From assembly GCA_964346435.1 (NCBI GenBank), contig CAYFUV010000010.1:1-63786 (forward strand): a DNA stretch of 63,786 nucleotides. Direction: 5' to 3'. Below are positions 1-63,786 of the stretch, in pieces. The DNA is from an uncultured Candidatus Bathyarchaeia archaeon (lineage in GTDB: Archaea; Thermoproteota; Bathyarchaeia; 40CM-2-53-6; RBG-13-38-9). Under the pieces are notes generated by a model that was not told where the DNA came from, ran no database searches, and saw only the letters and a list, made by a program, of their open reading frames with translations. The translations under genes and the position numbers were made by a program. Each line of letters begins with the position of its first letter. Within the stretch, counting starts at the first letter, position 1.

Positions 1-1274
1 AGTCTCTTTGCTGCTGCTCTACTCAAGTTTCTCCCCGCGCCGTGAGCTGTTGAGCTAAAGCTTACTTCCATTGCTTTTTCGGTTCCGACGAGAACCCATG
101 AAGCCTGTCCCATACTTCCTGGAATGAGTACCGGTTGTCCAAAATGACGGTATTGTACTGGAACATCTTTATGTTCGGGAGGAAATGCTCTGGTAGCGCC
201 CTTTCTATGAACATATACCTTGTTACTTTTTTCATTTGTTTTATGTTCTTCAATCTTAGCTATATTGTGGGCCACATCATAAATTAAATGAAGATCTAAG
301 CTATCGGCTGGTCTTTGAAATGCCTTTTCAAAAGCTTCTCTCGTCCAATGGGTTATCATCTGTCTATTAGACCAAGCATAATTACAAGCAGATGACATTG
401 CTGCTAAATAATCCTCAGCCTCAGAGCTCTTTCCAGGAGCGCAAGCCAGCTCACGATCAGGCAGTTTTATTTTATATTTATGTACAGCCCTTTCCATAAC
501 CCTGAGATAATCGCTGCATACTTGATGGCCTAAACCTCTGCTTCCTGTATGAATTAGAACTAGAACCTGCCCAATCCTTTCAATTCCAAAACATTTAGCT
601 GCGCTCTCATTTATGATTTGGTCTACCTTTTCTATCTCAAGAAAATGATTGCCGCTTCCAAGACTACCTAATTGAGGCGATCCCCTTTTCTTTGCTATAG
701 GAGAAACCTTTGAGGGATCTGCTATCTCCATGCAACCTCTTTCCTCACATGCTTCAATGTCTTCAGCCCATCCATATCCCCGGTCTACCGCCCATTCTAC
801 TCCATCTGAGAGAACTTTATTGAGCTCTGTTGTACTTACTTTTATTCGACCACGACTTCCTAATCCAGAAGGGATATAGTTAAATAACGTATCGATAATT
901 TTCGGAAGTACGGGCCTTATATCATCTTCATCCAGATTTGTTTTAAGAAGTCTGACACCACAATTGATATCATAACCAACGCCCCCAGGACTTACCACCC
1001 CTTCCTCATAGTCCGTTGCTCCAACCCCTCCTATTGGAAAGCCATAACCTTCGTGTCCGTCAGGCAATGTCAGGGAAAATTTGTAAATTCCTGGAAGATG
1101 TGCAACGTTGGTGCATTGTTCTAGCGTCCGGTCACCCTTTATTTTTTCTAATAACACTTCATCCGCGTAGATCCTTCCAGGAACGCGCATATTGGGATTA
1201 AATGATGATGGAATTTCCCATACATATTTGTCGATACGGTTTAGAGGAATATCCCTCTTAGTACTGGAGCTCAT
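1..1274 (-). CDS. rtcB: RNA-splicing ligase RtcB (tRNA 3'-P/5'-OH ligase); C-terminus runs off the window
   Basis: Missing from the ORF track because there is no stop inside the window. My translation from the ATG at 1274 reads MSSSTKRDIPLNRIDKYVWEIP...PDGHEGYGFPIGGV...GVGYDINCGVR...GSGNHFLEIE...HTGSRGLGHQV...HRKGATRAF...IPGSMG...STAHGAGR, the conserved RtcB motifs. Confidence 0.9.
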   Translation of the reverse strand, partial: MSSSTKRDIPLNRIDKYVWEIPSSFNPNMRVPGRIYADEVLLEKIKGDRTLEQCTNVAHLPGIYKFSLTLPDGHEGYGFPIGGVGATDYEEGVVSPGGVGYDINCGVRLLKTNLDEDDIRPVLPKIIDTLFNYIPSGLGSRGRIKVSTTELNKVLSDGVEWAVDRGYGWAEDIEACEERGCMEIADPSKVSPIAKKRGSPQLGSLGSGNHFLEIEKVDQIINESAAKCFGIERIGQVLVLIHTGSRGLGHQVCSDYLRVMERAVHKYKIKLPDRELACAPGKSSEAEDYLAAMSSACNYAWSNRQMITHWTREAFEKAFQRPADSLDLHLIYDVAHNIAKIEEHKTNEKSNKVYVHRKGATRAFPPEHKDVPVQYRHFGQPVLIPGSMGQASWVLVGTEKAMEVSFSSTAHGAGRNLSRAAAKR

Positions 1275-1351
1275 ACCTCTCAAAAGTAACACCACGATCC
1301 TTAGTTTTATTGTCTTTATTAAACAATTAGTAAATTTAAATTCACTCTTTT

Positions 1352-1810
1352 CTAAATATCAAGAATAAATCTGGCCATAAAAAAATCATTGTGCTTAATT
1401 TCCATTTTGTGGTAAGTAATCGCTTTTACCCCAATCTTAGATGGATGTTTAGCTGGATCGAAATCCTCCCCGTATATTTTTGAACTAAGAAGGAATTCGG
1501 AACCAGATTTTCTTATCTTATCAACTTCAAATCCAGAGAAAATTTTATTCTCTACTTCAAATTTTATGAGAAATAGTTCTATCCAGTTGTATAATAGGGC
1601 GCATTCGTCTGTGGCTCTTACCTCAATATTTTCGACGAAAGACTGTTCTATTTTAGAGGCATCTGTCATAACTTCGAATAATGCCATTGCTGCATTTTCA
1701 AAGACTTCTTCCAGATTTTTTCCATATGCAGCAATATAAACATCAGCTGTGTGTTCCAGAAATTCAAAAGGTTTCCGAATGATTTTTTTCTTCTTCGACA
1801 TTTTCACCAT
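1352..1810 (-). CDS. archease (RtcB activator)
   Basis: 152 aa; FEFLEHTADVYIAAYGKNLEEVFENAAMALFEVM N-terminus and ITYHKMEI C-terminus typical of archease; directly upstream of rtcB on the same strand. Confidence 0.9.
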   Translation of the reverse strand: MVKMSKKKKIIRKPFEFLEHTADVYIAAYGKNLEEVFENAAMALFEVMTDASKIEQSFVENIEVRATDECALLYNWIELFLIKFEVENKIFSGFEVDKIRKSGSEFLLSSKIYGEDFDPAKHPSKIGVKAITYHKMEIKHNDFFMARFILDI

Positions 1811-1941
1811 TATGTTAAAGGGCTAATTATAATATAACAAAGATTAGAATCCTGATCTTATTGAGATTATAAGGTTAATCCTTACGAATTACAAATTATA
1901 AATTTTTAACACTTGATTTTGTATTAGAATAATGAGTACAA

Positions 1942-2075
1942 GCCGGGATGGCCGAGCGGACTAATCTATAAAGAAAGTTCAAAGGCGCAGAATAATTTGC
2001 GTAAGCCTTGAGATCAGAGGGCAAGATAGCCTGTGGCCCTCATGGGCCTCGTGGGTTCAAATCCCACTCCCGGCG
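1942..2075 (+). tRNA. tRNA-Ser(UGA), type II, three predicted introns, no encoded CCA
   Basis: Acceptor GCCGGGA/TCCCGGC with discriminator G. Long variable arm GGCCC-TCAT-GGGCC and T arm GTGGG-TTCAAAT-CCCAC. A cloverleaf is restored by removing about 1964-1982 (19 nt, D-loop), 1991-2004 (14 nt, anticodon stem 29/30) and 2013-2027 (15 nt, canonical 37/38). This gives anticodon arm CAGGC-CTTGAGA-GCCTG and an 86-nt mature length. Confidence 0.8.
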
Positions 2076-2189
2076 CTAGTCTCTAATTGAAGCTGGAATA
2101 TTATAAATGGACACAAGATTACCTCTAGAAGCTATTAAAATAATATGATCGCCCAAGTTTTTTTCTTTATTCTATCATATCCTAGTATT

Positions 2190-4319
2190 CTATTCTCGAT
2201 TTCTTACTCTAATTCTTGCATCCGCGACTGCACACTCATCAGCTGATGCGATAACCGGATTTAAGTCCATCTCGACAATTGGTTGTTCAAAGGATAGAAA
2301 AGACACTCTCCTAATGAGGTCAGCAAGGCTATTCAAGTTTGCCGGTGGTTGCCCCCTTATGCCTTTAAGTAACTTAGCTGCTTTTGTATTAGATATCATA
2401 CTCAGAGCCTCTTCTTTGGATAGAGGCGACAAACCATAGGAAAGATCTCGAAAGATCTCGACAAATAATCCACCTGATCCAAAAGCCACTACGGGACCAA
2501 AGTCATTATCGAGTATAGAACCTACAATTACCTCCGTGCCAGGGGGTAGTTGATTCTCTACGATAATCCCTTGTATATCTGCTCCAGGCTCCTTATCTTT
2601 TACACTTCTCATAATTCTCTCAAATGCTTTAATTGTTTCCTCGGAAGTTTTGACATCAGTAATAACTCCTCCAATATCAGATTTGTGCGTAATATCGGGA
2701 GATAATATTTTTAGGACTATTGGAAAACCTAATTTAGAGGCATGTGAAGCAGCTTCTTTGGCGGTTTTTGCGATATACTCGGAGGTTGTTTTGACTCCAT
2801 AAGCTCTCAAAACTTCTTTACTCTCAATTTCTGTAAGCATATCGCGACCTTCAGACAGGATCCTATTTATGATTTTGCTAGCTACATCTCTTTTGGCATT
2901 TATCTTTTCTGGCAAAGTCCATTTCTTACTCTGTCCAGCGTTTATTAATCCCTTGATAGCTCTTACTGCACGTCCGGATGTAGGGTAAGTTGGTACGCCT
3001 GCTTCTTCTAACTTCATTATTTGTTGCTGTGAAAATTCGCTTCCTGTGGCCCAGCTAACAATAGGTATGCCTTGAGCTTGGACATCAGCAATGATTCCTA
3101 CCACATCAGTAGATAATGGTGGATTTAGAAAAACCACGAAATTCAGAATCGCATTAATATTTGGATCTTCTGAAATAATTCGAAATGTATTTTGGTAATC
3201 CTCACTTGTAGCGCTACCAGTTAAGTCTACATATTCTCCAATTACCGCATATGGTGGTAATGATGAATGCAACTCCTTCAAGGTTTTTTTACCATAATTG
3301 CCAATAGTTAATCCCAGTTCATGGATCAAATCTGTTGCTGCTACAGAGGGTCCAGCAGCATTTGTAACGATCGTTATGGCACTTCCTTTGGCTACAGGCT
3401 GTTTTTCAATAGCTTTTGATATATCAAAAAGTTCTTCAAATGAATCTGCGATAATTATCCCAGAGTTTTCGAGGATTGATTTGCACACTTGATATGATCC
3501 AGTGATTGCTCCTGTGTGACTCCTGGCCGCTTTGGATCCTTCTACTCTACCAGCCTTATACACAATTAGATGCTTTTTTGCTGAGACTCTTCTTGCCTCA
3601 TCGATAAATTTCCTTCCATCAACTATGCTCTCTAAATGTAACGCAATGATTTTAGTTAGGGGATCTCGGGCAAGATATCGGATGATATCCACCTCATCTA
3701 CATCACATTTATTTCCGAGGCTGATGAGTCTTCTGATTCCCAACTTTGAGTTCGTAGCCCATTCAAGAAAAGTAAGCCCGAATGTTCCACTTTGCGTCAC
3801 AAATGAAACTCCCCCAGGTTCGGGTCTTCTCATGCGATCATGCGGATAGAAGAAAGTATCCAATCTAGATACGCTATCGAAAACACCGATACAGTTAGGA
3901 CCGATTATTCGCATTCCATATTTACGTACAGATGATATGAGTCTATCTTCATATGACGCTCTGTCCTCTCCCATCTCCTTGAAACCCCCAGATACGATTA
4001 TGGCATTTCTAACACCTTTATCTCCCGCTTCCTCTATTAGGTTCGGAAGTATATTGGATGGAGCAACATATACTGCCAAATCAATTTTATCAGGGACTTT
4101 ACTTACTGAAGGATAACATTTCAAACCAAGTATATTTTCTGCCTTTGGGTTGATGGGATACGCCTTCCCTTTGAATTCATATTGAGACACGTTTCTAACT
4201 AGCTCATGCCCAATCTTACCCGGTTTTGAAGAGGCGCCCACTACGGCGACACTTTTTGGAGAGAAAAAATTATCTAAAGGATCCATCTGCTTATCATTCT
4301 TCATATTTAATTGCCTCAA
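2190..4319 (-). CDS. acd: ADP-forming acetyl-CoA synthetase (NDP-forming acyl-CoA synthetase), fused alpha-beta
   Basis: 709 aa; CoA-binding N-terminus SVAVVGASSKPGKIG, GPNCIGV, phosphohistidine loop ARSHTGAITGS, C-terminal ATP-grasp segment LKILSPDITHKSDIGGV. Confidence 0.9.
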   Translation of the reverse strand: MRQLNMKNDKQMDPLDNFFSPKSVAVVGASSKPGKIGHELVRNVSQYEFKGKAYPINPKAENILGLKCYPSVSKVPDKIDLAVYVAPSNILPNLIEEAGDKGVRNAIIVSGGFKEMGEDRASYEDRLISSVRKYGMRIIGPNCIGVFDSVSRLDTFFYPHDRMRRPEPGGVSFVTQSGTFGLTFLEWATNSKLGIRRLISLGNKCDVDEVDIIRYLARDPLTKIIALHLESIVDGRKFIDEARRVSAKKHLIVYKAGRVEGSKAARSHTGAITGSYQVCKSILENSGIIIADSFEELFDISKAIEKQPVAKGSAITIVTNAAGPSVAATDLIHELGLTIGNYGKKTLKELHSSLPPYAVIGEYVDLTGSATSEDYQNTFRIISEDPNINAILNFVVFLNPPLSTDVVGIIADVQAQGIPIVSWATGSEFSQQQIMKLEEAGVPTYPTSGRAVRAIKGLINAGQSKKWTLPEKINAKRDVASKIINRILSEGRDMLTEIESKEVLRAYGVKTTSEYIAKTAKEAASHASKLGFPIVLKILSPDITHKSDIGGVITDVKTSEETIKAFERIMRSVKDKEPGADIQGIIVENQLPPGTEVIVGSILDNDFGPVVAFGSGGLFVEIFRDLSYGLSPLSKEEALSMISNTKAAKLLKGIRGQPPANLNSLADLIRRVSFLSFEQPIVEMDLNPVIASADECAVADARIRVRNRE

Positions 4320-4509
4320 TTGATTATCAAATGTACTTTTACTTCCAAGGACAAATTTACATTATCTAAAAATACCTTAAAGTTTATGGCTACATAATGA
4401 TTTGATTAATCTTTAAACTGATTTTCAAATTTGTTCTCTTATAGAACTCGAATACCTGCGTCTAGTAATTTTTGCTTGTCAAATAATTATTTTAAAGGAA
4501 AAAATAACT

Positions 4510-5346
4510 CTAACCAAAAAGTCCCCCATCATGCGCACGCTTGAATAAGTCAGCCAATTTTGAACCACATAGATCACAATAAATAGCCTTTGGTAACAAT
4601 TCCCTCCCACATACAGGACAAACACGAAAATAGGGTTTTTCAAAATCCCTTAATTTTCTGGTGGATGGGATTCTCCTCTTAGTGCGAATGCGACCCTCAA
4701 GTTTCAATTCCTTTCCTTTCTTTTGAGTTATTGCCTTATCTTCTTTTTTGAATGAAATTGCTTGTTCAATGAAACTCTTTGCGAGCTTCATATCTCCTTT
4801 ATTAATCGCCTTTATTGCACTTTCTAAGATTCTTTCGAATGAATCATCATAAGGATTTTGGTAATGTGCTATCGCTTCTTTTTCATCTTCACCAATTTTT
4901 GAATCACCTATTGTCTTTGAAGTATCTGATTCGATTTTGGTTTTATAATCATGGATCCATCCCATTGTTGACTTCATGTTTTCGGAGAATTCTATAGCTC
5001 CCTGATCAGTGGTTTGCATTTTGATTTTGGTGATCTGTGATTTAGTGAAAATTATTATCGCAAAAAATAGCAGTGAAAACCCTATTGGAATTCCTATTTC
5101 TTTTGGGCTAATGAAAAAGGACGAAAAAAAGGCGCATACCAATGATAATATGCCTAGAGTCATCCTCATCATACTATGTTTGCTTGAGTATTCAAAAGAA
5201 TTAATATTGGAATACGGCACATCCAGTATTTTGCCGCGTTGTATTAGAATGACTCTACTGTTTGTGGCATATATACTGGTGGAACCATCCCTCCATTTCT
5301 TAAGGATCTTTTCATTGGGAGTTAAATAATCAGAAATTTTGCCCAT
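4510..5346 (-). CDS. hypothetical membrane protein (PH-like N-terminus, 2 TM helices, C-terminal zinc ribbon)
   Basis: 278 aa ORF; hydrophobic segments LGILSLVCAFFSSFF and IPIGFSLLFFAIIIF; C-terminal CPVCGRELLPKAIYCDLCGSK. No family recognised. Confidence 0.5.
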   Translation of the reverse strand: MGKISDYLTPNEKILKKWRDGSTSIYATNSRVILIQRGKILDVPYSNINSFEYSSKHSMMRMTLGILSLVCAFFSSFFISPKEIGIPIGFSLLFFAIIIFTKSQITKIKMQTTDQGAIEFSENMKSTMGWIHDYKTKIESDTSKTIGDSKIGEDEKEAIAHYQNPYDDSFERILESAIKAINKGDMKLAKSFIEQAISFKKEDKAITQKKGKELKLEGRIRTKRRIPSTRKLRDFEKPYFRVCPVCGRELLPKAIYCDLCGSKLADLFKRAHDGGLFG

Positions 5347-5451
5347 AATAAATTAATTGAAATTTACGCTTTAATATAGTTAACATATGTTATGGCGAAC
5401 GTGGTTACATAATTTAACACTAATAATAATGCCTTAGTAAAAAATATTGAA

Positions 5452-6711
5452 ATGCTCCAAATTAGAAACAATTATTTAGATAAATTGAATATCATGATTA
5501 TTCTTGAGGTTTTTTCATTGAATAGAACTAATTTCACAATTCAATTACCCGACAAGATTGTATTTGGCGAAGGTACTGTTAAGGAAGTTCCTAAATTTGC
5601 TGGAGAATTCAAAGCCAAATCGGTACTTTTTATTACTGATCCAACGATTAGCAAGATTGGATTAAGCAATCAAATATTAAAACTTCTCAATAAGTCGGGT
5701 ATCCGAACAGAAGTTTTCGATAAGGTTGAACCTGAACCGAGCATTAAAGCCGCTGAGCAGGTAATGGAAATCACTCGGGAGTCTAGCCGCGATTTGGTCA
5801 TTGGATTTGGTGGGGGCAGCTCACTTGATATGGCTAAGATGGCTTCAATCAGTTCCACAAACCCTGAACCCATTGGAGATTTAATTGGAGTTGGAAACGT
5901 TCCAAAACCTGGTATACCAAAGATACTCATCCCAACAACTTCAGGTACTGGATCTGAAATTACTATGAATTTGATAATTTCAAATAAGAAGGAGCGGTTA
6001 AAGATGGGCATAGTCACTCCTCTCAATATTGCGGATGTAGCAATCATTGATCCATTGTTGACAGTTAGTATGCCTCCCAAAGTTACTGCTGCAACCGGAT
6101 TAGACGCATTGACACATGCTGTAGAGTCACTCATGTCAATTGATCTAAATGCTTTTAGCGAGCCCTTAGCAATTGATGCTGTTAAGCTGATATTCAGGAA
6201 TCTACCAAATGCTTTTCGTGACGGAAAAGATATTTCAGCAAGACGGAGCATGTCTTTGGCATCGATGCTTGCAGGCATGTCTCTCGGGATCTCAGGCGTT
6301 TGCGCTGGTCATGCTGCAGCTTATTCTTTCACAGTTGAAGTCCCTCATGGAGTAGGTTGCGCTATTGCACTTCCATACACAATGGAGCTTAATTCCTCAT
6401 CATGTTTTCCAAAGCTAGTTGCAATAGCAGAGGCTGCTGGCGTAAAAGAAGAAGGAGAGAGCCAAGAGAAGAATGCGTATAATGCTGTACAATCAGTAAG
6501 GCAACTAATGGAAAAAGTTGGCATTCCCCTATCTTTAAAGCAGATAGGAATAAAGGAAGAGGACATAGAGATGATGGCAAAGAATATGCTTAAAGTCACC
6601 AGATTATTGGCACATAACCCAAAAACTTTGACAGAGGATGATACAATACAACTCTTTCAAAGGATGTATGAAGGTAGACCACTCACCCTTTCTGAGTACG
6701 GAAAAAACTAG
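5452..6711 (+). CDS. iron-containing (group III) alcohol dehydrogenase
   Basis: GGGSSLDMAK motif, metal-ligand region LDALTHAVESL and GVCAGHAAAY. The true start is probably the internal Met near 5494. Confidence 0.85.
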   Translation: MLQIRNNYLDKLNIMIILEVFSLNRTNFTIQLPDKIVFGEGTVKEVPKFAGEFKAKSVLFITDPTISKIGLSNQILKLLNKSGIRTEVFDKVEPEPSIKAAEQVMEITRESSRDLVIGFGGGSSLDMAKMASISSTNPEPIGDLIGVGNVPKPGIPKILIPTTSGTGSEITMNLIISNKKERLKMGIVTPLNIADVAIIDPLLTVSMPPKVTAATGLDALTHAVESLMSIDLNAFSEPLAIDAVKLIFRNLPNAFRDGKDISARRSMSLASMLAGMSLGISGVCAGHAAAYSFTVEVPHGVGCAIALPYTMELNSSSCFPKLVAIAEAAGVKEEGESQEKNAYNAVQSVRQLMEKVGIPLSLKQIGIKEEDIEMMAKNMLKVTRLLAHNPKTLTEDDTIQLFQRMYEGRPLTLSEYGKN

Positions 6712-6833
6712 GTACTGGCTAGTTTTTATAGCTTATGTTTTAATGCTCCGTAAAAAATTTTTTATATACTTATCGCATAAAAGTTGCTACGCGCTACGCA
6801 TGAAGAGCACATACAATTTTCAATAGGTTTATT

Positions 6834-6946
6834 TGGAGCCCCGGGCGGGCTTCGAACCCGCGGCCTACGGCTATCATTAAGCCATTATACAAGGCTCGAC
6901 TGGAGAACATCCATCCGTCGCTATAACCAGGCTTAGCTACCGGGGC
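6834..6946 (-). tRNA. tRNA-Thr(UGU), two predicted introns, genomically encoded CCA
   Basis: The reverse complement reads GCCCCGG-TA-GCTA-AGCCTGGTTA-TAGC-G-ACGG[20 nt]C-CTTGTA[15 nt]A-GCCGT-AGGCC-GCGGG-TTCGAAG-CCCGC-CCGGGGC-T-CCA. Introns are at about 6895-6914 (position 30/31) and 6873-6887 (37/38). Mature length is 75 nt plus CCA, with anticodon loop CTTGTAA. Confidence 0.8.
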
Positions 6947-7079
6947 ATTTATCAAATTTAAAATTTTAAGAGCCACTATTAAACCTAATCATTGCTAAAT
7001 AAATAAAAAAGGATTTATTCGACTTTTTATCTTAGAAAGATAATAAATTATTGAGGAAATGAAAACAACTATTTTATTG

Positions 7080-7221
7080 GCCGGGGTGGCTCAGCTGTGG
7101 TTAGATGCCCATTCGTGGGCAAGTTTAAGCGCTGGACTCATAAATTCGATTTACAAGTCGTTTGAGAAATCCAGAGGTCGCGGGTTCGACAGCGTTAAGG
7201 CCGAGCATCCCGCCCCCGGCA
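7080..7221 (+). tRNA. elongator tRNA-Met(CAU) or tRNA-Ile2(CAU), three predicted introns
   Basis: Acceptor GCCGGGG/CCCCGGC with discriminator A. The D stem GCTC/GA..GC is interrupted by 7106-7128 (23 nt with its own hairpin GCCCA/TGGGC). The anticodon arm CTGGA-CTCATA[7143-7168, 26 nt]A-TCCAG is interrupted at 37/38. The T arm GCGGG-TTCGA[7190-7206, 17 nt]AT-CCCGC is interrupted in the loop. Mature length 76 nt. Confidence 0.8.
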
Positions 7222-7263
7222 TTTAATTAAAAGCTTGCTAAGGGCGAAATCATTAGTTGCACA

Positions 7264-7971
7264 TTATTCTCGTCGTATTACCTCAACTTTGTTATCTTTC
7301 TTTCCGACATAGACCTTATCAGCCATTTCTAAAAATAAACCTGTTTCAACGACTCCAGGAATCATTTTCAACCCTCTTTCTAATTTACTTGGGCTATCTA
7401 TTGATTTAAAATTAACATCCACGATCAAATTGCCATTATCAGTTATCACAGGGCCCACTTTTCCAGTAGCTTTTCTTAATTTTGGTTCTCCCCTAAGTTT
7501 CTTTACTGCTTTAAAAATGGCAGTATAGCCAAATGGAACGATCTCTACAGGCACCAGTTGATTTGATCCCAGTTTATTGGTTAATTTTCTTTCATCCACT
7601 ACTATGATGAGCTCTTTAGCATTTGAATCTACAATCTTTTCCCTTGTTAAAGCAGCGCCTCCGCCCTTGATTAGATTTAGACTATTCCGTTCTACTTGGT
7701 CAGCTCCATCTATTGCTAAATCCAATTCTTGTTCTCCTATCCAATTAATAACATGTAACCCATTATTTATGGCAAGCATCTCAATCTGGAGTGATGTTGG
7801 TACAACTTTTATGTTAATTCTATTACTCTTAACCAACTTTCCAAGCTCATGGGTTGCACAAGCCATAGTATTGCCACTTCCGAGCCCTATTGTATAGCCA
7901 TCATCAACTAGAGATATGGCCCCTAAGACAGCTGAATAGACATGCTTTTCTACGTTTATCAATATGACCAC
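7264..7971 (-). CDS. rpiA: ribose-5-phosphate isomerase A
   Basis: 235 aa; GLGSGNT, DGADQV and KGGGAALTREKIV motifs. Confidence 0.9.
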   Translation of the reverse strand: MVILINVEKHVYSAVLGAISLVDDGYTIGLGSGNTMACATHELGKLVKSNRINIKVVPTSLQIEMLAINNGLHVINWIGEQELDLAIDGADQVERNSLNLIKGGGAALTREKIVDSNAKELIIVVDERKLTNKLGSNQLVPVEIVPFGYTAIFKAVKKLRGEPKLRKATGKVGPVITDNGNLIVDVNFKSIDSPSKLERGLKMIPGVVETGLFLEMADKVYVGKKDNKVEVIRRE

Positions 7972-8105
7972 ATGAGAAATTTCCTTACTTATATGTTAAA
8001 AATTTTTTATTCGAGAGAAAAAAATTCAAAACATAGAGACTTTAAACTATTATGAAATGAAGGGTTTATGTGATTCGTATAGAAAAAAATTAAGGTGAGG
8101 TAGTT

Positions 8106-8498
8106 TTATTTTGGCTTCGCTTTTTCTTTAAGAAGAATGATTGCGCGTGCTAGATCTCCTTTGGCATCTGCAAGCGCTTTTTTAGCCTCATAAATATTTA
8201 CATTAGCCTGTTCAGCTACTAATTTTACATCATTCTCAGGAACATCAATCTCCTTAGGGCTGGAGACTTCCTCCCTTTTATTTCCCCCTATGATCTGGAA
8301 TATATTCTGTTGTTCCATGGTCAACGACATGACACTGGGCCCCTCGATGATTATGTTCCTGTCTGCAGTCTTTATAGTAACTTCTTTCACGCCCTTGATC
8401 TCTTCAGTTTCCATGCCAAGTCGTTGCATCATTCGCATAGCGTTTCTACCTTGTGGAATCCCTCTTACGGAACGGAATGCCTTGTGAGCCATAAACAT
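8106..8498 (-). CDS. nac: nascent polypeptide-associated complex protein (archaeal NAC, NAC + UBA domains)
   Basis: MRMMQRLGMETEEIKGVKEVTIKT NAC domain and a C-terminal UBA-like segment EAKKALADAKGDLARAIILL. Confidence 0.85.
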   Translation of the reverse strand: MFMAHKAFRSVRGIPQGRNAMRMMQRLGMETEEIKGVKEVTIKTADRNIIIEGPSVMSLTMEQQNIFQIIGGNKREEVSSPKEIDVPENDVKLVAEQANVNIYEAKKALADAKGDLARAIILLKEKAKPK

Positions 8499-8578
8499 TT
8501 TCCAACCTATTCAATAACAGTTATTCAATTTATTAGGATAGTCGATCCAAAATTTAAAAATAGCGCGTACAGCTTTGA

Positions 8579-9055
8579 TTATTGATCAACGCCCTTTCTA
8601 ACCTTGACCGCTATGCCTTTTTTAAAAGAAATCATTTCTTCTCCACTTAACAACGCTCGACCAACAGCAAGCAGCTCTCTCTTTCTATTAACTATAAAAG
8701 TTTCATCTTGTGGACGAATCTCAGGATCGGCATTAATTACGTACTTCGAAAAAACAGTTTTGCCTTTCTTAACAAATTTTTCCGCATCATTATTGACAAC
8801 GACTATCGATGGAAGGCTTTTTACATTTTCCAAAAGCCTCCTTGCTCCGGCTAAACTTGGACTAAGCAAGCCATCTCTTGGTCTGTAAATTGCAATCAAC
8901 TCTCCATCGTAGTAGATGTCTCTTACCCTTCCCGTTCTTTTAGAACGAGTGACTGCAATGCCTTCGGGAAAAAAACTTTCTCCTATCCTATTACCGAATT
9001 GGTAGTTTGCAAGACTCCTTAGTTTCATTAGTTCGTTCCACCTTGCTTTTTCCAT
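8579..9055 (-). CDS. PUA domain-containing protein (pre-PUA + PUA, universal archaeal family)
   Basis: 158 aa; LANYQFG N-terminus and a C-terminal PUA-like segment DETFIVNRKRELLAVGRALLSGEEM..GIAVKVRKG. Confidence 0.75.
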   Translation of the reverse strand: MEKARWNELMKLRSLANYQFGNRIGESFFPEGIAVTRSKRTGRVRDIYYDGELIAIYRPRDGLLSPSLAGARRLLENVKSLPSIVVVNNDAEKFVKKGKTVFSKYVINADPEIRPQDETFIVNRKRELLAVGRALLSGEEMISFKKGIAVKVRKGVDQ

Positions 9056-9217
9056 GCGATCACTTCTTTTATGAAAATTTATAGCTCGCTAGTTTATATG
9101 CGCTAAAGCTAATTATCAGGAGATATCTGAAAGCGCTTGCTCACAAAGAACTATTTTTAAAGTTAAAATTTAATCTAACATATTAGACTTTCTTTTGTAA
9201 TCCAGAAAAAGTGAAGG

Positions 9218-9760
9218 GTGTTAAACAAGGAATTGAGCTGTGAAATTTGTGGAAGAAAGATAAAGAATGAACCCATTAAGATAACTGTTGAGGGATTAAA
9301 CCTAATGGTTTGTAATGGGTGCTCGAAGATTGGTGAAACGGGATGGAAAATTGGCTTTAGGAAGATGAGAAATGCTGAAGCGGACGAATCAAAAAAAATC
9401 CCAACTAGGATAAACAAATTCTTAAGACAGAAGAAAGCGCCAAAATCAAATGACCTCGAGAACTACGAAGTTATTGAAAATTTTTCTGAGAAAATAAAAA
9501 AAGGAAGAGAGAAAAAGAAAATTTCGCAAGAAGAATTTGCAAAGCTAATAAAAGAAAAATTGTCTATAATACAAAAAATTGAATCAGGAAAAATGGCTCC
9601 GAGCTTAAAACTATCGCGTGAAATTGAGCATATTTTGAAAATAGAATTACTCTCGTATAGAAAAAAAGAATTGGAGGACGTTTCACAAATCGATACTGTA
9701 TCGACTTTAACCCTCGGAGATATTTTACATTTCAAGAAAAAAGAAAAAATACGCGAATAG
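9218..9760 (+). CDS. mbf1: multiprotein-bridging factor 1 (MBF1) family transcriptional regulator
   Basis: N-terminal zinc ribbon CEICGRK...VCNGCSK plus an HTH_3 segment ISQEEFAKLIKEKLSIIQKIESGKMAPSLKLSREIEHIL. Confidence 0.85.
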   Translation: MLNKELSCEICGRKIKNEPIKITVEGLNLMVCNGCSKIGETGWKIGFRKMRNAEADESKKIPTRINKFLRQKKAPKSNDLENYEVIENFSEKIKKGREKKKISQEEFAKLIKEKLSIIQKIESGKMAPSLKLSREIEHILKIELLSYRKKELEDVSQIDTVSTLTLGDILHFKKKEKIRE

Positions 9761-9810
9761 CAACCTAATTACTAGGATTTGATATTTATTTTTTTAATAA
9801 AAAATTAGTC

Positions 9811-9821
9811 CGCGCTATTTT
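9811..9821 (+). promoter_or_regulatory. CGCGCTATTTT element upstream of trm56 (same 11-mer upstream of nac on the minus strand at 8556-8566)
   Basis: Exact 11-mer in gene orientation before both genes; the TATTTT part is TATA-like. Confidence 0.4.
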
Positions 9822-9854
9822 GAGTATAAGTTACTTATATGAGTAAATGATAGA

Positions 9855-10427
9855 TTGTCAACTCAATCGAAAATTGTTGTTCTGCGTTGGGGCCATAGGC
9901 ATAGAGATTTCAGAGTCACGACCCACGTAGCTTTAGCTGCAAGAGCATTTGGGGCATCAGGATTTATCCTCGCTGACTCAGAGGATTTCGCAATTAAAAA
10001 ATCCATAGAAAAAATTATTGAAAGTTGGGGAGGTAAGTTTGACTTCAAAATAGGGATTCCTTGGAAGACCGCTGTTGAAGAGTGGAAAAGGAAAGGCGGA
10101 ATTGTCGTTCATTTGACAGTATATGGCGAAAATATTGAAACGAGTGATATAATAAATCGAATCAAATCTCTCAAAAAGGATATAATGTTAATAGTCGGAA
10201 GTAAAAAAGTCCCTTCAGATTTCTTTTCTGAGAAAGTTTCAAATTTTAGTGTTGCTATAGGAAATCAACCCCATTCTGAGGTGGCTGCTATTGCAATTTT
10301 TCTGGATCGTATATTTGAAGGAAAAGAATTAGCTAAATCTTTTGAGAATGCAAAACTAAAAATTTTACCATCTAAAATTGGAAAGAAATTATTAGAAAAT
10401 ATTTCGAAGGATGATGAAAACTGTTAA
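9855..10427 (+). CDS. trm56: tRNA (cytidine56-2'-O)-methyltransferase Trm56
   Basis: VVLRWGHRHRDFRVTTHVALAARAFGASG N-terminus typical of aTrm56 (SPOUT); TTG start. Confidence 0.85.
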   Translation: MSTQSKIVVLRWGHRHRDFRVTTHVALAARAFGASGFILADSEDFAIKKSIEKIIESWGGKFDFKIGIPWKTAVEEWKRKGGIVVHLTVYGENIETSDIINRIKSLKKDIMLIVGSKKVPSDFFSEKVSNFSVAIGNQPHSEVAAIAIFLDRIFEGKELAKSFENAKLKILPSKIGKKLLENISKDDENC

Positions 10428-10465
10428 TTTTTAGTTTATTAAATAATATTTTATTGTGATGATTC

Positions 10466-10476
10466 TATAGCGTGCG
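10466..10476 (+). promoter_or_regulatory. TATAGCGTGCG element upstream of tfe (identical 11-mer upstream of radA)
   Basis: Exact 11-mer at 10466-10476 (23 nt before the tfe TTG) and at 59789-59799 (31 nt before the radA TTG). Confidence 0.4.
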
Positions 10477-10488
10477 GTTTTCACGAAT

Positions 10489-11010
10489 TTGGGGAAAAAT
10501 GTATTGAGTGCTTTTAACGAAGAACTATCGAAAGCTGCCAAGTTATTTGGTGGAGAGGAAGCTACTAAGGTAATTAATGCGCTTTTAAAACTAGAGGACG
10601 CTACAGATGATGAAGTTGCAAAAGAGTCAGAAGTCAGTCTGAACGTCGTGAGAAAAGTTCTATACAAGCTTTATGACCATTCATTGATTACTTGTACAAG
10701 GGAAAGAAACGATCAAACTGGATGGTATACTTTCCGTTGGCGAATTCAACCAAGTCAACTTGATGCTTTTATTAGGATAAGGAAAAGGAGAATCCTAGAA
10801 AAGCTTAAAAATAGGCTAGAATTCGAAAGAGGACATAACTTTTTCCTATGCAAAAAATGTCCTGAAATGCGCGTTACTTTCGAGGACGCCATTGAATCAG
10901 CATTCCGCTGCAGTAAATGTGGCAATCAGTTCATGAGTGCAGATAATGATAAAATTATTTTTGAGCTCTCTCAAGTTATTGATAAGATACAAAAAGAATT
11001 GAATAGTTAG
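10489..11010 (+). CDS. tfe: transcription factor E (TFE alpha)
   Basis: Winged-helix segment DDEVAKESEVSLNVVRKVLYKLYDHSLI...GWYTFRWRI plus zinc ribbon CKKCPEMR...RCSKCGNQ. Confidence 0.85.
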   Translation: MGKNVLSAFNEELSKAAKLFGGEEATKVINALLKLEDATDDEVAKESEVSLNVVRKVLYKLYDHSLITCTRERNDQTGWYTFRWRIQPSQLDAFIRIRKRRILEKLKNRLEFERGHNFFLCKKCPEMRVTFEDAIESAFRCSKCGNQFMSADNDKIIFELSQVIDKIQKELNS

Positions 11011-11064
11011 AGCTCTTTAAATCTGAATTAAATTTTAAGTTCTGCCCCAATTATAGATTCCACG

Positions 11065-12224
11065 GTGATTTTCTTGACTATGTCCCATAAAGAGAGATAT
11101 TTGACTGCAGTAAATCTTGAGCAACCTGATACCGTTCCAATAGATGCTTCATTTATGGATTTAGTTCATGTGGAAAAAATAACTGGCAAAAAAGCTATTG
11201 GAAGTGGTGGGGGTGGGGGAGGAGGAGCTTGGGCGTTAAGACCTGAGGATTTAAAGGTTGATCTAAATAAAGTCATGATAGAAAATCAAAGAATTACAAT
11301 TGATGCAATAAAGAAAATTGGCTTTGATAGTTTTTCTGTCTCTGATTATTGGCTATTTCCTAAGGGTTACGGACACAAATTCCTAAATGATGATACTTAT
11401 GTTGATCATTGGGGGAAGATGTATGAAGTTCGAAAAGACATCAACACGACTTACTGGGTCGATGGCATAATAAAAAATCCAGATGATTTGAGCAAATTTA
11501 TTCCACCAGACCCTGATGAGCTATGTTATGACATAATAGACTTCACTATCGAAGAAGCTGGTGATGAATATCCTGTTATGGCATGGGGACATTGTGCAAA
11601 CATGTTCCCGTATTTGATGAGGGGTGGAATAGACAAGTTAACATACGATATATACCGAAATCCGATTTTCGCAAAAAAATTGATCAAGATTGTTGCTGAC
11701 ACAAATTTTAAAATAGCCAAGAATATGTTAGACAAGGGCATTGATATTTTTGTGGAGAGCGACGATATTGCTGACACTAAAACACTTTTTTCCCTCCAAG
11801 AATATATAAGGAATTTTTCTTTCCTTACTTGAAGAGACTGATAGATGAGTGTCACAGACGTGGAGTACCTTTCATGAAACACTCAGATGGAAATCTGTAT
11901 CCAATATTGGATGAATTAATCTATTTGGGTATAGATGGATTGCATCCCATAGAACCTGGCGCAATGAATTTGGCTGATGTAAAAAGAAAATATGGCGATA
12001 AAATATTTTTAAGGGGAAATGTTGATTGCATGCACATTTTGCCGTATGGAACTGAAGAAGACGTAAGAAAAGAGGTCAGGAGATGTATAGATGAAGCCGC
12101 GGAAAATGGGGGATTCATTTTATCTGATAGCAATTCCATGCACAGTAATATCGATACAAGAAATATTTTAATAATGGTAGATGAGGGAAGAAAATACGGT
12201 AGCTATCCAATTATAAGAGAATGA
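11065..12224 (+). pseudogene. uroporphyrinogen-decarboxylase-family (MtaA/CmuA-like, MT2-type) methyltransferase interrupted by a 1-nt frame shift in a T6 run
   Basis: ORFs 11065-11832 and 11829-12224 are the N- and C-halves of one URO-D-fold protein. The second frame continues upstream as TFFPPRIYKEFFFPYLKRLIDECH, back to a stop at 11778. One extra T in the run 11786-11791 would fuse ...SDDIADTKTLFFPPRIYKEFFFPYLKRLIDE... Confidence 0.65.
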
Positions 12225-12231
12225 TTATGAG

Positions 12232-12885
12232 GTGCAGAAGTTATTGGAAGAAAACGAAATCCTTGAGAGAATAAAAGAATCTTTGGTCAACCTAGATTCT
12301 TCAGAACTAAAAAAAGTAGTGGAAAAAGCAATTAATAATAATATTTCTCCTCAGAAAATAGTAAATCAAGGTTTTGGCAAGGGAATGGAAATTGTTGGGC
12401 AAAAATATGAGAGAGGAGAATATTTTTTATCAGAGCTGATTATTGCCGGCGTAACAATGAATGAGGGATTAGAGCAAATAAGACCTTTTTTAAAAAGGGA
12501 AGATATGAAAACTCGTGGAAGAGTTGCAATAGGCACTGTCGAAGGCGACTTGCATGATATTGGGAAGAATATAGTAAAAACTATGTTGCAATCATCAGGT
12601 TTTGAAGTTCATGACTTAGGAGTTGACGTACCCCCAGCAAGATTTGTTGAAAAGGTTAAAGAATTAAAACCCGATATTGTTGGTATGTCTGCATTACTTA
12701 GTGTTACAATGAATAAAGTTGAGGAAACAATAGACGCTCTAAAAAAGAACTCTTTAAGGAATGATGTAAAGATCTTAGTGGGTGGTAGATGTTTAGATGA
12801 AAAAATTGCGAAAGATATGGGAGCTGATGCATACGGGAGTGACGCTTGGAACGGTGTTTTGAAGGCCAGAGATCTTATTTCATAA
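12232..12885 (+). CDS. corrinoid (B12-binding) methyltransferase cognate protein
   Basis: 217 aa; B12-binding cap region followed by the DxHxxG motif (EGDLHDIGKNIV) and GMSALLS..LVGG Rossmann segments. Confidence 0.85.
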   Translation: MQKLLEENEILERIKESLVNLDSSELKKVVEKAINNNISPQKIVNQGFGKGMEIVGQKYERGEYFLSELIIAGVTMNEGLEQIRPFLKREDMKTRGRVAIGTVEGDLHDIGKNIVKTMLQSSGFEVHDLGVDVPPARFVEKVKELKPDIVGMSALLSVTMNKVEETIDALKKNSLRNDVKILVGGRCLDEKIAKDMGADAYGSDAWNGVLKARDLIS

Positions 12886-12959
12886 TAATTATTACATTCA
12901 TTAAAAGTTGGAAATGTTCCGTGAATGAGAATATAGATTATGGCACTCATAATGAACTT

Positions 12960-13009
12960 GGATTATCCTAAATGACTATCACTTTCGATTTTTTTTACTA
13001 GGATTATCC
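12960..13009 (+). promoter_or_regulatory. two copies of GGATTATCC, starts 41 nt apart, upstream of the HD-domain gene
   Basis: 12960-12968 and 13001-13009, read directly. Confidence 0.3.
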
Positions 13010-13052
13010 ATTTTTTCAGATTTATCGCACGTCATATTATTGTTCAAAAAAA

Positions 13053-13598
13053 ATGAGCATGAAGATTTTGAAGAAAATTCCAACCAGAAAAGAATCCATC
13101 ACATTTCTCAAACGAATAGGTTGTAATCAAAGAGTTATAGAACATTGTATAGTGGTATCAAAGTATTCGATTAAGATGGCAAAGTCATTTGGGAAAAAAT
13201 ATCCTATTGATGTTCGATTAGTTGAAATTGGGGCACTACTTCATGATGCTGGCAGGGCTTTAACAAACGGCGTATGGCATGCAATTTTAGGGGCAGCACT
13301 TATAAGAGCTGCAGGTTATAGTGAGGATTTGGCTAATATAGTTGAGAGACACATAGGCGCTGGCATACCTTTTAGAGAAGCTCGAGCACTTGGCTTACCG
13401 CAGAAAAGTTATATGCCGAGAAATCTTGAAGAGAAAATTGTTTGCTATGCTGATAAACTTGTGAGAGGTAAAAAATTAATATCCTCAGAGGAAGCCATTA
13501 AGGAAATATCGCAAAAACTAGGCTCCAAACATTCGGCCATAAAAAGGTTCAGAAATCTTCATAAAGAAATAACTAGAATGACTGGAGATATGGTGTAA
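13053..13598 (+). CDS. HD-domain phosphohydrolase (TIGR00295-like)
   Basis: HCIVVSKYS...GALLHDAGR...VERHIGAGI; HD motif present. Confidence 0.8.
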   Translation: MSMKILKKIPTRKESITFLKRIGCNQRVIEHCIVVSKYSIKMAKSFGKKYPIDVRLVEIGALLHDAGRALTNGVWHAILGAALIRAAGYSEDLANIVERHIGAGIPFREARALGLPQKSYMPRNLEEKIVCYADKLVRGKKLISSEEAIKEISQKLGSKHSAIKRFRNLHKEITRMTGDMV

Positions 13599-14338
13599 TG
13601 GAACTTATTATTTCGGAAAGAATCGTAGGTATTGAAAAAAATGAAGCTTATGAAATTATAAAAGATATCATTTCTGGCATAAATGTAACCTTAGAATCAC
13701 TTGATTTCAATGAACAAGGATGGGTTGAAATAAGATTCTATGGCGATGATTCAGACCTTTTAATAGAATTACTAAGGAGAGAATTTGGAATAGCTCCAGC
13801 TGTCTTGAGTAAAATCGATGTTGGCGATATATTGCGCGGATTTATAGTCGAAGTCAATAAGAGATATTTGAGGTTAGATATTGGAATTTTTTCACCAAAA
13901 AACAAATATGGATTCTATTCATTATCTAAACTTCAATCTCAACTTTTGGATGGACTTAAATTCTCTATGGAAAAAGCAGTCAATCAATTCTGCCTTCATG
14001 AAGGGATGCCCCTCGAAATTAGAGTGGTCAAAGTTAATGATGATGGAATAGACTTGGAACTTTCAGATGCGCAAATTAATTGTCTTAAGGAATGGGAGAG
14101 AACTCCAGTGGAAAGAATAGTTTTTCTGAATTCTTTATCAAAGGATATCCATAACGCTGTGAGGATCGCTAAGATGGATATTGATATAATGAAAAAAGAA
14201 AAGAAAGGTTTAACAACTCATATATTGAGCTGTAAGATTGGAAAAAAAGCAGATAAGGTGATTTCTGAAATTATTCCCTTTTTAAAAAGAGGAAGATTTT
14301 TCTTATCAAAAGGAGAACATTATAAGAGAACTTGGTAA
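13598..14338 (+). CDS. conserved hypothetical protein (possibly DUF2110-like), translationally coupled to the HD gene
   Basis: 246-aa ORF; its start overlaps the HD gene stop (TAATG). No catalytic motif recognised. Confidence 0.5.
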   Translation: MELIISERIVGIEKNEAYEIIKDIISGINVTLESLDFNEQGWVEIRFYGDDSDLLIELLRREFGIAPAVLSKIDVGDILRGFIVEVNKRYLRLDIGIFSPKNKYGFYSLSKLQSQLLDGLKFSMEKAVNQFCLHEGMPLEIRVVKVNDDGIDLELSDAQINCLKEWERTPVERIVFLNSLSKDIHNAVRIAKMDIDIMKKEKKGLTTHILSCKIGKKADKVISEIIPFLKRGRFFLSKGEHYKRTW

Positions 14339-14362
14339 AAACTTAATTCTATAAGACTTTAA

Positions 14363-14596
14363 TTGTATTTTATTGAACTGGTGAAGTCATTGAGCAAGAA
14401 AGTTAGTAAGAAAAAAGATTATAAGGAATTTTCTGATGAGCAAATCGAGAAAATATTGGATTATAGACACGATTTATTCCAAGAAAAAATCGAGGAAGTC
14501 AAAGATTTAGTAAAGGCTTATCCAACATTATCTGTCGCAGTCGTTTTTACACTAGGTTTAATTTTTGGCATATACGTTTCAGAAAGCAGCAGATAA
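14363..14596 (+). CDS. small tail-anchored protein (helical N-terminus + single C-terminal TM; YqjD/ElaB-like architecture)
   Basis: 77 aa, TTG start; charged helical region then LSVAVVFTLGLIFGIYV. Confidence 0.45.
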   Translation: MYFIELVKSLSKKVSKKKDYKEFSDEQIEKILDYRHDLFQEKIEEVKDLVKAYPTLSVAVVFTLGLIFGIYVSESSR

Positions 14597-14693
14597 GCTG
14601 AAACATTCTGAATTTTAATTCTCAATAAGAATATCAAAATATATTTAAATTCGGGCTTCAAATCAAATATGGTAATGGAGGTATGATTACTCT

Positions 14694-14888
14694 ATGGCCG
14701 AAAAAGTAAAACCAACCATTGAAGAACTTCAAAAGAAATTAGAGGATACCAGGAAATTATCAGAGAAATATAGAAACCAGCTTGAAGAAAGAGTGACGAC
14801 GAAGCCGTTGGAATCCGCAGGAATAATTTTTATCGTTGGCATAATTTTGGGAATTTTAATAGGAGCAGCTACTTCAAGGCGTAGTTAG
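14694..14888 (+). CDS. DUF883/YqjD/ElaB-like tail-anchored protein
   Basis: 64 aa; coiled N-terminus EELQKKLEDTRKLSEKYRNQLEERV, then KPLESAGIIFIVGIILGILIGAA and a basic tail. GGAGGT lies 12 nt upstream. Confidence 0.55.
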   Translation: MAEKVKPTIEELQKKLEDTRKLSEKYRNQLEERVTTKPLESAGIIFIVGIILGILIGAATSRRS

Positions 14889-14892
14889 AAAA

Positions 14893-15201
14893 ATGTCCAA
14901 AAGACAAAATATTATGGATAGTCTGCTTAAAGCCATGTTTTCAACTCTATTCTTTAGATTTATGGGTGATTTCAGCGAGAGAATGCGCAATTATTTATTC
15001 GATGTAATTAAGCCTATAATCAAAAAGGTTATTCTGGCGATCATTGGAACGAGTCTCGTTATTATTGGGATACTCTTTGCATGCGTTTCATTAGTTAAAT
15101 ATCTCTCAATTTATGTGTCGACTTGGATGGCGTGGGGCATAGTTGGGCTTATAATTCTAATTGTTGGAATTGTATTATCTTCGATAGGACTTAGAAAGTA
15201 A
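14893..15201 (+). CDS. two-TM membrane protein (YqjE/holin-X-like architecture)
   Basis: 102 aa; two long hydrophobic hairpin helices; 4 nt after the preceding stop. Confidence 0.5.
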   Translation: MSKRQNIMDSLLKAMFSTLFFRFMGDFSERMRNYLFDVIKPIIKKVILAIIGTSLVIIGILFACVSLVKYLSIYVSTWMAWGIVGLIILIVGIVLSSIGLRK

Positions 15202-15215
15202 AGTACCCGAAGTCA

Positions 15216-15641
15216 TTACTCCCCTATAACTTGAACTACTAATTCTCTTGTTCTGGGTTTTATATCGAGTTCGATGAAAACTATCTGTTGCCAAATTCCT
15301 AACATCATTTTTGAATCTTGGAACGGAACTGTTAGGCTTGGACCTAACAATGAAGCTCGAACATGTGAATGACCGTTTCCATCATGCCATCTTTTTTCGT
15401 GTTCATATTCCAAATTCTTAGGCGATATACGTTCAAGCATTGATGGAAAATCTTTCAATAAACCAGGTTCATATTCTATTGTTGTGATGGCTCCAGTTGA
15501 ACCGGGAATAAAAATGATTAAAAATCCATTTTTGAATTTAGAATTTTTGATAATTTTATGAATATTCGCAGTTATATCGATCATATTCAATTCTTTTGTT
15601 TGTAAACGGATTTTTTCAAAAAAAATTTTCACATAAACCAC
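15216..15641 (-). CDS. YjbQ/UPF0047 family protein (secondary thiamine-phosphate synthase)
   Basis: GSTGAITTIEYEPGLLKD...HSHVRASLLGPSLTVPF...LGIWQQIVFIELD. Confidence 0.85.
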   Translation of the reverse strand: MVYVKIFFEKIRLQTKELNMIDITANIHKIIKNSKFKNGFLIIFIPGSTGAITTIEYEPGLLKDFPSMLERISPKNLEYEHEKRWHDGNGHSHVRASLLGPSLTVPFQDSKMMLGIWQQIVFIELDIKPRTRELVVQVIGE

Positions 15642-15829
15642 CTGGAAATTATTAATGAGTTCTATTAATCTTGCTATTTTTTGGATTAATTCAATTAAAA
15701 TATATCTCTGGTGGCCAATCGAGGGAATATTCAGTTATCAATTAGATAAGCAAGTATGACCCAAAAAAGTAAGAATCTTACGAACGGCCAAGTTAATAAT
15801 AAGCGAGTTTCAAAATATTGATCAGGCAC

Positions 15830-17092
15830 CTATTCTTTTTCAATTCTTTTCACTATCTGGTTAGCAAATTTTGAGGTTTTTACTGGTTTTACATTTTGTA
15901 ATTGTCGAGCTAAATCATAAGTTACAATTTTATCATTTATGCATTTGGCAACGCCCGTTTCAACGAGTGATGCTGCCTCATTCCAACCTATATAGTTGAG
16001 TAACATGGCCCCAGAAAGAATGGCGGAAGTAGGATTTACAACATCTTGATTAGCATATTTTGGAGCCGTTCCATGAGTCGGTTCGAATAATGCTGTCCCA
16101 GTTTCGTAGTTAATATTAGCTCCTGGTGCTACGCCTAATCCACCTGCTAATGCTGCTGCTAGATCTGATATATAATCGCCATTCAAATTTGGTAAAACAA
16201 GGACATCATATTCCTTTGTTCGAAGAATTAATTGCTGCATCATGTTATCGGCAATTCTATCTCTAATTATCAGCCTTTTCTTTGGCACTCTGCTAGAGGA
16301 TTTTATCTCTGTATTTATTTTACTCTCAGTTATCGTCACATCTCGAAATTCATTTTCAGCGACTTCATAACTCCACTTCCTGAATCCTCCCTCAGTATAT
16401 TTCATTATATTCCCTTTGTGAACTATAGTTACGCTATTTCGATCATTTTCAATGGCATAATTAATCGCAGCTCTGGCAATTCTTTTGGTTGCATATTCGC
16501 TAATTGGTTTAATACCTATGGCAGAATCTAGTCTAATTTTTTCTCCCATTTCTTCCATTAGAAAATCTATGACTTTCTTCGCCTCTGGTGTATGTGTATT
16601 GTATTCGATTCCCACATAAACATCCTCGGTATTTTCTCTAAAAATTATTATATCCAATTCTTCAGGATTCTTCATACGAGTTGGTACCCCAGGTATATAT
16701 TTCACGGGTCTAACGCAAGCATAAAGATCAAGTCTCTGTCGTAATGTGACGTTTAGGCTTCTATAGCCTTCGCCAACAGGAGTGGTAAGAGGGCCTTTAA
16801 TTGAAACTTTGTAATGATCAATCGCTTTTATTGTATCTTCGGGTAACCATTCTTCATTCGTTTGTTTGGAAATCTCCCCAGCCAGAAATTCTTTCCAACA
16901 TAACTTACGATCATCGTTGTATGCTTTTCTAATGGCGCCATTCAAGACTTTTATCGTAGCTTCAATTACATCAGGACCAATACCATCACCTTTAATAAAA
17001 GGAATTATAGGTTTGGCGGGCACAGTTAATTTTTTATCAATGATTTCTATTTTATCCCCTCGATTATCATTTTGTACCATGCAGATTATCAC
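15830..17092 (-). CDS. icd: isocitrate dehydrogenase (NADP-dependent, homodimeric type)
   Basis: SLNVTLRQRLDLYACVRPV and NLNGDYISDLAAALAGGLGVAPGANI motifs; 420 aa. Confidence 0.9.
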   Translation of the reverse strand: MIICMVQNDNRGDKIEIIDKKLTVPAKPIIPFIKGDGIGPDVIEATIKVLNGAIRKAYNDDRKLCWKEFLAGEISKQTNEEWLPEDTIKAIDHYKVSIKGPLTTPVGEGYRSLNVTLRQRLDLYACVRPVKYIPGVPTRMKNPEELDIIIFRENTEDVYVGIEYNTHTPEAKKVIDFLMEEMGEKIRLDSAIGIKPISEYATKRIARAAINYAIENDRNSVTIVHKGNIMKYTEGGFRKWSYEVAENEFRDVTITESKINTEIKSSSRVPKKRLIIRDRIADNMMQQLILRTKEYDVLVLPNLNGDYISDLAAALAGGLGVAPGANINYETGTALFEPTHGTAPKYANQDVVNPTSAILSGAMLLNYIGWNEAASLVETGVAKCINDKIVTYDLARQLQNVKPVKTSKFANQIVKRIEKE

Positions 17093-17146
17093 TTTTTAAA
17101 GCATGCAGGATTTTTTAGACTACTTAAAATCTTACGACTATCTGAG

Positions 17147-18478
17147 TTATGATCCATAAACTATCTTAATTTTTTCTAACCACTCATCAAATCCTTCTCG
17201 ATCAGGATAATTTTCGTATAGTCCTTTAATCCGCCTCATTTTGTCTGCAGTTTTTCTTAAATTAATTAACAAATCTATTTTTCCTAGCCCTTTAAAGACT
17301 CTCTCTGCTTTTTGAGTGATACTTAATTTTAACTCGCCTTTCAAACTCGATTCCAATACGTCCTCGGGTTTTATTATCTTATGCCTCATCCCATAATTTA
17401 ACTCATCATCATTTGTTGATTGTAAAAGTATTCTGAAAATGTCTAAGCCCGCTTGTTTTGCACCATACGCCTTCATATATCTTATATTATACTCCCATAA
17501 CTCTTCTATTGATGGAGAGCCTTTTGACAGCGCCATTATTGCAACCTCTGCGGCTAATCTCCCACTCAACATTGATGGACCTATCCCGCCTCCGTGAATA
17601 GGATTCACTAAACAGGCCGCATCTCCTGAAAGCATTAAACCATTTGAAACCAATGAATCTAATGGTCTGCGAGCGGATACAAAACCTCCGCCCGAATCTA
17701 ATGGGATGGATTTTTCAAAGATCTTTTTTGATAGGACACTTTTGTATAGTCGATCTTTCGGATTGGGGTGATTCTCTTTAGCCTGTACTCCTATGCCAAC
17801 ATTGACTTTTCCATTAGATTTTGGGAAAATCCAACAATATCCGCCAGGGGCAATATTTTGCGTTAGAAATATTTCGCAATATTCTGATTCGAAGTCAACA
17901 TTCTCCCTTATTTCCCTGAAACAAGACATAAAATCCTGTCTTTGAATGAAATTTTCAATAATAGAAGCTGGTGGAAGTTTTTTTCTGATTACGGCTGAGA
18001 ATCCGCTTGCATCTATCGTTACTTTGGATTGAATTTTTTCTGTATTCCCATTTTTTAAATTGGTAGCAATTACACCTCTAACAAAGTTATTTGAAAAAAT
18101 TGGTTCTTTTGCTAGAATATTATCATGAAATGTTAGCCCACTATCAAGAGCATTTTTCAATAACCTTTGCCCGAATAAATGCCTATTTATTCCAAATCCA
18201 GATACCCCTTCTCCCTCGATTTTAAAGACTGTTTGTAAATCTGGTGAGTAAACCTTGACGCCTTTAATTTCACGATCAAACTCTTGTCCTGAGGGATAAC
18301 TGATATTTAGAGAATCGAAATGGTGTTTGCCTATTGCGTCTCCACATATTTTATCACCAATTTTTTTCTCAGGTTTGCAATCTATAAGGCAGACATCAAC
18401 TCCCTCTTTTGCAGCAGTTTTGGCTGCTATACATCCAGAGCTTCCTGCGCCGATTATTAATAAATCATAAATTGGCAT
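17147..18478 (-). CDS. geranylgeranyl reductase family flavoprotein (digeranylgeranylglycerophospholipid reductase-like)
   Basis: FAD motif YDLLIIGAGSSGCIAA. I place the start at the internal ATG at 18478 (the ORF extends to 18571). LMLSGDAACLVNPIHGGGI is typical of the family. Confidence 0.85.
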   Translation of the reverse strand: MPIYDLLIIGAGSSGCIAAKTAAKEGVDVCLIDCKPEKKIGDKICGDAIGKHHFDSLNISYPSGQEFDREIKGVKVYSPDLQTVFKIEGEGVSGFGINRHLFGQRLLKNALDSGLTFHDNILAKEPIFSNNFVRGVIATNLKNGNTEKIQSKVTIDASGFSAVIRKKLPPASIIENFIQRQDFMSCFREIRENVDFESEYCEIFLTQNIAPGGYCWIFPKSNGKVNVGIGVQAKENHPNPKDRLYKSVLSKKIFEKSIPLDSGGGFVSARRPLDSLVSNGLMLSGDAACLVNPIHGGGIGPSMLSGRLAAEVAIMALSKGSPSIEELWEYNIRYMKAYGAKQAGLDIFRILLQSTNDDELNYGMRHKIIKPEDVLESSLKGELKLSITQKAERVFKGLGKIDLLINLRKTADKMRRIKGLYENYPDREGFDEWLEKIKIVYGS

Positions 18479-18577
18479 ACACCATTCTCTCGTCTTCCGA
18501 CTTAAATTATTTCTCTTTAGGAAGACTATAATGCCTAATATAGCAATTTTAGTGCGAGTCTGCTTACACAATAAGCA

Positions 18578-18587
18578 CTAGCGCTAG
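18578..18587. promoter_or_regulatory. perfect 10-bp palindrome CTAGCGCTAG followed by TTAAATTTTAAAAAA, upstream of the SOR gene
   Basis: Read directly; lies in the divergent spacer between the geranylgeranyl reductase and SOR genes, 37-43 nt from the SOR start codons. Confidence 0.35.
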
Positions 18588-18623
18588 ACTTAAATTTTAA
18601 AAAAATTATTATAAGATGGTGTT

Positions 18624-19001
18624 GTGAAAATGTCCGACAAATGTAAAGAAGACCTTTTCTGTGGTGTAAATCGAGCTAAAAGTTCAGATCAAAATGAAAT
18701 GAGTGATTTGGAAAAGAAACATACGCCTGTAATTGGAGTATCAGGAACGCCAAAAGAAGGAGAGCTATTTGAAGTTACGGTGGAAGTTGGGAAATACATG
18801 AAACATCCTAATGAACATGTTCATTTTATTCAATGGATTGAATTATTTAGCGGCGATACCTTTCTGGGTAGGATTGATTTTACTTCAGAGCGAACTGAAC
18901 CTAAGGCTGTTTTTTCCGTGAAGCTGGACCACCTGCATGGGTTAAGAGCCTTAACTCACTGTAATATGCATGGGACTTGGGAAGGATCTAAAGAACTTTG
19001 A
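18624..19001 (+). CDS. sor: superoxide reductase (1Fe-SOR / desulfoferrodoxin ferrous-iron-binding domain)
   Basis: EKKHTPVI...HPNEHVHFIQWIEL...CNMHGTW ligand pattern (His4 + Cys). Confidence 0.8.
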   Translation: MKMSDKCKEDLFCGVNRAKSSDQNEMSDLEKKHTPVIGVSGTPKEGELFEVTVEVGKYMKHPNEHVHFIQWIELFSGDTFLGRIDFTSERTEPKAVFSVKLDHLHGLRALTHCNMHGTWEGSKEL

Positions 19002-19025
19002 TTTAATAATCAAACGCCCCCCCGT

Positions 19026-19733
19026 TCAACGAACTCCCATGCAAAGTTTTTCAAAACCCTCATGCTCTAAAAGCTCTTGTGCTCCACCTTGAAAGGCAAC
19101 TTTTCCGCTTATGAGTACATAGGCATTATCGCCTACTTTTAGGGCCCTTCGAATATCCTGCTCTACCAAAACCAATGATAACCCGAGATCGTCTCTAAGG
19201 GAAACTATTCTATCAAACATTTCTTCAGTTAATTTTGGTGAAAGCTGGGCAGTAGGTTCATCGAGCAAAAGAAGACCTGTCTTTCTGATTAATGCTGTGG
19301 ATATAGCCAAAAATTGTCTTTCTCCTCCACTCAAAGTGCCAGCTTTCCTCTTCATGAAGTTCTTAAGCTCAGGAAAAACTCCTAAAGCAAGATCGAGTCC
19401 ATCTAAATATGAAGATTCATTAAGGGCGTAACCTGCAATTTTTAGATTCTCCTCAACAGAAAGGTTAGTAAAAATATTTTCTACCTGAGGTAAATACGCC
19501 ATCCCCATTCTAGCTTTTTTATGTGGGGGAACTTTAGTAATATCTTTCCCGTTTAGTAGAACCTCGCCTGAGTGGATAGTTGCATTACCAAAAATTGCTT
19601 TGAGGAGAGTGCTTTTTCCACTGCCATTAGGACCGACAACGGTCGTTATTTTTCGATCAGAGGCCTTAAATTCAACATCGAATAATACATGGAGTTCTTC
19701 ATATCCAGCATTAAGATTCTTGACGTGAAGCAC
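19026..19733 (-). CDS. livF: branched-chain amino acid ABC transporter ATP-binding protein (LivF-like)
   Basis: Walker A GPNGSGKST, signature LSGGERQ, Walker B LLLLDEP. Confidence 0.9.
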   Translation of the reverse strand: MLHVKNLNAGYEELHVLFDVEFKASDRKITTVVGPNGSGKSTLLKAIFGNATIHSGEVLLNGKDITKVPPHKKARMGMAYLPQVENIFTNLSVEENLKIAGYALNESSYLDGLDLALGVFPELKNFMKRKAGTLSGGERQFLAISTALIRKTGLLLLDEPTAQLSPKLTEEMFDRIVSLRDDLGLSLVLVEQDIRRALKVGDNAYVLISGKVAFQGGAQELLEHEGFEKLCMGVR

Positions 19734-20478
19734 TTAGATACACCTCCACTACTTCTGGATTGTTAAGAATTTCCTCCTCCTGCCCCTCTGCTATGAGCTT
19801 TCCAGCCGCCATGACATAGACGTAATCAACATACTTCAAAATAATATCGAGTCTATGTTCCACTAGTAAAAAGGATATACCCCTCTTCCTTAGCTCAACT
19901 AACCGTTTTAGTATTGAATGGGCAAGATTAGGGTTTATGCCTGCTACTGGCTCGTCCATGATTATTAGCTTTGCATTTCGCATGAGCGCCCTCCCTAATT
20001 CTAACAACTTCAATTGTCCTCCACTAAGCTTGTAGGATTCCATGTCCCATAGATGATCTAATTTCAAAAATTCTAGAAACTGAAATGCTTTCTCAGATAA
20101 CTCCTTTTCATTTTTGAACCAAGAGGTGCCCAGGCTACCGATAATTCCCTCGCCAGGGCTTTCGTCCGCCATCATAAGGTTTTCTAGAACAGTAAGCATT
20201 TTCAGTGGCTGGGGTATCTGGAAAGTTCTAATCAACCCCAAATCGTAGATCTCATGAGGCGACCTATTTGTGATATCTTCCCCTTCAAGGATGACCTTGC
20301 CGCCATCGGATTTGTAGAATCCTGAGATAGTATTTATTAATGTGCTTTTGCCGCTACCATTCGGCCCTATGACCAACGTTAGGCGATTTTCTTGTACTTC
20401 TAAACTAACTCTATCTACGGCCTTTAGACCATAAAAAAATTTAGAGAGGTTTATGGTTCTAAGTAAAGCTACTGCCAT
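19711..20478 (-). CDS. livG: branched-chain amino acid ABC transporter ATP-binding protein (LivG-like)
   Basis: GPNGSGKSTLIN, LSGGQLKLLELGRAL, IIMDEP. Confidence 0.9.
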   Translation of the reverse strand: MAVALLRTINLSKFFYGLKAVDRVSLEVQENRLTLVIGPNGSGKSTLINTISGFYKSDGGKVILEGEDITNRSPHEIYDLGLIRTFQIPQPLKMLTVLENLMMADESPGEGIIGSLGTSWFKNEKELSEKAFQFLEFLKLDHLWDMESYKLSGGQLKLLELGRALMRNAKLIIMDEPVAGINPNLAHSILKRLVELRKRGISFLLVEHRLDIILKYVDYVYVMAAGKLIAEGQEEEILNNPEVVEVYLSASRQES

Positions 20479-21731
20479 TCGATCTCGTTCGCCTCAGAAT
20501 CCCAAAGGCCTTTCTGGATCCACTCACCTTTCTCGACAGCCCAGATAGCATAATTTCCAGAGGCTCGATCGTTGTATTCATCAAGAACTATATAACCGCT
20601 TACTGTATTGACCCCATACTCGCCTCTGCTATAATTTACTGTTACGAGTGGTATGGTCCTTGCCATTTCATCTGGATCATACTTCCCTAATTTATCATAA
20701 ACTTGAGCGAAACTAAGGGCAATGACCCATTCTGCATCGTAGCCGTTCAAAGCGTATTGGAATATATCCCTGTTGTATCTTTCGTTGTACGTTGCGAAGA
20801 GTTTATCGAAACTTGGGCCTTTCGAGTCAAACAATGTGCTATACATGCCGACCTTATTAACTTTATCTGGAATCTCAGTTATCCTCCTACTCTTGGCAGT
20901 ACCGTCACACCCAATCCACTTGACATCGAAGAGAATCGAATCAGTATCAATTTGAGAAAGCATTGTATAAACTTCTTCATAGCTGAAAGCTACAACTGCA
21001 ACCTCAGAACTATCATAATTCTGAAGAAGGTCTTCGATAGCTCCTTCCATGATTGCAATATATGGCGTGAAGTCAGCGGGTGGCGGATCTGGATATTCGA
21101 TCGATTCTTTGACCTCGATTCCTTGTGCCTCGAATTTGGAGGTGCCCCAGTCATTGAGTCCTTTTCCCCATGCGTTTCCTATGAAAGCTATTACTACCCT
21201 TTTTATTCCGAGATCAGAAGCTTCCTTGGCTATCGCTTCTGTCTGGAACGGATCGGTAGCAACGAATCTAAAGATGTATTTTTTCTCCTCCGGTTTTGTA
21301 ACTCCGAGAAGATCGGGTGCAGCTGTTGAGGATGGTGATATGATTATCATCTTGTTTGCAGTTACGTAATCCGAAATTTGCTTTACTTCACCACTGCCCA
21401 TAGGTCCTACTATAAGCGTAACTCCTCTTCCATGGAGAGCTTGTATCTTGTCAAGTGCAATTTTTGGATCTACTCTCGTGTCCTCAACGAATAATTTAAC
21501 TCTATATGGCATTCCGTTATCTGCAAAGTAAGCGTTTATATCTTCAGCGCTTATTCCACAGGCATCCCGGATATCCTCGCCATAAGTTGTTAACGGTCCC
21601 GAGATGTCAACTAATATGCCGATGTTTATCTCGACCTCTCCGACCTTCTGAAGTCGTTGAGGTGTATAAACTACAATTGCTGCGATGACGATGATGGCAA
21701 TTATTAATATGGCTATTTTTTTAGAATCCAT
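20469..21731 (-). CDS. Liv-type (type 1 periplasmic-binding fold) substrate-binding protein, N-terminally membrane-anchored
   Basis: 420 aa; N-terminal TM IAILIIAIIVIAAIVVY then a PBP1 fold. Operonic with livG/livF and divergent from livH/livM. Confidence 0.85.
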   Translation of the reverse strand: MDSKKIAILIIAIIVIAAIVVYTPQRLQKVGEVEINIGILVDISGPLTTYGEDIRDACGISAEDINAYFADNGMPYRVKLFVEDTRVDPKIALDKIQALHGRGVTLIVGPMGSGEVKQISDYVTANKMIIISPSSTAAPDLLGVTKPEEKKYIFRFVATDPFQTEAIAKEASDLGIKRVVIAFIGNAWGKGLNDWGTSKFEAQGIEVKESIEYPDPPPADFTPYIAIMEGAIEDLLQNYDSSEVAVVAFSYEEVYTMLSQIDTDSILFDVKWIGCDGTAKSRRITEIPDKVNKVGMYSTLFDSKGPSFDKLFATYNERYNRDIFQYALNGYDAEWVIALSFAQVYDKLGKYDPDEMARTIPLVTVNYSRGEYGVNTVSGYIVLDEYNDRASGNYAIWAVEKGEWIQKGLWDSEANEIEWQ

Positions 21732-21784
21732 AACCTTAAGATTATATATGTGATCTAAAAAATCTTTCTATGATGTGATAGATC

Positions 21785-22693
21785 ATGGCGGTGCTTGAAG
21801 GAGCTATAATCTACTCCAACCTTCTTGTTCTATTGAGCATTGGATTGACTATGACTTACGTTACCACAGGAGTCCCTAATTTCGCACAAGGCTCCCTTGC
21901 GATCTTTGGGTCCTATGTCTCTCTCAGCCTTTTGTATCTCTATGACATCCATCCCTACTATTCATTATTGATATCTTTTATCTTGGGAGGAACTCTCGGA
22001 ACAGCATTCTATACGGTGATCCTTAAGCCGTTGATAGCTCGAGGAGCTAGGATAGTGATATTGATGGTTGCTACTCTAGCAGCTGATTTGATAATGTTGG
22101 GATGTCTTGGAGCATACTCAGATTATTTGGGATCTATCACTAATAGAACTGCGAAGAAATTCATTTTTACACCTTATGATTTCGAACTGTTTGGCAGTTC
22201 AGCCATATTTATAGTCTCATCACTCGTGATAGCAACAATGCTTTTATCACTTTTTCTATTGCTTTACAAAACTAAATTTGGAATAGCTCTGAGGGCATCA
22301 ATGGAGAGTCCATTCTTAGCCGAAATAATGGGCGTTGATGTTGAGAATTCCAGAATATTCTCTTGGTTAATCTCAGGTGCTTTGGCAGCTGTTGCAGGCA
22401 GTCTACTTCCATTTAGACAAGAGATAGTTCCTGCCAGCGGGGCCATAATTATAGTCTCAATATTCGCAGCTAGTATTATTGGAGGATTGGCCAGCATCTA
22501 TGGCGCCCTAGTTGGTGGCTATGTAATAGGCATGTCAGAATCTCTTGTCACATTCGAGCTTGCATCTATATTTGGTTCAGGCGTATTGCTATATGCGAAG
22601 GTTATATCGCTAACCATATTAATTTTGATGCTCGTACTGGCTCCGAAAGGCATAACAGGTATTAACTGGAGGCGTTTGTTTTGGAGTACCTAG
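21785..22693 (+). CDS. livH: branched-chain amino acid ABC transporter permease (LivH-like)
   Basis: 302 aa polytopic; PNFAQGSLAIFGSY motif. Confidence 0.9.
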   Translation: MAVLEGAIIYSNLLVLLSIGLTMTYVTTGVPNFAQGSLAIFGSYVSLSLLYLYDIHPYYSLLISFILGGTLGTAFYTVILKPLIARGARIVILMVATLAADLIMLGCLGAYSDYLGSITNRTAKKFIFTPYDFELFGSSAIFIVSSLVIATMLLSLFLLLYKTKFGIALRASMESPFLAEIMGVDVENSRIFSWLISGALAAVAGSLLPFRQEIVPASGAIIIVSIFAASIIGGLASIYGALVGGYVIGMSESLVTFELASIFGSGVLLYAKVISLTILILMLVLAPKGITGINWRRLFWST

Positions 22694-23721
22694 CTCTGAA
22701 TATAATTCTTTGGTTTGCATTATTCGCCATAGTGGCTTTAAGCCTTAACATTGAATATGGCTATGGGGGCATACCGAACTTTGGTAGAGCCTTGGCGGTA
22801 CTAATGGGAGGATTTGCAGTAGGAGGTATAATGAATCGTATAATAATACGCTCCTTTGGTGTGGTTGGTGAAATAATTGAGGCTAGTGGAGAGGCCAAGA
22901 CAATAGCAAATGATGTTATAGTTCAAGAGCCTGTTATAGGCATATTAGTGCTTATTACTTCATTAGCTTTGGCAGCCATTATAGGAGGGGTATCAGGAGC
23001 CTTGTTTATCCTCCCAAGCGCAAAGTTATCAGAGGATTACTTGGCGATAACACTTTTAGCGATAAGCGAAGTTGCCGCTTTGGTTTCCTATTATAATGTG
23101 AGCTTGATTGGTGGATATTATGGAGTAACGACGCCTGATGTCCTGGCTTTCATTCCTGGGGAGTTTAGACTACTAGCATTCACCATAATAGCGCTAATAA
23201 TAGCTGTTGGAGTATACTTAATTTCTGAGAAACTTCTTAACTCGCCTTATGGAAGAGTTCTAAGATCGATTAGAGAAAATGAAGATGTAGCTAGGGCCTA
23301 TGGAAAGAATGTCATGAAGATCAGGGTCAAAACAGTGGCTCTGGGGTCCTCGATAGCTGCATTGGCCGGTGCTCTCTATTCGCTCTATTCTGTTAATGTA
23401 ATCGCTACTAGCTTTGGTAGAGTTGAATGGACTTTCTATCCGATTCTGATGGTTCTCTTGGGAGGAGCTGGAAATAATTTGGGTGTCTTATTAGGCGCTT
23501 TTTCTTTTGTGGCAGCTAGGATCTTATTGATAACTTATAAATTCGAAATAACCTCGATGTTAGGGCTACCATTTGAGGCCGTATGGCTTGAGTACATCCT
23601 ATTCGGCGTTGTGATGATATTAATACTGACTTACAGGCCAAGGGGGCTATTGAGAGAGAAGCCAATATTTACTAAGCCAATAAGAATGGCAGTTGATGTT
23701 AGAAAAAAATCGGCTAAATAA
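22681..23721 (+). CDS. livM: branched-chain amino acid ABC transporter permease (LivM-like)
   Basis: 346 aa polytopic; SIRENEDVARAYGKNV motif. Confidence 0.9.
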   Translation: MEYLALNIILWFALFAIVALSLNIEYGYGGIPNFGRALAVLMGGFAVGGIMNRIIIRSFGVVGEIIEASGEAKTIANDVIVQEPVIGILVLITSLALAAIIGGVSGALFILPSAKLSEDYLAITLLAISEVAALVSYYNVSLIGGYYGVTTPDVLAFIPGEFRLLAFTIIALIIAVGVYLISEKLLNSPYGRVLRSIRENEDVARAYGKNVMKIRVKTVALGSSIAALAGALYSLYSVNVIATSFGRVEWTFYPILMVLLGGAGNNLGVLLGAFSFVAARILLITYKFEITSMLGLPFEAVWLEYILFGVVMILILTYRPRGLLREKPIFTKPIRMAVDVRKKSAK

Positions 23722-23738
23722 ATATATAGGCACAAGTT

Positions 23739-23996
23739 TTAGATTTTCTTAAATTCAACTAAATAATTTTCAGAATCAATCTGTTCTATGTTTTTGATAG
23801 TTATTTTTAGTCCAACATTTTCGGCCTCGATGATAAAGTCCTCGAAATAATCTACTAGTCCACAACTTTCACAAAATGTTCCGCTAAATCGGATTAAGGC
23901 TTTATCATCATCGGTCTTAACCAAATTTGCTATTGCCTCAGGACTTCTCATTCTATTATATTCACTGATCAAACTTGAGATTAATTTAGTATTCAT
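23739..23996 (-). CDS. small hypothetical protein (85 aa) with CxxC
   Basis: ORF with FCESCGL; no family recognised. Confidence 0.45.
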   Translation of the reverse strand: MNTKLISSLISEYNRMRSPEAIANLVKTDDDKALIRFSGTFCESCGLVDYFEDFIIEAENVGLKITIKNIEQIDSENYLVEFKKI

Positions 23997-24048
23997 TTTT
24001 TGTGCCGCTCATTTTAAAATAAATATGATTAGCATTCTCGGTTAAATA

Positions 24049-24531
24049 CTATAGAAGTTCATTCGAAGCCATTGTGATAGCCTCTTCAACTGAATTTGCA
24101 GATTCTACCTTCTTTCCATCAATAACGGATCCCGCCATTTTTTCGGCAACGCCGCCCGAGGATCTAATCGCTATCACTTTTTTACCAGCCTTTAATGCTA
24201 GTCCAACCTCTGAAAGGGTCCCAGCGCCTCCATGAACTGCAATTACAACATCTGCAGATCTCACGTTAATCACGTTTCTTCCATCTCCCATGTTAGTGAC
24301 TATTCTAATATCGACGTATGGGTTTGCCTCTTTTTCCAGCCCGGGTAGAATTCCCACCGTTAAGCCCCCATTTTTCTTTGCGCCTTTACAGGCTGCTTCC
24401 ATCACTCCTCCTCTTCCACCTGTAATAAGTATAGCTCCGATACGGGCGATACCTCTCCCCAACTCTTCAGCCATTTCATGGACTATTGGGGAAATTGGAG
24501 CGTCGCTCCCAATAACAGATACCTGCTTCAT
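24049..24531 (-). CDS. TIGR00725-type LOG/SLOG-like Rossmann protein
   Basis: ITGGRGGVMEAACKGAKKNGGLTVGILPG...VHGGAGTLSEVGLAL. Confidence 0.75.
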   Translation of the reverse strand: MKQVSVIGSDAPISPIVHEMAEELGRGIARIGAILITGGRGGVMEAACKGAKKNGGLTVGILPGLEKEANPYVDIRIVTNMGDGRNVINVRSADVVIAVHGGAGTLSEVGLALKAGKKVIAIRSSGGVAEKMAGSVIDGKKVESANSVEEAITMASNELL

Positions 24532-24603
24532 ATCTTTAACCCTCTCAATTTATTCTAAACATCGATAATATGTAGGTTTATAACTCTTCATTCATAACAC
24601 GAG

Positions 24604-25503
24604 TCATATCTTCCTCAGCCTTGGATTAAATATCTCGTCCAATCCTTGACTTATGGCTGTAAAGGCCAAAATTGTAATGATTATGCATATTCCTGGGGGT
24701 AGAAAATACCAGTAGGCCCCGATCGTGAATGCTCCAAATTTGAATGCGAAGAATAGGATTGAACCCCAACTAATCTGAGAGAGGTCTCCTAATCCTAAAA
24801 AGCTTAAGAAAGCTTCAGCCGTTATGGCTAAAACAATGCTTAATATGAATTGTGCTCCTAGAAGAGGTAAAACCTCTGGAAGAATATATCTTCTAAGTAT
24901 GCGACCATCGGTACAACCAATAGTTTGGGCCCTATAAACAAAAGCCCTCTCCCTTACTGAGAGTGTCTGGGATCTTACTATTCTTGCAGTCTGAGTCCAG
25001 CCCGTTAATCCGATCGCCAATGCAACATTCCAAATGCTCGGTTTTAGGGTTGCTGCAAGTACGATCATTAGTGGAACGGTTGGTAAAACGAGGAAGATGT
25101 CAGTTATTCTCATTAAAAACTCTCCTTTAAGACCTCTGTAGAATCCAGAGACCAATCCGACTAATGTGCCCAGACCGACAGCTGTGAGAGCTGCTAATAG
25201 GCCGATCAGGAGTGACGTTCTAGTTCCATAAATTATTAAGCTCATTAGGTCTTTCCCCTCATCATCAGTTCCTAAAGGATGTTTGAGGCTGGGAGGACTA
25301 TAGTGGGTTTCTGGCGGTCCACGTATTTGTGGATCATAAGGGCTGAAGATACTGGGGAAGATAGATATGATAAATAACCCAGTAATGATTAAGAGACCGA
25401 TTAACGCGATTTTATTCTGAATGAATAGGGACCAGTTTTCAAGGAATCTTTCTCTAGTGATCTGAATTCTTTTCAAGAGTGTGTTGTAGTTATCATCCTT
25501 CAA
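24604..25503 (-). CDS. oligopeptide/dipeptide ABC transporter permease (OppC/DppC-like)
   Basis: 299 aa polytopic; EAA-loop region ERAFVYRAQTIGCTDGRILRRYILP. Confidence 0.9.
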   Translation of the reverse strand: MKDDNYNTLLKRIQITRERFLENWSLFIQNKIALIGLLIITGLFIISIFPSIFSPYDPQIRGPPETHYSPPSLKHPLGTDDEGKDLMSLIIYGTRTSLLIGLLAALTAVGLGTLVGLVSGFYRGLKGEFLMRITDIFLVLPTVPLMIVLAATLKPSIWNVALAIGLTGWTQTARIVRSQTLSVRERAFVYRAQTIGCTDGRILRRYILPEVLPLLGAQFILSIVLAITAEAFLSFLGLGDLSQISWGSILFFAFKFGAFTIGAYWYFLPPGICIIITILAFTAISQGLDEIFNPRLRKI

Positions 25504-26477
25504 TATCTGACCCTCGGGTCTAGGACCGCATACAATATATCTGCAACAAAATTTGCGAGTATCATAAATATGGCGAAGAAAACAAAAGTTCCTTGGAGAA
25601 TCGGAAAGTCTCTATAAAAGATAGATTCGAATACAAGTCGTCCAACTCCTGGCCAGTTAAAGACCGTTTCAATAGATATCGTCCCAAGAACCACCCATCC
25701 AATATTGATGGCAACAATAGATATAGTGGGAAGAGCAGCATTTTTTAGCGCATGACTTTTTAGAATCTGTAAGTCTGTTAATCCCTTTGCTTTTGCGGTT
25801 AAAATGTAATCTTCAGTCATTACGCCTGTTAGCGTATTTCTCATAATCAAAGCATATTGACCAGCAAAACCTAGGGAATATGTCAGTAAAGGCAGCATTA
25901 GATGTCTCAAAAAATCAGCTAACCTAGTAAGATCATCAGCGTCTGCGAGTCTGGCGCTTAACATGCCTCCGGTAGGGAATATCGGAATATTGATCGCCAG
26001 AATGTAGATAAGGACCATTCCTATCCAGAATGATGGCATCGAGTAGAACAAAAGAGAGAATATTATAGCAGCGCGGTCTTGCTTCTTTCCTCGAAACCAT
26101 CCAGCAACAACTCCTAAAGCCAGTCCTAATAGAATCGATAAAAAAGTACCAGTTCCCACTAGGATCAGTGTGTTTACGAGCCTATTGAAGAAGAGTTCGG
26201 TAACTGGGATTCTGTAAAAGAAAGATGTACCAAAATCGAAGCGTATGATGTTCCATAGGTAGATGAAATATTGTTGGTAGAGCGGACGATCTAATCCAAA
26301 TGTAATCCTTAATCCCTCAATCTCTTCGGCTGTTAAGCTCTGAGCACCTAGTCTAATTAGAAGTGCCACTGGATCGCCTGGGACAATGCGGAAAAGAAAA
26401 AAAACTATGGTTAAAGCGGCAAAAAAGGTTGCAATCGATTGTAATGCTCTTGAGAGCAAATATGCTTTTAATTCCAA
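25500..26477 (-). CDS. oligopeptide/dipeptide ABC transporter permease (OppB/DppB-like)
   Basis: 325 aa; EDYILTAKAKGL motif; 4-nt overlap with the downstream permease. Confidence 0.9.
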   Translation of the reverse strand: MELKAYLLSRALQSIATFFAALTIVFFLFRIVPGDPVALLIRLGAQSLTAEEIEGLRITFGLDRPLYQQYFIYLWNIIRFDFGTSFFYRIPVTELFFNRLVNTLILVGTGTFLSILLGLALGVVAGWFRGKKQDRAAIIFSLLFYSMPSFWIGMVLIYILAINIPIFPTGGMLSARLADADDLTRLADFLRHLMLPLLTYSLGFAGQYALIMRNTLTGVMTEDYILTAKAKGLTDLQILKSHALKNAALPTISIVAINIGWVVLGTISIETVFNWPGVGRLVFESIFYRDFPILQGTFVFFAIFMILANFVADILYAVLDPRVRY

Positions 26478-26654
26478 ATATTCAACCTTTTTTCTTGTGT
26501 TGTTGATCTTGCTAATTATATTAAGCTTTGACGAAATATAAAATGGACAGTGTAAACTTTTTTTGATAATGCTGTGAACTTATGTTTAATTAAAAAAAAA
26601 GATTATTGATCGGAAAAATTATATAACTAAGAAAAAAAATTAGATCATATTCCT

Positions 26655-28433
26655 ATGATCAATCGAGTACCACAATCCAAAATTTCGGAATTGACGCCCA
26701 TCGCTCTTTTAACAATTTTAATAATTGGCATTTTTTGCTCTTCATTCTCTCCACTTGTCTATGCTCAGAATGAAGATATATTCTTCGTCATGGGAACTCT
26801 TGGAAGCATCCAGCTAAATCCTATGATTGGTTATTCATATGGGCTTTATAGAAGCGTCCTTTATACTACCCTATTCAGATTGGACGAGAATCTAGAACCT
26901 CAACCTTGGCTGGCAACAGACTTTGAGAGGACTGATCCCAACGCTTGGAGAGTGAAAATCAGGGAGGATGCGAAATGGCACGATGGTGAACCCATTACAT
27001 CCGCTGATGTGAAATTCACTTTAGAGTTGATTGGTGAAGCTGGAGGCGTCATGTCGAGATTTGTAAAAGGAATATCGGAAGTGGAAACACAGAACGATTA
27101 TGTATTAATGGTAAAGACTGAACAACCAACACTCCTTGCTCCTTGGCTTACTTCAATTTACATATTACCAAAACATTATTGGGAAGCTAATGGAGCAATT
27201 GGAGGAAAAGCACTTGAGTTTGCTAATGTTCCTCCAATAGGATCTGGCCCATTTAAGTTCGTAGACTGGAAACCTGGAGAGAAAGTTGAGTTCGAAGCCT
27301 TTAATGATTTCTTCTTAGGGCGACCTAAGATTGATAAATTGATCTGGCAAATTTTTGCATCTCCGGAACCAATGATCGCCGCTCTAAAGACTGGTGAGAT
27401 TGATGCAGCTGATCAGATTCCAATAAAATTCCTAAGAGACCTAGAGCAGATTGAAGGAATCAAAACAGAGGTAATACCAAATTCAGCGTTATATGACATT
27501 TACATTAATCAAGCCCCATCCGATGAGAGAAAAGGTCATCCAGCATTACTGGACTTAAATGTAAGGCAAGCAATTTTCCATTCAATAGATAAAGAATATA
27601 TAAATGAGCAAGTTTATGACAGTCGCTTCTTCCCTGCGTTGAGCATTATGCCCGAAATAAGATCGAAATATTATTGTGATGATTGTCTGAAGATTAATCC
27701 CAAATTCGATTTAGAGAAAGCTACTCAAATACTTGATGAAGCTGGATATATGGATTTAAATGGTGATGGGATACGGGAGGGTCCAAAAAATGGACTTCCA
27801 CTTAATTTCCGTTGGTGGACAGCAAGCGATCAACCGGAGGGTGTGAGGATCGGTGAAATAATGAAGGAATGGTTCCAAGAGGTTGGAATGGATCTATCCG
27901 AAATTAAAGTCGTAGAAGGGGGCTCTCTTTGGGATTCAATAACGGTTCAGTTTGACTATGACTTGGTATACTGGAGTTGGAGCGTTCAGGATGAAAGTTC
28001 TATTCTTTACGTTTTCACCAGCGGTGCCTCTGGCGAACCAGTTTATTTTAGCAGTAGCCAATATAGAAACCCAGAATTTGACGAGCTTTATCAAAAACAA
28101 CTGCTTGCTCAGAATGAGGAAGAGAGAGTAGAGGCAATCAAAACTGCTCAGAAACATATTATCGAGAATGCAGTTGAACTAGTCTTAGTTTATCCGGGAG
28201 TGGTATCTGCATGGTGGGATAGCAAATGGATAGGAACGGTTTCTGAGCCAACTGGATCATTTCACTATGGCAATCTTAATTCTCAGATGTTCCTTGATAT
28301 TAAACCGGTCGGAATAGGTCCCCCCCTAAGACCATACGGAATATCTTATGTCTCTTTTATACTATCGATTGCTGTAGTAGTTCTAATAGCGATAGCAGTT
28401 CTATACATACTTATGCGAAAAAGAAAGCGTTAA
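26655..28433 (+). CDS. family-5 (Opp/Dpp-type) substrate-binding protein with N-terminal signal and C-terminal TM anchor
   Basis: 592 aa; SBP_bac_5-like core and a C-terminal ISYVSFILSIAVVVLIAIAVLYILMRKRKR. Confidence 0.9.
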   Translation: MINRVPQSKISELTPIALLTILIIGIFCSSFSPLVYAQNEDIFFVMGTLGSIQLNPMIGYSYGLYRSVLYTTLFRLDENLEPQPWLATDFERTDPNAWRVKIREDAKWHDGEPITSADVKFTLELIGEAGGVMSRFVKGISEVETQNDYVLMVKTEQPTLLAPWLTSIYILPKHYWEANGAIGGKALEFANVPPIGSGPFKFVDWKPGEKVEFEAFNDFFLGRPKIDKLIWQIFASPEPMIAALKTGEIDAADQIPIKFLRDLEQIEGIKTEVIPNSALYDIYINQAPSDERKGHPALLDLNVRQAIFHSIDKEYINEQVYDSRFFPALSIMPEIRSKYYCDDCLKINPKFDLEKATQILDEAGYMDLNGDGIREGPKNGLPLNFRWWTASDQPEGVRIGEIMKEWFQEVGMDLSEIKVVEGGSLWDSITVQFDYDLVYWSWSVQDESSILYVFTSGASGEPVYFSSSQYRNPEFDELYQKQLLAQNEEERVEAIKTAQKHIIENAVELVLVYPGVVSAWWDSKWIGTVSEPTGSFHYGNLNSQMFLDIKPVGIGPPLRPYGISYVSFILSIAVVVLIAIAVLYILMRKRKR

Positions 28434-28458
28434 TTACGCAACCTTCAAAACGCGATTT

Positions 28459-29430
28459 GTGTCGGAGGTCCTTATACTTATGGCGCTTCTTGAAATCCAA
28501 AATTTAGGGGTTCATTATGCTACAATGAAGGGGCCGGTAAAAGCTGTTGATATGGTTTCAATCCCTATTGAGACGGGTAACATATTGGGGATAGCTGGGG
28601 AGTCAGGTTGCGGAAAAACTACATTGGCCCTTTCTCTCATGAGACTACTTCCGACTAATGCAAATATAGTTTCAGGAAAAATACTCCTTGAGAAAGTAGA
28701 CTTAACGAAGATGAGCGAGAATGAATTGCAGAAAATTAGATGGAAGGAAGTATCGATGGTTTTCCAAAATTCGATGAACGCTTTGAATCCGGTTAAGACA
28801 ATTGAAGAACAGCTCGCTGAGCCTATTATGATTCATGAGACTCCCGAAATGAGTCGGATTTCATCACGAGTAAAGGGACTTCTTGAAACGGTAGGAATCG
28901 ATCCTTCAAGGAGAAAAAATTACCCTCATGAATTTAGTGGAGGTATGAGACAGAGGGTTTTGATTGCTATGTCCATTGCCTGTAATCCTAAGGTCGTCAT
29001 TGCGGATGAACCCGTAACTGCACTTGATGTCATGATTCAAGCACAAATCATGGAGTTGATGAAGAAGTTACAAAAAGAGTTAAAGCTATCGATTATTTTG
29101 ATTAGCCATGATCTCTCGATAATAGCGGAAGTATGTGAAAAAGTGGCAATCATGTATGCTGGAAAGATAGTGGAGCATGGAAAAGTAGCGACGATCTTCG
29201 AGGATCCATTGCATCCATATACTCAACGTTTAATCAATGCATTTCCAAGCATAGTTGGACCATTGGGTACTATGGAGTCAATTCAAGGCAATCCACCAGA
29301 CTTGATAAATCCCCCAGAAGGATGTAGATTTTATCCAAGATGTTTTATAGCAACACCCATATGTCAGAAATTAGAACCTAAGCTCATGGAGTTTGGGAAA
29401 AGTCACTATGCAGCCTGCCATGCATTGTAG
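28459..29430 (+). CDS. oligopeptide ABC transporter ATP-binding protein (OppD-like)
   Basis: GESGCGKTT, FSGGMRQR, IADEP and a C-terminal oligo_HPY region. The likely start is the ATG at 28480. Confidence 0.9.
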   Translation: MSEVLILMALLEIQNLGVHYATMKGPVKAVDMVSIPIETGNILGIAGESGCGKTTLALSLMRLLPTNANIVSGKILLEKVDLTKMSENELQKIRWKEVSMVFQNSMNALNPVKTIEEQLAEPIMIHETPEMSRISSRVKGLLETVGIDPSRRKNYPHEFSGGMRQRVLIAMSIACNPKVVIADEPVTALDVMIQAQIMELMKKLQKELKLSIILISHDLSIIAEVCEKVAIMYAGKIVEHGKVATIFEDPLHPYTQRLINAFPSIVGPLGTMESIQGNPPDLINPPEGCRFYPRCFIATPICQKLEPKLMEFGKSHYAACHAL

Positions 29431-30451
29431 AGATCCTCGTATCAATCCTGGAGAGGTTCTATTAGATATCAAAAACTTGACTGTGAAATTTCCTGTTAGA
29501 ACTAGTTTCTTATCAACTCTTCTCTCAAAAGATATTGCTTATGTTCATGCAATCGATAAAGTGAGTTTTCGGATTCAAAGTGGAGAGATTTTCTGTCTTG
29601 TTGGGGAAAGTGGTAGCGGAAAGACAACCCTGGCCAAAACTATAGTCAATCTTTTAAAACCAACATCAGGAAGTTTGATCTTTAATGGAAAGAACTTGGA
29701 TTTACTTTCGAAGCAAGAGATGAGAGAACTTAGACGCGAAATTCAAATGATTTTCCAAGATCCATATGCATCACTAAATCCTCATATGACCGTATTTGAT
29801 GAAGTCTTAGAACCAATTATTGTTAATGATTTTGTGGAAGGAACTGACGAAAGAGAAAAACTTGTTTTTGAAGCGTTGAGCGATGTCGAACTTAAACCTC
29901 CTGAGATCTTTTTCAATAAATATCCCCACCAGCTAAGTGGAGGTCAAAGGCAACGCGTTGCCATAGCAACGGCACTTGTTCTCAAACCAAAATTCATTAT
30001 TGCTGACGAGCCTGTCTCGATGCTTGACGCATCTGTACGTTCAGAGGTTCTAAATCTTATGATTAATTTAAAGAAAAAACTTAATCTAACCTACCTCTTC
30101 ATAACCCATGACCTTGCTGTAGCTAGAAACATTGGTGATAGAATTGCAGTTATTTATCTTGGCAGGATCTTGGAGATGGGGAATGTAAGAGAGGTAATAG
30201 AGAAGCCTCTAAATCCTTATACTAAGGCCTTGATTTCTGTTGTACCGTTACCTAAACCTCGCCCTAATCGAAAGAAGACTCTTCTCAGGGGTGAGATACC
30301 GAGTGCTATCGATTTACCTTCTGGATGTAGATTTAATAATAGATGCCCAATGGTTGAGAATAAGTGTAAGGAAGAAGAACCTATCCTCCGAGAGATAACA
30401 CCTAATCATTATTCGGCATGTCATTTTGCGGAGCGTTTAGTTGCTCATTAA
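29393..30451 (+). CDS. oligopeptide ABC transporter ATP-binding protein (OppF-like)
   Basis: GESGSGKTT, LSGGQRQR, IADEP, C-terminal CRFNNRCP. Confidence 0.9.
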   Translation: MGKVTMQPAMHCRDPRINPGEVLLDIKNLTVKFPVRTSFLSTLLSKDIAYVHAIDKVSFRIQSGEIFCLVGESGSGKTTLAKTIVNLLKPTSGSLIFNGKNLDLLSKQEMRELRREIQMIFQDPYASLNPHMTVFDEVLEPIIVNDFVEGTDEREKLVFEALSDVELKPPEIFFNKYPHQLSGGQRQRVAIATALVLKPKFIIADEPVSMLDASVRSEVLNLMINLKKKLNLTYLFITHDLAVARNIGDRIAVIYLGRILEMGNVREVIEKPLNPYTKALISVVPLPKPRPNRKKTLLRGEIPSAIDLPSGCRFNNRCPMVENKCKEEEPILREITPNHYSACHFAERLVAH

Positions 30452-30491
30452 GAGAAGCCTGCAATTCCATATTGTATTTAAAAATTAAAGA

Positions 30492-31736
30492 TTAACCTGA
30501 AAATTCAAACCTCAAATATTTAGTAGATTCTCTGAATCTATTGAATAGATCTTGCTTATCTCTTCCCCCAAGATTTATTACGCAATATCGAAAACTTCCC
30601 ATGTCCTGTAATCCATTAGATAATCTAGCCCCCTTCTTGCCAAATATTTCAACTCTGGCATCAGGGTTTTTCTTCTTAAAAGAATCAAGTTCTTGTTTTG
30701 AGGGTAATTTCTTAATTTCCTTATCTTTGAAAGTACGAAGTACAAAACTTGCCGCAGTTTTATACTTGCCAGCATTCTCTTTAGATATTGGCTCTTTTCC
30801 TAAAGAAAGAGCTAATTGTATTTCGTATGTATTTACGCCGTTTACTTTCTCCATAATGTCTGCAAATTGTGAACACATTCTTGGATTGATTTCAATTATA
30901 TGAATTGCATTAGTTATGGGATTATATATCATCTCGATATTGAATAGACCTCCATCAAAATTTATGTCCCGAATTATTTTTTTTGCTATATCGATCATCC
31001 TTTTTTGGATCTCTCCATCTAGTTTAGATGGATAATCAAATCTTTGGAAGCTTATGGTTTTTGGGTACATTATAGAGTCAACTATTCCGATGATCTCGAT
31101 CTTATCGTTATAAGAATAACCTTCTACGGTTACTTGACAACCTTCTAATAATTTTTCTGCTATCAGATAATTTGCATTTAATTCAAATCGACTATGCTTT
31201 TCTAATAATTGGTTGAGTGGAACTACAAATCTTGATAAATGATTCTTTGATAATTCAACAAACTTTCTAAATTCTTCTGAATTATTAACCCTGCTCGCAA
31301 AAATAGAAAAAAATGATTTAACAGGTTTTATGAAAAAAGGAAAATCAAAAGGCACCTTTAAGTTACTTTCATAAGGATTAATCAATTTAAATTCAGGTAC
31401 TGCTTCCGGAACAGATCTAAGTTGAGCCTGCCTTGAATAATATTTATGCTGACATAAGAGAACCTTTTCTGGTTCTACTCCTGGGAGACCAATATCCTTT
31501 GATAAGATAGCTGATATAATTGATCCGGGGTAATCATGTGTGCCCATCACCCCATCAATTTCTTTCTTTTCTAGATCTTCTAAAGCGCGCTTTAAAAACA
31601 AGAGTGCGTCGAATTTGTGTAGATAATTCCTAGGGTTGTCCCCATAAAAGTTATAATGGTATTTTGATCTCGATTCTAATCTGTTAAGTTCCCTCACATC
31701 TCTTTCGGTTGGGCAAACCACAGCAATAGTCTTCAT
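30492..31736 (-). CDS. ATP-grasp domain protein (carboxylate-amine ligase-like), specificity unknown
   Basis: 414 aa; pre-ATP-grasp N-terminus, FFIKPVKS, IIEINPRM segments. Confidence 0.7.
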   Translation of the reverse strand: MKTIAVVCPTERDVRELNRLESRSKYHYNFYGDNPRNYLHKFDALLFLKRALEDLEKKEIDGVMGTHDYPGSIISAILSKDIGLPGVEPEKVLLCQHKYYSRQAQLRSVPEAVPEFKLINPYESNLKVPFDFPFFIKPVKSFFSIFASRVNNSEEFRKFVELSKNHLSRFVVPLNQLLEKHSRFELNANYLIAEKLLEGCQVTVEGYSYNDKIEIIGIVDSIMYPKTISFQRFDYPSKLDGEIQKRMIDIAKKIIRDINFDGGLFNIEMIYNPITNAIHIIEINPRMCSQFADIMEKVNGVNTYEIQLALSLGKEPISKENAGKYKTAASFVLRTFKDKEIKKLPSKQELDSFKKKNPDARVEIFGKKGARLSNGLQDMGSFRYCVINLGGRDKQDLFNRFRESTKYLRFEFSG

Positions 31737-31818
31737 GCTCTAGAATTATATGATCCTTGAATGATATATTATGTATGATGCCAACTTCAGGATACTGTAA
31801 AATCGGAGTTATAATGCT

Positions 31819-32514
31819 TTGAATATGTGGCACACTTCTATCACGATTGCTATCATTTTAGCACTTTTACATATTATTGGTGAAATTTTTTCTAAGCATA
31901 TCGAACGTTATCATATAAAGCTCTTAAGTTTTGGATCAGGATTTATAGCCGGTACCCTCTTCCTTGAGATAATACCCTACGTTGTTAGAGGTGAAATCCA
32001 CTTAGGGCATTATATCTACATCTTCTTTTTTGCAGGATTTGTTCTAATCCATGTTCTGGAAAAGATATTCTACCAAAAAGCCTCTGGTAAAACTGAGTTT
32101 GTGATGGACATAATCCGATTTCAGACTTTAGGCTTACTCGCCTATGGGCTGCTTATTGGGGTAATTATAGTAGTTTTTGTCGAAGCTTACGGGGATATTG
32201 CCTATTTAATCCTTGCTCCATTCTATGTGCGAACTTTTACAATTTCTGTTTTTTCGAAACATATTATCGAAAAAATCGGCAGTGTAGTATACCGAATATT
32301 GGGATCCGTAGGTCCAATAATTGGGGTTATTGTTAGCTTGTTTTTAATTACAGATAAAGAAACACTTTTTCTTGTCCTCTCAATATCAGTAGGTGCAATT
32401 CTATATATAGTAGTAAGAGACATGATCCCTCTTGGAAGAGAGGGAAAACCAATCTTTTTTGTATTAGGCGCATTAATTGCTGTTTTAGTAACCCTTATCT
32501 TCGGGACACTGTGA
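31819..32514 (+). CDS. polytopic membrane protein (ZIP-like topology, canonical metal motifs not seen)
   Basis: 231 aa, about 7-8 TM. The stop overlaps the GTG at 32511 of the longest glucokinase ORF. Confidence 0.45.
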   Translation: MNMWHTSITIAIILALLHIIGEIFSKHIERYHIKLLSFGSGFIAGTLFLEIIPYVVRGEIHLGHYIYIFFFAGFVLIHVLEKIFYQKASGKTEFVMDIIRFQTLGLLAYGLLIGVIIVVFVEAYGDIAYLILAPFYVRTFTISVFSKHIIEKIGSVVYRILGSVGPIIGVIVSLFLITDKETLFLVLSISVGAILYIVVRDMIPLGREGKPIFFVLGALIAVLVTLIFGTL

Positions 32515-33545
32515 AGTTCGCGCCATTTTTTTCAAATATAGGGTTGAAAATTATGGGATTGATGAAAATGGAGCAAAAATCTAAGGAACCATTGGCACTT
32601 GGTGTTGATTTAGGAGGAACTAAGGTTAAGACAGCATTAGTTGACGCTAATGGCATAATTTTATCCGTCCATAAATATCCAACTAATACAGAAAAAGGCG
32701 CTGATGGAAATATTGAAGATATATTGAAATGCATAGATGGCTGCCTTCAAAAAACCAGGCAAAAGGCAAAAGCACTCGGAATAGGCATCGCAGCTCAAGT
32801 CGATTCAAAAGGTGTAGTATGCAACGCGACTAACTTGAGATGGCGAAATGTTCCATTAAGAAAAATACTTGAAGAAAAATTAAAAATTCCTGTATCGGTT
32901 CTTAACGACGTGAAAGCTGCTACATGGGGAGAATGGCGTTATGGCTCAGGAAAGAATGTAGATGATCTGGTCGTTCTTTTTATTGGAACAGGAGTGGGTG
33001 GGGGCATCATAAGTGGTGGGCGAATGATAATTGGTTGTAATAATAATGGTGGCGAATTAGGTCACATTACTATAGTTACAGATGGCCGAAAATGTCACTG
33101 CCCTAATAATGGTTGTTTAGAAGCATATACCGGAGGTTGGGCTATTGCCGAAAGAGCTCAAGAAGCTGTACGTGCTGATACAACAAAAGACCGGCGCCTT
33201 TTATCCCTAGCAGAGAGAATTGAAAATATCACAGCTAAGACAGTAGCTCAGGCCTATCATGAGAAAGATCCTTTGGCTATTCAATTGATTAAGGAAACTG
33301 GACAATACCTTGGTGCTGGGGTTGTTAGCATAGTAAATGCACTAAATCCATGCATTCTCACTCTTGGAGGTGGCGTCATTGAGGGCATCCCACAGTTAAT
33401 TAATTTTGCGGAAGAGGTTGCAAGAAAGAAAGCTATGACATTAGCTTTGAAAGATATAATAATTACCAAAGCAGCGCTTGGCAGTAATGCCGGCGTTATT
33501 GGTGCGGCAACTTTTGCTCAAAGCAAAATTAGGAAAATTTTGTAA
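32511..33545 (+). CDS. glk: ROK-family glucokinase
   Basis: LGVDLGGTKV, LNDVKAATWGE, the zinc motif GHITIVTDGRKCHCPNNGCLEAY. The true start is probably one of the Mets near 32544-32559. Confidence 0.85.
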   Translation: MKFAPFFSNIGLKIMGLMKMEQKSKEPLALGVDLGGTKVKTALVDANGIILSVHKYPTNTEKGADGNIEDILKCIDGCLQKTRQKAKALGIGIAAQVDSKGVVCNATNLRWRNVPLRKILEEKLKIPVSVLNDVKAATWGEWRYGSGKNVDDLVVLFIGTGVGGGIISGGRMIIGCNNNGGELGHITIVTDGRKCHCPNNGCLEAYTGGWAIAERAQEAVRADTTKDRRLLSLAERIENITAKTVAQAYHEKDPLAIQLIKETGQYLGAGVVSIVNALNPCILTLGGGVIEGIPQLINFAEEVARKKAMTLALKDIIITKAALGSNAGVIGAATFAQSKIRKIL

Positions 33546-33598
33546 ATGAAACATTCTAAAAAGTCATCATATGATTTTTTTTAAGCGCCGACACCTTA

Positions 33599-33621
33599 AT
33601 CACAATATAGTGTAATGTGAT
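33599..33621. promoter_or_regulatory. inverted repeat ATCACA-N11-TGTGAT immediately upstream of tkt
   Basis: Read directly; ends 6 nt before the tkt ATG (33627), in the 81-nt glk-tkt spacer. Confidence 0.3.
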
Positions 33622-33626
33622 CGCTT

Positions 33627-35645
33627 ATGAAGAATTTAGATGAACTTTGTGTGAACACTATTCGGTTTTTAGCTGTGGACGCTGTTGAAAAAGCAAAATC
33701 TGGCCATCCTGGTTTGCCGCTTGGCGCAGCACCAATGGCATATATTTTATGGGATCGATTTTTGCGTCATAATCCAAATAATCCTCATTGGATCAATCGC
33801 GATCGTTTTATTCTCTCAGCGGGTCACGGTTCAGCATTACTTTACTCACTCCTCCATCTTTATGGTTATGACCTGCCTTTAAAAGAAATGAAAAAATTCC
33901 GTCAGTGGAAGAGTAAGACTCCAGGTCATCCAGAATATGGCTTGACGCCAGGTGTGGAAGTTACTACTGGCCCTTTAGGGCAAGGTTTTGCCATGGGTAT
34001 TGGAATGGCAATGGCTGAAAGCTTTCTATCTAATTGCTTCAATCATCCTAATTTCAATGTAATAGATCATTATACATACGCTATCGTTTCGGATGGCGAT
34101 CTTATGGAAGGTGTAAGTTCAGAGGCGGCATCCCTTGCAGCCACTCTGCGGTTGGGTAAGGTGATTTATCTATATGATGATAACCATATCTCGATCGAGG
34201 GCGAAACTGACATTGCGTTTACTGAGAATGTCCAGCAAAGGTTTGAAGCCTACGGGTGGCACGTCCTTCAAGTTCCTGATGGAAATGACCTTCAAAAGAT
34301 CGATGAGGCCATCCAGAAAGCTCAAGCAAAAAAGGACATGCCTACAATAATCATTGTTAGAACACATATCGGTTATGGAAGTCCAAAACAAGATACTGCA
34401 GAGGTTCATGGCGAACCATTGGGCCAAGAGAGTCTGTTAGCAACAAAGAAATTTTTGGATTGGCCATCCGAACCGAATTTCTATATTCCTGAAGAGGCAT
34501 TAAATCATTTTCGCATAGCTGTTGAAAAAGGCAAGAGATTAGAAGATGGATGGTTAACTTTACTGGATGAGTATAAAAAAGGAGAGCCAGAGCTAGCTGC
34601 TCAATTCGAACAGATGTTGAAAGGCAAACTTCCTGTTAAATGGAAAAGCTACTTGCCTATATTCGGCCAAAAAGATGGACCAATGGCAACGCGTAGTGCC
34701 TCAGGCAAAGTGATGAATGTACTTAGTCAGAAACTACATTCATTAGGCAAAGCATCACATCACTTCTTAGTAGGAGGTTCAGCCGATCTTGCACCTTCCA
34801 CAAAAACAATTCTTATGGGATATGGAGACTTTGGTTATGGTAAATATTGTGCTCATAATCTTCACTTTGGCGTTCGTGAGCATGCTATGGGAGCTATTGC
34901 TAATGGTTTGGCCCTTCATAGCAATTTCATCCCATATACCGCCACTTTTTTGGTCTTTTCAGATTATATGCGTCCAGCAATTCGTTTCGCCGCATTAATG
35001 AAAGCCCACGTAATCTTCATATTTACTCACGATAGTATAGGCCTTGGAGAAGATGGTCCAACCCATCAGCCTATTGAACAATTAATGAGTTTAAGGACTA
35101 TTCCGGGACTAACTGTGATTAGACCTGCTGATGCTAATGAAGCATCAGTTGCCTGGGGAATAGCTATTGAACGTAAAGGTCCCACAGCCTTACTCTTTAC
35201 TCGCCAAAAATTACCTATTCTTGACCCTGAACGTTATCCAATTAAAGAAGGAGTTCCTAGAGGCGGTTATATATTAACTGAGGCTAACGGTAAAAATCCA
35301 GAAATCATATTATTGGCCACAGGATCAGAAGTACATTTGGCTTTATCTTCGAGTGAAGCTTTAGTAAAAGAAGGAATTAAAACAAGAGTAGTCTCTATGC
35401 CTTCATGGGAAATTTTTGAAGAGCAATCAAAAGATTATAGAAATCAAGTGCTCCAGCCAGATCCACCTAAACTCTCAATTGAAGCAGGAGTTACGTTAGG
35501 GTGGGGCAAATATATAGGAAAGAAGGGCAAAGCAATAGGATTAAATCGATTCGGCGCTTCTGCTCCAGGCGATATTGTCTATGAAAAACTCGGTTTCAAT
35601 GTTGGCAACATAGTAAAACATTCTTTAGAATTGTTAAATAAGTAA
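33627..35645 (+). CDS. tkt: transketolase, full-length single polypeptide
   Basis: 672 aa; [49 protein letters not shown]. Confidence 0.95.
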
Positions 35646-35672
35646 GCAGAATGGCAATCGTAAGGTGGGAAA

Positions 35673-38429
35673 ATGAACACTTTGAAAGAACTATTAAAAT
35701 ACGGTCAATCCTTTTGGTTGGATTATATTAGAAGAAGTCTAATTACTAGTGGCGAACTAAGACGAATGGTAGAAGAAGATGGATTACGCGGAATTACAAG
35801 TAATCCTACGATCTTTCAAAAAGCAATTGCTGGAAGTCCAGACTATGACGAGATATTGCGCGACTCCGTGAAAGCCGATCCTCATATGGATGTTCGTAAT
35901 CTCTTTGAGAAATTATCAATTGGGGACATCCAATTAGCGGCTGATATATTAAGACCTGTCTACGAAGAATCAAAAGGTATCGATGGCTTTGTCAGCCTAG
36001 AATTGCCACCCCATCTCGCTCGTGATGCCCAAGGGAGCATTATGAAAGCTCGCCGATTGTGGACAGTGATTAAACGTCCTAATATAATGCTTAAAGTTCC
36101 AGCAACTCGAGAAGGGCTCCGAGTTATCGAGACTCTTATTGCTGAAGGTATTAATGTAAACGTAACTCTAATTTTCTCTTTATCTCATTATGAGTCAGTG
36201 GCTAATGCATACATACGAGGGTTGGAGCGCTGCAAAACGCCTCAGAAAATAGCCTCAGTAGCATCCTTCTTTTTGAGCAGAATTGATACGGCTGTTGATA
36301 AGAAATTAAAAGAGATAGGTACTCCAGAAGCTCTCGGACTTCAAGGGAAAATTGCCGTCGCAAATGCAAAGATGGCTTATAAACGCTTTAAGGAAATATT
36401 TAGGGGTAATCGATGGGATCAACTATCGAAACTCGGTGCTAGGGTTCAACGAGTTTTATGGGCAAGCACCAGTACAAAAAATCCTTCATATTCGGATTTA
36501 TTATACGTTGAAGAGATCATTGGTCCCGATACGGTCAATAGTATGCCTCCAGTGACGCTTAATTCGTTTCGAGACCACGGTCGATTGAACGCTTCATTAG
36601 AAGCAGGAGTGGAAGAGGCGGACGAATCTCTTAAACGATTGGCAAAATTGGGAGTAGAATTAAACGCCATTACTGAGAAATTGCAAGTAGATGGAGTAGA
36701 TGCTTTTTCAGAATCATTCAATGATCTAATGGCTACACTAGATAAGAAACGTCAAGCTATACTGCGGGGTCAAGAAGATATTCGGATCTTAAAACTAGGG
36801 AAATATCAAGAACAAGCAGCTAAAAGATTGGATCAACTGAAGAAAACGCACTTCATTCGAAGAATCTGGAAAAAAGACTATACTTTATGGTCCTCAAAAT
36901 CTGTACCGGAAATAACCGATCGATTAGGTTGGCTTTCCCTTCCTGAGATAATGCATGATCAACTTGATGATTTTGTATCGTTCGCTGAGGAAATACGATC
37001 TCAAGGATTTAAGCACGCAGTATTGCTTGGAATGGGAGGTTCAAGCTTGGCTCCAGAAATCTTTCAAAAAATATTTGGAAATAAAAAGGGCTATCTAGAA
37101 TTAATAGTTCTTGACAGTACCCATCCTTCTGCAATAATCGCATTGGAGAATAAAATTGATCTTCGATATACTCTCTTCATAGTATCGAGTAAATCTGGAA
37201 CAACTACAGAGACCCTTTCTTTATTTCAATATTTCTGGAAGGAAGTAGGTCAAGTTAGCTCGAATTGCGGCCATCATTTTATTGCTATTACTGATCCGGA
37301 TACACCATTAGTAAACTTGGCAAAAGAAAGAGGATTTCTTCGAGTTTTCCAGGCTAATCCTGATGTAGGTGGGCGATACTCAGCTCTTACAGCCTTTGGA
37401 TTATTGCCTGCCTCACTTATAGGAATGGATGTACATCAATTCCTTGACCGGGCCTGGATCATGTCTGAAAGTTGTGCTTTCTGTGCATCCTCCGATGAAG
37501 CATCTGGCTTAATTATTGGTGCTGCATTAGGTGAGCTTACGAAAATTGGAAGAGATAAAGTAACCTTCATGACCTCACCATCTATTAGCAGCTTTCCTGA
37601 CTGGATTGAACAGATTATCGCAGAAAGTACGGGAAAAGATGGCAAAGGAATAGTTCCAATCATATATGAGCCTTTGACTCTGCTTGAAAATTATGGAGAG
37701 GATCGATTATTCATAAACTTCTTCATCGAGAGCGATGACAATGCTGAACTTGAAAAACTAACGCAAGCTTTGGAAGCTGAAGGCCATCCAATAATCAATA
37801 TCAAATTGGCCGATAAACTGGATCTAAGTCAAGAAATTTACAGTTGGGAGTTAGCGATCGCAACAGCTGGATCAATAATCGGCATTCATCCCTTTAATCA
37901 ACCTGATGTTCAAATGGCTAAAGATCTGGCCAAAAAAATGATGAAAAAAGCAGAAGAAGAAATTGAGGATGAAGAAGATGTAGAAACAATGTCGATTGAA
38001 GATCAAGACGCGTTGGTGTGGGCTATAAAAGAATGGATTCACCAGGCTAAAAAAGGAGACTATATGGCCATACAAGCTTATCTGTCGCCCAATCCCATGA
38101 TTACAAAAGCTCTACAAAAGCTACGTCTTGAACTCCTGAACCGTCTCCAATTAGCGACTACGTTGGGCTATGGTCCACGCTTCTTACATTCTACTGGGCA
38201 GTTGCATAAAGGAGGTCCTAATAGTGGCCTCTTTATTCAATTAATTGATGAACCAGAAAAAGATCTAGATGTGCCTGAGACGGACTATACTTTTGGCACT
38301 TTAATTAAGGCTCAATCTTTGGGAGACTACAAAGTTTTGAAACAACTAGGCCGTAGAGTCCTAAGAATTAATTTGGGAAAGGATACGATGGGCGGCCTTT
38401 CATTATTGAATAAGTTGATAAAAGAATAA
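35673..38429 (+). CDS. bifunctional transaldolase / glucose-6-phosphate isomerase
   Basis: 918 aa; N-terminal transaldolase (GQSFWLDYIRR..ITSNPTIFQKAI..MLKVPAT) and a C-terminal PGI/SIS domain (LLGMGGSSLAPE..SSKSGTTTET). Confidence 0.9.
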   Translation: MNTLKELLKYGQSFWLDYIRRSLITSGELRRMVEEDGLRGITSNPTIFQKAIAGSPDYDEILRDSVKADPHMDVRNLFEKLSIGDIQLAADILRPVYEESKGIDGFVSLELPPHLARDAQGSIMKARRLWTVIKRPNIMLKVPATREGLRVIETLIAEGINVNVTLIFSLSHYESVANAYIRGLERCKTPQKIASVASFFLSRIDTAVDKKLKEIGTPEALGLQGKIAVANAKMAYKRFKEIFRGNRWDQLSKLGARVQRVLWASTSTKNPSYSDLLYVEEIIGPDTVNSMPPVTLNSFRDHGRLNASLEAGVEEADESLKRLAKLGVELNAITEKLQVDGVDAFSESFNDLMATLDKKRQAILRGQEDIRILKLGKYQEQAAKRLDQLKKTHFIRRIWKKDYTLWSSKSVPEITDRLGWLSLPEIMHDQLDDFVSFAEEIRSQGFKHAVLLGMGGSSLAPEIFQKIFGNKKGYLELIVLDSTHPSAIIALENKIDLRYTLFIVSSKSGTTTETLSLFQYFWKEVGQVSSNCGHHFIAITDPDTPLVNLAKERGFLRVFQANPDVGGRYSALTAFGLLPASLIGMDVHQFLDRAWIMSESCAFCASSDEASGLIIGAALGELTKIGRDKVTFMTSPSISSFPDWIEQIIAESTGKDGKGIVPIIYEPLTLLENYGEDRLFINFFIESDDNAELEKLTQALEAEGHPIINIKLADKLDLSQEIYSWELAIATAGSIIGIHPFNQPDVQMAKDLAKKMMKKAEEEIEDEEDVETMSIEDQDALVWAIKEWIHQAKKGDYMAIQAYLSPNPMITKALQKLRLELLNRLQLATTLGYGPRFLHSTGQLHKGGPNSGLFIQLIDEPEKDLDVPETDYTFGTLIKAQSLGDYKVLKQLGRRVLRINLGKDTMGGLSLLNKLIKE

Positions 38430-38457
38430 TTTCTTTCTAAAAAATTGAGGGAAAAAA

Positions 38458-39366
38458 ATGAAGTTAGGAATGATCGGCCTAGGAAGAATGGGATCCAATA
38501 TGACTTTGCGCCTCATAAAAGGAGGCCATAAAGTAGTGGGCTATGCTCGTACTGCAAAGACTGTTGACCGTATCGTGGAAAAGGGCGCCATAGGCGCATA
38601 TTCCTTAGAAGAATTAGTTCAAAAATTGACTTCGCCAAGAGTGATCTGGTTGATGATTCCCGCAGGAGATCCTGTGGATAAAACCATTCAGGCATTATTG
38701 TCCAAATTAGAAAAAGGAGATATAATCATTGATGGAGGAAATTCCAACTATAAGGATACAATGCGTCGTACCACTATGATTAAAGAAAAAGAAATACATT
38801 TTGTAGATGTTGGTACGAGTGGCGGGATATGGGGACTTGAGGAAGGTTACTGTTTAATGATTGGAGGCGAAAAAGAAGTTGTGGAATACCTCGGCCCTAT
38901 CTTTAGAACTTTGGCTCCTGATTCAGAAAAAGGTTGGGGGCATGTCGGACCAAATGGGGCTGGTCACTTGGTGAAGATGATACACAATGGTATAGAGTAC
39001 GGTCTAATGCAAGCCTATTCGGAGGGCTTCTCATTATTGAATCGTAAAAAGGATTTCAACTTAGATCTTCACAAAATAGCGGAGATCTGGCGTCATGGCA
39101 GTGTTATTAGATCCTGGCTTTTGGATTTGGTCGCTAGAGCTCTGGCCGAAGATTCAGAATTACGTGATATAGAGCCATTTGTAGAGGATTCTGGAGAAGG
39201 ACGTTGGACCGTTTTTGAGGCAATCGATCAAGATGTTGCGGCCCCAGTAATAACCCTATCATTATTACAGCGCTTACACTCCCGTGATAAGGAATCTTTT
39301 TCAGATAGATTATTGGCCGCTATGCGTTATCAATTCGGTGGACACCCGATCAAAAGGAAGGAGTAA
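38458..39366 (+). CDS. gnd: 6-phosphogluconate dehydrogenase (decarboxylating), short form
   Basis: 302 aa; MIGLGRMGSNM, IDGGNSNYKD, VKMIHNGIEYG. Confidence 0.9.
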   Translation: MKLGMIGLGRMGSNMTLRLIKGGHKVVGYARTAKTVDRIVEKGAIGAYSLEELVQKLTSPRVIWLMIPAGDPVDKTIQALLSKLEKGDIIIDGGNSNYKDTMRRTTMIKEKEIHFVDVGTSGGIWGLEEGYCLMIGGEKEVVEYLGPIFRTLAPDSEKGWGHVGPNGAGHLVKMIHNGIEYGLMQAYSEGFSLLNRKKDFNLDLHKIAEIWRHGSVIRSWLLDLVARALAEDSELRDIEPFVEDSGEGRWTVFEAIDQDVAAPVITLSLLQRLHSRDKESFSDRLLAAMRYQFGGHPIKRKE

Positions 39367-39368
39367 AG

Positions 39369-40820
39369 TTGGCAATAAGCAAGATTGAACCGCACATTTA
39401 TGTAATTTTTGGTGCAACAGGGAATCTTGCACGTCGAAAATTATTTCCTGCGTTATACCACCTATCCGCAAAAGGAGAATTAAAAGGAAAAAATAAAATT
39501 CTGGGTGTTGCGAGGGGGGATTTGGACGACCATAAATATCGAATTTTGGCGCGTGATATGTTGAAATCAGCTGGGTTGCCAATTGATAATAAAATATACT
39601 CTCCTTGGTGCGAATCTTGTCTAAATTATCACTCGATCGATAAAGGAGACTCAAAAGACTATGAAAAGTTAGCAGCAAGAATAGAATCAATAGAGCAAGA
39701 AAATGACATGCCAGGTAACAGAGTTTTCAATATTGCAGTCCCTCCTAGTGTATTCCCAAAAGCAGTCATGGGTCTTGGGGAAGCTGGGCTTAATAAGAGT
39801 CCTGGCTGGACACGATTGGTGGTCGAAAAGCCTTTCGGGAGCGATCTTTCCTCGGCTAAAGAGCTGAATAATCTAGTTCACAAATATTTTGAAGAGTCTC
39901 AGATCTATCGTATTGACCATTTCTTAGGAAAGGAAACAGTCCAGAATCTTTTGGTTTTCCGTTTTGCTAATGCTTTTTTTGAACATTTGTGGAGTCGTGA
40001 ACACATCGAGAGTGTGGAGATCACTGTGGCAGAGAATTTGGGAATCGAAGGGAGATCTAACTACTATGAGCAGACTGGAGCTTTGCGGGATATGGTACAA
40101 AATCATCTGACTCAAATTCTGACTATGGTGGCTATGGAGATACCAATAGCTTTTGAAGCAGAAGCTCTTCGGAACGAGAAAGTAAAAGTTCTGCGTCAGA
40201 TCGCCCCAATTCTAACTAAAAACATTATATATGGACAATATATTAAGGGAAAGATTGATGGAAAGGAAGTTGTAGGATATAGGGAAGAGTCGGGCATATC
40301 TACTAATTCAAAAATAGAAACTTTCGTGGCTCTAAAGTTGGAAGTAAATAACTGGCGTTGGAAAGGCGTCCCTTTTTATCTTCGAACAGGTAAGCGAATG
40401 CCCAAAAGACTTACTCAAATAATTATAAAATTTCATTGCGCCCCTATCTCGATCTTCAAACCCTTCGAGTCAACCTGTGCACTAGAGCCAAATGCTTTAA
40501 TCATTACACTTCAGCCCTATGAAGGATTTGATATGAAATTCCAAGTAAAATCAATAGGTCAGCCTCTTACACTTACAACTCAGCAGTTACGATTTCGTTA
40601 TTCCGAAACTTTTGGGGCACTTCCAGATGCTTATGAGACTTTGCTCTTAGATGTTATAAAAGGCGATCAAACCCTTTTTGTTAGATACGATGAAGTAGAA
40701 GCTTCTTGGCAACTTTACAATCCTGTCCTAGGAAAAAAAATTCCATTAAAAAATTATTCAGCAGGAACATGGGGGCCAACTGAAGCAGATCATTTTTTCT
40801 CTTTGGAAGAGAAACGATGA
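39369..40820 (+). CDS. zwf: glucose-6-phosphate 1-dehydrogenase
   Basis: GATGNLARRKLFPALY, EKPFG, RIDHFLGKE; TTG start 2 nt after the gnd stop. Confidence 0.95.
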   Translation: MAISKIEPHIYVIFGATGNLARRKLFPALYHLSAKGELKGKNKILGVARGDLDDHKYRILARDMLKSAGLPIDNKIYSPWCESCLNYHSIDKGDSKDYEKLAARIESIEQENDMPGNRVFNIAVPPSVFPKAVMGLGEAGLNKSPGWTRLVVEKPFGSDLSSAKELNNLVHKYFEESQIYRIDHFLGKETVQNLLVFRFANAFFEHLWSREHIESVEITVAENLGIEGRSNYYEQTGALRDMVQNHLTQILTMVAMEIPIAFEAEALRNEKVKVLRQIAPILTKNIIYGQYIKGKIDGKEVVGYREESGISTNSKIETFVALKLEVNNWRWKGVPFYLRTGKRMPKRLTQIIIKFHCAPISIFKPFESTCALEPNALIITLQPYEGFDMKFQVKSIGQPLTLTTQQLRFRYSETFGALPDAYETLLLDVIKGDQTLFVRYDEVEASWQLYNPVLGKKIPLKNYSAGTWGPTEADHFFSLEEKR

Positions 40821-41581
40821 CAGGGAAAAAAGGGTCGGAAGTATTTTTTTTCTCGAATTTAGATAGAGCAAGTAGGGCAATCGCCAAATACCTTATCCAA
40901 ATGATTTTAGAGGCTACCGTTAGAAAAAAACAATTCAATCTTGCCGTTGCAGGTGGTGATACTCCAAGGCATTTATACAGTCTTTTAGCTAGCAAATTCT
41001 CGGATCAGATACCTTGGAATCTTGTTCATATCTTCTGGAGCGACGAACGCTATGTGCCAAAAGAGAGCCGCTATAATAACTATGCAATGGTCTTGGGCGC
41101 ATTAATTTCGAAGATTCCAATCCCTAATCCAAATATTCATCGGATTATTACCGAATTAGAACCTCCTGAGAAGGCCGCTTCATCTTATGAAAAATTGTTA
41201 CGTAAATATTTTTCAGACAAGGCAGCTTATACCTTTGACCTCTTACTTTTAGGTATGGGTGAAGATGGCCATATAGCCTCACTTTTTCCTCACTCAGCTG
41301 AATTGATGGAAAAAGAACGGTGGGTGGTATCTGTTAATGCTCCTTCTGCTATTTACCCAAGGAAGAGAATTACACTTACTCTTCCTATTATCAATAAGGC
41401 TAAATCCATTTTTTTCCTTGTATCCGGAACCAAAAAGAAAGACATTGTCAATTCTATTCAGAAAGATCATAAGATCGCTAGAAAGATCTATCCTGCTGCC
41501 ATGGTAAGTTCAATTAACAAACTAATTTGGTTTGTTGTAAACGATTTGCCATTAATCGCTAATATAGAAAAACCTCAATAA
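40817..41581 (+). CDS. pgl: 6-phosphogluconolactonase
   Basis: LAVAGGDTPRHLY, LLLLGMGEDGHIASLFP; ATGA overlap with the zwf stop. Confidence 0.9.
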   Translation: MTGKKGSEVFFFSNLDRASRAIAKYLIQMILEATVRKKQFNLAVAGGDTPRHLYSLLASKFSDQIPWNLVHIFWSDERYVPKESRYNNYAMVLGALISKIPIPNPNIHRIITELEPPEKAASSYEKLLRKYFSDKAAYTFDLLLLGMGEDGHIASLFPHSAELMEKERWVVSVNAPSAIYPRKRITLTLPIINKAKSIFFLVSGTKKKDIVNSIQKDHKIARKIYPAAMVSSINKLIWFVVNDLPLIANIEKPQ

Positions 41582-41631
41582 CTCAAGAAGAGGTTTATGA
41601 AAATTAGTAATTGTTTAGAATAAGATTGACT

Positions 41632-42267
41632 CTAGGAAGTTACTGTATCCACTAATTCCTTTATTGCCTTGTCTACATCATCGCTCTTGAATATATACGA
41701 ACCAGATGCGAATATGTTCGCACCTGAATTTTTAGCGAGTCTTGCATTAATAGGATTCATACAACCATCGACTTCTATTGGAATCGCACGATCGATTTCT
41801 CTGAGTCTCTTAATCTTCTCCAATGGCTCTGGATTAAATTCTTTTTTTATGCAATAGCTACCGGGTTCGACGGTCATTATGAGCAAGCCATCGATATCCT
41901 TTAAATAATGTTCTATTATTTCAACTTTTGTTCCTGGCACCATTGCTAAATTAACTTTGGCACCCCTTCTTTTAATCTGATCTATGGCATATCCAACATT
42001 TTCTAAGATTTCAATGTGCATAGTTATTATATCGACTTTATCAGCATTTTCATCGGCCCAGTCCAAAGGATCCTTGACCATCAAGTGGGCCTCATACTCG
42101 AAATCATCAGTAATTTTAAATTTAAAATTCAGTGAAGTATTAGGAACAAAATTTCCATCCATAACATCAAGCTGAACTCTTTTGACTTTTCCTTTAACTC
42201 TTTTCAGCATGCCATCAAGTTCATTCTGTGTCTTTGCTATTATAGCAGGAACAACTAGGATTTCCAA
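41632..42267 (-). CDS. rpe: ribulose-phosphate 3-epimerase
   Basis: 211 aa; LDVMDGNFVPN, AHLMV, VDGCMNP; convergent with pgl. Confidence 0.85.
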   Translation of the reverse strand: MEILVVPAIIAKTQNELDGMLKRVKGKVKRVQLDVMDGNFVPNTSLNFKFKITDDFEYEAHLMVKDPLDWADENADKVDIITMHIEILENVGYAIDQIKRRGAKVNLAMVPGTKVEIIEHYLKDIDGLLIMTVEPGSYCIKKEFNPEPLEKIKRLREIDRAIPIEVDGCMNPINARLAKNSGANIFASGSYIFKSDDVDKAIKELVDTVTS

Positions 42268-42273
42268 TTTTAT

Positions 42274-42310
42274 TTACACTCGATTAGAGACTATATTAGA
42301 ATTACACTCG
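42274..42310. promoter_or_regulatory. two copies of TTACACTCG, starts 28 nt apart, in the spacer upstream of rpe
   Basis: 42274-42282 and 42302-42310, read directly. Confidence 0.3.
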
Positions 42311-42321
42311 TTGCATATCAA

Positions 42322-42960
42322 TTATTTATATTTTTTATAGTTTAAACAGAATTTTTCATTTCCATCTTTAAATCCTTCGTAGGCCTTCTCAATGATTTTA
42401 AAAGCCTCGCGATAGTCTTTAGCTAAAAACAAAAGCTCAACATCTTCAATATTTAGTAATTTATTCTTGAGAGGCCAATTCTTAATCCATCGTACTAAAT
42501 CGGGCCACATATCACCCAACAAAATTATCGGAGTATTGCAAATATGTTTTACCTGCAATAATTGCCAAGTGTAAAAAAGTTCCAATAATGTTCCTACCCC
42601 TCCATGAGCAACTACGACAGCATTAGATAGCTGCATGAAATTATCAAGGCGATTAGAAAAAAGGTCAAATTCTTTCTTGATATCGAGATGAGCCGCCTCT
42701 ATTTGTTCAAATGGGAGATTAATTCTAAGACCAACAGAATGTGTTTCTTTTCCTTCGCGCCCAGCGTAATGCCCCTCACTCGCTGCACTCATCAGACCGG
42801 GTCCGCCGCCAGTTACTAAATCCATTCCGGCCTCCGCGATCACTTTTGCTAAATCATATATTGTCTTATAGATCGGATCGCCATTTTTTATTCTTGCAGA
42901 GCCAAAAATTGCGACACGAAAATGTTTCTTGCTGAGTTCCTCTTCAAGTCCAGTTTTCAT
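42322..42960 (-). CDS. LOG family protein (TIGR00730, lysine-decarboxylase-like nucleotide phosphoribohydrolase)
   Basis: GGGPGLM and GGVGTLLELF (PGGxGTxxE-type) motifs. Confidence 0.85.
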   Translation of the reverse strand: MKTGLEEELSKKHFRVAIFGSARIKNGDPIYKTIYDLAKVIAEAGMDLVTGGGPGLMSAASEGHYAGREGKETHSVGLRINLPFEQIEAAHLDIKKEFDLFSNRLDNFMQLSNAVVVAHGGVGTLLELFYTWQLLQVKHICNTPIILLGDMWPDLVRWIKNWPLKNKLLNIEDVELLFLAKDYREAFKIIEKAYEGFKDGNEKFCLNYKKYK

Positions 42961-43207
42961 CTATTAACAACTCTCTTTCATCGCTCAAATTATGGAATTC
43001 GAACGATAAAAAAATATTTTTGAGGATGATAACTGAGCGCTAGTAAGGATTTTTTCATAAAGATAGAATGCTTGAAAAATAATTAGGTTATGTCGCATTT
43101 GTGGGTCAGATCTATCGTCAAAGAAGCCGTCCAAGAAAAGCTCTCTCCACCATGACCTTCGAGCCTAATATATAATGTCATGGGAAAAGGGTTCCGGATA
43201 ATATTTG

Positions 43208-43286
43208 TGGCGGACCCGCAGGGATTCGAACCCCGGATCTCTGGCTCCGGAGGCCAGCGTCATAATCCAGACTAGACCACGGGTCC
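43208..43286 (-). tRNA. tRNA-Arg(CCG), intron-less, encoded CCA
   Basis: The reverse complement reads GGACCCG..CTGGC-CTCCGGA-GCCAG-AGATC-CGGGG-TTCGAAT-CCCTG-CGGGTCC-G-CCA, a canonical 76 nt plus CCA. Confidence 0.9.
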
Positions 43287-43355
43287 TTAAATAAACACCA
43301 TTTCCTCTAGCATGCTCCTTATAGGAATTTGAACTATGATAACGAAAACTCAATT

Positions 43356-44957
43356 TTACTTATGTTTAGACAAAGACTCCTCTAGAGATTTAATTACGCT
43401 ATCTTTCCCCATAGCCTTGATATATGAACCTAGTTTGGGCCCCTGTGGAAATCCAAGAAGGATAAGATAAAGCGTTCTGAAAAATTTTTTAGAAGATAGA
43501 TTATATTTCCTTGCAATATCAAAGATTTTATTCTGTATTTTTTCTTCATCAGTTTCAACCTGCATTACTTGTATCAAATCCTTAAGCGCGTCTTTTTCTG
43601 CTTTACTAAGCGAAATTTTGACTTTTTCTAATTGTTTAAAATCTCTTGACCATTTTATTGCATATGCGATTTTTTCTTTTAATTTTCTAGGAGCTAAATT
43701 CTCGATATATCCGTAAGCCCTCAATTTATCTTGAATAAAATTCTCTTTTTCTTTTTCGGGAGCTACATTCGCTAAATATACTAGTAGATTGTAGGGTATG
43801 TGAACACTCGGTTGTTTCGGAGTTTTTAGCAACCAACTATAAAGATATAATCCCTTGAGCTTAGCTAATTCCTTACCATCCTTTATCTCTTTTTTTTCAA
43901 AGAATATATCTTCGAGTCTATCGAGTTCATCCATATGTTTCGGGATCTCTTGAAAAGAAATTATCCTCGTACCAACAATTCTTTTAAACATTAGTAACAA
44001 TAACGATTGTGGAGAGCCATAATCCAACCATACTTGAGGCGTAAATACATTTCCTTTGGATTTGGAAATCTTTTTCCCTCCTTTATCAAGAAACATTTCG
44101 TATCTTACATGCAATGGGGGAAAATAATTCAAAACCTCTTCACATATTCTATCGTTGACTCTGACAGAATCAGCTATGTCCTTACCATAAGCTTCAAAAT
44201 TTATTTTTAAAGCGCTCCACCTTGCAGCAAACTCAACTTTCCAGCTCAGTTTTCCCTCACCCTTTCTATAGTCTACTTCTCCTTTGTGCTTACATCCCTC
44301 TATCTGTCTGTTGTGGAGTTTCATCCCTTCGCAGGAGTATAATATCTTGTGCTCATCTGGGAGAAATTCTTGAGCCATGGTAGTATATATCCTGCCACAT
44401 TTTTCGCAAACCGGAAAGTATGGCAAGACTTCCACATACTTTTCCTGTCCTAATTCCTCGCGTATAATGTCCCCCGTCTTATTAGCATTCAATAGAATGG
44501 TCTCAATTTGTTTATTGAACAGTCCTGCACGATATGCCTTTGTCGCCGAGTAGAATTTGTATTCGATTCCGCTTCGATCCATAGCGTCGACTAATAGAGC
44601 GCTCATATGGTCGCCATAACTTTCATGACATTTGAAAGGATCTGGAATTGATGTAACTGGAAATCCAAGATACTTTTTCAAAGAATCTGGTAGGCCTGTT
44701 GGAACTTTCCTTAGACCATCCTTATCGTCCGAGAATGCTATGTATTCTGACTTAGCCCCCAATTCCTCAAGAGCGAGTTTTAAGCCGTATGATCTAGCAC
44801 AATCACTAAAACTTCCAACATGAGGGAATCCAGAAGCGCCAAGTCCACTCTCGGTTCTTAAAACTTCGCTTTTTCTACCTATTTTTTTCTCTCTTTCGAT
44901 CAATTCATAGGCAATTTTATCTAACCAGGTGCCATGCCCTATGATTTCAGCTTCCAT
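43356..44957 (-). CDS. lysK: lysine--tRNA ligase, class I
   Basis: 533 aa; GFPHVGSF (HIGH-type) and KISKSKG (KMSKS) motifs. N-terminal WLDKIA and the zinc-knuckle region CEKCGR...CEG are typical of LysK. Confidence 0.9.
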   Translation of the reverse strand: MEAEIIGHGTWLDKIAYELIEREKKIGRKSEVLRTESGLGASGFPHVGSFSDCARSYGLKLALEELGAKSEYIAFSDDKDGLRKVPTGLPDSLKKYLGFPVTSIPDPFKCHESYGDHMSALLVDAMDRSGIEYKFYSATKAYRAGLFNKQIETILLNANKTGDIIREELGQEKYVEVLPYFPVCEKCGRIYTTMAQEFLPDEHKILYSCEGMKLHNRQIEGCKHKGEVDYRKGEGKLSWKVEFAARWSALKINFEAYGKDIADSVRVNDRICEEVLNYFPPLHVRYEMFLDKGGKKISKSKGNVFTPQVWLDYGSPQSLLLLMFKRIVGTRIISFQEIPKHMDELDRLEDIFFEKKEIKDGKELAKLKGLYLYSWLLKTPKQPSVHIPYNLLVYLANVAPEKEKENFIQDKLRAYGYIENLAPRKLKEKIAYAIKWSRDFKQLEKVKISLSKAEKDALKDLIQVMQVETDEEKIQNKIFDIARKYNLSSKKFFRTLYLILLGFPQGPKLGSYIKAMGKDSVIKSLEESLSKHK

Positions 44958-44987
44958 TTTTCAATCCATCGTGATAGTGCTAAAAAT

Positions 44988-45001
44988 ACCAATATATTGG
45001 T
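44988..45001. promoter_or_regulatory. perfect 14-bp palindrome ACCAATATATTGGT (TATA-like core) upstream of lysK
   Basis: Read directly; 31-44 nt upstream of the lysK ATG (44957, minus strand). Confidence 0.35.
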
Positions 45002-45068
45002 TATTCAATTTTTCCACAAGAATAATAGGCCTTAAAAATCATTCATTCCAACGAATCTTAATTGCTCG

Positions 45069-46226
45069 CTATATGCAAATCCAGAAGATTAGAAAATAAT
45101 CAGGTGAATTCAATACACGGATATCCATGGGAATATGGATATGATTGCCGATAAAGCCTTTGAAACTGAGATCACCCTCTTCATATACATAACCGCATCT
45201 ATCAAAAGCCTTATCCTGATTAATACGTTCTACATAGTAGGTATTTATTTCTGCAAATCCGATTTGATCGTACCACTTCAACTCATATTCTATTAGACCT
45301 TGGTCGGCTAAAGACATCACCACATCAATTGCGGTTATAACACCTTCTTGGAAAGTATCATTCCTCAGGTTATGTGGCTCAACTGCGACATTCTCAAATC
45401 GAAGTACTCCTGATGGTGTTATAATTGAAACTTCGGGAATAATCACTTTTCCATTATCTTTTAACCGGTTAACTTCTTCATTAAAGACATCGTATCTTTT
45501 TTGCAAGTCCTTCTCATGAACTCTCAAAAATTCTATGTGCATCTTATCCTTATAGGGAAAATGATCCATCCTAAAGGAATTAGATTCTCGCCATCCACCG
45601 TCATAAAAAGCACAATACCACCAATTTGGCTCTCCATTTATTGAATCTACAACGTAAGTATTCATTGAAGAGTCGAAATAATAATCGACCGATATTTCTC
45701 CCTTCTCATCCAAATGTGCAAGGACATCAAATACTGAAAAATGTCCGCTTTTGAAGATATCTGGTCGTAGAGTTTTGACAGTTTCAGGATCATAGCCAAT
45801 GAAACCAATCCCTTGAATGTTTACAATGGCCTTTGGTTCGGGTTTTTCGATTTCTGGAGTCGTAGGTTCAACACTGGGTGTTGTTAAAGTCTCAACATCT
45901 GGCGAGGTTGTAATTTCGATAGGCCTTGTATAGTCTAAGTTGATATATGCCGCTGCCGAAAATGACGCGATCCCTATGACGAGGACAGCAAATGTAGGAA
46001 GTAGCTTTCTTTTAAGAATTCTGATTAATCTGAATCTAATGTATATGAGGACATGTGCAAGAAATAGAGCTATGAGAGGTAAGTCAAGTCTATTATGGAG
46101 ATAGGCGCCGAGGTATGGATCAACAAAGCCCCTAGTTCGCATATAACCTGAAAATAAAAACAGAATAAAGATGATAAATAGCGCCCAACAAATTATTCTA
46201 TTGGTCTTTCCAACTACGGAAGCCAA
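45069..46226 (-). CDS. membrane-anchored extracytoplasmic protein with two internally repeated ~100-aa modules
   Basis: 385 aa; 3 N-terminal TM helices, a Thr/Pro/Glu-rich linker, then two modules sharing FDV/IDV...G.I...NTY(V/Y)V(D/E)xIN. Confidence 0.5.
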   Translation of the reverse strand: MASVVGKTNRIICWALFIIFILFLFSGYMRTRGFVDPYLGAYLHNRLDLPLIALFLAHVLIYIRFRLIRILKRKLLPTFAVLVIGIASFSAAAYINLDYTRPIEITTSPDVETLTTPSVEPTTPEIEKPEPKAIVNIQGIGFIGYDPETVKTLRPDIFKSGHFSVFDVLAHLDEKGEISVDYYFDSSMNTYVVDSINGEPNWWYCAFYDGGWRESNSFRMDHFPYKDKMHIEFLRVHEKDLQKRYDVFNEEVNRLKDNGKVIIPEVSIITPSGVLRFENVAVEPHNLRNDTFQEGVITAIDVVMSLADQGLIEYELKWYDQIGFAEINTYYVERINQDKAFDRCGYVYEEGDLSFKGFIGNHIHIPMDIRVLNSPDYFLIFWICI

Positions 46227-46270
46227 TTTAGCTCACAAATTTCAAATATTTTGATTAATGAGGATCGCAC

Positions 46271-47365
46271 TCAATTACTCATCATTTCCAATTTTGCGGG
46301 CAAGTATTCGTCCACTATGTATGTCAGGCCATATCTACTAAAAGCTTCTTGCTCAGCCTTCTTCTTGATTTTCATAAATGTCTCAATTTCTCTTTTCCAC
46401 AATTTACCACGATATCTTGGATCTTTTTTTAACTCTTGAAGCCTCTTAATATCTAGCTCAGTAAGCTTATCGCTAGGGAGATCGTACTTAACGATATCTG
46501 AAGCCCATACTCCAGCCCATTTAGCATCTGGAGTATTCAATTCCCGAAGATGGGCTGCATTTGCTGAACCTGATATGATAACCATGGCTATATGCATTCC
46601 CCAGGGATCTCCATCTGTAAATATGTAGACCGGTAATTCCAGCTCATTATTCAACCTTCGGAGTAAATCTCTCGTAGCTCTTGGAGCTTGGCCGGCCGTA
46701 TGAATTAAAATAGATTTAAATTTATCATGAACTCTTTCTTCTACAAATCTCGTAAAAAGACCGCCTTTTTCGATCGCTATGACTTTATCTGCTTTACATT
46801 CTGCAAATTCTGCATTTGTTAATGCTGGGCCTATCATCATTCCGTCAGGATGAGAAGTCAGATTCAACCTTCTCCCTTCATACCCAGGGATTGTATATTC
46901 TATCGTGAGGTCACCAAAGATGGCACTCCTTTCTTCAGGAAAAACATTGAAATCTTCTCTTGAGTGCCCAATTACTGTCTCTAGGTCTGTTATGATATTA
47001 TCGCTTTCTTGCTGATCTTTGAAACTCATTTCATAAGCTTGAGCTGAATAGAAGACATCTCTTAATGTACTCGTCTTTCTCTGAGTACTTAATTCATTGA
47101 CAAATAATGCTGTCCATATGAGCTGAGTTAAAGGACGAATATGTCTTATATTACTTGCACTTCTTTTTACAAATCTATCTCCAAGAACATATTGTCTGAT
47201 GTCATGATCGTAAAATATGTTGGCTATAGATCTGCTAGGCATTTTTGTCCATGGAAACTCCACATTCGATAATTGATCAAAAACTTGAAGTCCAAGATTT
47301 TGTAAGGTTTGTATGACTTTTTCTTTTTTCTTTTTTATCGAAATCTTACTTCTCTTCTCTGTCAT
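46271..47365 (-). CDS. top6A: DNA topoisomerase VI subunit A
   Basis: 364 aa; Spo11/Top6A winged-helix and Toprim (IFTDGDPWG) segments. Confidence 0.9.
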   Translation of the reverse strand: MTEKRSKISIKKKKEKVIQTLQNLGLQVFDQLSNVEFPWTKMPSRSIANIFYDHDIRQYVLGDRFVKRSASNIRHIRPLTQLIWTALFVNELSTQRKTSTLRDVFYSAQAYEMSFKDQQESDNIITDLETVIGHSREDFNVFPEERSAIFGDLTIEYTIPGYEGRRLNLTSHPDGMMIGPALTNAEFAECKADKVIAIEKGGLFTRFVEERVHDKFKSILIHTAGQAPRATRDLLRRLNNELELPVYIFTDGDPWGMHIAMVIISGSANAAHLRELNTPDAKWAGVWASDIVKYDLPSDKLTELDIKRLQELKKDPRYRGKLWKREIETFMKIKKKAEQEAFSRYGLTYIVDEYLPAKLEMMSN

Positions 47366-48938
47366 TTTTAATCGCCCCCTTTAATAGCGGTTCAATATCA
47401 GGCTCCTTCTCCTTTCCAGCTAACTTGGTTGAGAAAGAAGCCATTTTGGGAAGATATTTTGAAAAAATATCGAATCTCTTTCTTTCTCTCTCAATGCGAT
47501 TTTTTCGAGTAAGATAAAGACAAAGCTGTCTGGCAACCTCTCTTAAAGCATTCAAAATTTCATACTCTACTTCTGGCCTATCTGCTATGAATTCTTTTCC
47601 AACAGTTTTGTAAGGTATCTTTAAGCTACATATATGTACGAACACAGCTAATGGATCTTCAGGGAGTACTTTGTAATGCCTCCAATTTATTATGTTATTG
47701 ACAACTTTCCATGAAACATCACTTGCCTCATCAAATAAAAGAGGAATTTTATTAGCAAACCTGTAAAGGATAACTCCTCCTGTCCTAAGAATGTCGCCTC
47801 CGTATGCTACCCCTGCCTCAATAATAAATGGAAAACCTGAGTAAGCAGATGGCTTTCTCTTATGGACGGCGACAAATTCGGGATTTAGCTCTTTTTCTAT
47901 CCCGGCCTTAAGTGAATCGATTCCCAAGGGAGACAAACAACTGGCATCTGGAGGTAGAAAACTCTCATAATTCTTCATACCATTTACTAACAATACTATT
48001 TCATCAGGAGTCAAATCTCTTGGCTTCTTTTTTGGATTCACTCCAGAAAAATCTAAAAATTTTAGTGCAGTAGTCTCTCCAACTCTTTGGAAGTGCGTTC
48101 TCATAAAACTAATCATATTTCTCACATCGGTAACGTTTATCAATCTCCTAATTGTCTCAACATCTACTCCATGTGGATGTGGAATGGTCTCTGTAGGTGG
48201 GTTTGGCATGGTGGTAGCAAATCTTTCGAATTTGTAAAATCTGCCCCTTGGATCTATGAATGTTATATTGGCATATGGAGCAACTATTGCAGTTTGTTTG
48301 AGATATTCTACTATTTTTGCCTTGGCTCTAGCATAATCCGCCTCAGTAAGAAATTCAATTATTGTTCCATGCCATTTTGAATCATTTGGATAAATTTTTT
48401 GATTCAGAATAATTGGTTTATTATTTTTAATATCCATCAACAATTGAAATTCAAATATCTTTGATTTCCCATCACTTGAAATTACTTGAGTTCCTGTATT
48501 TGTTGTTATTTGTCCATAAAGGACAGCCATTTTGCCCCCCAATCCGAAAGTCCCCCTGGTCTGACGAAGTATATATTTTGAGCCAAATAGAACTTGACCA
48601 AATGCCGAGGGTATTACATCAGAACGCATACCAGAACCATTGTCCTCCACCCTGATTCTATATGTGCTTGGTTCCCCTTGAGAATCAGACTCCCTAGATA
48701 ACCTCACGTAGATATTGGGCATAATATTATGTACTTCGCAAGCATCCAAAGAATTTTCAACGAGTTCGCGCACTGTGGAATAAATAGCTCTGGATGGGTT
48801 GGTAAAACCTGCGATATCCCGATTTCTATAAAAGAAATCTGCAGGGCTAATTTCTTCAAAAACTTCTTCCATATATGAATGGACCACCATTTTCAACTTA
48901 GAAATGAAATACTTCTCAAAAGTAATTTCGCAAATCAA
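47346..48938 (-). CDS. top6B: DNA topoisomerase VI subunit B
   Basis: GHKL ATPase motifs ELVENSLDA, DNGSGM, GTFGLGG. The true start may be an internal Met (48890 or 48872). Confidence 0.9.
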   Translation of the reverse strand: MICEITFEKYFISKLKMVVHSYMEEVFEEISPADFFYRNRDIAGFTNPSRAIYSTVRELVENSLDACEVHNIMPNIYVRLSRESDSQGEPSTYRIRVEDNGSGMRSDVIPSAFGQVLFGSKYILRQTRGTFGLGGKMAVLYGQITTNTGTQVISSDGKSKIFEFQLLMDIKNNKPIILNQKIYPNDSKWHGTIIEFLTEADYARAKAKIVEYLKQTAIVAPYANITFIDPRGRFYKFERFATTMPNPPTETIPHPHGVDVETIRRLINVTDVRNMISFMRTHFQRVGETTALKFLDFSGVNPKKKPRDLTPDEIVLLVNGMKNYESFLPPDASCLSPLGIDSLKAGIEKELNPEFVAVHKRKPSAYSGFPFIIEAGVAYGGDILRTGGVILYRFANKIPLLFDEASDVSWKVVNNIINWRHYKVLPEDPLAVFVHICSLKIPYKTVGKEFIADRPEVEYEILNALREVARQLCLYLTRKNRIERERKRFDIFSKYLPKMASFSTKLAGKEKEPDIEPLLKGAIKNDREEK

Positions 48939-48958
48939 AATTAAGCAAGCGTAATAAC

Positions 48959-49561
48959 CTATCGAATTTGTTCCAAAGATTTATCCCATAATTCCGTTTT
49001 CTCTCTCTTTTTCATTTCTCTCCTTTTTCTGATCAAATATTTGTAAACTGTCGAGTGTTGCTTTCCTTTGAGAAGCATGAGGATGGCCTCTCTCGCTATT
49101 GAATGTGTCTCATAGTTCCCAATTATCGAAATAGTATGACCGTAAATAGATATGCTTGCATTACTAAATTCCTCTAGCATACGTCTAATCTTACCTTCTC
49201 GACCGATTACTCTACCTTTTATCCTTTTAATATCATTCTCATTTCTGCCAAAAGTCTCTCTTAAATTCAGAATTTCTAGCACGGCATCCTCATCTTGAAT
49301 AGTAAAGGCTTTTTCCGGAGAGAAACCCCTTCCAATTGCCATAGTTATGTCTCTAGCACACAATAGTCTGGTTGGATCATTGTTCTCAAGTTTGTTGACT
49401 ATTTCAACATTTCCACTTTCACTATCAACTTTAATTTTTACTTTTTGAGCCCTCTCTATTCTCTTTTTTATTTCCCCATTATGACCTAATAGTACTCCAA
49501 TTCTATCACGAGGAATTACTACACTAAGCATGCTTTCCATGTTTACCAACAACCCTTTCAT
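48959..49561 (-). CDS. KH-domain RNA-binding protein (Dim2/Pno1-like, two KH domains)
   Basis: RIGVLLGHNGEIKKRIE and GRVIGREGKIRRMLEE KH cores. Confidence 0.8.
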   Translation of the reverse strand: MKGLLVNMESMLSVVIPRDRIGVLLGHNGEIKKRIERAQKVKIKVDSESGNVEIVNKLENNDPTRLLCARDITMAIGRGFSPEKAFTIQDEDAVLEILNLRETFGRNENDIKRIKGRVIGREGKIRRMLEEFSNASISIYGHTISIIGNYETHSIAREAILMLLKGKQHSTVYKYLIRKRREMKKREKTELWDKSLEQIR

Positions 49562-50330
49562 AAACGATATCGACGGATTCTACCTTCACACGAAGTACTT
49601 CAAAGAATCTAGTCAAGTTAGAAATATCTCTTTTTAAGAGTTCATGAGTTAAAGGATGTCCAATTTTAACAGTCTGCGAAAAATCAAAAATTACTGGCTT
49701 TCCCTTCCACATCATAATGTTGTATTCGCTTAAATCGCCATGAACCAATTGTGCTTTTTCGTATAGAAGTTCGATATAACCCATCAATTTTCTGTAAACT
49801 GACCTAGGCTTTTTCATAAATTCTTCTCTTAAAAGAGGAGCTGGGACACCGTCTTCACCTATGAACTCCATTAGTAAAACGTTTCCCTCGACCTTTATGG
49901 GTTTGGGGGCTCTTACTCCAGCTTTTGTTGCGAGCAACAAGTTCTTAAACTCTTTTTTTGCCCATAGGTAAATAAGCGCTCTAGTAGATCTTGGTACTCT
50001 CTTGAATCTATTATCCCCATCGATATATTGAATCATTCCTTTTCGGAATTCAGATGTGCCAGTTAAGTAAATTTTGATAGCAACATCTTTTTCTTTTGAA
50101 TCTCGACCCCAATATAGACGAGATTCTTTGCCCGATTTAACTACGCCAAAAATATCTTTTAAAATACCGCTATTCAACATGCGATAAATTATCATTAAGG
50201 TAGGCTTGTCAAAAACTTCCTCTAAAGCCTCCATTTCTTCGCTTCTTTTTTCCCGCATTAATCTCTCTGTTTCATACCTTTCCTCTCTGAGTCTTAACTT
50301 AAGAGCTGTCTTATCATTATATTCTGCCAC
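49524..50330 (-). CDS. rio1: RIO1-type serine/threonine protein kinase
   Basis: GKESRLY..., LVHGDLSEYNIM catalytic loop, flexible-loop region. Confidence 0.9.
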   Translation of the reverse strand: MAEYNDKTALKLRLREERYETERLMREKRSEEMEALEEVFDKPTLMIIYRMLNSGILKDIFGVVKSGKESRLYWGRDSKEKDVAIKIYLTGTSEFRKGMIQYIDGDNRFKRVPRSTRALIYLWAKKEFKNLLLATKAGVRAPKPIKVEGNVLLMEFIGEDGVPAPLLREEFMKKPRSVYRKLMGYIELLYEKAQLVHGDLSEYNIMMWKGKPVIFDFSQTVKIGHPLTHELLKRDISNLTRFFEVLRVKVESVDIVYERVVGKHGKHA

Positions 50331-50345
50331 TCTTTTATCTCCGTC

Positions 50346-50651
50346 CTAGAATTTCAAATAACCCTTGTTTTTAAGAGTTACCTCCTGTCCTTTTGTATAT
50401 CTCCACACGATGTCTCCCTTTTCTTCAAATTGGAAATCCCAAGGATCAACAAGAACAGTATCTCCCACACGAATCCAGACCCTTCTTTTCATCTTTCCCC
50501 TAATTCTACATAATCTTTCATGACCGTCTGTACATTTCACACGAAGTCTATCATATCCTAGCATTTGGGTAACCACCCCTAGGACCTGATCACCACTTGG
50601 AAGTACTAGCCTCTTAAGCATCTCTTCACTCAGTACCTTTTTTTTCCCCAT
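50346..50651 (-). CDS. eif1A: translation initiation factor aIF-1A
   Basis: 101 aa S1/OB fold; RLRVKCTDGHERLCRIRGKMKRRVWIRVGDTVLV. Confidence 0.9.
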   Translation of the reverse strand: MGKKKVLSEEMLKRLVLPSGDQVLGVVTQMLGYDRLRVKCTDGHERLCRIRGKMKRRVWIRVGDTVLVDPWDFQFEEKGDIVWRYTKGQEVTLKNKGYLKF

Positions 50652-50831
50652 CGATTTTCTACCCAGATTCTCTCACAATTTTTTTATGAATTTGTTCTCT
50701 TGAGTCAAAAATAAAGGTTTTTCATAAATAGAAGCTTCAACGCGCGCTCGTATGAAAATGATTTTTTACAGGATTTAATAATCAATTATCTTTAGACACG
50801 CGCGTCTCAGGAAAAACTGAAAAAAGACCAA

Positions 50832-51146
50832 TTAACTTCTTAGAGAGCCCAATTTTATTATTTGGACATGTGGAATTCCGTCTATATATATCACTGCTCT
50901 TGGATCAATCAATTTTTTTTCGATCGTTGCATTTACTATTTTTTCCCCAACTAAGTTTGCTAATTCTGCATCACTCAGTAAATTAACTGCCTCTTCAATA
51001 CTGCATAGTATGTCGCCGTAGAAGTCTTTTTTCACTTCCAGCCTAAATTTCCCTTCATGGAAGTTCTTGCCAATAAGGTTCTTATCGCAAATTGCTATTA
51101 AGGAACATCTTTGGTCTCTGTGTATCTTGTAACATACTTCACTCAA
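50832..51146 (-). CDS. small conserved archaeal protein (DUF424-like)
   Basis: 104-aa ORF between the aIF-2beta and aIF-1A genes; the family assignment is from memory and tentative. Confidence 0.55.
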   Translation of the reverse strand: MSEVCYKIHRDQRCSLIAICDKNLIGKNFHEGKFRLEVKKDFYGDILCSIEEAVNLLSDAELANLVGEKIVNATIEKKLIDPRAVIYIDGIPHVQIIKLGSLRS

Positions 51147-51161
51147 TGAATTAAGACTTCC

Positions 51162-51572
51162 TTATGCATTCGTAATAGATGATCTGGCCCCACATGCTTC
51201 ACATACTAAAAATGAAATCCTCTCTTCTTTTTCGATTTTTGTGTCCGGTCTTTTACAAATTGGGCATATTACATACCTGTCACAATAAGTTGTGAGAAGC
51301 CTCATTATTGTTTGTTCGTTGAATTTTCCTTGGAAAATCGCCCTCGTTCCATCTACTGAGGCCGCAGTTGCCATTTCCTTTGTTAAGAATTTCAGAAGTT
51401 GTCGGGGTTCCCTATTCAACTTCGAGCAAATCTCACTGAAATTGTAAATTACGGTCTTTGGCCCGATTATCGTACAAGATGGATTTGGAATATCAAAACG
51501 TTCTCCTGAGGGTATTTTTTGCGGTATTTTTCCGAGAACCCTTTCAAGATATTTTGAATATTCCTCTGTCAT
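51162..51572 (-). CDS. eif2b: translation initiation factor aIF-2 subunit beta
   Basis: YVICPICKRPDTKIEKEERISFLVCEACGA zinc ribbon; 136 aa. Confidence 0.9.
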   Translation of the reverse strand: MTEEYSKYLERVLGKIPQKIPSGERFDIPNPSCTIIGPKTVIYNFSEICSKLNREPRQLLKFLTKEMATAASVDGTRAIFQGKFNEQTIMRLLTTYCDRYVICPICKRPDTKIEKEERISFLVCEACGARSSITNA

Positions 51573-51719
51573 TTATAGACCTCTCCTAAAATTGTAGTAT
51601 TTCTGAATTATTTTTAATTTTGTCGCATTGCAATAAATATCGAAGTTTAATATATATTTTAAAGCCATGTTTTTAAGCATGTGATTAGTAGCGATCTAAT
51701 AATCAAGTGGAAATTTACC

Positions 51720-53327
51720 ATGACTAAATATATCTTCGTCTCAGGAGGCGTTATGTCCGGAATAGGAAAGGGAGTTACCGCTGCATCTGTTGGCAAGATT
51801 TTGCAAGTCAGAAACATTAAGGTAAGTATAGTGAAAATCGATCCGTATCTGAACGCAGATGCGGGAACTATGAATCCGTATACCCACGGAGAAGTTTTTG
51901 TTACTGAAGATGGTGGAGAAACAGATATGGATATAGGAACCTACGAGCGTTTTCTTGATACCAATCTTTCGAAAGATCACAATATCACAACGGGCCAAAT
52001 ATATTTATCAGTAATAGGGAAGGAAAGAGATGGGAAATTTCTGGGAAGATGTGTCCAAATTATACCGCACATTACAGATGAGATTAAGAACCGGATCAGA
52101 AGAATTTCCAAAAAGAATGAGGTTGACTGTCTCATAATAGAAATTGGGGGAACAGTAGGTGATATTGAAAGCCTCCCTTTCTTGGAAGCCGCTCGGCAAA
52201 TGAGAATGGAGGAAGGTTATGAAAACGTCCTTTATGCTCATGTAACTTTAGTTCCTATCTTAACAGTTTTAGGGGAACAAAAAACAAAGCCAACTCAGCA
52301 TAGTGTACAGGAATTAAGAAGGATTGGAATTCAGCCCGATATAATAATAGCCAGGGGTAGAAAACCTCTCCTATCGGGCCCAAGAAAAAAAATCGCGCTT
52401 TTTTGTAACGTTGAAGAACGCGCTGTTTTTACTTCACCAGATATTGAGACTATATACGAATCACCTTTGATTTTAGACAAACAAAATATTGGTGATTATA
52501 TTTGCAAGAGAATGGAAATGCGTCATAAAAAGCAAAATTGGGATAGCTGGAAGCGCATAATTAATAATTTTATTGAACCAAAAAATAGAGTGAAAATAGC
52601 AATATGCGGAAAATATGCTGAGTTTGCAGATTCTTACGTTAGTGTCAATGAAGCCCTTAAGCATTCCGGGGCATCGCTCGAGGCAAAAATAGATCTAGAA
52701 TGGATAGAAACAGAAATCTTAGAAGCAAATTCCTCAAAACTGAAATCGCTCTCTGAATTCGATGGTATATTGATCCCTGGTGGATTTGGAATTAGAGGAA
52801 CCGAGGGAAAAATAAATGCGATAAAATATGCTAGAACTGAGAAAATTCCTTTCCTTGGAATTTGCCTTGGATTTCAACTGGTCGTGGTGGAATTCGCGAG
52901 ATATATTGGATTGAAGGGAGCAAATAGTACAGAAAATGATCCGAATACTGAACATCCAGTTGTAGATTTAATGCCTGAACAGAAAGACATCAATATTAAA
53001 GGTGCTACTATGAGATTGGGAGCCCAAGAAGTAATAATTTCTCCAAATACAATGGCTTATGAACTTTATAAGAAGAACAAAGTCACCGAAAGACATAGAC
53101 ATAGATACGAAGTAAATCCAAATTATATTAAACGATTAGAAGAAAATGGAATGGTTTTTTCTGGAAAAAGTCCAGATGGAATGCGAATGGAGATACTGGA
53201 AATCTCGAATACTCCATTCCATTTTGCTACCCAGTTTCATGGAGAATTCAAATCGAGACCCGGGAGACCATCCCCTTCATATTATGGGTTCATAAAAGCT
53301 TGTTTAGATAAAAAACGCGTCCACTAA
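51720..53327 (+). CDS. pyrG: CTP synthase
   Basis: Start chosen at MTKYIFVSGGVMSGIGKG (the ORF extends to 51681); GICLGFQ glutaminase Cys; HRHRYEVN. Confidence 0.95.
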   Translation: MTKYIFVSGGVMSGIGKGVTAASVGKILQVRNIKVSIVKIDPYLNADAGTMNPYTHGEVFVTEDGGETDMDIGTYERFLDTNLSKDHNITTGQIYLSVIGKERDGKFLGRCVQIIPHITDEIKNRIRRISKKNEVDCLIIEIGGTVGDIESLPFLEAARQMRMEEGYENVLYAHVTLVPILTVLGEQKTKPTQHSVQELRRIGIQPDIIIARGRKPLLSGPRKKIALFCNVEERAVFTSPDIETIYESPLILDKQNIGDYICKRMEMRHKKQNWDSWKRIINNFIEPKNRVKIAICGKYAEFADSYVSVNEALKHSGASLEAKIDLEWIETEILEANSSKLKSLSEFDGILIPGGFGIRGTEGKINAIKYARTEKIPFLGICLGFQLVVVEFARYIGLKGANSTENDPNTEHPVVDLMPEQKDINIKGATMRLGAQEVIISPNTMAYELYKKNKVTERHRHRYEVNPNYIKRLEENGMVFSGKSPDGMRMEILEISNTPFHFATQFHGEFKSRPGRPSPSYYGFIKACLDKKRVH

Positions 53328-53411
53328 ATACAATAATGCGCTCTATAAAACAAAAAAGATTTCAAGCCTCCCAGCATATATGCATTAGTTACTTGAAAAG
53401 GAGTTGTTTCA

Positions 53412-53924
53412 ATGCGGTTAGGTAAAGGAAGAACAGTTTTAGAAATCAGCATTATGGCCGTTTTTACAGCCCTCGTCGTGGTTACTACATTGGCAGTTCG
53501 GATACCAATCCCAGCAACTGGAGGTTATATAAATGTGGGCGATGCGATAATTTTTACAGCCGCGCTTTCTATGGGGTGGCTCGTCGGAGGGATAGCAGGA
53601 GGATTAGGTTCGGCTATTGCTGATATGGTAGGATATCCAGTTTTTGCTCCTTTCACTCTAGTGATCAAGGGATTAGAAGGTTTTATAGCGGGTATTATTG
53701 CAAATGGAATAAGTATGAAACGAGATATGCTGGGATGGGGACTTGGCTCAATAATTATGATCATGGGTTATTTCATTGTGGAGGCATATATCATGCGATT
53801 AGGATTGACAATCGCGTTGGTTGAAGTTCCTGGAAATTTCTTTCAAGTTGCTGTTGGAGGTCTAATTGGATTGCCTCTTAGCCGCCTAATTAGAAGAAGA
53901 ATGGGACTCTATTTTAGAATCTAA
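53412..53924 (+). CDS. ECF-transporter S-component-like membrane protein (substrate unknown)
   Basis: 170 aa, 5-6 TM; IPIPATGGYINVGDAIIF...GSAIADM pattern typical of S components. No EcfT/EcfA nearby. Confidence 0.6.
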   Translation: MRLGKGRTVLEISIMAVFTALVVVTTLAVRIPIPATGGYINVGDAIIFTAALSMGWLVGGIAGGLGSAIADMVGYPVFAPFTLVIKGLEGFIAGIIANGISMKRDMLGWGLGSIIMIMGYFIVEAYIMRLGLTIALVEVPGNFFQVAVGGLIGLPLSRLIRRRMGLYFRI

Positions 53925-53990
53925 ATTAATAATGCGCGCTATTGGCTTCCGAATATAATAATGGCGTTGGATTAAGGATTTAGATAAGAT

Positions 53991-55232
53991 TTGAAAAATC
54001 CAAATGGCAAGTACCAAAGAAAATTAATATTGGGCATAGATCCTGGCACAACATGCGGACTCGCAATTATCGATTTAAACGCTCAACCTCTAATCTTGAT
54101 AAGCAAGAAAGCAATTTCAATGAATGAAATAATTCATGAAGGTTCTAGACTCGGTAAACCGATATTAGTTGCTTCTGACGTTAGTCCAATGCCTGAATTC
54201 GTTAAGAAAATTGCCTCTAAGTTAAGCGCATCAATTTTTACGCCTAAAGTATCTATGAGGGTAATTAAAAAACGTGAATTAGTTCAAAAGTATTTATCGA
54301 ATCAGAAAATCCGACTCAAAGATATTCATAAGATTGATGCATTGGCAGCTGCACTTAAAGCTCACAGTTATTACAAGAATAAGTTTGATCAAATTGACGC
54401 TCTTAGAAGGCATATTCGTACTTCTAAAATCGATTTAGATGAAATAAAAAGCTGCGTTGTTAAGGGAATTCAAATAAAAAAAGCATTAGAATCCTTTGAA
54501 AATAAAAAGAAAATTGAAAAGATAGTCAAGTCTCCTTCCAAAGAATTAACGTTAATTAAGAAATCTGGCAAAAAAGCTATCGAGCAGAGTAAAAAAATCA
54601 AAAGATTGAAGATAGAAAATAGAAATTTGCATGAAGAAATCAAAAGGCTAAAATCAGAAATTTCTAAGTTGAATGAACTTTTCGAGAAGGAAAATAAGGA
54701 ATTCGAATTTGAAGTGAGAAAAGATAGAATCATTCAATTACAAAAGAGGGAAATAAGAACTTTACGCATGCAGCTAAGGAAATCAAAAATAGTAAAACAA
54801 ACAAAAAAGGCAAAAAGAATCGGAGAAATTAAAAAACTCGTTGCTGAAGGCGAAATGATTTTCCTAAAACCGATTGAAAAATTCACGTTCGAGTATGTTA
54901 GTCGCGCAATAAATGAATTCAATATAAAGGATGGAGACATTCCAGTTTTACTTGATGCGAGTGGCGGCGGGGGCTCGGCAGCATTGAATTTGGTCGAAGT
55001 GGGCATTAAAGCAGTAATCGCTAGTACTCCAATGTCTCATCAAGCTGAAGATAAATTCATCGAAAATAATGTACCTATACTGCATTGCAAAGAAGTTAGA
55101 ATGGAATGGATAGATAAGAATCCTTATGTCGATGTGAAGGAAATCGATAGAGCTATAAAAGAGGCAAAAGCGAAATTATTAAGTAAGAAAAGAACTGACA
55201 TAGAATCTCTTTCATTAGGATCTGATAATTAA
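53991..55232 (+). CDS. DUF460-like protein: RNase H-fold N-domain + Lys-rich coiled coil + C-terminal domain
   Basis: LGIDPGTTCGLAIIDL (RuvC/YqgF-like first strand), long KxxK/E heptad region, C-terminal GGGGSAALNLVEVGIKAVIAS; TTG start. Confidence 0.6.
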   Translation: MKNPNGKYQRKLILGIDPGTTCGLAIIDLNAQPLILISKKAISMNEIIHEGSRLGKPILVASDVSPMPEFVKKIASKLSASIFTPKVSMRVIKKRELVQKYLSNQKIRLKDIHKIDALAAALKAHSYYKNKFDQIDALRRHIRTSKIDLDEIKSCVVKGIQIKKALESFENKKKIEKIVKSPSKELTLIKKSGKKAIEQSKKIKRLKIENRNLHEEIKRLKSEISKLNELFEKENKEFEFEVRKDRIIQLQKREIRTLRMQLRKSKIVKQTKKAKRIGEIKKLVAEGEMIFLKPIEKFTFEYVSRAINEFNIKDGDIPVLLDASGGGGSAALNLVEVGIKAVIASTPMSHQAEDKFIENNVPILHCKEVRMEWIDKNPYVDVKEIDRAIKEAKAKLLSKKRTDIESLSLGSDN

Positions 55233-55250
55233 TGAACGTATAAATAATGG

Positions 55251-55490
55251 CTATTCTTTAGGACTGTCAATACATATATATAGAACGTTATTTCCACGGA
55301 CGATTACACAGCCAAAATTTGTAGTAGGTTCATTGCCTTTATATTCAGTAGCTCCTTCCAATATAATATTCATATGGCCATCGCAGTCAATTATCTTTCC
55401 TTTATACTCAATGTTATTCTTTAACTTCACTGTAACCCCTTGATTCATTTTCTTCATTAGTAGATTAAGCGGTTTTTTTGATGGTTCCAA
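55251..55490 (-). CDS. Sm-like (LSm/SmAP) protein
   Basis: 79 aa; Sm1 VTVKLKNNIEYKGKIIDCDGHMNIIL and Sm2 VIVRGNNVLYI. Confidence 0.85.
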   Translation of the reverse strand: MEPSKKPLNLLMKKMNQGVTVKLKNNIEYKGKIIDCDGHMNIILEGATEYKGNEPTTNFGCVIVRGNNVLYICIDSPKE

Positions 55491-55592
55491 GTTGATCCCT
55501 TAATTTTTCCACTTAAGTTCCTTATTAATATAAAAGCCTTTTTCTTCTTTTCTTGACCATTCAGTTTTTTTACTTTAGAGAAAGATTGAAAT

Positions 55593-56225
55593 CTATCTAA
55601 GCGTTTTCAGAGGAATGTACCAAAACCTTGGTTTGTTTGGCATAATATGCTGTGTTGTTTTTGGAGGAAATTTCTCACCAGATAAAGCTTTGTCGATAAC
55701 TTCTTTCTTTGTTAAAGATCCAAATATAAGGGCGCCAGCTATTCTTCCTCGAAAAGCAAGGTTCTTGGCAATTTTACTAGTGAAAGCGTATTCAATTCTA
55801 AAATTTCCAACAAGTGCTTTCATAATGTTTTCTCTTCCCCCTTTCAATGAATAAATTCTATTCTTTACTATTAATTTTCCATGAGACGATGGATTGGTCA
55901 TCGATTCTAGATTATTAATCTTGCCCTCGACTATTTTCATCAATTTTTTCCTAGATCCTAGGATCATTGGATACCAAGTTCTAACTTTAATTTCATCATC
56001 GCTCAAATAATTAACGTATTGTAATGCAACCTTAGAAAACCCCAAAATTCTTAGCGCGTTTAACCTGTGATGCCCATCTATGACTACTAGAGTTTTTTTA
56101 TCTACTATTATAGGATCTTTCTGGAAATTATCCTTTAGAAGTAAGATCTTAATTTCTTCTAATCGATGGGGATCTATTTGTTCATGCTCTTTGAGCCTAT
56201 TGATTTTCTCAAACATGGACATCAC
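55593..56225 (-). CDS. ParB/sulfiredoxin-fold domain protein (DGHHR motif)
   Basis: PIIVDKKTLVVIDGHHRLNALRILG; 210 aa. Confidence 0.6.
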   Translation of the reverse strand: MMSMFEKINRLKEHEQIDPHRLEEIKILLLKDNFQKDPIIVDKKTLVVIDGHHRLNALRILGFSKVALQYVNYLSDDEIKVRTWYPMILGSRKKLMKIVEGKINNLESMTNPSSHGKLIVKNRIYSLKGGRENIMKALVGNFRIEYAFTSKIAKNLAFRGRIAGALIFGSLTKKEVIDKALSGEKFPPKTTQHIMPNKPRFWYIPLKTLR

Positions 56226-56458
56226 ATGTTTGCATTCATGTCATAATTCTAGAATTGAGCCAGTTGGCTTTGCTAATTTTATTATCAAAATAAAGCATCT
56301 TTAACCATTCAATTAGGTTATTTGAATCTGTTTCTATAAATTTGTTCACTAATGAAAATAGAAATTTGATTTCGTTAGATTTTGTTATAAAAAAATTGAA
56401 GCGCCAAAATTAGATAATTTTATATGTGGATGATCGCTTAGAATAGAAAAAGATTTCA

Positions 56459-56470
56459 CGCGCTAGCGCG
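56459..56470. promoter_or_regulatory. perfect 12-bp palindrome CGCGCTAGCGCG upstream of ABC ATPase copy 1
   Basis: Read directly; the only GC-rich island in a 280-nt AT-rich spacer, 45 nt before the ATG at 56515. Confidence 0.35.
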
Positions 56471-56514
56471 CTTGGGTTTAACTATCTGAATATTTACAAA
56501 AAGGTGTGGTGTGT

Positions 56515-57618
56515 ATGGAACATTTAGGCAAAAGTCTACGTCTGGTGAATCTGAGAAAGGAATTTGGCGATCTTGTAGCTGTTAACGATCTCAATTTAGA
56601 GATTAAGAGTGGGGAATTCTCTAGTTTGCTGGGGCCATCAGGATGTGGAAAAACTACGACACTTAACATGATTGCAGGCCTCCTTACTCCAACTAGTGGT
56701 AAAATTTACGTGGGTGATGCTGACATAACTGAGCTCCCCCCATTGGCTAGAAATGTTGGTTTAGTTTTTCAGAACTATGCAGTTTTCGGACACATGTCAG
56801 TTTATGATAACCTAGCTTTTGGATTGAAAGTGCGTAAACTTTCTCCAGACGAGATTAAAGGCGAGATAACCAAAGTGGCAGAGTTGCTAGAATTGACACC
56901 GATTCTAAATAAGAAGGCAGGAGGACTCAGATTAGACGAAATGCAAAGGACGGCTCTTGGAAGATCCATGATCACCAAACCAGCCTTCTTCTTATTAGAC
57001 GAGCCACTAAGTAATCTTGATGCTACGTTGAGATCTTTCATGAGGGTTGAGTTGAAGAGGATACAGAGAGAATTAAACCAAACGATACTCTACGTAACTC
57101 ATGACCAAATTGAGGCGATGTCGATGGCTGACCGAATAGCTGTGATGAACCTAGGAAGGCTACAGCAATATGGTACTAGGAGCGAAGTATACGATAATCC
57201 AGCGAATAAATTCGTATCTAATTTCATTGGGAGTCCATCGATGAACTTTATAGATTGCAGTCTTCTTGAAAAAGGCGGAAAAGCCTTCTTGGATACTGGA
57301 GAGTTCCAGATAGATATAACAAAACTAAAAGGAACAATAAAGAAGGACGCGACTAGTTCAAAATTAATAATCGGAATTAGGCCTGAGGATGTCCAAATAG
57401 ATACAAAACCAAAATCAAAGAGTTCTATTAAGACTAAGGTCTATCTAGTAGAGCCGATCGGTGCAAAGACGATCGTAAGTGTAAGAGTCGGCAACATTAT
57501 GGTCAAGGCTATTGGTCCAGGGACCTTTAGACCTAAATTAGATGAAACAGCGTATATGGATTTCGATATGAAGAAAATACATGTAATAGATGGAAAAACT
57601 GAGAATACAATATTTTAG
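56515..57618 (+). CDS. MalK/UgpC-type sugar ABC transporter ATP-binding protein, copy 1
   Basis: GPSGCGKTT, Q-loop FQNYA, Walker B FLLDEP, C-terminal TOBE-like domain. ATG at 56515 preferred over GTG at 56506. Confidence 0.9.
   Translation: MEHLGKSLRLVNLRKEFGDLVAVNDLNLEIKSGEFSSLLGPSGCGKTTTLNMIAGLLTPTSGKIYVGDADITELPPLARNVGLVFQNYAVFGHMSVYDNLAFGLKVRKLSPDEIKGEITKVAELLELTPILNKKAGGLRLDEMQRTALGRSMITKPAFFLLDEPLSNLDATLRSFMRVELKRIQRELNQTILYVTHDQIEAMSMADRIAVMNLGRLQQYGTRSEVYDNPANKFVSNFIGSPSMNFIDCSLLEKGGKAFLDTGEFQIDITKLKGTIKKDATSSKLIIGIRPEDVQIDTKPKSKSSIKTKVYLVEPIGAKTIVSVRVGNIMVKAIGPGTFRPKLDETAYMDFDMKKIHVIDGKTENTIF
57235..57346 (+). repeat. 112-nt tract 100% identical to 58339-58450 (copy A)
   Basis: Base-by-base comparison of both tracts; the flanks are only about 60-65% identical. 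Confidence 0.95.
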
Positions 57619-57630
57619 TGTGATTTTTTA

Positions 57631-58719
57631 ATGCCTGCTGTTAAAATAGAAAATCTGTCTAAGAAGTTCGGTAAAGAGGTTGCTGTTAAAAATCTAAAAT
57701 TTGACGTTAAAGACAAAGAATTCTTTACTTTACTAGGACGACCAGGGGCAGGGAAGACCACTACGCTAAGACTGATTGCAGGCCTTGAAAAACCTGACGA
57801 AGGCGATATAATCATTAGAAATAAGAAAGTTACTGATTTGTTGCCCAGCGATAGAGACGTCGCTATGATATTCCAAAACTTGGCTCTTTATCCAGGATGG
57901 AGTATTTTCGATAATTGGGCATTCACGTTAAAAATACACAAAATGCCAAAAGACCAAATTGAAAAAAGGGTTAACGAAGTTGCAAAGACTTTAAGGATAA
58001 CCTATCTAATGCATAGGAGACCAGCAACGCTTAGCGGTGGAGAGCGCCAAAGAGCAGCCATAGGAAGAGCTTTGGTAAGGCGTCCCCAAGTTTTCCTGAT
58101 GGATGAACCTCTAAGTAACTTGGACGCCCTATTGAGGGTAGAAATGAGATCCGAACTTAAAAGACTACAAAGTGAACTAGGCCAAACTATTATATATTGT
58201 ACACCTGATCAACTCGAAGCCATGAGTATGGCTAACCGCATAGCTCTTATGCAAAATGGCGAGGTTCAACAAATAGGCAATCCTGACACTGTTTATGAAA
58301 AACCAATGAACAGATTTGTTGCCAGCTTCATCGGAAGCCCATCGATGAACTTTATAGATTGCAGTCTTCTTGAAAAAGGCGGAAAAGCCTTCTTGGATAC
58401 TGGAGAGTTCCAGATAGATATAACAAAACTAAAAGGAACAATAAAGAAGGGTGCAACAGGCTCAGAACTAATCATTGGAATAAGGCCCGAACACATAAAG
58501 GTCGATCGTGGAAAGCTGAATAAAGACGCATTTGAAGCGAACGTTATAATGGCGGAACCATTAGGAAACGAGACAATACTTCACTTAAGAAGAAAACATG
58601 CTTTTAATGCTATAGTCCCTCCAACATTCAATGCAAAATTCGGAGATAAAGTAAACGTCCTATTCGATAAAGACAGATTATATGTACTAGACAGAAAAAC
58701 TGAAAAAGTAATCGTTTAA
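57631..58719 (+). CDS. MalK/UgpC-type sugar ABC transporter ATP-binding protein, copy 2
   Basis: GRPGAGKTT, LSGGERQR, FLMDEP, C-terminal TOBE-like domain. Confidence 0.9.
   Translation: MPAVKIENLSKKFGKEVAVKNLKFDVKDKEFFTLLGRPGAGKTTTLRLIAGLEKPDEGDIIIRNKKVTDLLPSDRDVAMIFQNLALYPGWSIFDNWAFTLKIHKMPKDQIEKRVNEVAKTLRITYLMHRRPATLSGGERQRAAIGRALVRRPQVFLMDEPLSNLDALLRVEMRSELKRLQSELGQTIIYCTPDQLEAMSMANRIALMQNGEVQQIGNPDTVYEKPMNRFVASFIGSPSMNFIDCSLLEKGGKAFLDTGEFQIDITKLKGTIKKGATGSELIIGIRPEHIKVDRGKLNKDAFEANVIMAEPLGNETILHLRRKHAFNAIVPPTFNAKFGDKVNVLFDKDRLYVLDRKTEKVIV
58339..58450 (+). repeat. 112-nt tract 100% identical to 57235-57346 (copy B)
   Basis: As for copy A; encodes PSMNFIDCSLLEKGGKAFLDTGEFQIDITKLKGTIKK in both genes. 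Confidence 0.95.
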
Positions 58720-58780
58720 GGCTGGCTTCACACCACATTTTTTAAAAAACATATATAGTTACAACGTGCGCTAAATTTTT

Positions 58781-59551
58781 TTAAATTAAAAGACTTGCAC
58801 CATTAATATCTATCGTTGCACCATTTATATAGGACGAACTATCTGAAGCTAGGAAGAGAACTAGATCAGCAACTTCTTCGGGTTTACCAAGTCTGGCCAT
58901 TGGTATATCTTTCAAATGTTTCTTTAACTCATCTTTAGAGGTCATCTCTTGAACCATAGGAGTATCGATTAATCCAGGGCATATGCTGTTCACGTTTATA
59001 TTATATGGAGCAGCCTCTCTAGCCAAATGTCTTGTCAATCCGAGTACTGCTGCTTTAGATGTAGTATAATGGGCGCCCCCCAATTCACTAGTACTTCTTC
59101 CAGCTGAAGAAGCTGTATTTACAATCTTACCACTCCTTTGCTTTTTCATATATTTTAAAACTGCCTTAGAACAATTGAATACTCCTTTTACATTCACCCT
59201 CATAACTAGATCCCACTCCGCATCTTCAATTTCCTCGATTGAACTTCTGCGACGAAGAATGCCCGCATTATTTACTAGAATATCTATGCTCTTGTAATTT
59301 GAGAATACCTCATTCACCATCTCTTCCACTTGTGAATAATCACCGACATCAACTATGTAGCCAGTTATTTTCACATTGAACTTTTTAATTTCCTCGGCAA
59401 CTTTTTCCATCATCTTTTCATCAACATCATTAATTATTACATGAGCTCTACAGGCAGCTAACTTTTTGGCGACCTCTTCGCCCATACCTCTCCCAGCTCC
59501 TGTTACTATAGCAACTTTACCTTTCAGATCATAATACGAATGTATCAACAA
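58781..59551 (-). CDS. short-chain dehydrogenase/reductase (FabG / glucose-1-dehydrogenase-like)
   Basis: TGAGRGMG, NNAG, YTTSK catalytic tetrad region. Confidence 0.9.
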   Translation of the reverse strand: MLIHSYYDLKGKVAIVTGAGRGMGEEVAKKLAACRAHVIINDVDEKMMEKVAEEIKKFNVKITGYIVDVGDYSQVEEMVNEVFSNYKSIDILVNNAGILRRRSSIEEIEDAEWDLVMRVNVKGVFNCSKAVLKYMKKQRSGKIVNTASSAGRSTSELGGAHYTTSKAAVLGLTRHLAREAAPYNINVNSICPGLIDTPMVQEMTSKDELKKHLKDIPMARLGKPEEVADLVLFLASDSSSYINGATIDINGASLLI

Positions 59552-59788
59552 TTACACCTCATTATTACCATATTTTGAAACTCTTTTTCTATAAGAATCG
59601 ATTCGTTTAATGTGCAATATCTTGCGCACTTAGAATTCTATGGCATGTATTTTAAATTTCTTACGTCAAAGATGATGATTTCATAATTACATCTTGGTGT
59701 TTTTTCCATTTCATTTATTAGCCTAAAGAGCAAATCTTATCCATTAAGGAAAATTGACAATTAATCCGACTATAAATAGAAGCTTTGT

Positions 59789-59799
59789 TATAGCGTGCG
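59789..59799 (+). promoter_or_regulatory. TATAGCGTGCG element upstream of radA
   Basis: See the partner at 10466-10476. Confidence 0.4.
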
Positions 59800-59819
59800 C
59801 TTATAAGATGTGAAAATAC

Positions 59820-60791
59820 TTGGCGGAGGAAAAGAAAAGGATCGAATATGTTGAAGACCTAGAAGGAATAGGTGCATCGGCTGCAGATAAATTAAGAGAA
59901 CTTGGATTTCATACATTGGAATCATTGGCCACTGCCACAGTAAAGGAGTTGTTGCCCGCCGGTATAAGTGAAAAACAAGCAACAAAAATAATCTCGCAAG
60001 CTAGAGATTCAATAACAATAGAATTCACTAGTGCAAACGAATTAATGAGAATCAAAGAAAAAGTCCAGCGCTTATCCTTAGGGAGCAGGATGTTGGACGA
60101 ACTTTTGGGAGGAGGTCTAGAAACTCAAACCATTACTGAATTTTATGGTCCTTATGGAGTAGGAAAATCTATTTTATGCCATCAACTTTCAGTCAACGCT
60201 CAACGCCCAATAGAGGAAGGTGGGCTTGAAGGTGGTACGCTTTATATAGATACAGAACAAACCTTCAGGCCAGAATGGATAATCAGAATGGCAAAAAATT
60301 TGAATATGGAACCTGAAGAAACCGCAAAAAAGATCATTTATTGCGAGGCTTATAATAGCGACCACCAAATTCTACTTTTAGAGAAATGTGATGAAGTAAT
60401 AAAAAAGAACAACATACGGATAATGGTCATAGATTCTTTAACGTCCCATTTTAGAAGTGATTACTTAGGAAGAGAGATGTTGGCTGAACGACAACAGAAG
60501 CTTAATAAACACATGCACCGCCTTGCAAGATTGGCGAGGGCTTTTAATGCTGTGGCTGTAGTTACGAATCAAGTTTTGGCTAAACCTGATCAATTCTTCT
60601 CATTTGCTGTTGAAGCCGCAGGAGGTCATATAGTTGCTCATACAAGTCATACAAGGGTATTTCTTAGAAGAACAGCAAGTGGCCCAACAAGAATCGCAAG
60701 ACTTGTATCTAGCCCATACTTGCCCGAGGGAGAAAGGTTATTTAGAATAACTGAGAACGGTATAGAAGATGTAGAGACCCAAGAGGATTAA
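59820..60791 (+). CDS. radA: DNA repair and recombination protein RadA
   Basis: HhH N-domain EDLEGIGASAADKLRELGF, Walker A GPYGVGKS, Walker B MVIDSL; TTG start preceded by an in-frame stop. Confidence 0.95.
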   Translation: MAEEKKRIEYVEDLEGIGASAADKLRELGFHTLESLATATVKELLPAGISEKQATKIISQARDSITIEFTSANELMRIKEKVQRLSLGSRMLDELLGGGLETQTITEFYGPYGVGKSILCHQLSVNAQRPIEEGGLEGGTLYIDTEQTFRPEWIIRMAKNLNMEPEETAKKIIYCEAYNSDHQILLLEKCDEVIKKNNIRIMVIDSLTSHFRSDYLGREMLAERQQKLNKHMHRLARLARAFNAVAVVTNQVLAKPDQFFSFAVEAAGGHIVAHTSHTRVFLRRTASGPTRIARLVSSPYLPEGERLFRITENGIEDVETQED

Positions 60792-60824
60792 TAAACATAC
60801 GTTAAATAGAAGGCATATCTAAAA

Positions 60825-61187
60825 ATGGACGATACATTCAAAAAATTTTTTGAATCCATTTTTTACAGAAGGATAAAAGAAAGTGAAAAAAATTTGGAAG
60901 AAATTATGTCAGGAGAGAAAATAGACTCCAAAAAGGAAGAAGGATATTTGAAAGCTTTAGAGGGTCTGCTACTAACAATAAAATCCAATGATGATAAATA
61001 TCTTTACTTTTCGAAAACATCGTTTAATCCAAATGCCTTGAAGACATTGAGAAAGGAATTTAAGGAACATGTTGAAAGTTCTTTACACTCGGATTATGAC
61101 AGAGGATACTTCTCGGCTTTGTTAGATTATTTAAAGATTATTGGAAAAATCGAGCCATGGAAAAATCAAAAGGGAGTTGATGTTTAG
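60825..61187 (+). CDS. hypothetical protein (120 aa, helical)
   Basis: ORF only; no family recognised. Confidence 0.4.
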   Translation: MDDTFKKFFESIFYRRIKESEKNLEEIMSGEKIDSKKEEGYLKALEGLLLTIKSNDDKYLYFSKTSFNPNALKTLRKEFKEHVESSLHSDYDRGYFSALLDYLKIIGKIEPWKNQKGVDV

Positions 61188-61507
61188 CTACTTGCTAGAG
61201 TGTAGAGCAATATCCACAATGCTGCCCAAGTGAATATAAAGGTTCCTAGGCCTAAGGTTACGATTTTGTGTTTACCTTTTAATTCTTTTTCCCCATATCT
61301 TAACCCATTCTTTAATATAACGTAAGAAATTATGTAGAGGATGATTGCCGTAAAGATTCCATCGTTTCCATTTAAATTTAGAGTATAACAAATGAATGCT
61401 GCTATTATCCCAAGGACAAATCTTGACCAATAGACTATGCTAGATGGTCCAATAATTGGGCGATTCAAATTGAAAGAGATAATGTTGAATTTTGACATAG
61501 CCGCCAT
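61184..61507 (-). CDS. small membrane protein (3 TM)
   Basis: ORF 61184-61555. I prefer the internal Met (MAAMSKFN) at 61507, which still overlaps the opposing NFACT 5' end. Confidence 0.4.
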   Translation of the reverse strand: MAAMSKFNIISFNLNRPIIGPSSIVYWSRFVLGIIAAFICYTLNLNGNDGIFTAIILYIISYVILKNGLRYGEKELKGKHKIVTLGLGTFIFTWAALWILLYTLASS

Positions 61508-63464
61508 AACCTTTGAATTAAAGAAAAAGATAATAGATAAACATATTGATAACATTTATCACCTGAACCCAAAAACTCTAATGCTCAGAGTAAAACCAGG
61601 GCCATTTTATATAATTCTCGAAGCGGAAAAGAGACTTCATCTAACGAAATATTCGTTAAAAACTCCATCTAAGCCTACTAATTTTTGCATGTTATTGAGA
61701 AAGCACTTGTCTAGAGGCAAGATTGTGGATATAAGCCAATACGAATTTGAGAGAATAGTAGAGTTTGCTATCGAATCGAAAGAGAGAAACTATAGATTAA
61801 TTGTTGAAGCCTTTAAGAGAGGGAATATCATTCTGGTAAACCAAGAAGGTAAAATCTCAGCAACCCTAAAACCGACTGTGATGAGGGATAGGAAAATTCT
61901 CCTCAGAGAAGAATTTAAGCCAGCGCCAAGCAAAAAGAAAAATCTAATAAAAGTTACCAGACAAGATTTGGAAAAACTGAAGGAATTTGAAGCAATTAGC
62001 CTTGAGCGAGCTATCACGAGTCAATTGGCCATTGACAGAATATATACGAGGGAATTGCTATTTCGAGCAAGATTGGAAGGAAGCATTAAAACGAATAAAA
62101 TAACAAATGGGCACATCGAAAATATTTTTCGAGCGATTGAAGAATTAAAAAATACGATTGAAAAAGGAACAGAAAAACCATCAATAATTTTTGATGGAGA
62201 AGGAAATCAGATAGATGTCGTTCCTTTTCCACTAAAAATTTATAATGGATTCAAAATACAGCAATTCGACTCCTTCAACGAAGCCGCGGATGAGTATTTT
62301 TCAAATATTTCACTTGATGAAGCAAAGATCTCATCAAAGGAAAAATTCTCTAATCGAACCGAAGAGCTCAAACGCATCTTGAATAGTCAGCTTAAGCAAC
62401 TAGATAATTTTCAAAAAGTTATTGAAATTAATCGAAATAAAGGAGAGTTAATTTATCTTCATCTAAATGAGATGGTATATCTTTCAGAGTTAATTCATTC
62501 TAAGAAACAGGACGGATGCGATTGGAAAGATATCGAATCAATGATTAAAAAAGTAGCTAAAAAAGGTAGGAAACCTGAGATCTACTTTCAAAAAATAAAT
62601 CCAGAAAGACTTGAATATACTCTGAAATTGGGAGATGTAGAGTTACAGATAGGTTTCAAGCATAAACCGCAGTATCTTGCTTCTCAATTTTATAAAAAAG
62701 CCAAGAAAACTGAAGAGAAACTCATTGGGTTAAAAAATTCTATAGAAAATATCCGTGAAAAGCTAAAAAAGGTGGAAGCTGAAGCTTATCACGAATTGAA
62801 TGAATTCCCTGATCTTGTGAAGAGACGTGAAAAAGCTTGGTATGAGAAGTTCCGCTGGTTTGAATCCTCAGAAGATTTTTTGGTTCTATGTGGAAGAGAT
62901 GCCTCTAACAATGAATTATTGATTAAGAAATATACAGATACCCACGATATTGTCTTGCATGCTGAGGTTCATGGGGCACCTTTCGCAGTTATTAAAAGCC
63001 GTGGGGAAAAAGTAGGAAAAAAGACAATTGAAGAAGCAGCCAGCTTCGCGGCCTCCTATAGTAAAGCATGGGCACATGGTTTTTCATCTATCGATTTGTA
63101 TTGGATTAAACCTAATCAGATCAGCAAAAAGCCCCCCTCCGGCCAATATTTAGCGAAAGGTATGTTCATGATTAGAGGAGAGAGAAATTATATGAAGGGT
63201 ATTGGTTTAAGACTTGCTATTGGTGCGATGATGTTGGATGAGCAAAAAATAATTATATTAGCAGGCCCGCCCTCCGCCTTAAGAGATAGAGCATTAGCAT
63301 ATGTAGAAATATCTCCAGGAAAAACATCAAGTGGAAAATTGGCTAAAAAGATAAAGAAAATATTAATTTCAAAGGTTATTGAGGAATATCAAAAATTAAT
63401 TGAAAAAGCAGATTTAAATGAAATTCAAGGATTAATACCGACTGGAAAAGGAGATATTATTTGA
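61482..63464 (+). CDS. NFACT-family ribosome quality control protein (Rqc2/NEMF/FbpA homologue)
   Basis: NFACT-N start MLNFDIAAITFELKK..., coiled-coil middle, NFACT-R/DUF814 segment WFESSEDFLVLCGRDASNNELLIKKY...HAEVHGAPFAVIK. Start chosen at 61482 (the ORF begins at 61437). Confidence 0.85.
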   Translation: MLNFDIAAITFELKKKIIDKHIDNIYHLNPKTLMLRVKPGPFYIILEAEKRLHLTKYSLKTPSKPTNFCMLLRKHLSRGKIVDISQYEFERIVEFAIESKERNYRLIVEAFKRGNIILVNQEGKISATLKPTVMRDRKILLREEFKPAPSKKKNLIKVTRQDLEKLKEFEAISLERAITSQLAIDRIYTRELLFRARLEGSIKTNKITNGHIENIFRAIEELKNTIEKGTEKPSIIFDGEGNQIDVVPFPLKIYNGFKIQQFDSFNEAADEYFSNISLDEAKISSKEKFSNRTEELKRILNSQLKQLDNFQKVIEINRNKGELIYLHLNEMVYLSELIHSKKQDGCDWKDIESMIKKVAKKGRKPEIYFQKINPERLEYTLKLGDVELQIGFKHKPQYLASQFYKKAKKTEEKLIGLKNSIENIREKLKKVEAEAYHELNEFPDLVKRREKAWYEKFRWFESSEDFLVLCGRDASNNELLIKKYTDTHDIVLHAEVHGAPFAVIKSRGEKVGKKTIEEAASFAASYSKAWAHGFSSIDLYWIKPNQISKKPPSGQYLAKGMFMIRGERNYMKGIGLRLAIGAMMLDEQKIIILAGPPSALRDRALAYVEISPGKTSSGKLAKKIKKILISKVIEEYQKLIEKADLNEIQGLIPTGKGDII

Positions 63465-63541
63465 AAAAGTGAGCTATTAATTCCTTTATTTATCAATAAT
63501 CCGATTAACTTATTCAATTAATAAAAAACAATGTATTGAAA

Positions 63542-63786
63542 ATGGCTTACAGCAAAGTAAACATAATAGGATCAAAACTGGTTAAAGGAGATGGTTTCAT
63601 CGAGGCAGGGATCTCCATATCAAATGGCAAAATTAGTAAAATTGGAAAAGAGAACAACCTCCCTAAGGCTGATAAAACGATTCAGGCGAAAGGCCTATTG
63701 GCCCTTCCTGGCTTGATAGATGCACATGTCCATTTGAGAGATATGAAACTTTCTCATAAGGAAGATTTTTATTCAGGCACTTGCGC
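63542..63786 (+). CDS. pyrC: cyclic amidohydrolase, probably dihydroorotase; N-terminal fragment running off the window
   Basis: Not in the ORF track (no stop inside the window). [35 protein letters not shown]...[13 protein letters not shown] metal-binding HxH motif. Confidence 0.65.

What the first reader, a model, noticed from the sequence alone, without database searches (positions are those of the whole stretch)
31819..42267. Complete bacterial-style oxidative pentose phosphate operon embedded in an archaeal chromosome
Six co-directional, tightly packed genes lie on the plus strand: ROK glucokinase, transketolase, transaldolase-PGI fusion, short-form Gnd, Zwf and Pgl. Gnd and Zwf are 2 nt apart, and zwf and pgl overlap in ATGA at 40817-40820. 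Rpe is convergent downstream and RpiA sits at 7264-7971, so the window encodes glucose to G6P to Ru5P plus the full non-oxidative branch and PGI. Zwf carries the canonical RIDHFLGKE and EKPFG motifs. The flanking genes are clearly archaeal (TFE, aIF-1A/2beta, Topo VI, RadA, class I LysRS, intron-rich tRNAs). By established knowledge, most archaea lack Zwf/Gnd/Pgl and make pentoses through the reverse RuMP route, and haloarchaea use a non-homologous G6P dehydrogenase. A canonical oxPPP block is therefore unusual and looks like an en bloc acquisition supplying NADPH. By eye the block is somewhat GC-richer than the informational genes, but the transporter genes are too, so composition alone is not decisive.
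Basis: partly seen in the sequence, partly recalled or inferred. Interest (0 to 1): 0.75.

Follow-up and report, generated by a model that had tools for sequence, protein, structure and literature searches.

The report
Bacterial-type pentose phosphate operon in Bathyarchaeia
A sediment archaeon (Bathyarchaeia) carries a complete, intact, bacterial-style gene cluster for the oxidative pentose phosphate pathway; the cluster is real and unusual for archaea, but it is an old, fully domesticated inheritance shared with many other archaeal genomes, not a fresh acquisition.

Summary
ROK kinase, full-length transketolase, transaldolase-PGI fusion, short 6PGDH, Zwf and Pgl lie head to tail on the + strand at 32511-41581. 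Rpe is convergent downstream and RpiA sits at 7264-7971.

Corrections:
- 31819-32514 is a ZIP-like membrane protein, not ROK.
- Only one tRNA was found in the window.

Host: the contig is archaeal on both sides. Topo VI-B best matches Bathyarchaeota (79%).

Origin: the reading "bacterial origin, moved en bloc" is supported.
- The gene order matches Bipolaricaulia, Acidobacteriota and Chloroflexota operons.
- All five gene trees agree.
- The Zwf sits in a clade nested among bacterial sequences.

Age: it is not a recent or singular event.
- GC3, codon usage and tetranucleotides match the rest of the contig.
- The same operon, at 60-82% identity, occurs on contigs with 36-62% GC.
- A 100-sequence Zwf clade (bootstrap 90) holds every Bathyarchaeota, Thermoproteota, Nitrososphaeria and Heimdall label and two of three Hydrothermarchaeales labels, and no bacterial one.

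Function (inferred): a cyclic oxidative PPP yielding NADPH. Related loci link gnd-zwf to thioredoxin and thioredoxin reductase genes.

Verdict: new member of a known kind, moderate interest.

The parts
31819..32514 (+). ZIP-like short membrane protein (probable start ATG 31825). It lies directly upstream of ROK and is not part of the pathway proper.
   Evidence: Weak PF02535 hit. In a family of 311 representative clusters, 26 of 40 aligned members hit ZIP (best 1.5e-8). The family profile hits BbZIP 5tsa at E=0.011. A 45% homologue sits next to ROK in L085.
32511..33545 (+). ROK-family sugar kinase without an HTH domain, a presumed glucokinase (true start probably 32554-32569).
   Evidence: PF00480 at 2.6e-66. 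TIGR00744 scores 226 bits, below the 260 cut-off. DLGGT and CHCPNNGCLE motifs are present. Orthologues at 60-71% identity hold the same position in L085, L089, L090 and L092.
33627..35645 (+). Full-length (three-domain) bacterial-type transketolase.
   Evidence: TIGR00232 scores 887 bits against a 682 cut-off. Identity is 74-82% to L088, L089, L090 and L092, and 69% to Bipolaricaulia.
35673..38429 (+). Bifunctional transaldolase / glucose-6-phosphate isomerase fusion.
   Evidence: NF007080 scores 1211 bits against a 712 cut-off.
38458..39366 (+). Short-chain (302 aa) decarboxylating 6-phosphogluconate dehydrogenase, predicted to use NADP+.
   Evidence: NF007161 scores 468 bits and TIGR00872 409 bits. 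The GAGHLVKMIHNGIEYG catalytic motif aligns to solved short 6PGDHs. The end of beta2 reads YART rather than Asp.
39369..40820 (+). Glucose-6-phosphate dehydrogenase (Zwf), TTG start, preceded by a GGAGG-like motif.
   Evidence: TIGR00871 scores 573 bits. D183, H184, K188, H246 and K342 are invariant and R49 is nearly invariant. It aligns end to end with solved G6PDHs. Sequence.
40817..41581 (+). 6-phosphogluconolactonase (Pgl), overlapping zwf by ATGA.
   Evidence: TIGR01198 scores 208 bits against a 124 cut-off. GMGEDGHIASLFP motif is present. Overlap shown.
41632..42267 (-). Divergent ribulose-phosphate 3-epimerase family protein, convergent with the operon.
   Evidence: PF00834 at 1.9e-34, but below both NCBIfam Rpe cut-offs. 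Gln stands at the first metal-ligand His. It holds the same convergent position in L090 and L091 and is co-directional in L088.
42322..42960 (-). LOG / SLOG-cluster4 family protein, a recurrent neighbour of the operon.
   Evidence: PF03641 and PF18306. Orthologues at 64-67% identity lie beside the operon in L084 and L089.
7264..7971 (-). Ribose-5-phosphate isomerase A, unlinked (24 kb away). It completes the non-oxidative branch.
   Evidence: PF06026 at 1.8e-62.

Best explanation
The window is a Bathyarchaeia chromosome fragment. It carries a long-resident operon of bacterial ancestry that encodes a complete, probably cyclic, oxidative pentose phosphate pathway.

Proposed steps, inferred from family membership, conserved residues and context, not measured:
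1. ROK kinase phosphorylates glucose.
2. Zwf oxidises G6P, with NADP+ predicted as cofactor.
3. Pgl opens the lactone.
4. The short Gnd decarboxylates 6-phosphogluconate to Ru5P, again with NADP+ predicted.
5. Rpe and RpiA, then Tkt and the Tal domain, rebuild F6P and GAP.
6. The fused PGI domain returns F6P to G6P.

The output is NADPH plus pentoses. In related loci gnd-zwf sits beside thioredoxin and thioredoxin-reductase genes. A main role is therefore probably to supply NADPH for thiol and redox maintenance as well as for biosynthesis.

Evolution: the block entered archaea from bacteria as a unit, long ago. It then diversified, vertically and between archaea, across Bathyarchaeia and other lineages. 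It is fully adapted to this genome.
For: - Gene identities pass curated cut-offs for Tkt, Tal-PGI, Gnd, Zwf and Pgl.
- Catalytic residues are present: Zwf D183/H184/K188/H246/K342, and the Gnd Lys/Glu motif.
- Cofactor positions are Arg-type: Zwf R49, and Gnd YART where many bacterial short Gnds have Asp.
- Genes are tightly spaced or overlapping, with an SD-like motif before zwf.
- The host is archaeal and Bathyarchaeial by Topo VI-B.
- Composition is ameliorated: GC3 0.319 against 0.324, codon distance 0.088 against 0.101, tetranucleotide correlation 0.93-0.97.
- The same operon occurs in L085, L088, L089 (Bathy MAG), L090, L091 and L092 at 60-82% identity and 36-62% GC.
- Non-operon neighbours are shared with the Bathy MAG locus.
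- A Zwf clade of 100 sequences (bootstrap 90) carries only archaeal labels. It is nested in a 128-sequence clade (bootstrap 100) together with NC10, Bipolaricaulia, Acidobacteriota and Salinibacter.
- The Tal-PGI tree and the five per-gene locus trees are congruent.
- The bacterial operon order is shown.
- Thioredoxin and TrxR orthologues lie beside gnd-zwf in L082, L084, L085, L087 and L089.
Against: - No enzyme activity, cofactor preference or expression was measured.
- ROK and Rpe fall below NCBIfam equivalog cut-offs, and Rpe lacks one canonical metal-ligand His.
- Only 7 of the 100 sequences in the 'archaeal' Zwf clade carry a taxon label. The labels come from MAG bins, which can be wrong: two Topo VI-B hits carry bacterial labels.
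- In the Tal-PGI tree a block of Aminicenantes sequences falls inside the archaeal set with weak support, so more than one interdomain event is likely.
- The trees are neighbour-joining with a Kimura correction, not maximum likelihood.
- The window itself has no thioredoxin or TrxR gene, so the redox link rests on relatives only.
- Whether the genome also has RuMP or EMP enzymes cannot be seen from one contig.
Confidence: 0.75

Rival explanations
1. Recent en bloc horizontal acquisition by this particular genome from a bacterial donor. This is the strong form of the reader's interpretation.
For: - The enzymes and gene order are bacterial-type.
- The block has a slightly higher overall GC.
- A tRNA-Arg gene lies 0.9 kb beyond the block.
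Against: - GC3, codon usage and tetranucleotides equal the rest of the contig. The extra GC is at codon positions 1-2 only.
- No Pfam-scanned ORF on either side of the block hit an integrase or transposase family.
- The nearest relatives (73-82%) are on contigs with the same arrangement and similar GC. The labelled relatives in its clade are archaeal.
- The nearest labelled bacterial Zwf is only 60% identical.
Confidence: 0.06
2. Assembly or binning chimera joining bacterial DNA to an archaeal contig.
For: None positive. It is raised only because the genes look bacterial.
Against: - Archaeal informational genes lie on both sides within one contig.
- There is no compositional discontinuity.
- An independent assembly contig (L081) reproduces gnd-zwf-pgl-rpe at 97-100% identity.
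- The right-hand neighbour LOG and the unnamed ORF at 45069-46226 also lie beside the operon in a Bathyarchaeota MAG locus.
Confidence: 0.02
3. The cluster is mainly a catabolic route: a cyclic PPP serving as the principal way to oxidise glucose for energy, as in Gluconobacter. NADPH and redox supply would be secondary. This differs from the best explanation in physiological role, not in enzymology.
For: - A sugar kinase heads the operon, and PGI is fused to Tal, closing the cycle.
- Neighbours in relatives include GH15 glucoamylase, GFO/IDH/MocA oxidoreductases and MR/MLE sugar-acid enzymes.
- ABC sugar-type ATPases (MalK-like) lie in the window.
Against: - Gnd and Zwf carry NADP-type residues.
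- Thioredoxin, TrxR, rubrerythrin, YjeF_N and NUDIX genes recur beside or inside the operon in relatives. These point to reductant supply or repair.
- No respiratory or NADPH-reoxidising module is linked.
Confidence: 0.3
4. Reverse direction: the operon clade arose in archaea and was donated to Bipolaricaulia, NC10 and other bacteria.
For: Bipolaricaulia, NC10 and Methylomirabilales sequences are almost as close to the window (60%) as other archaeal ones are (62-67%). Basal branching among them is poorly supported.
Against: - The archaeal clade is nested within successive bacterial groups: a 128-sequence clade at bootstrap 100, then only bacteria outside it.
- Full-length Tkt and the Tal-PGI fusion are broadly bacterial and rare in archaea.
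- Thermoplasmata (L008) and one Hydrothermarchaeales sequence branch separately, implying several independent imports.
Confidence: 0.08

Closest known systems
Bacterial tkt-tal/pgi-gnd-zwf-(opcA)-pgl operons (Bipolaricaulia, Acidobacteriota, Chloroflexota, Dormiibacterota, Salinibacter)
   Same: Same enzyme families, the same Tal-PGI fusion, the same short Gnd and the same gene order. The Bipolaricaulia locus L093 is 60-69% identical for Tkt, Tal-PGI, Gnd and Zwf and 49% for Pgl.
   Different: - The host is an archaeon.
- A ROK kinase heads the operon.
- zwf and pgl overlap, with no room for the ~1.2-kb gene seen between them in many bacterial loci. That gene is presumed to be OpcA and was not checked.
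- Rpe is convergent downstream.
Oxidative PPP reported in Heimdallarchaeia (Hodarchaeales, Kariarchaeaceae)
   Same: Canonical oxidative PPP genes in an archaeal lineage (bioRxiv 10.1101/2024.07.04.601786; PMC10307638). A Heimdall-labelled Zwf (67% identical) falls in the same clade as the window's, and the L090 locus of that subclade has the identical operon.
   Different: The host here is Bathyarchaeia. The Heimdall label rests on a 4.3-kb MAG contig that I could not verify. Those papers frame the pathway as linked to aerobiosis, which is untested here.
Haloarchaeal oxidative PPP with the non-homologous G6PDH Azf (Pickl and Schonheit 2015, as cited in PMC12525153)
   Same: Same pathway chemistry in an archaeon.
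   Different: The window's enzyme is a canonical Zwf (PF00479 and PF02781), not the non-homologous archaeal Azf enzyme that PMC12525153 describes.
Archaeal reverse ribulose-monophosphate route (Hps-Phi), the usual archaeal pentose supply
   Same: Same end product (Ru5P/R5P). It is the route assumed for most Bathyarchaeia (PMC8407382; PMC11237513).
   Different: It yields no NADPH and uses unrelated enzymes. None were seen among the window ORFs I scanned. Whether the genome also has it is unknown.
Gluconobacter-type cyclic PPP (Tal-PGI fusion plus short-chain 6PGDH)
   Same: The NF007080-type fusion and a ~300-330-aa 6PGDH.
   Different: The solved short 6PGDHs aligned here carry Asp at the end of beta2 (FDR, YDL). 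The window has YART, which predicts NADP+ use. The link to Gluconobacter is from my own knowledge and was not tested.

Membership tests
Canonical glucose-6-phosphate dehydrogenase (Zwf; TIGR00871, PF00479 + PF02781) | Scores above the curated family cut-off over the full length | tested here: met
   TIGR00871 scores 573 bits against 400.6, covering residues 8-478. Both Pfam domains match.
Canonical glucose-6-phosphate dehydrogenase (Zwf; TIGR00871, PF00479 + PF02781) | Catalytic and substrate-binding residues: the RIDHYLGKE Asp-His-Lys, the general-base His, EKPxG, and the GxxGxLA dinucleotide fold with the 2'-phosphate Arg | tested here: met
   D183, H184, K188, H246, K342 and E153-G157 are invariant and R49 is nearly invariant in 30 homologues. 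They align to solved G6PDHs. The role assigned to each residue comes from my knowledge of the L. mesenteroides and human enzymes.
Canonical glucose-6-phosphate dehydrogenase (Zwf; TIGR00871, PF00479 + PF02781) | NAD(P)+-dependent G6P oxidation activity | not testable with these tools
   Needs a recombinant enzyme assay.
Short-chain decarboxylating 6-phosphogluconate dehydrogenase (NF007161 / TIGR00872) | Score above cut-off and the catalytic Lys/Glu motif GAGHxVKMxHNGIEYG | tested here: met
   Scores are 468 bits against 271, and 409 against 297. The motif is present and aligns to 6vpb and 4e21.
Short-chain decarboxylating 6-phosphogluconate dehydrogenase (NF007161 / TIGR00872) | Cofactor class (NADP+ or NAD+) | tested here: inconclusive
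   The end of beta2 is YART (no Asp, Arg present), as in NADP-type enzymes and unlike the Asp of many bacterial short Gnds. However, the protein passes both the 'NADP-dependent' and the 'NAD+-dependent' NCBIfam models.
6-phosphogluconolactonase (TIGR01198) | Score above the curated cut-off | tested here: met
   208 bits against 124.
Bifunctional transaldolase/phosphoglucose isomerase (NF007080) | Both domains in one polypeptide, with a score above cut-off over the full length | tested here: met
   1211 bits against 712, covering residues 1-917. PF00923 and PF00342 both match.
Bacterial-type full-length transketolase (TIGR00232) | Three domains in one chain and a score above cut-off | tested here: met
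   887 bits against 682. N, Pyr and C domains all match. Most archaea have a split Tkt (PMC11237513).
ROK glucokinase (TIGR00744) | Score above the subfamily cut-off, and substrate specificity for glucose | tested here: not met
   226 bits against a 260 cut-off. It is a ROK kinase without an HTH domain (PF00480 at 2.6e-66). Glucose specificity is inferred from context only.
Ribulose-phosphate 3-epimerase (TIGR01163 / NF004076) | Score above cut-off and the four metal ligands His/Asp/His/Asp | tested here: not met
   134 bits against 213, and 150 against 165. The first His is Gln (Q32), and Gln or Met in the orthologues. It is a family member by Pfam (1.9e-34). Its function is inferred from the conserved position beside the operon.
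Recently acquired genomic island | Atypical composition or codon usage, and mobility genes or an integration site | tested here: not met
   GC3, codon distance and tetranucleotide correlation match the rest of the contig. No Pfam-scanned ORF around the block hit an integrase or transposase family.
Bacterial PPP operon (tkt-tal/pgi-gnd-zwf-pgl) | Conserved gene order and shared phylogenetic history of the genes | tested here: met
   The order is identical to L093 and to many bacterial loci. Five gene trees are congruent.

The most novel reading that the evidence does not exclude
One ancient bacterial-to-archaeal transfer of a whole glucokinase-to-Pgl operon seeded a large, so far undescribed archaeal clade of canonical oxidative PPP. 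The clade spans Bathyarchaeia, Nitrososphaeria, Hydrothermarchaeota and the Heimdallarchaeia discussed in eukaryogenesis papers. It is genomically coupled to the thioredoxin system as an NADPH source. That coupling would have let nominally anaerobic sediment archaea cope with oxidants.
Probability: 0.3. Interest if true: 0.5.

Novelty: new member of a known kind. Interest (0 to 1): 0.35.

Why it matters
Textbook accounts and recent surveys treat the oxidative pentose phosphate branch as rare in archaea. The metabolic reconstructions of Bathyarchaeia that I read consider only the 'archaeal' (RuMP) and non-oxidative routes.

This locus and its relatives show that a complete canonical pathway, with its own sugar kinase and a closed cycle, is stably encoded in at least part of this very abundant sediment lineage. 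That changes predicted NADPH budgets and sugar use in these organisms.

It also gives a clean case of an entire bacterial operon being domesticated and kept intact in archaea. All the enzymes are ordinary, so the value lies in distribution and evolution, not in new biochemistry.

Tried and rejected
- **Genome-contig scan with a Zwf alignment.** It gave bacterial synteny but no close, named genomes.
- **Cluster look-up of ten window proteins.** It returned no names.
- **Sigma-70 promoter and intrinsic-terminator scan.** Counts equalled the shuffles, which is uninformative as expected for an archaeon.
- **tRNA scans of related loci to infer their domain.** No tRNAs were found in the close loci.
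- **Search of the window for thioredoxin, TrxR, rubrerythrin, YjeF_N, NUDIX and DUF302 homologues.** None were found.
- **Literature searches for Bathyarchaeia plus oxidative PPP, G6PDH or zwf.** No paper in the library describes this.
- **Asgard origin of the contig.** I considered it because the best labelled Zwf hit is Heimdall. I rejected it because Topo VI-B points to Bathyarchaeota.
- **Not attempted.** Structure prediction (the families are unambiguous by sequence) and ML phylogeny (no tool was available, so NJ with bootstrap was used).

Full report
**1. What is there**

The + strand between 31.8 and 41.6 kb holds seven ORFs.
It is a ~229-aa multi-pass membrane protein with only a weak ZIP hit.
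  - It belongs to a family of about 311 representative clusters. 26 of 40 aligned members hit PF02535, and the family profile hits the ZIP structure 5tsa at E=0.011.
- The other six ORFs are as described:

| Coordinates | Gene | Best family score |
|---|---|---|
| 32511-33545 | ROK kinase | PF00480 2.6e-66 |
| 33627-35645 | Full-length transketolase | TIGR00232, 887 bits |
| 35673-38429 | Transaldolase-PGI fusion | NF007080, 1211 bits |
| 38458-39366 | 302-aa 6PGDH | NF007161, 468 bits |
| 39369-40820 | Zwf | TIGR00871, 573 bits |
| 40817-41581 | Pgl | TIGR01198, 208 bits |

- The 2-nt gnd-zwf gap and the ATGA overlap of zwf and pgl are in the sequence.
- An Rpe-family gene is convergent at 41632-42267, and RpiA lies at 7264-7971.
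- ROK (226 bits against 260) and Rpe (150 against 165; 134 against 213) do not reach NCBIfam's curated cut-offs.
- The 344-aa ROK form is not in the protein collection, so the true start is probably ATG 32554-32569.

**2. Are the enzymes intact?**

- Zwf has D183, H184 and K188 (YRIDHFLGKE), H246, K342, EKPFG and the GATGNLA fold. These residues are invariant across 30 homologues, and the Arg of LGVAR (R49) is nearly invariant. Zwf aligns end to end with solved G6PDHs.
- Gnd has the GAGHLVKMIHNGIEYG catalytic motif and aligns to solved short 6PGDHs.
- At the end of strand beta2, the window's Gnd and its close relatives read Y/N-A-R-T/H/S. Many bacterial short Gnds have Asp there. From what is known of 6PGDH cofactor binding (the NRT motif of NADP enzymes), this predicts NADP+ use. 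It is an inference.
- The Rpe-like protein lacks the first metal-ligand His. It has Q32, and its orthologues have Gln or Met. Its PGFGGQ loop is also altered. Its epimerase role rests on conserved position, not on a passed family test.

**3. Host**

- Both flanks are archaeal: archease, ADP-forming acetyl-CoA synthetase, NAC, archaeosine-TGT-like PUA protein, aTrm56, TFE, geranylgeranyl reductase, class I LysRS, Topo VI A and B, a KH/Dim2-like protein, RIO kinase, aIF-1A-like, aIF2-beta, RadA and NFACT.
- Topo VI-B's best labelled hits are Bathyarchaeota (79%), then Thermoproteota and Bathyarchaeia (68-70%). The contig is Bathyarchaeial, not Asgard.
- Only one tRNA (Arg-CCG) was found by ARAGORN and by Rfam at either threshold. 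'Intron-rich tRNAs' is not reproduced.

**4. Foreign-looking or not?**

- The block has GC 0.402 against 0.378 for the other genes. The excess is at codon positions 1 and 2.
- GC3 is 0.319 against 0.324 (sd 0.039). Codon-usage distance to the rest of the contig is 0.088 against 0.101 for other genes. Tetranucleotide correlation is 0.93-0.97, within the contig's range.
- No Pfam-scanned ORF around the block hit an integrase or transposase family.
- An independent assembly contig (L081) reproduces gnd-zwf-pgl-rpe at 97-100% identity.
- I see no sign of a chimera or of recent import.

**5. Relatives and synteny**

The closest Zwf proteins (67-74% identity) are unlabelled metagenome sequences. Labelled hits were:

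| Label | Identity to window Zwf |
|---|---|
| Heimdallarchaeota | 67% |
| Bathyarchaeota | 63% |
| Hydrothermarchaeales | 60-63% |
| Thermoproteota | 60% |
| Nitrososphaeria | 59% |
| Bipolaricaulia, NC10/Methylomirabilales | 59-60% |

Contigs carrying these proteins show the same operon:
- L090: ROK-Tkt-TalPgi-Gnd-Zwf-Pgl with convergent Rpe, identical to the window.
- L091: (TalPgi)-Gnd-Zwf-Pgl with convergent Rpe.
- L092: ROK-Tkt-TalPgi-Gnd-(Zwf).
- L085 (GC 62%): ZIP-like gene (divergent)-ROK-YjeF_N-Tkt-TalPgi-Gnd-Zwf-NUDIX.
- L089, a Bathyarchaeota MAG: Trx-ROK-zf-Tkt-TalPgi-Gnd-Zwf-DUF302-LOG.
- L088: disulfide reductase-Tkt-TalPgi-Gnd-Zwf-Rpe, with an ATP-dependent DNA ligase nearby.
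- L082 and L087: only Gnd-Zwf, with convergent thioredoxin and a TrxR-like gene.

Per-gene identities to the window are 60-82% across loci whose GC ranges from 36 to 62%. The window also shares non-operon neighbours with L084 and L089: a LOG gene (64-67%) and an unnamed ORF (45%, L089 only). This argues for long residence in related genomes.

**6. Bacterial ancestry**

- The order tkt-tal/pgi-gnd-zwf-pgl is common in bacterial loci from Acidobacteriota, Chloroflexota, Dormiibacterota, Salinibacter and others. There is often a ~1.2-kb gap between zwf and pgl.
- The Bipolaricaulia locus L093 reads GH15-Tkt-TalPgi-HAD-Gnd-Zwf-Pgl-Pyr_redox.
- In a 144-taxon NJ tree of Zwf (100 bootstraps), the window lies in a 100-sequence clade with support 90.
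  - That clade contains the labelled Bathyarchaeota, Thermoproteota, Nitrososphaeria and Heimdall sequences and two of three Hydrothermarchaeales sequences. It contains no labelled bacterium.
  - It is nested in a 128-sequence clade (support 100) with NC10, Bipolaricaulia, Acidobacteriota, Salinibacter, Acidimicrobiia, Nitrospiraceae and deltaproteobacteria.
  - A Thermoplasmata sequence and one Hydrothermarchaeales sequence branch separately. Only bacteria lie outside.
- The Tal-PGI tree has the same outer structure. A block of Aminicenantes sequences falls among the archaeal ones with weak support.
- Locus-based trees for Tkt, Tal-PGI, Gnd, Zwf and Pgl all place the window with L091/L092, L088, L090, L089 and L085. 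Bipolaricaulia is the nearest labelled bacterial locus in all five trees.
  - The archaeal-type set excluding Bipolaricaulia has support 93 (Tal-PGI), 97 (Zwf) and 79 (Gnd). It is unresolved for Tkt.
- I read this as an old import of the block as a unit, followed by diversification in archaea. At least two further independent imports occurred elsewhere in archaea.
- Limits: NJ rather than ML, few labelled sequences, and MAG labels that can be wrong.

**7. How it most likely works**

- Shown: gene content, intact catalytic motifs, operon-like packing and conserved synteny.
- Inferred pathway: glucose goes to G6P (ROK). G6P goes to 6-phosphogluconolactone with NADPH (Zwf), then to 6-phosphogluconate (Pgl), then to Ru5P with CO2 and NADPH (Gnd). 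Rpe and RpiA give Xu5P and R5P. Tkt and Tal give F6P and GAP. The fused PGI returns F6P to G6P, so the pathway can cycle.
- Inferred role: NADPH supply.
  - The same thioredoxin orthologue (52-89% identity) lies beside the genes in L082, L084, L087 and L089.
  - The same TrxR-like gene (75-87%) lies in L082, L085 and L087.
  - Other disulfide reductases, rubrerythrin, NAD(P)HX epimerase (YjeF_N) and NUDIX genes also sit next to or inside the operon in relatives.
  - The window itself has none of these.
- A mainly catabolic role (cyclic PPP for sugar oxidation) is a live alternative. It is supported by the sugar kinase and by sugar-active neighbours in relatives.

**8. Comparison with what is known**

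- The enzymes are ordinary members of their families.
- A 2017 paper counted complete PPPs only in two Nanohaloarchaea and two Woesearchaeota (PMC5864196).
- Heimdallarchaeia are reported to have a partial or complete oxidative PPP. One Hydrothermarchaeota genome is reported with an incomplete one (PMC6946796).
- Haloarchaea use a non-homologous G6PDH.
- Bathyarchaeia reconstructions consider the 'archaeal PPP', the non-oxidative branch and reverse RuMP (PMC10321748 and PMC8407382).
- I found no paper in the library describing the oxidative branch in Bathyarchaeia. The proteins are, however, already annotated as such in public MAGs.

**9. Verdict**

It is wrong in implying a special or recent acquisition.
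- It is a new member of a known kind: a canonical oxidative PPP operon in a host lineage where it has not been highlighted.
- Interest is moderate (0.35). The value lies in distribution, evolution and redox physiology, not in new biochemistry.

Noticed in passing
window 31819-32514 (+): A short (~229 aa) ZIP-like membrane protein lies directly upstream of the ROK kinase. A 45% homologue sits divergently next to ROK in L085 (1650-2330). It may be a divalent-metal transporter, and ROK kinases bind zinc. The family has about 311 representative clusters and no curated model.
   Followed up: partly
window 41632-42267 (-); L088, L090, L091 orthologues: The operon-linked Rpe-family protein has Gln (or Met in L088) in place of the first metal-binding His. 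Its PGFGGQ loop is changed to PGSYCI, and DGG is changed to DGC. It scores below both NCBIfam Rpe cut-offs. It may be a divergent epimerase subfamily with a different metal site.
   Followed up: partly
L082 3429-5327; L087 7422-9613; L084 15497-17840; L085 533-1447 and 13897-14472; L089 2239-2619; L088 251-1783; L093 12214-13425: Orthologous thioredoxin and thioredoxin-reductase-like genes, other disulfide reductases and rubrerythrin recur beside gnd-zwf in related loci. L085 also has YjeF_N (NAD(P)HX epimerase) and NUDIX genes inside the operon. The window has none of these.
   Followed up: partly
window 42322-42960 (-) and 24049-24531 (-): There are two LOG / SLOG-cluster4 family genes. The one next to Rpe has 64-67% orthologues beside the operon in L084 and L089.
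   Followed up: partly
window 45069-46226 (-): A 385-aa protein with no Pfam hit. It is 45% identical over 312 aa to a no-Pfam ORF (363-1322) next to the operon in the Bathyarchaeota MAG locus L089.
   Followed up: no
window 11065-12885 (+): Two adjacent URO-D-like ORFs (11065-11832 and 11829-12224, possibly one gene split by a frameshift) are followed by a B12-binding corrinoid protein. This looks like a corrinoid methyltransferase system of the kind discussed for Bathyarchaeia.
   Followed up: no
window 43208-43286 (-): This tRNA-Arg(CCG) is the only tRNA that ARAGORN and Rfam detect in 63.8 kb.
   Followed up: yes
L008 (Thermoplasmata MAG, GC 68%) 4807-12168: A separate archaeal copy of Tkt-PGI-Gnd-Zwf-Pgl branches outside the main archaeal clade, among bacterial sequences (Zwf 49% identical to the window). 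This suggests an independent import.
   Followed up: partly
one search hit list (P0211, P0227): Two Topo VI-B proteins about 65% identical to the window's carry bacterial MAG labels (Terriglobales, Methylomirabilota). These are probably binning errors. They are a caution for all MAG-label-based taxonomy used here.
   Followed up: no
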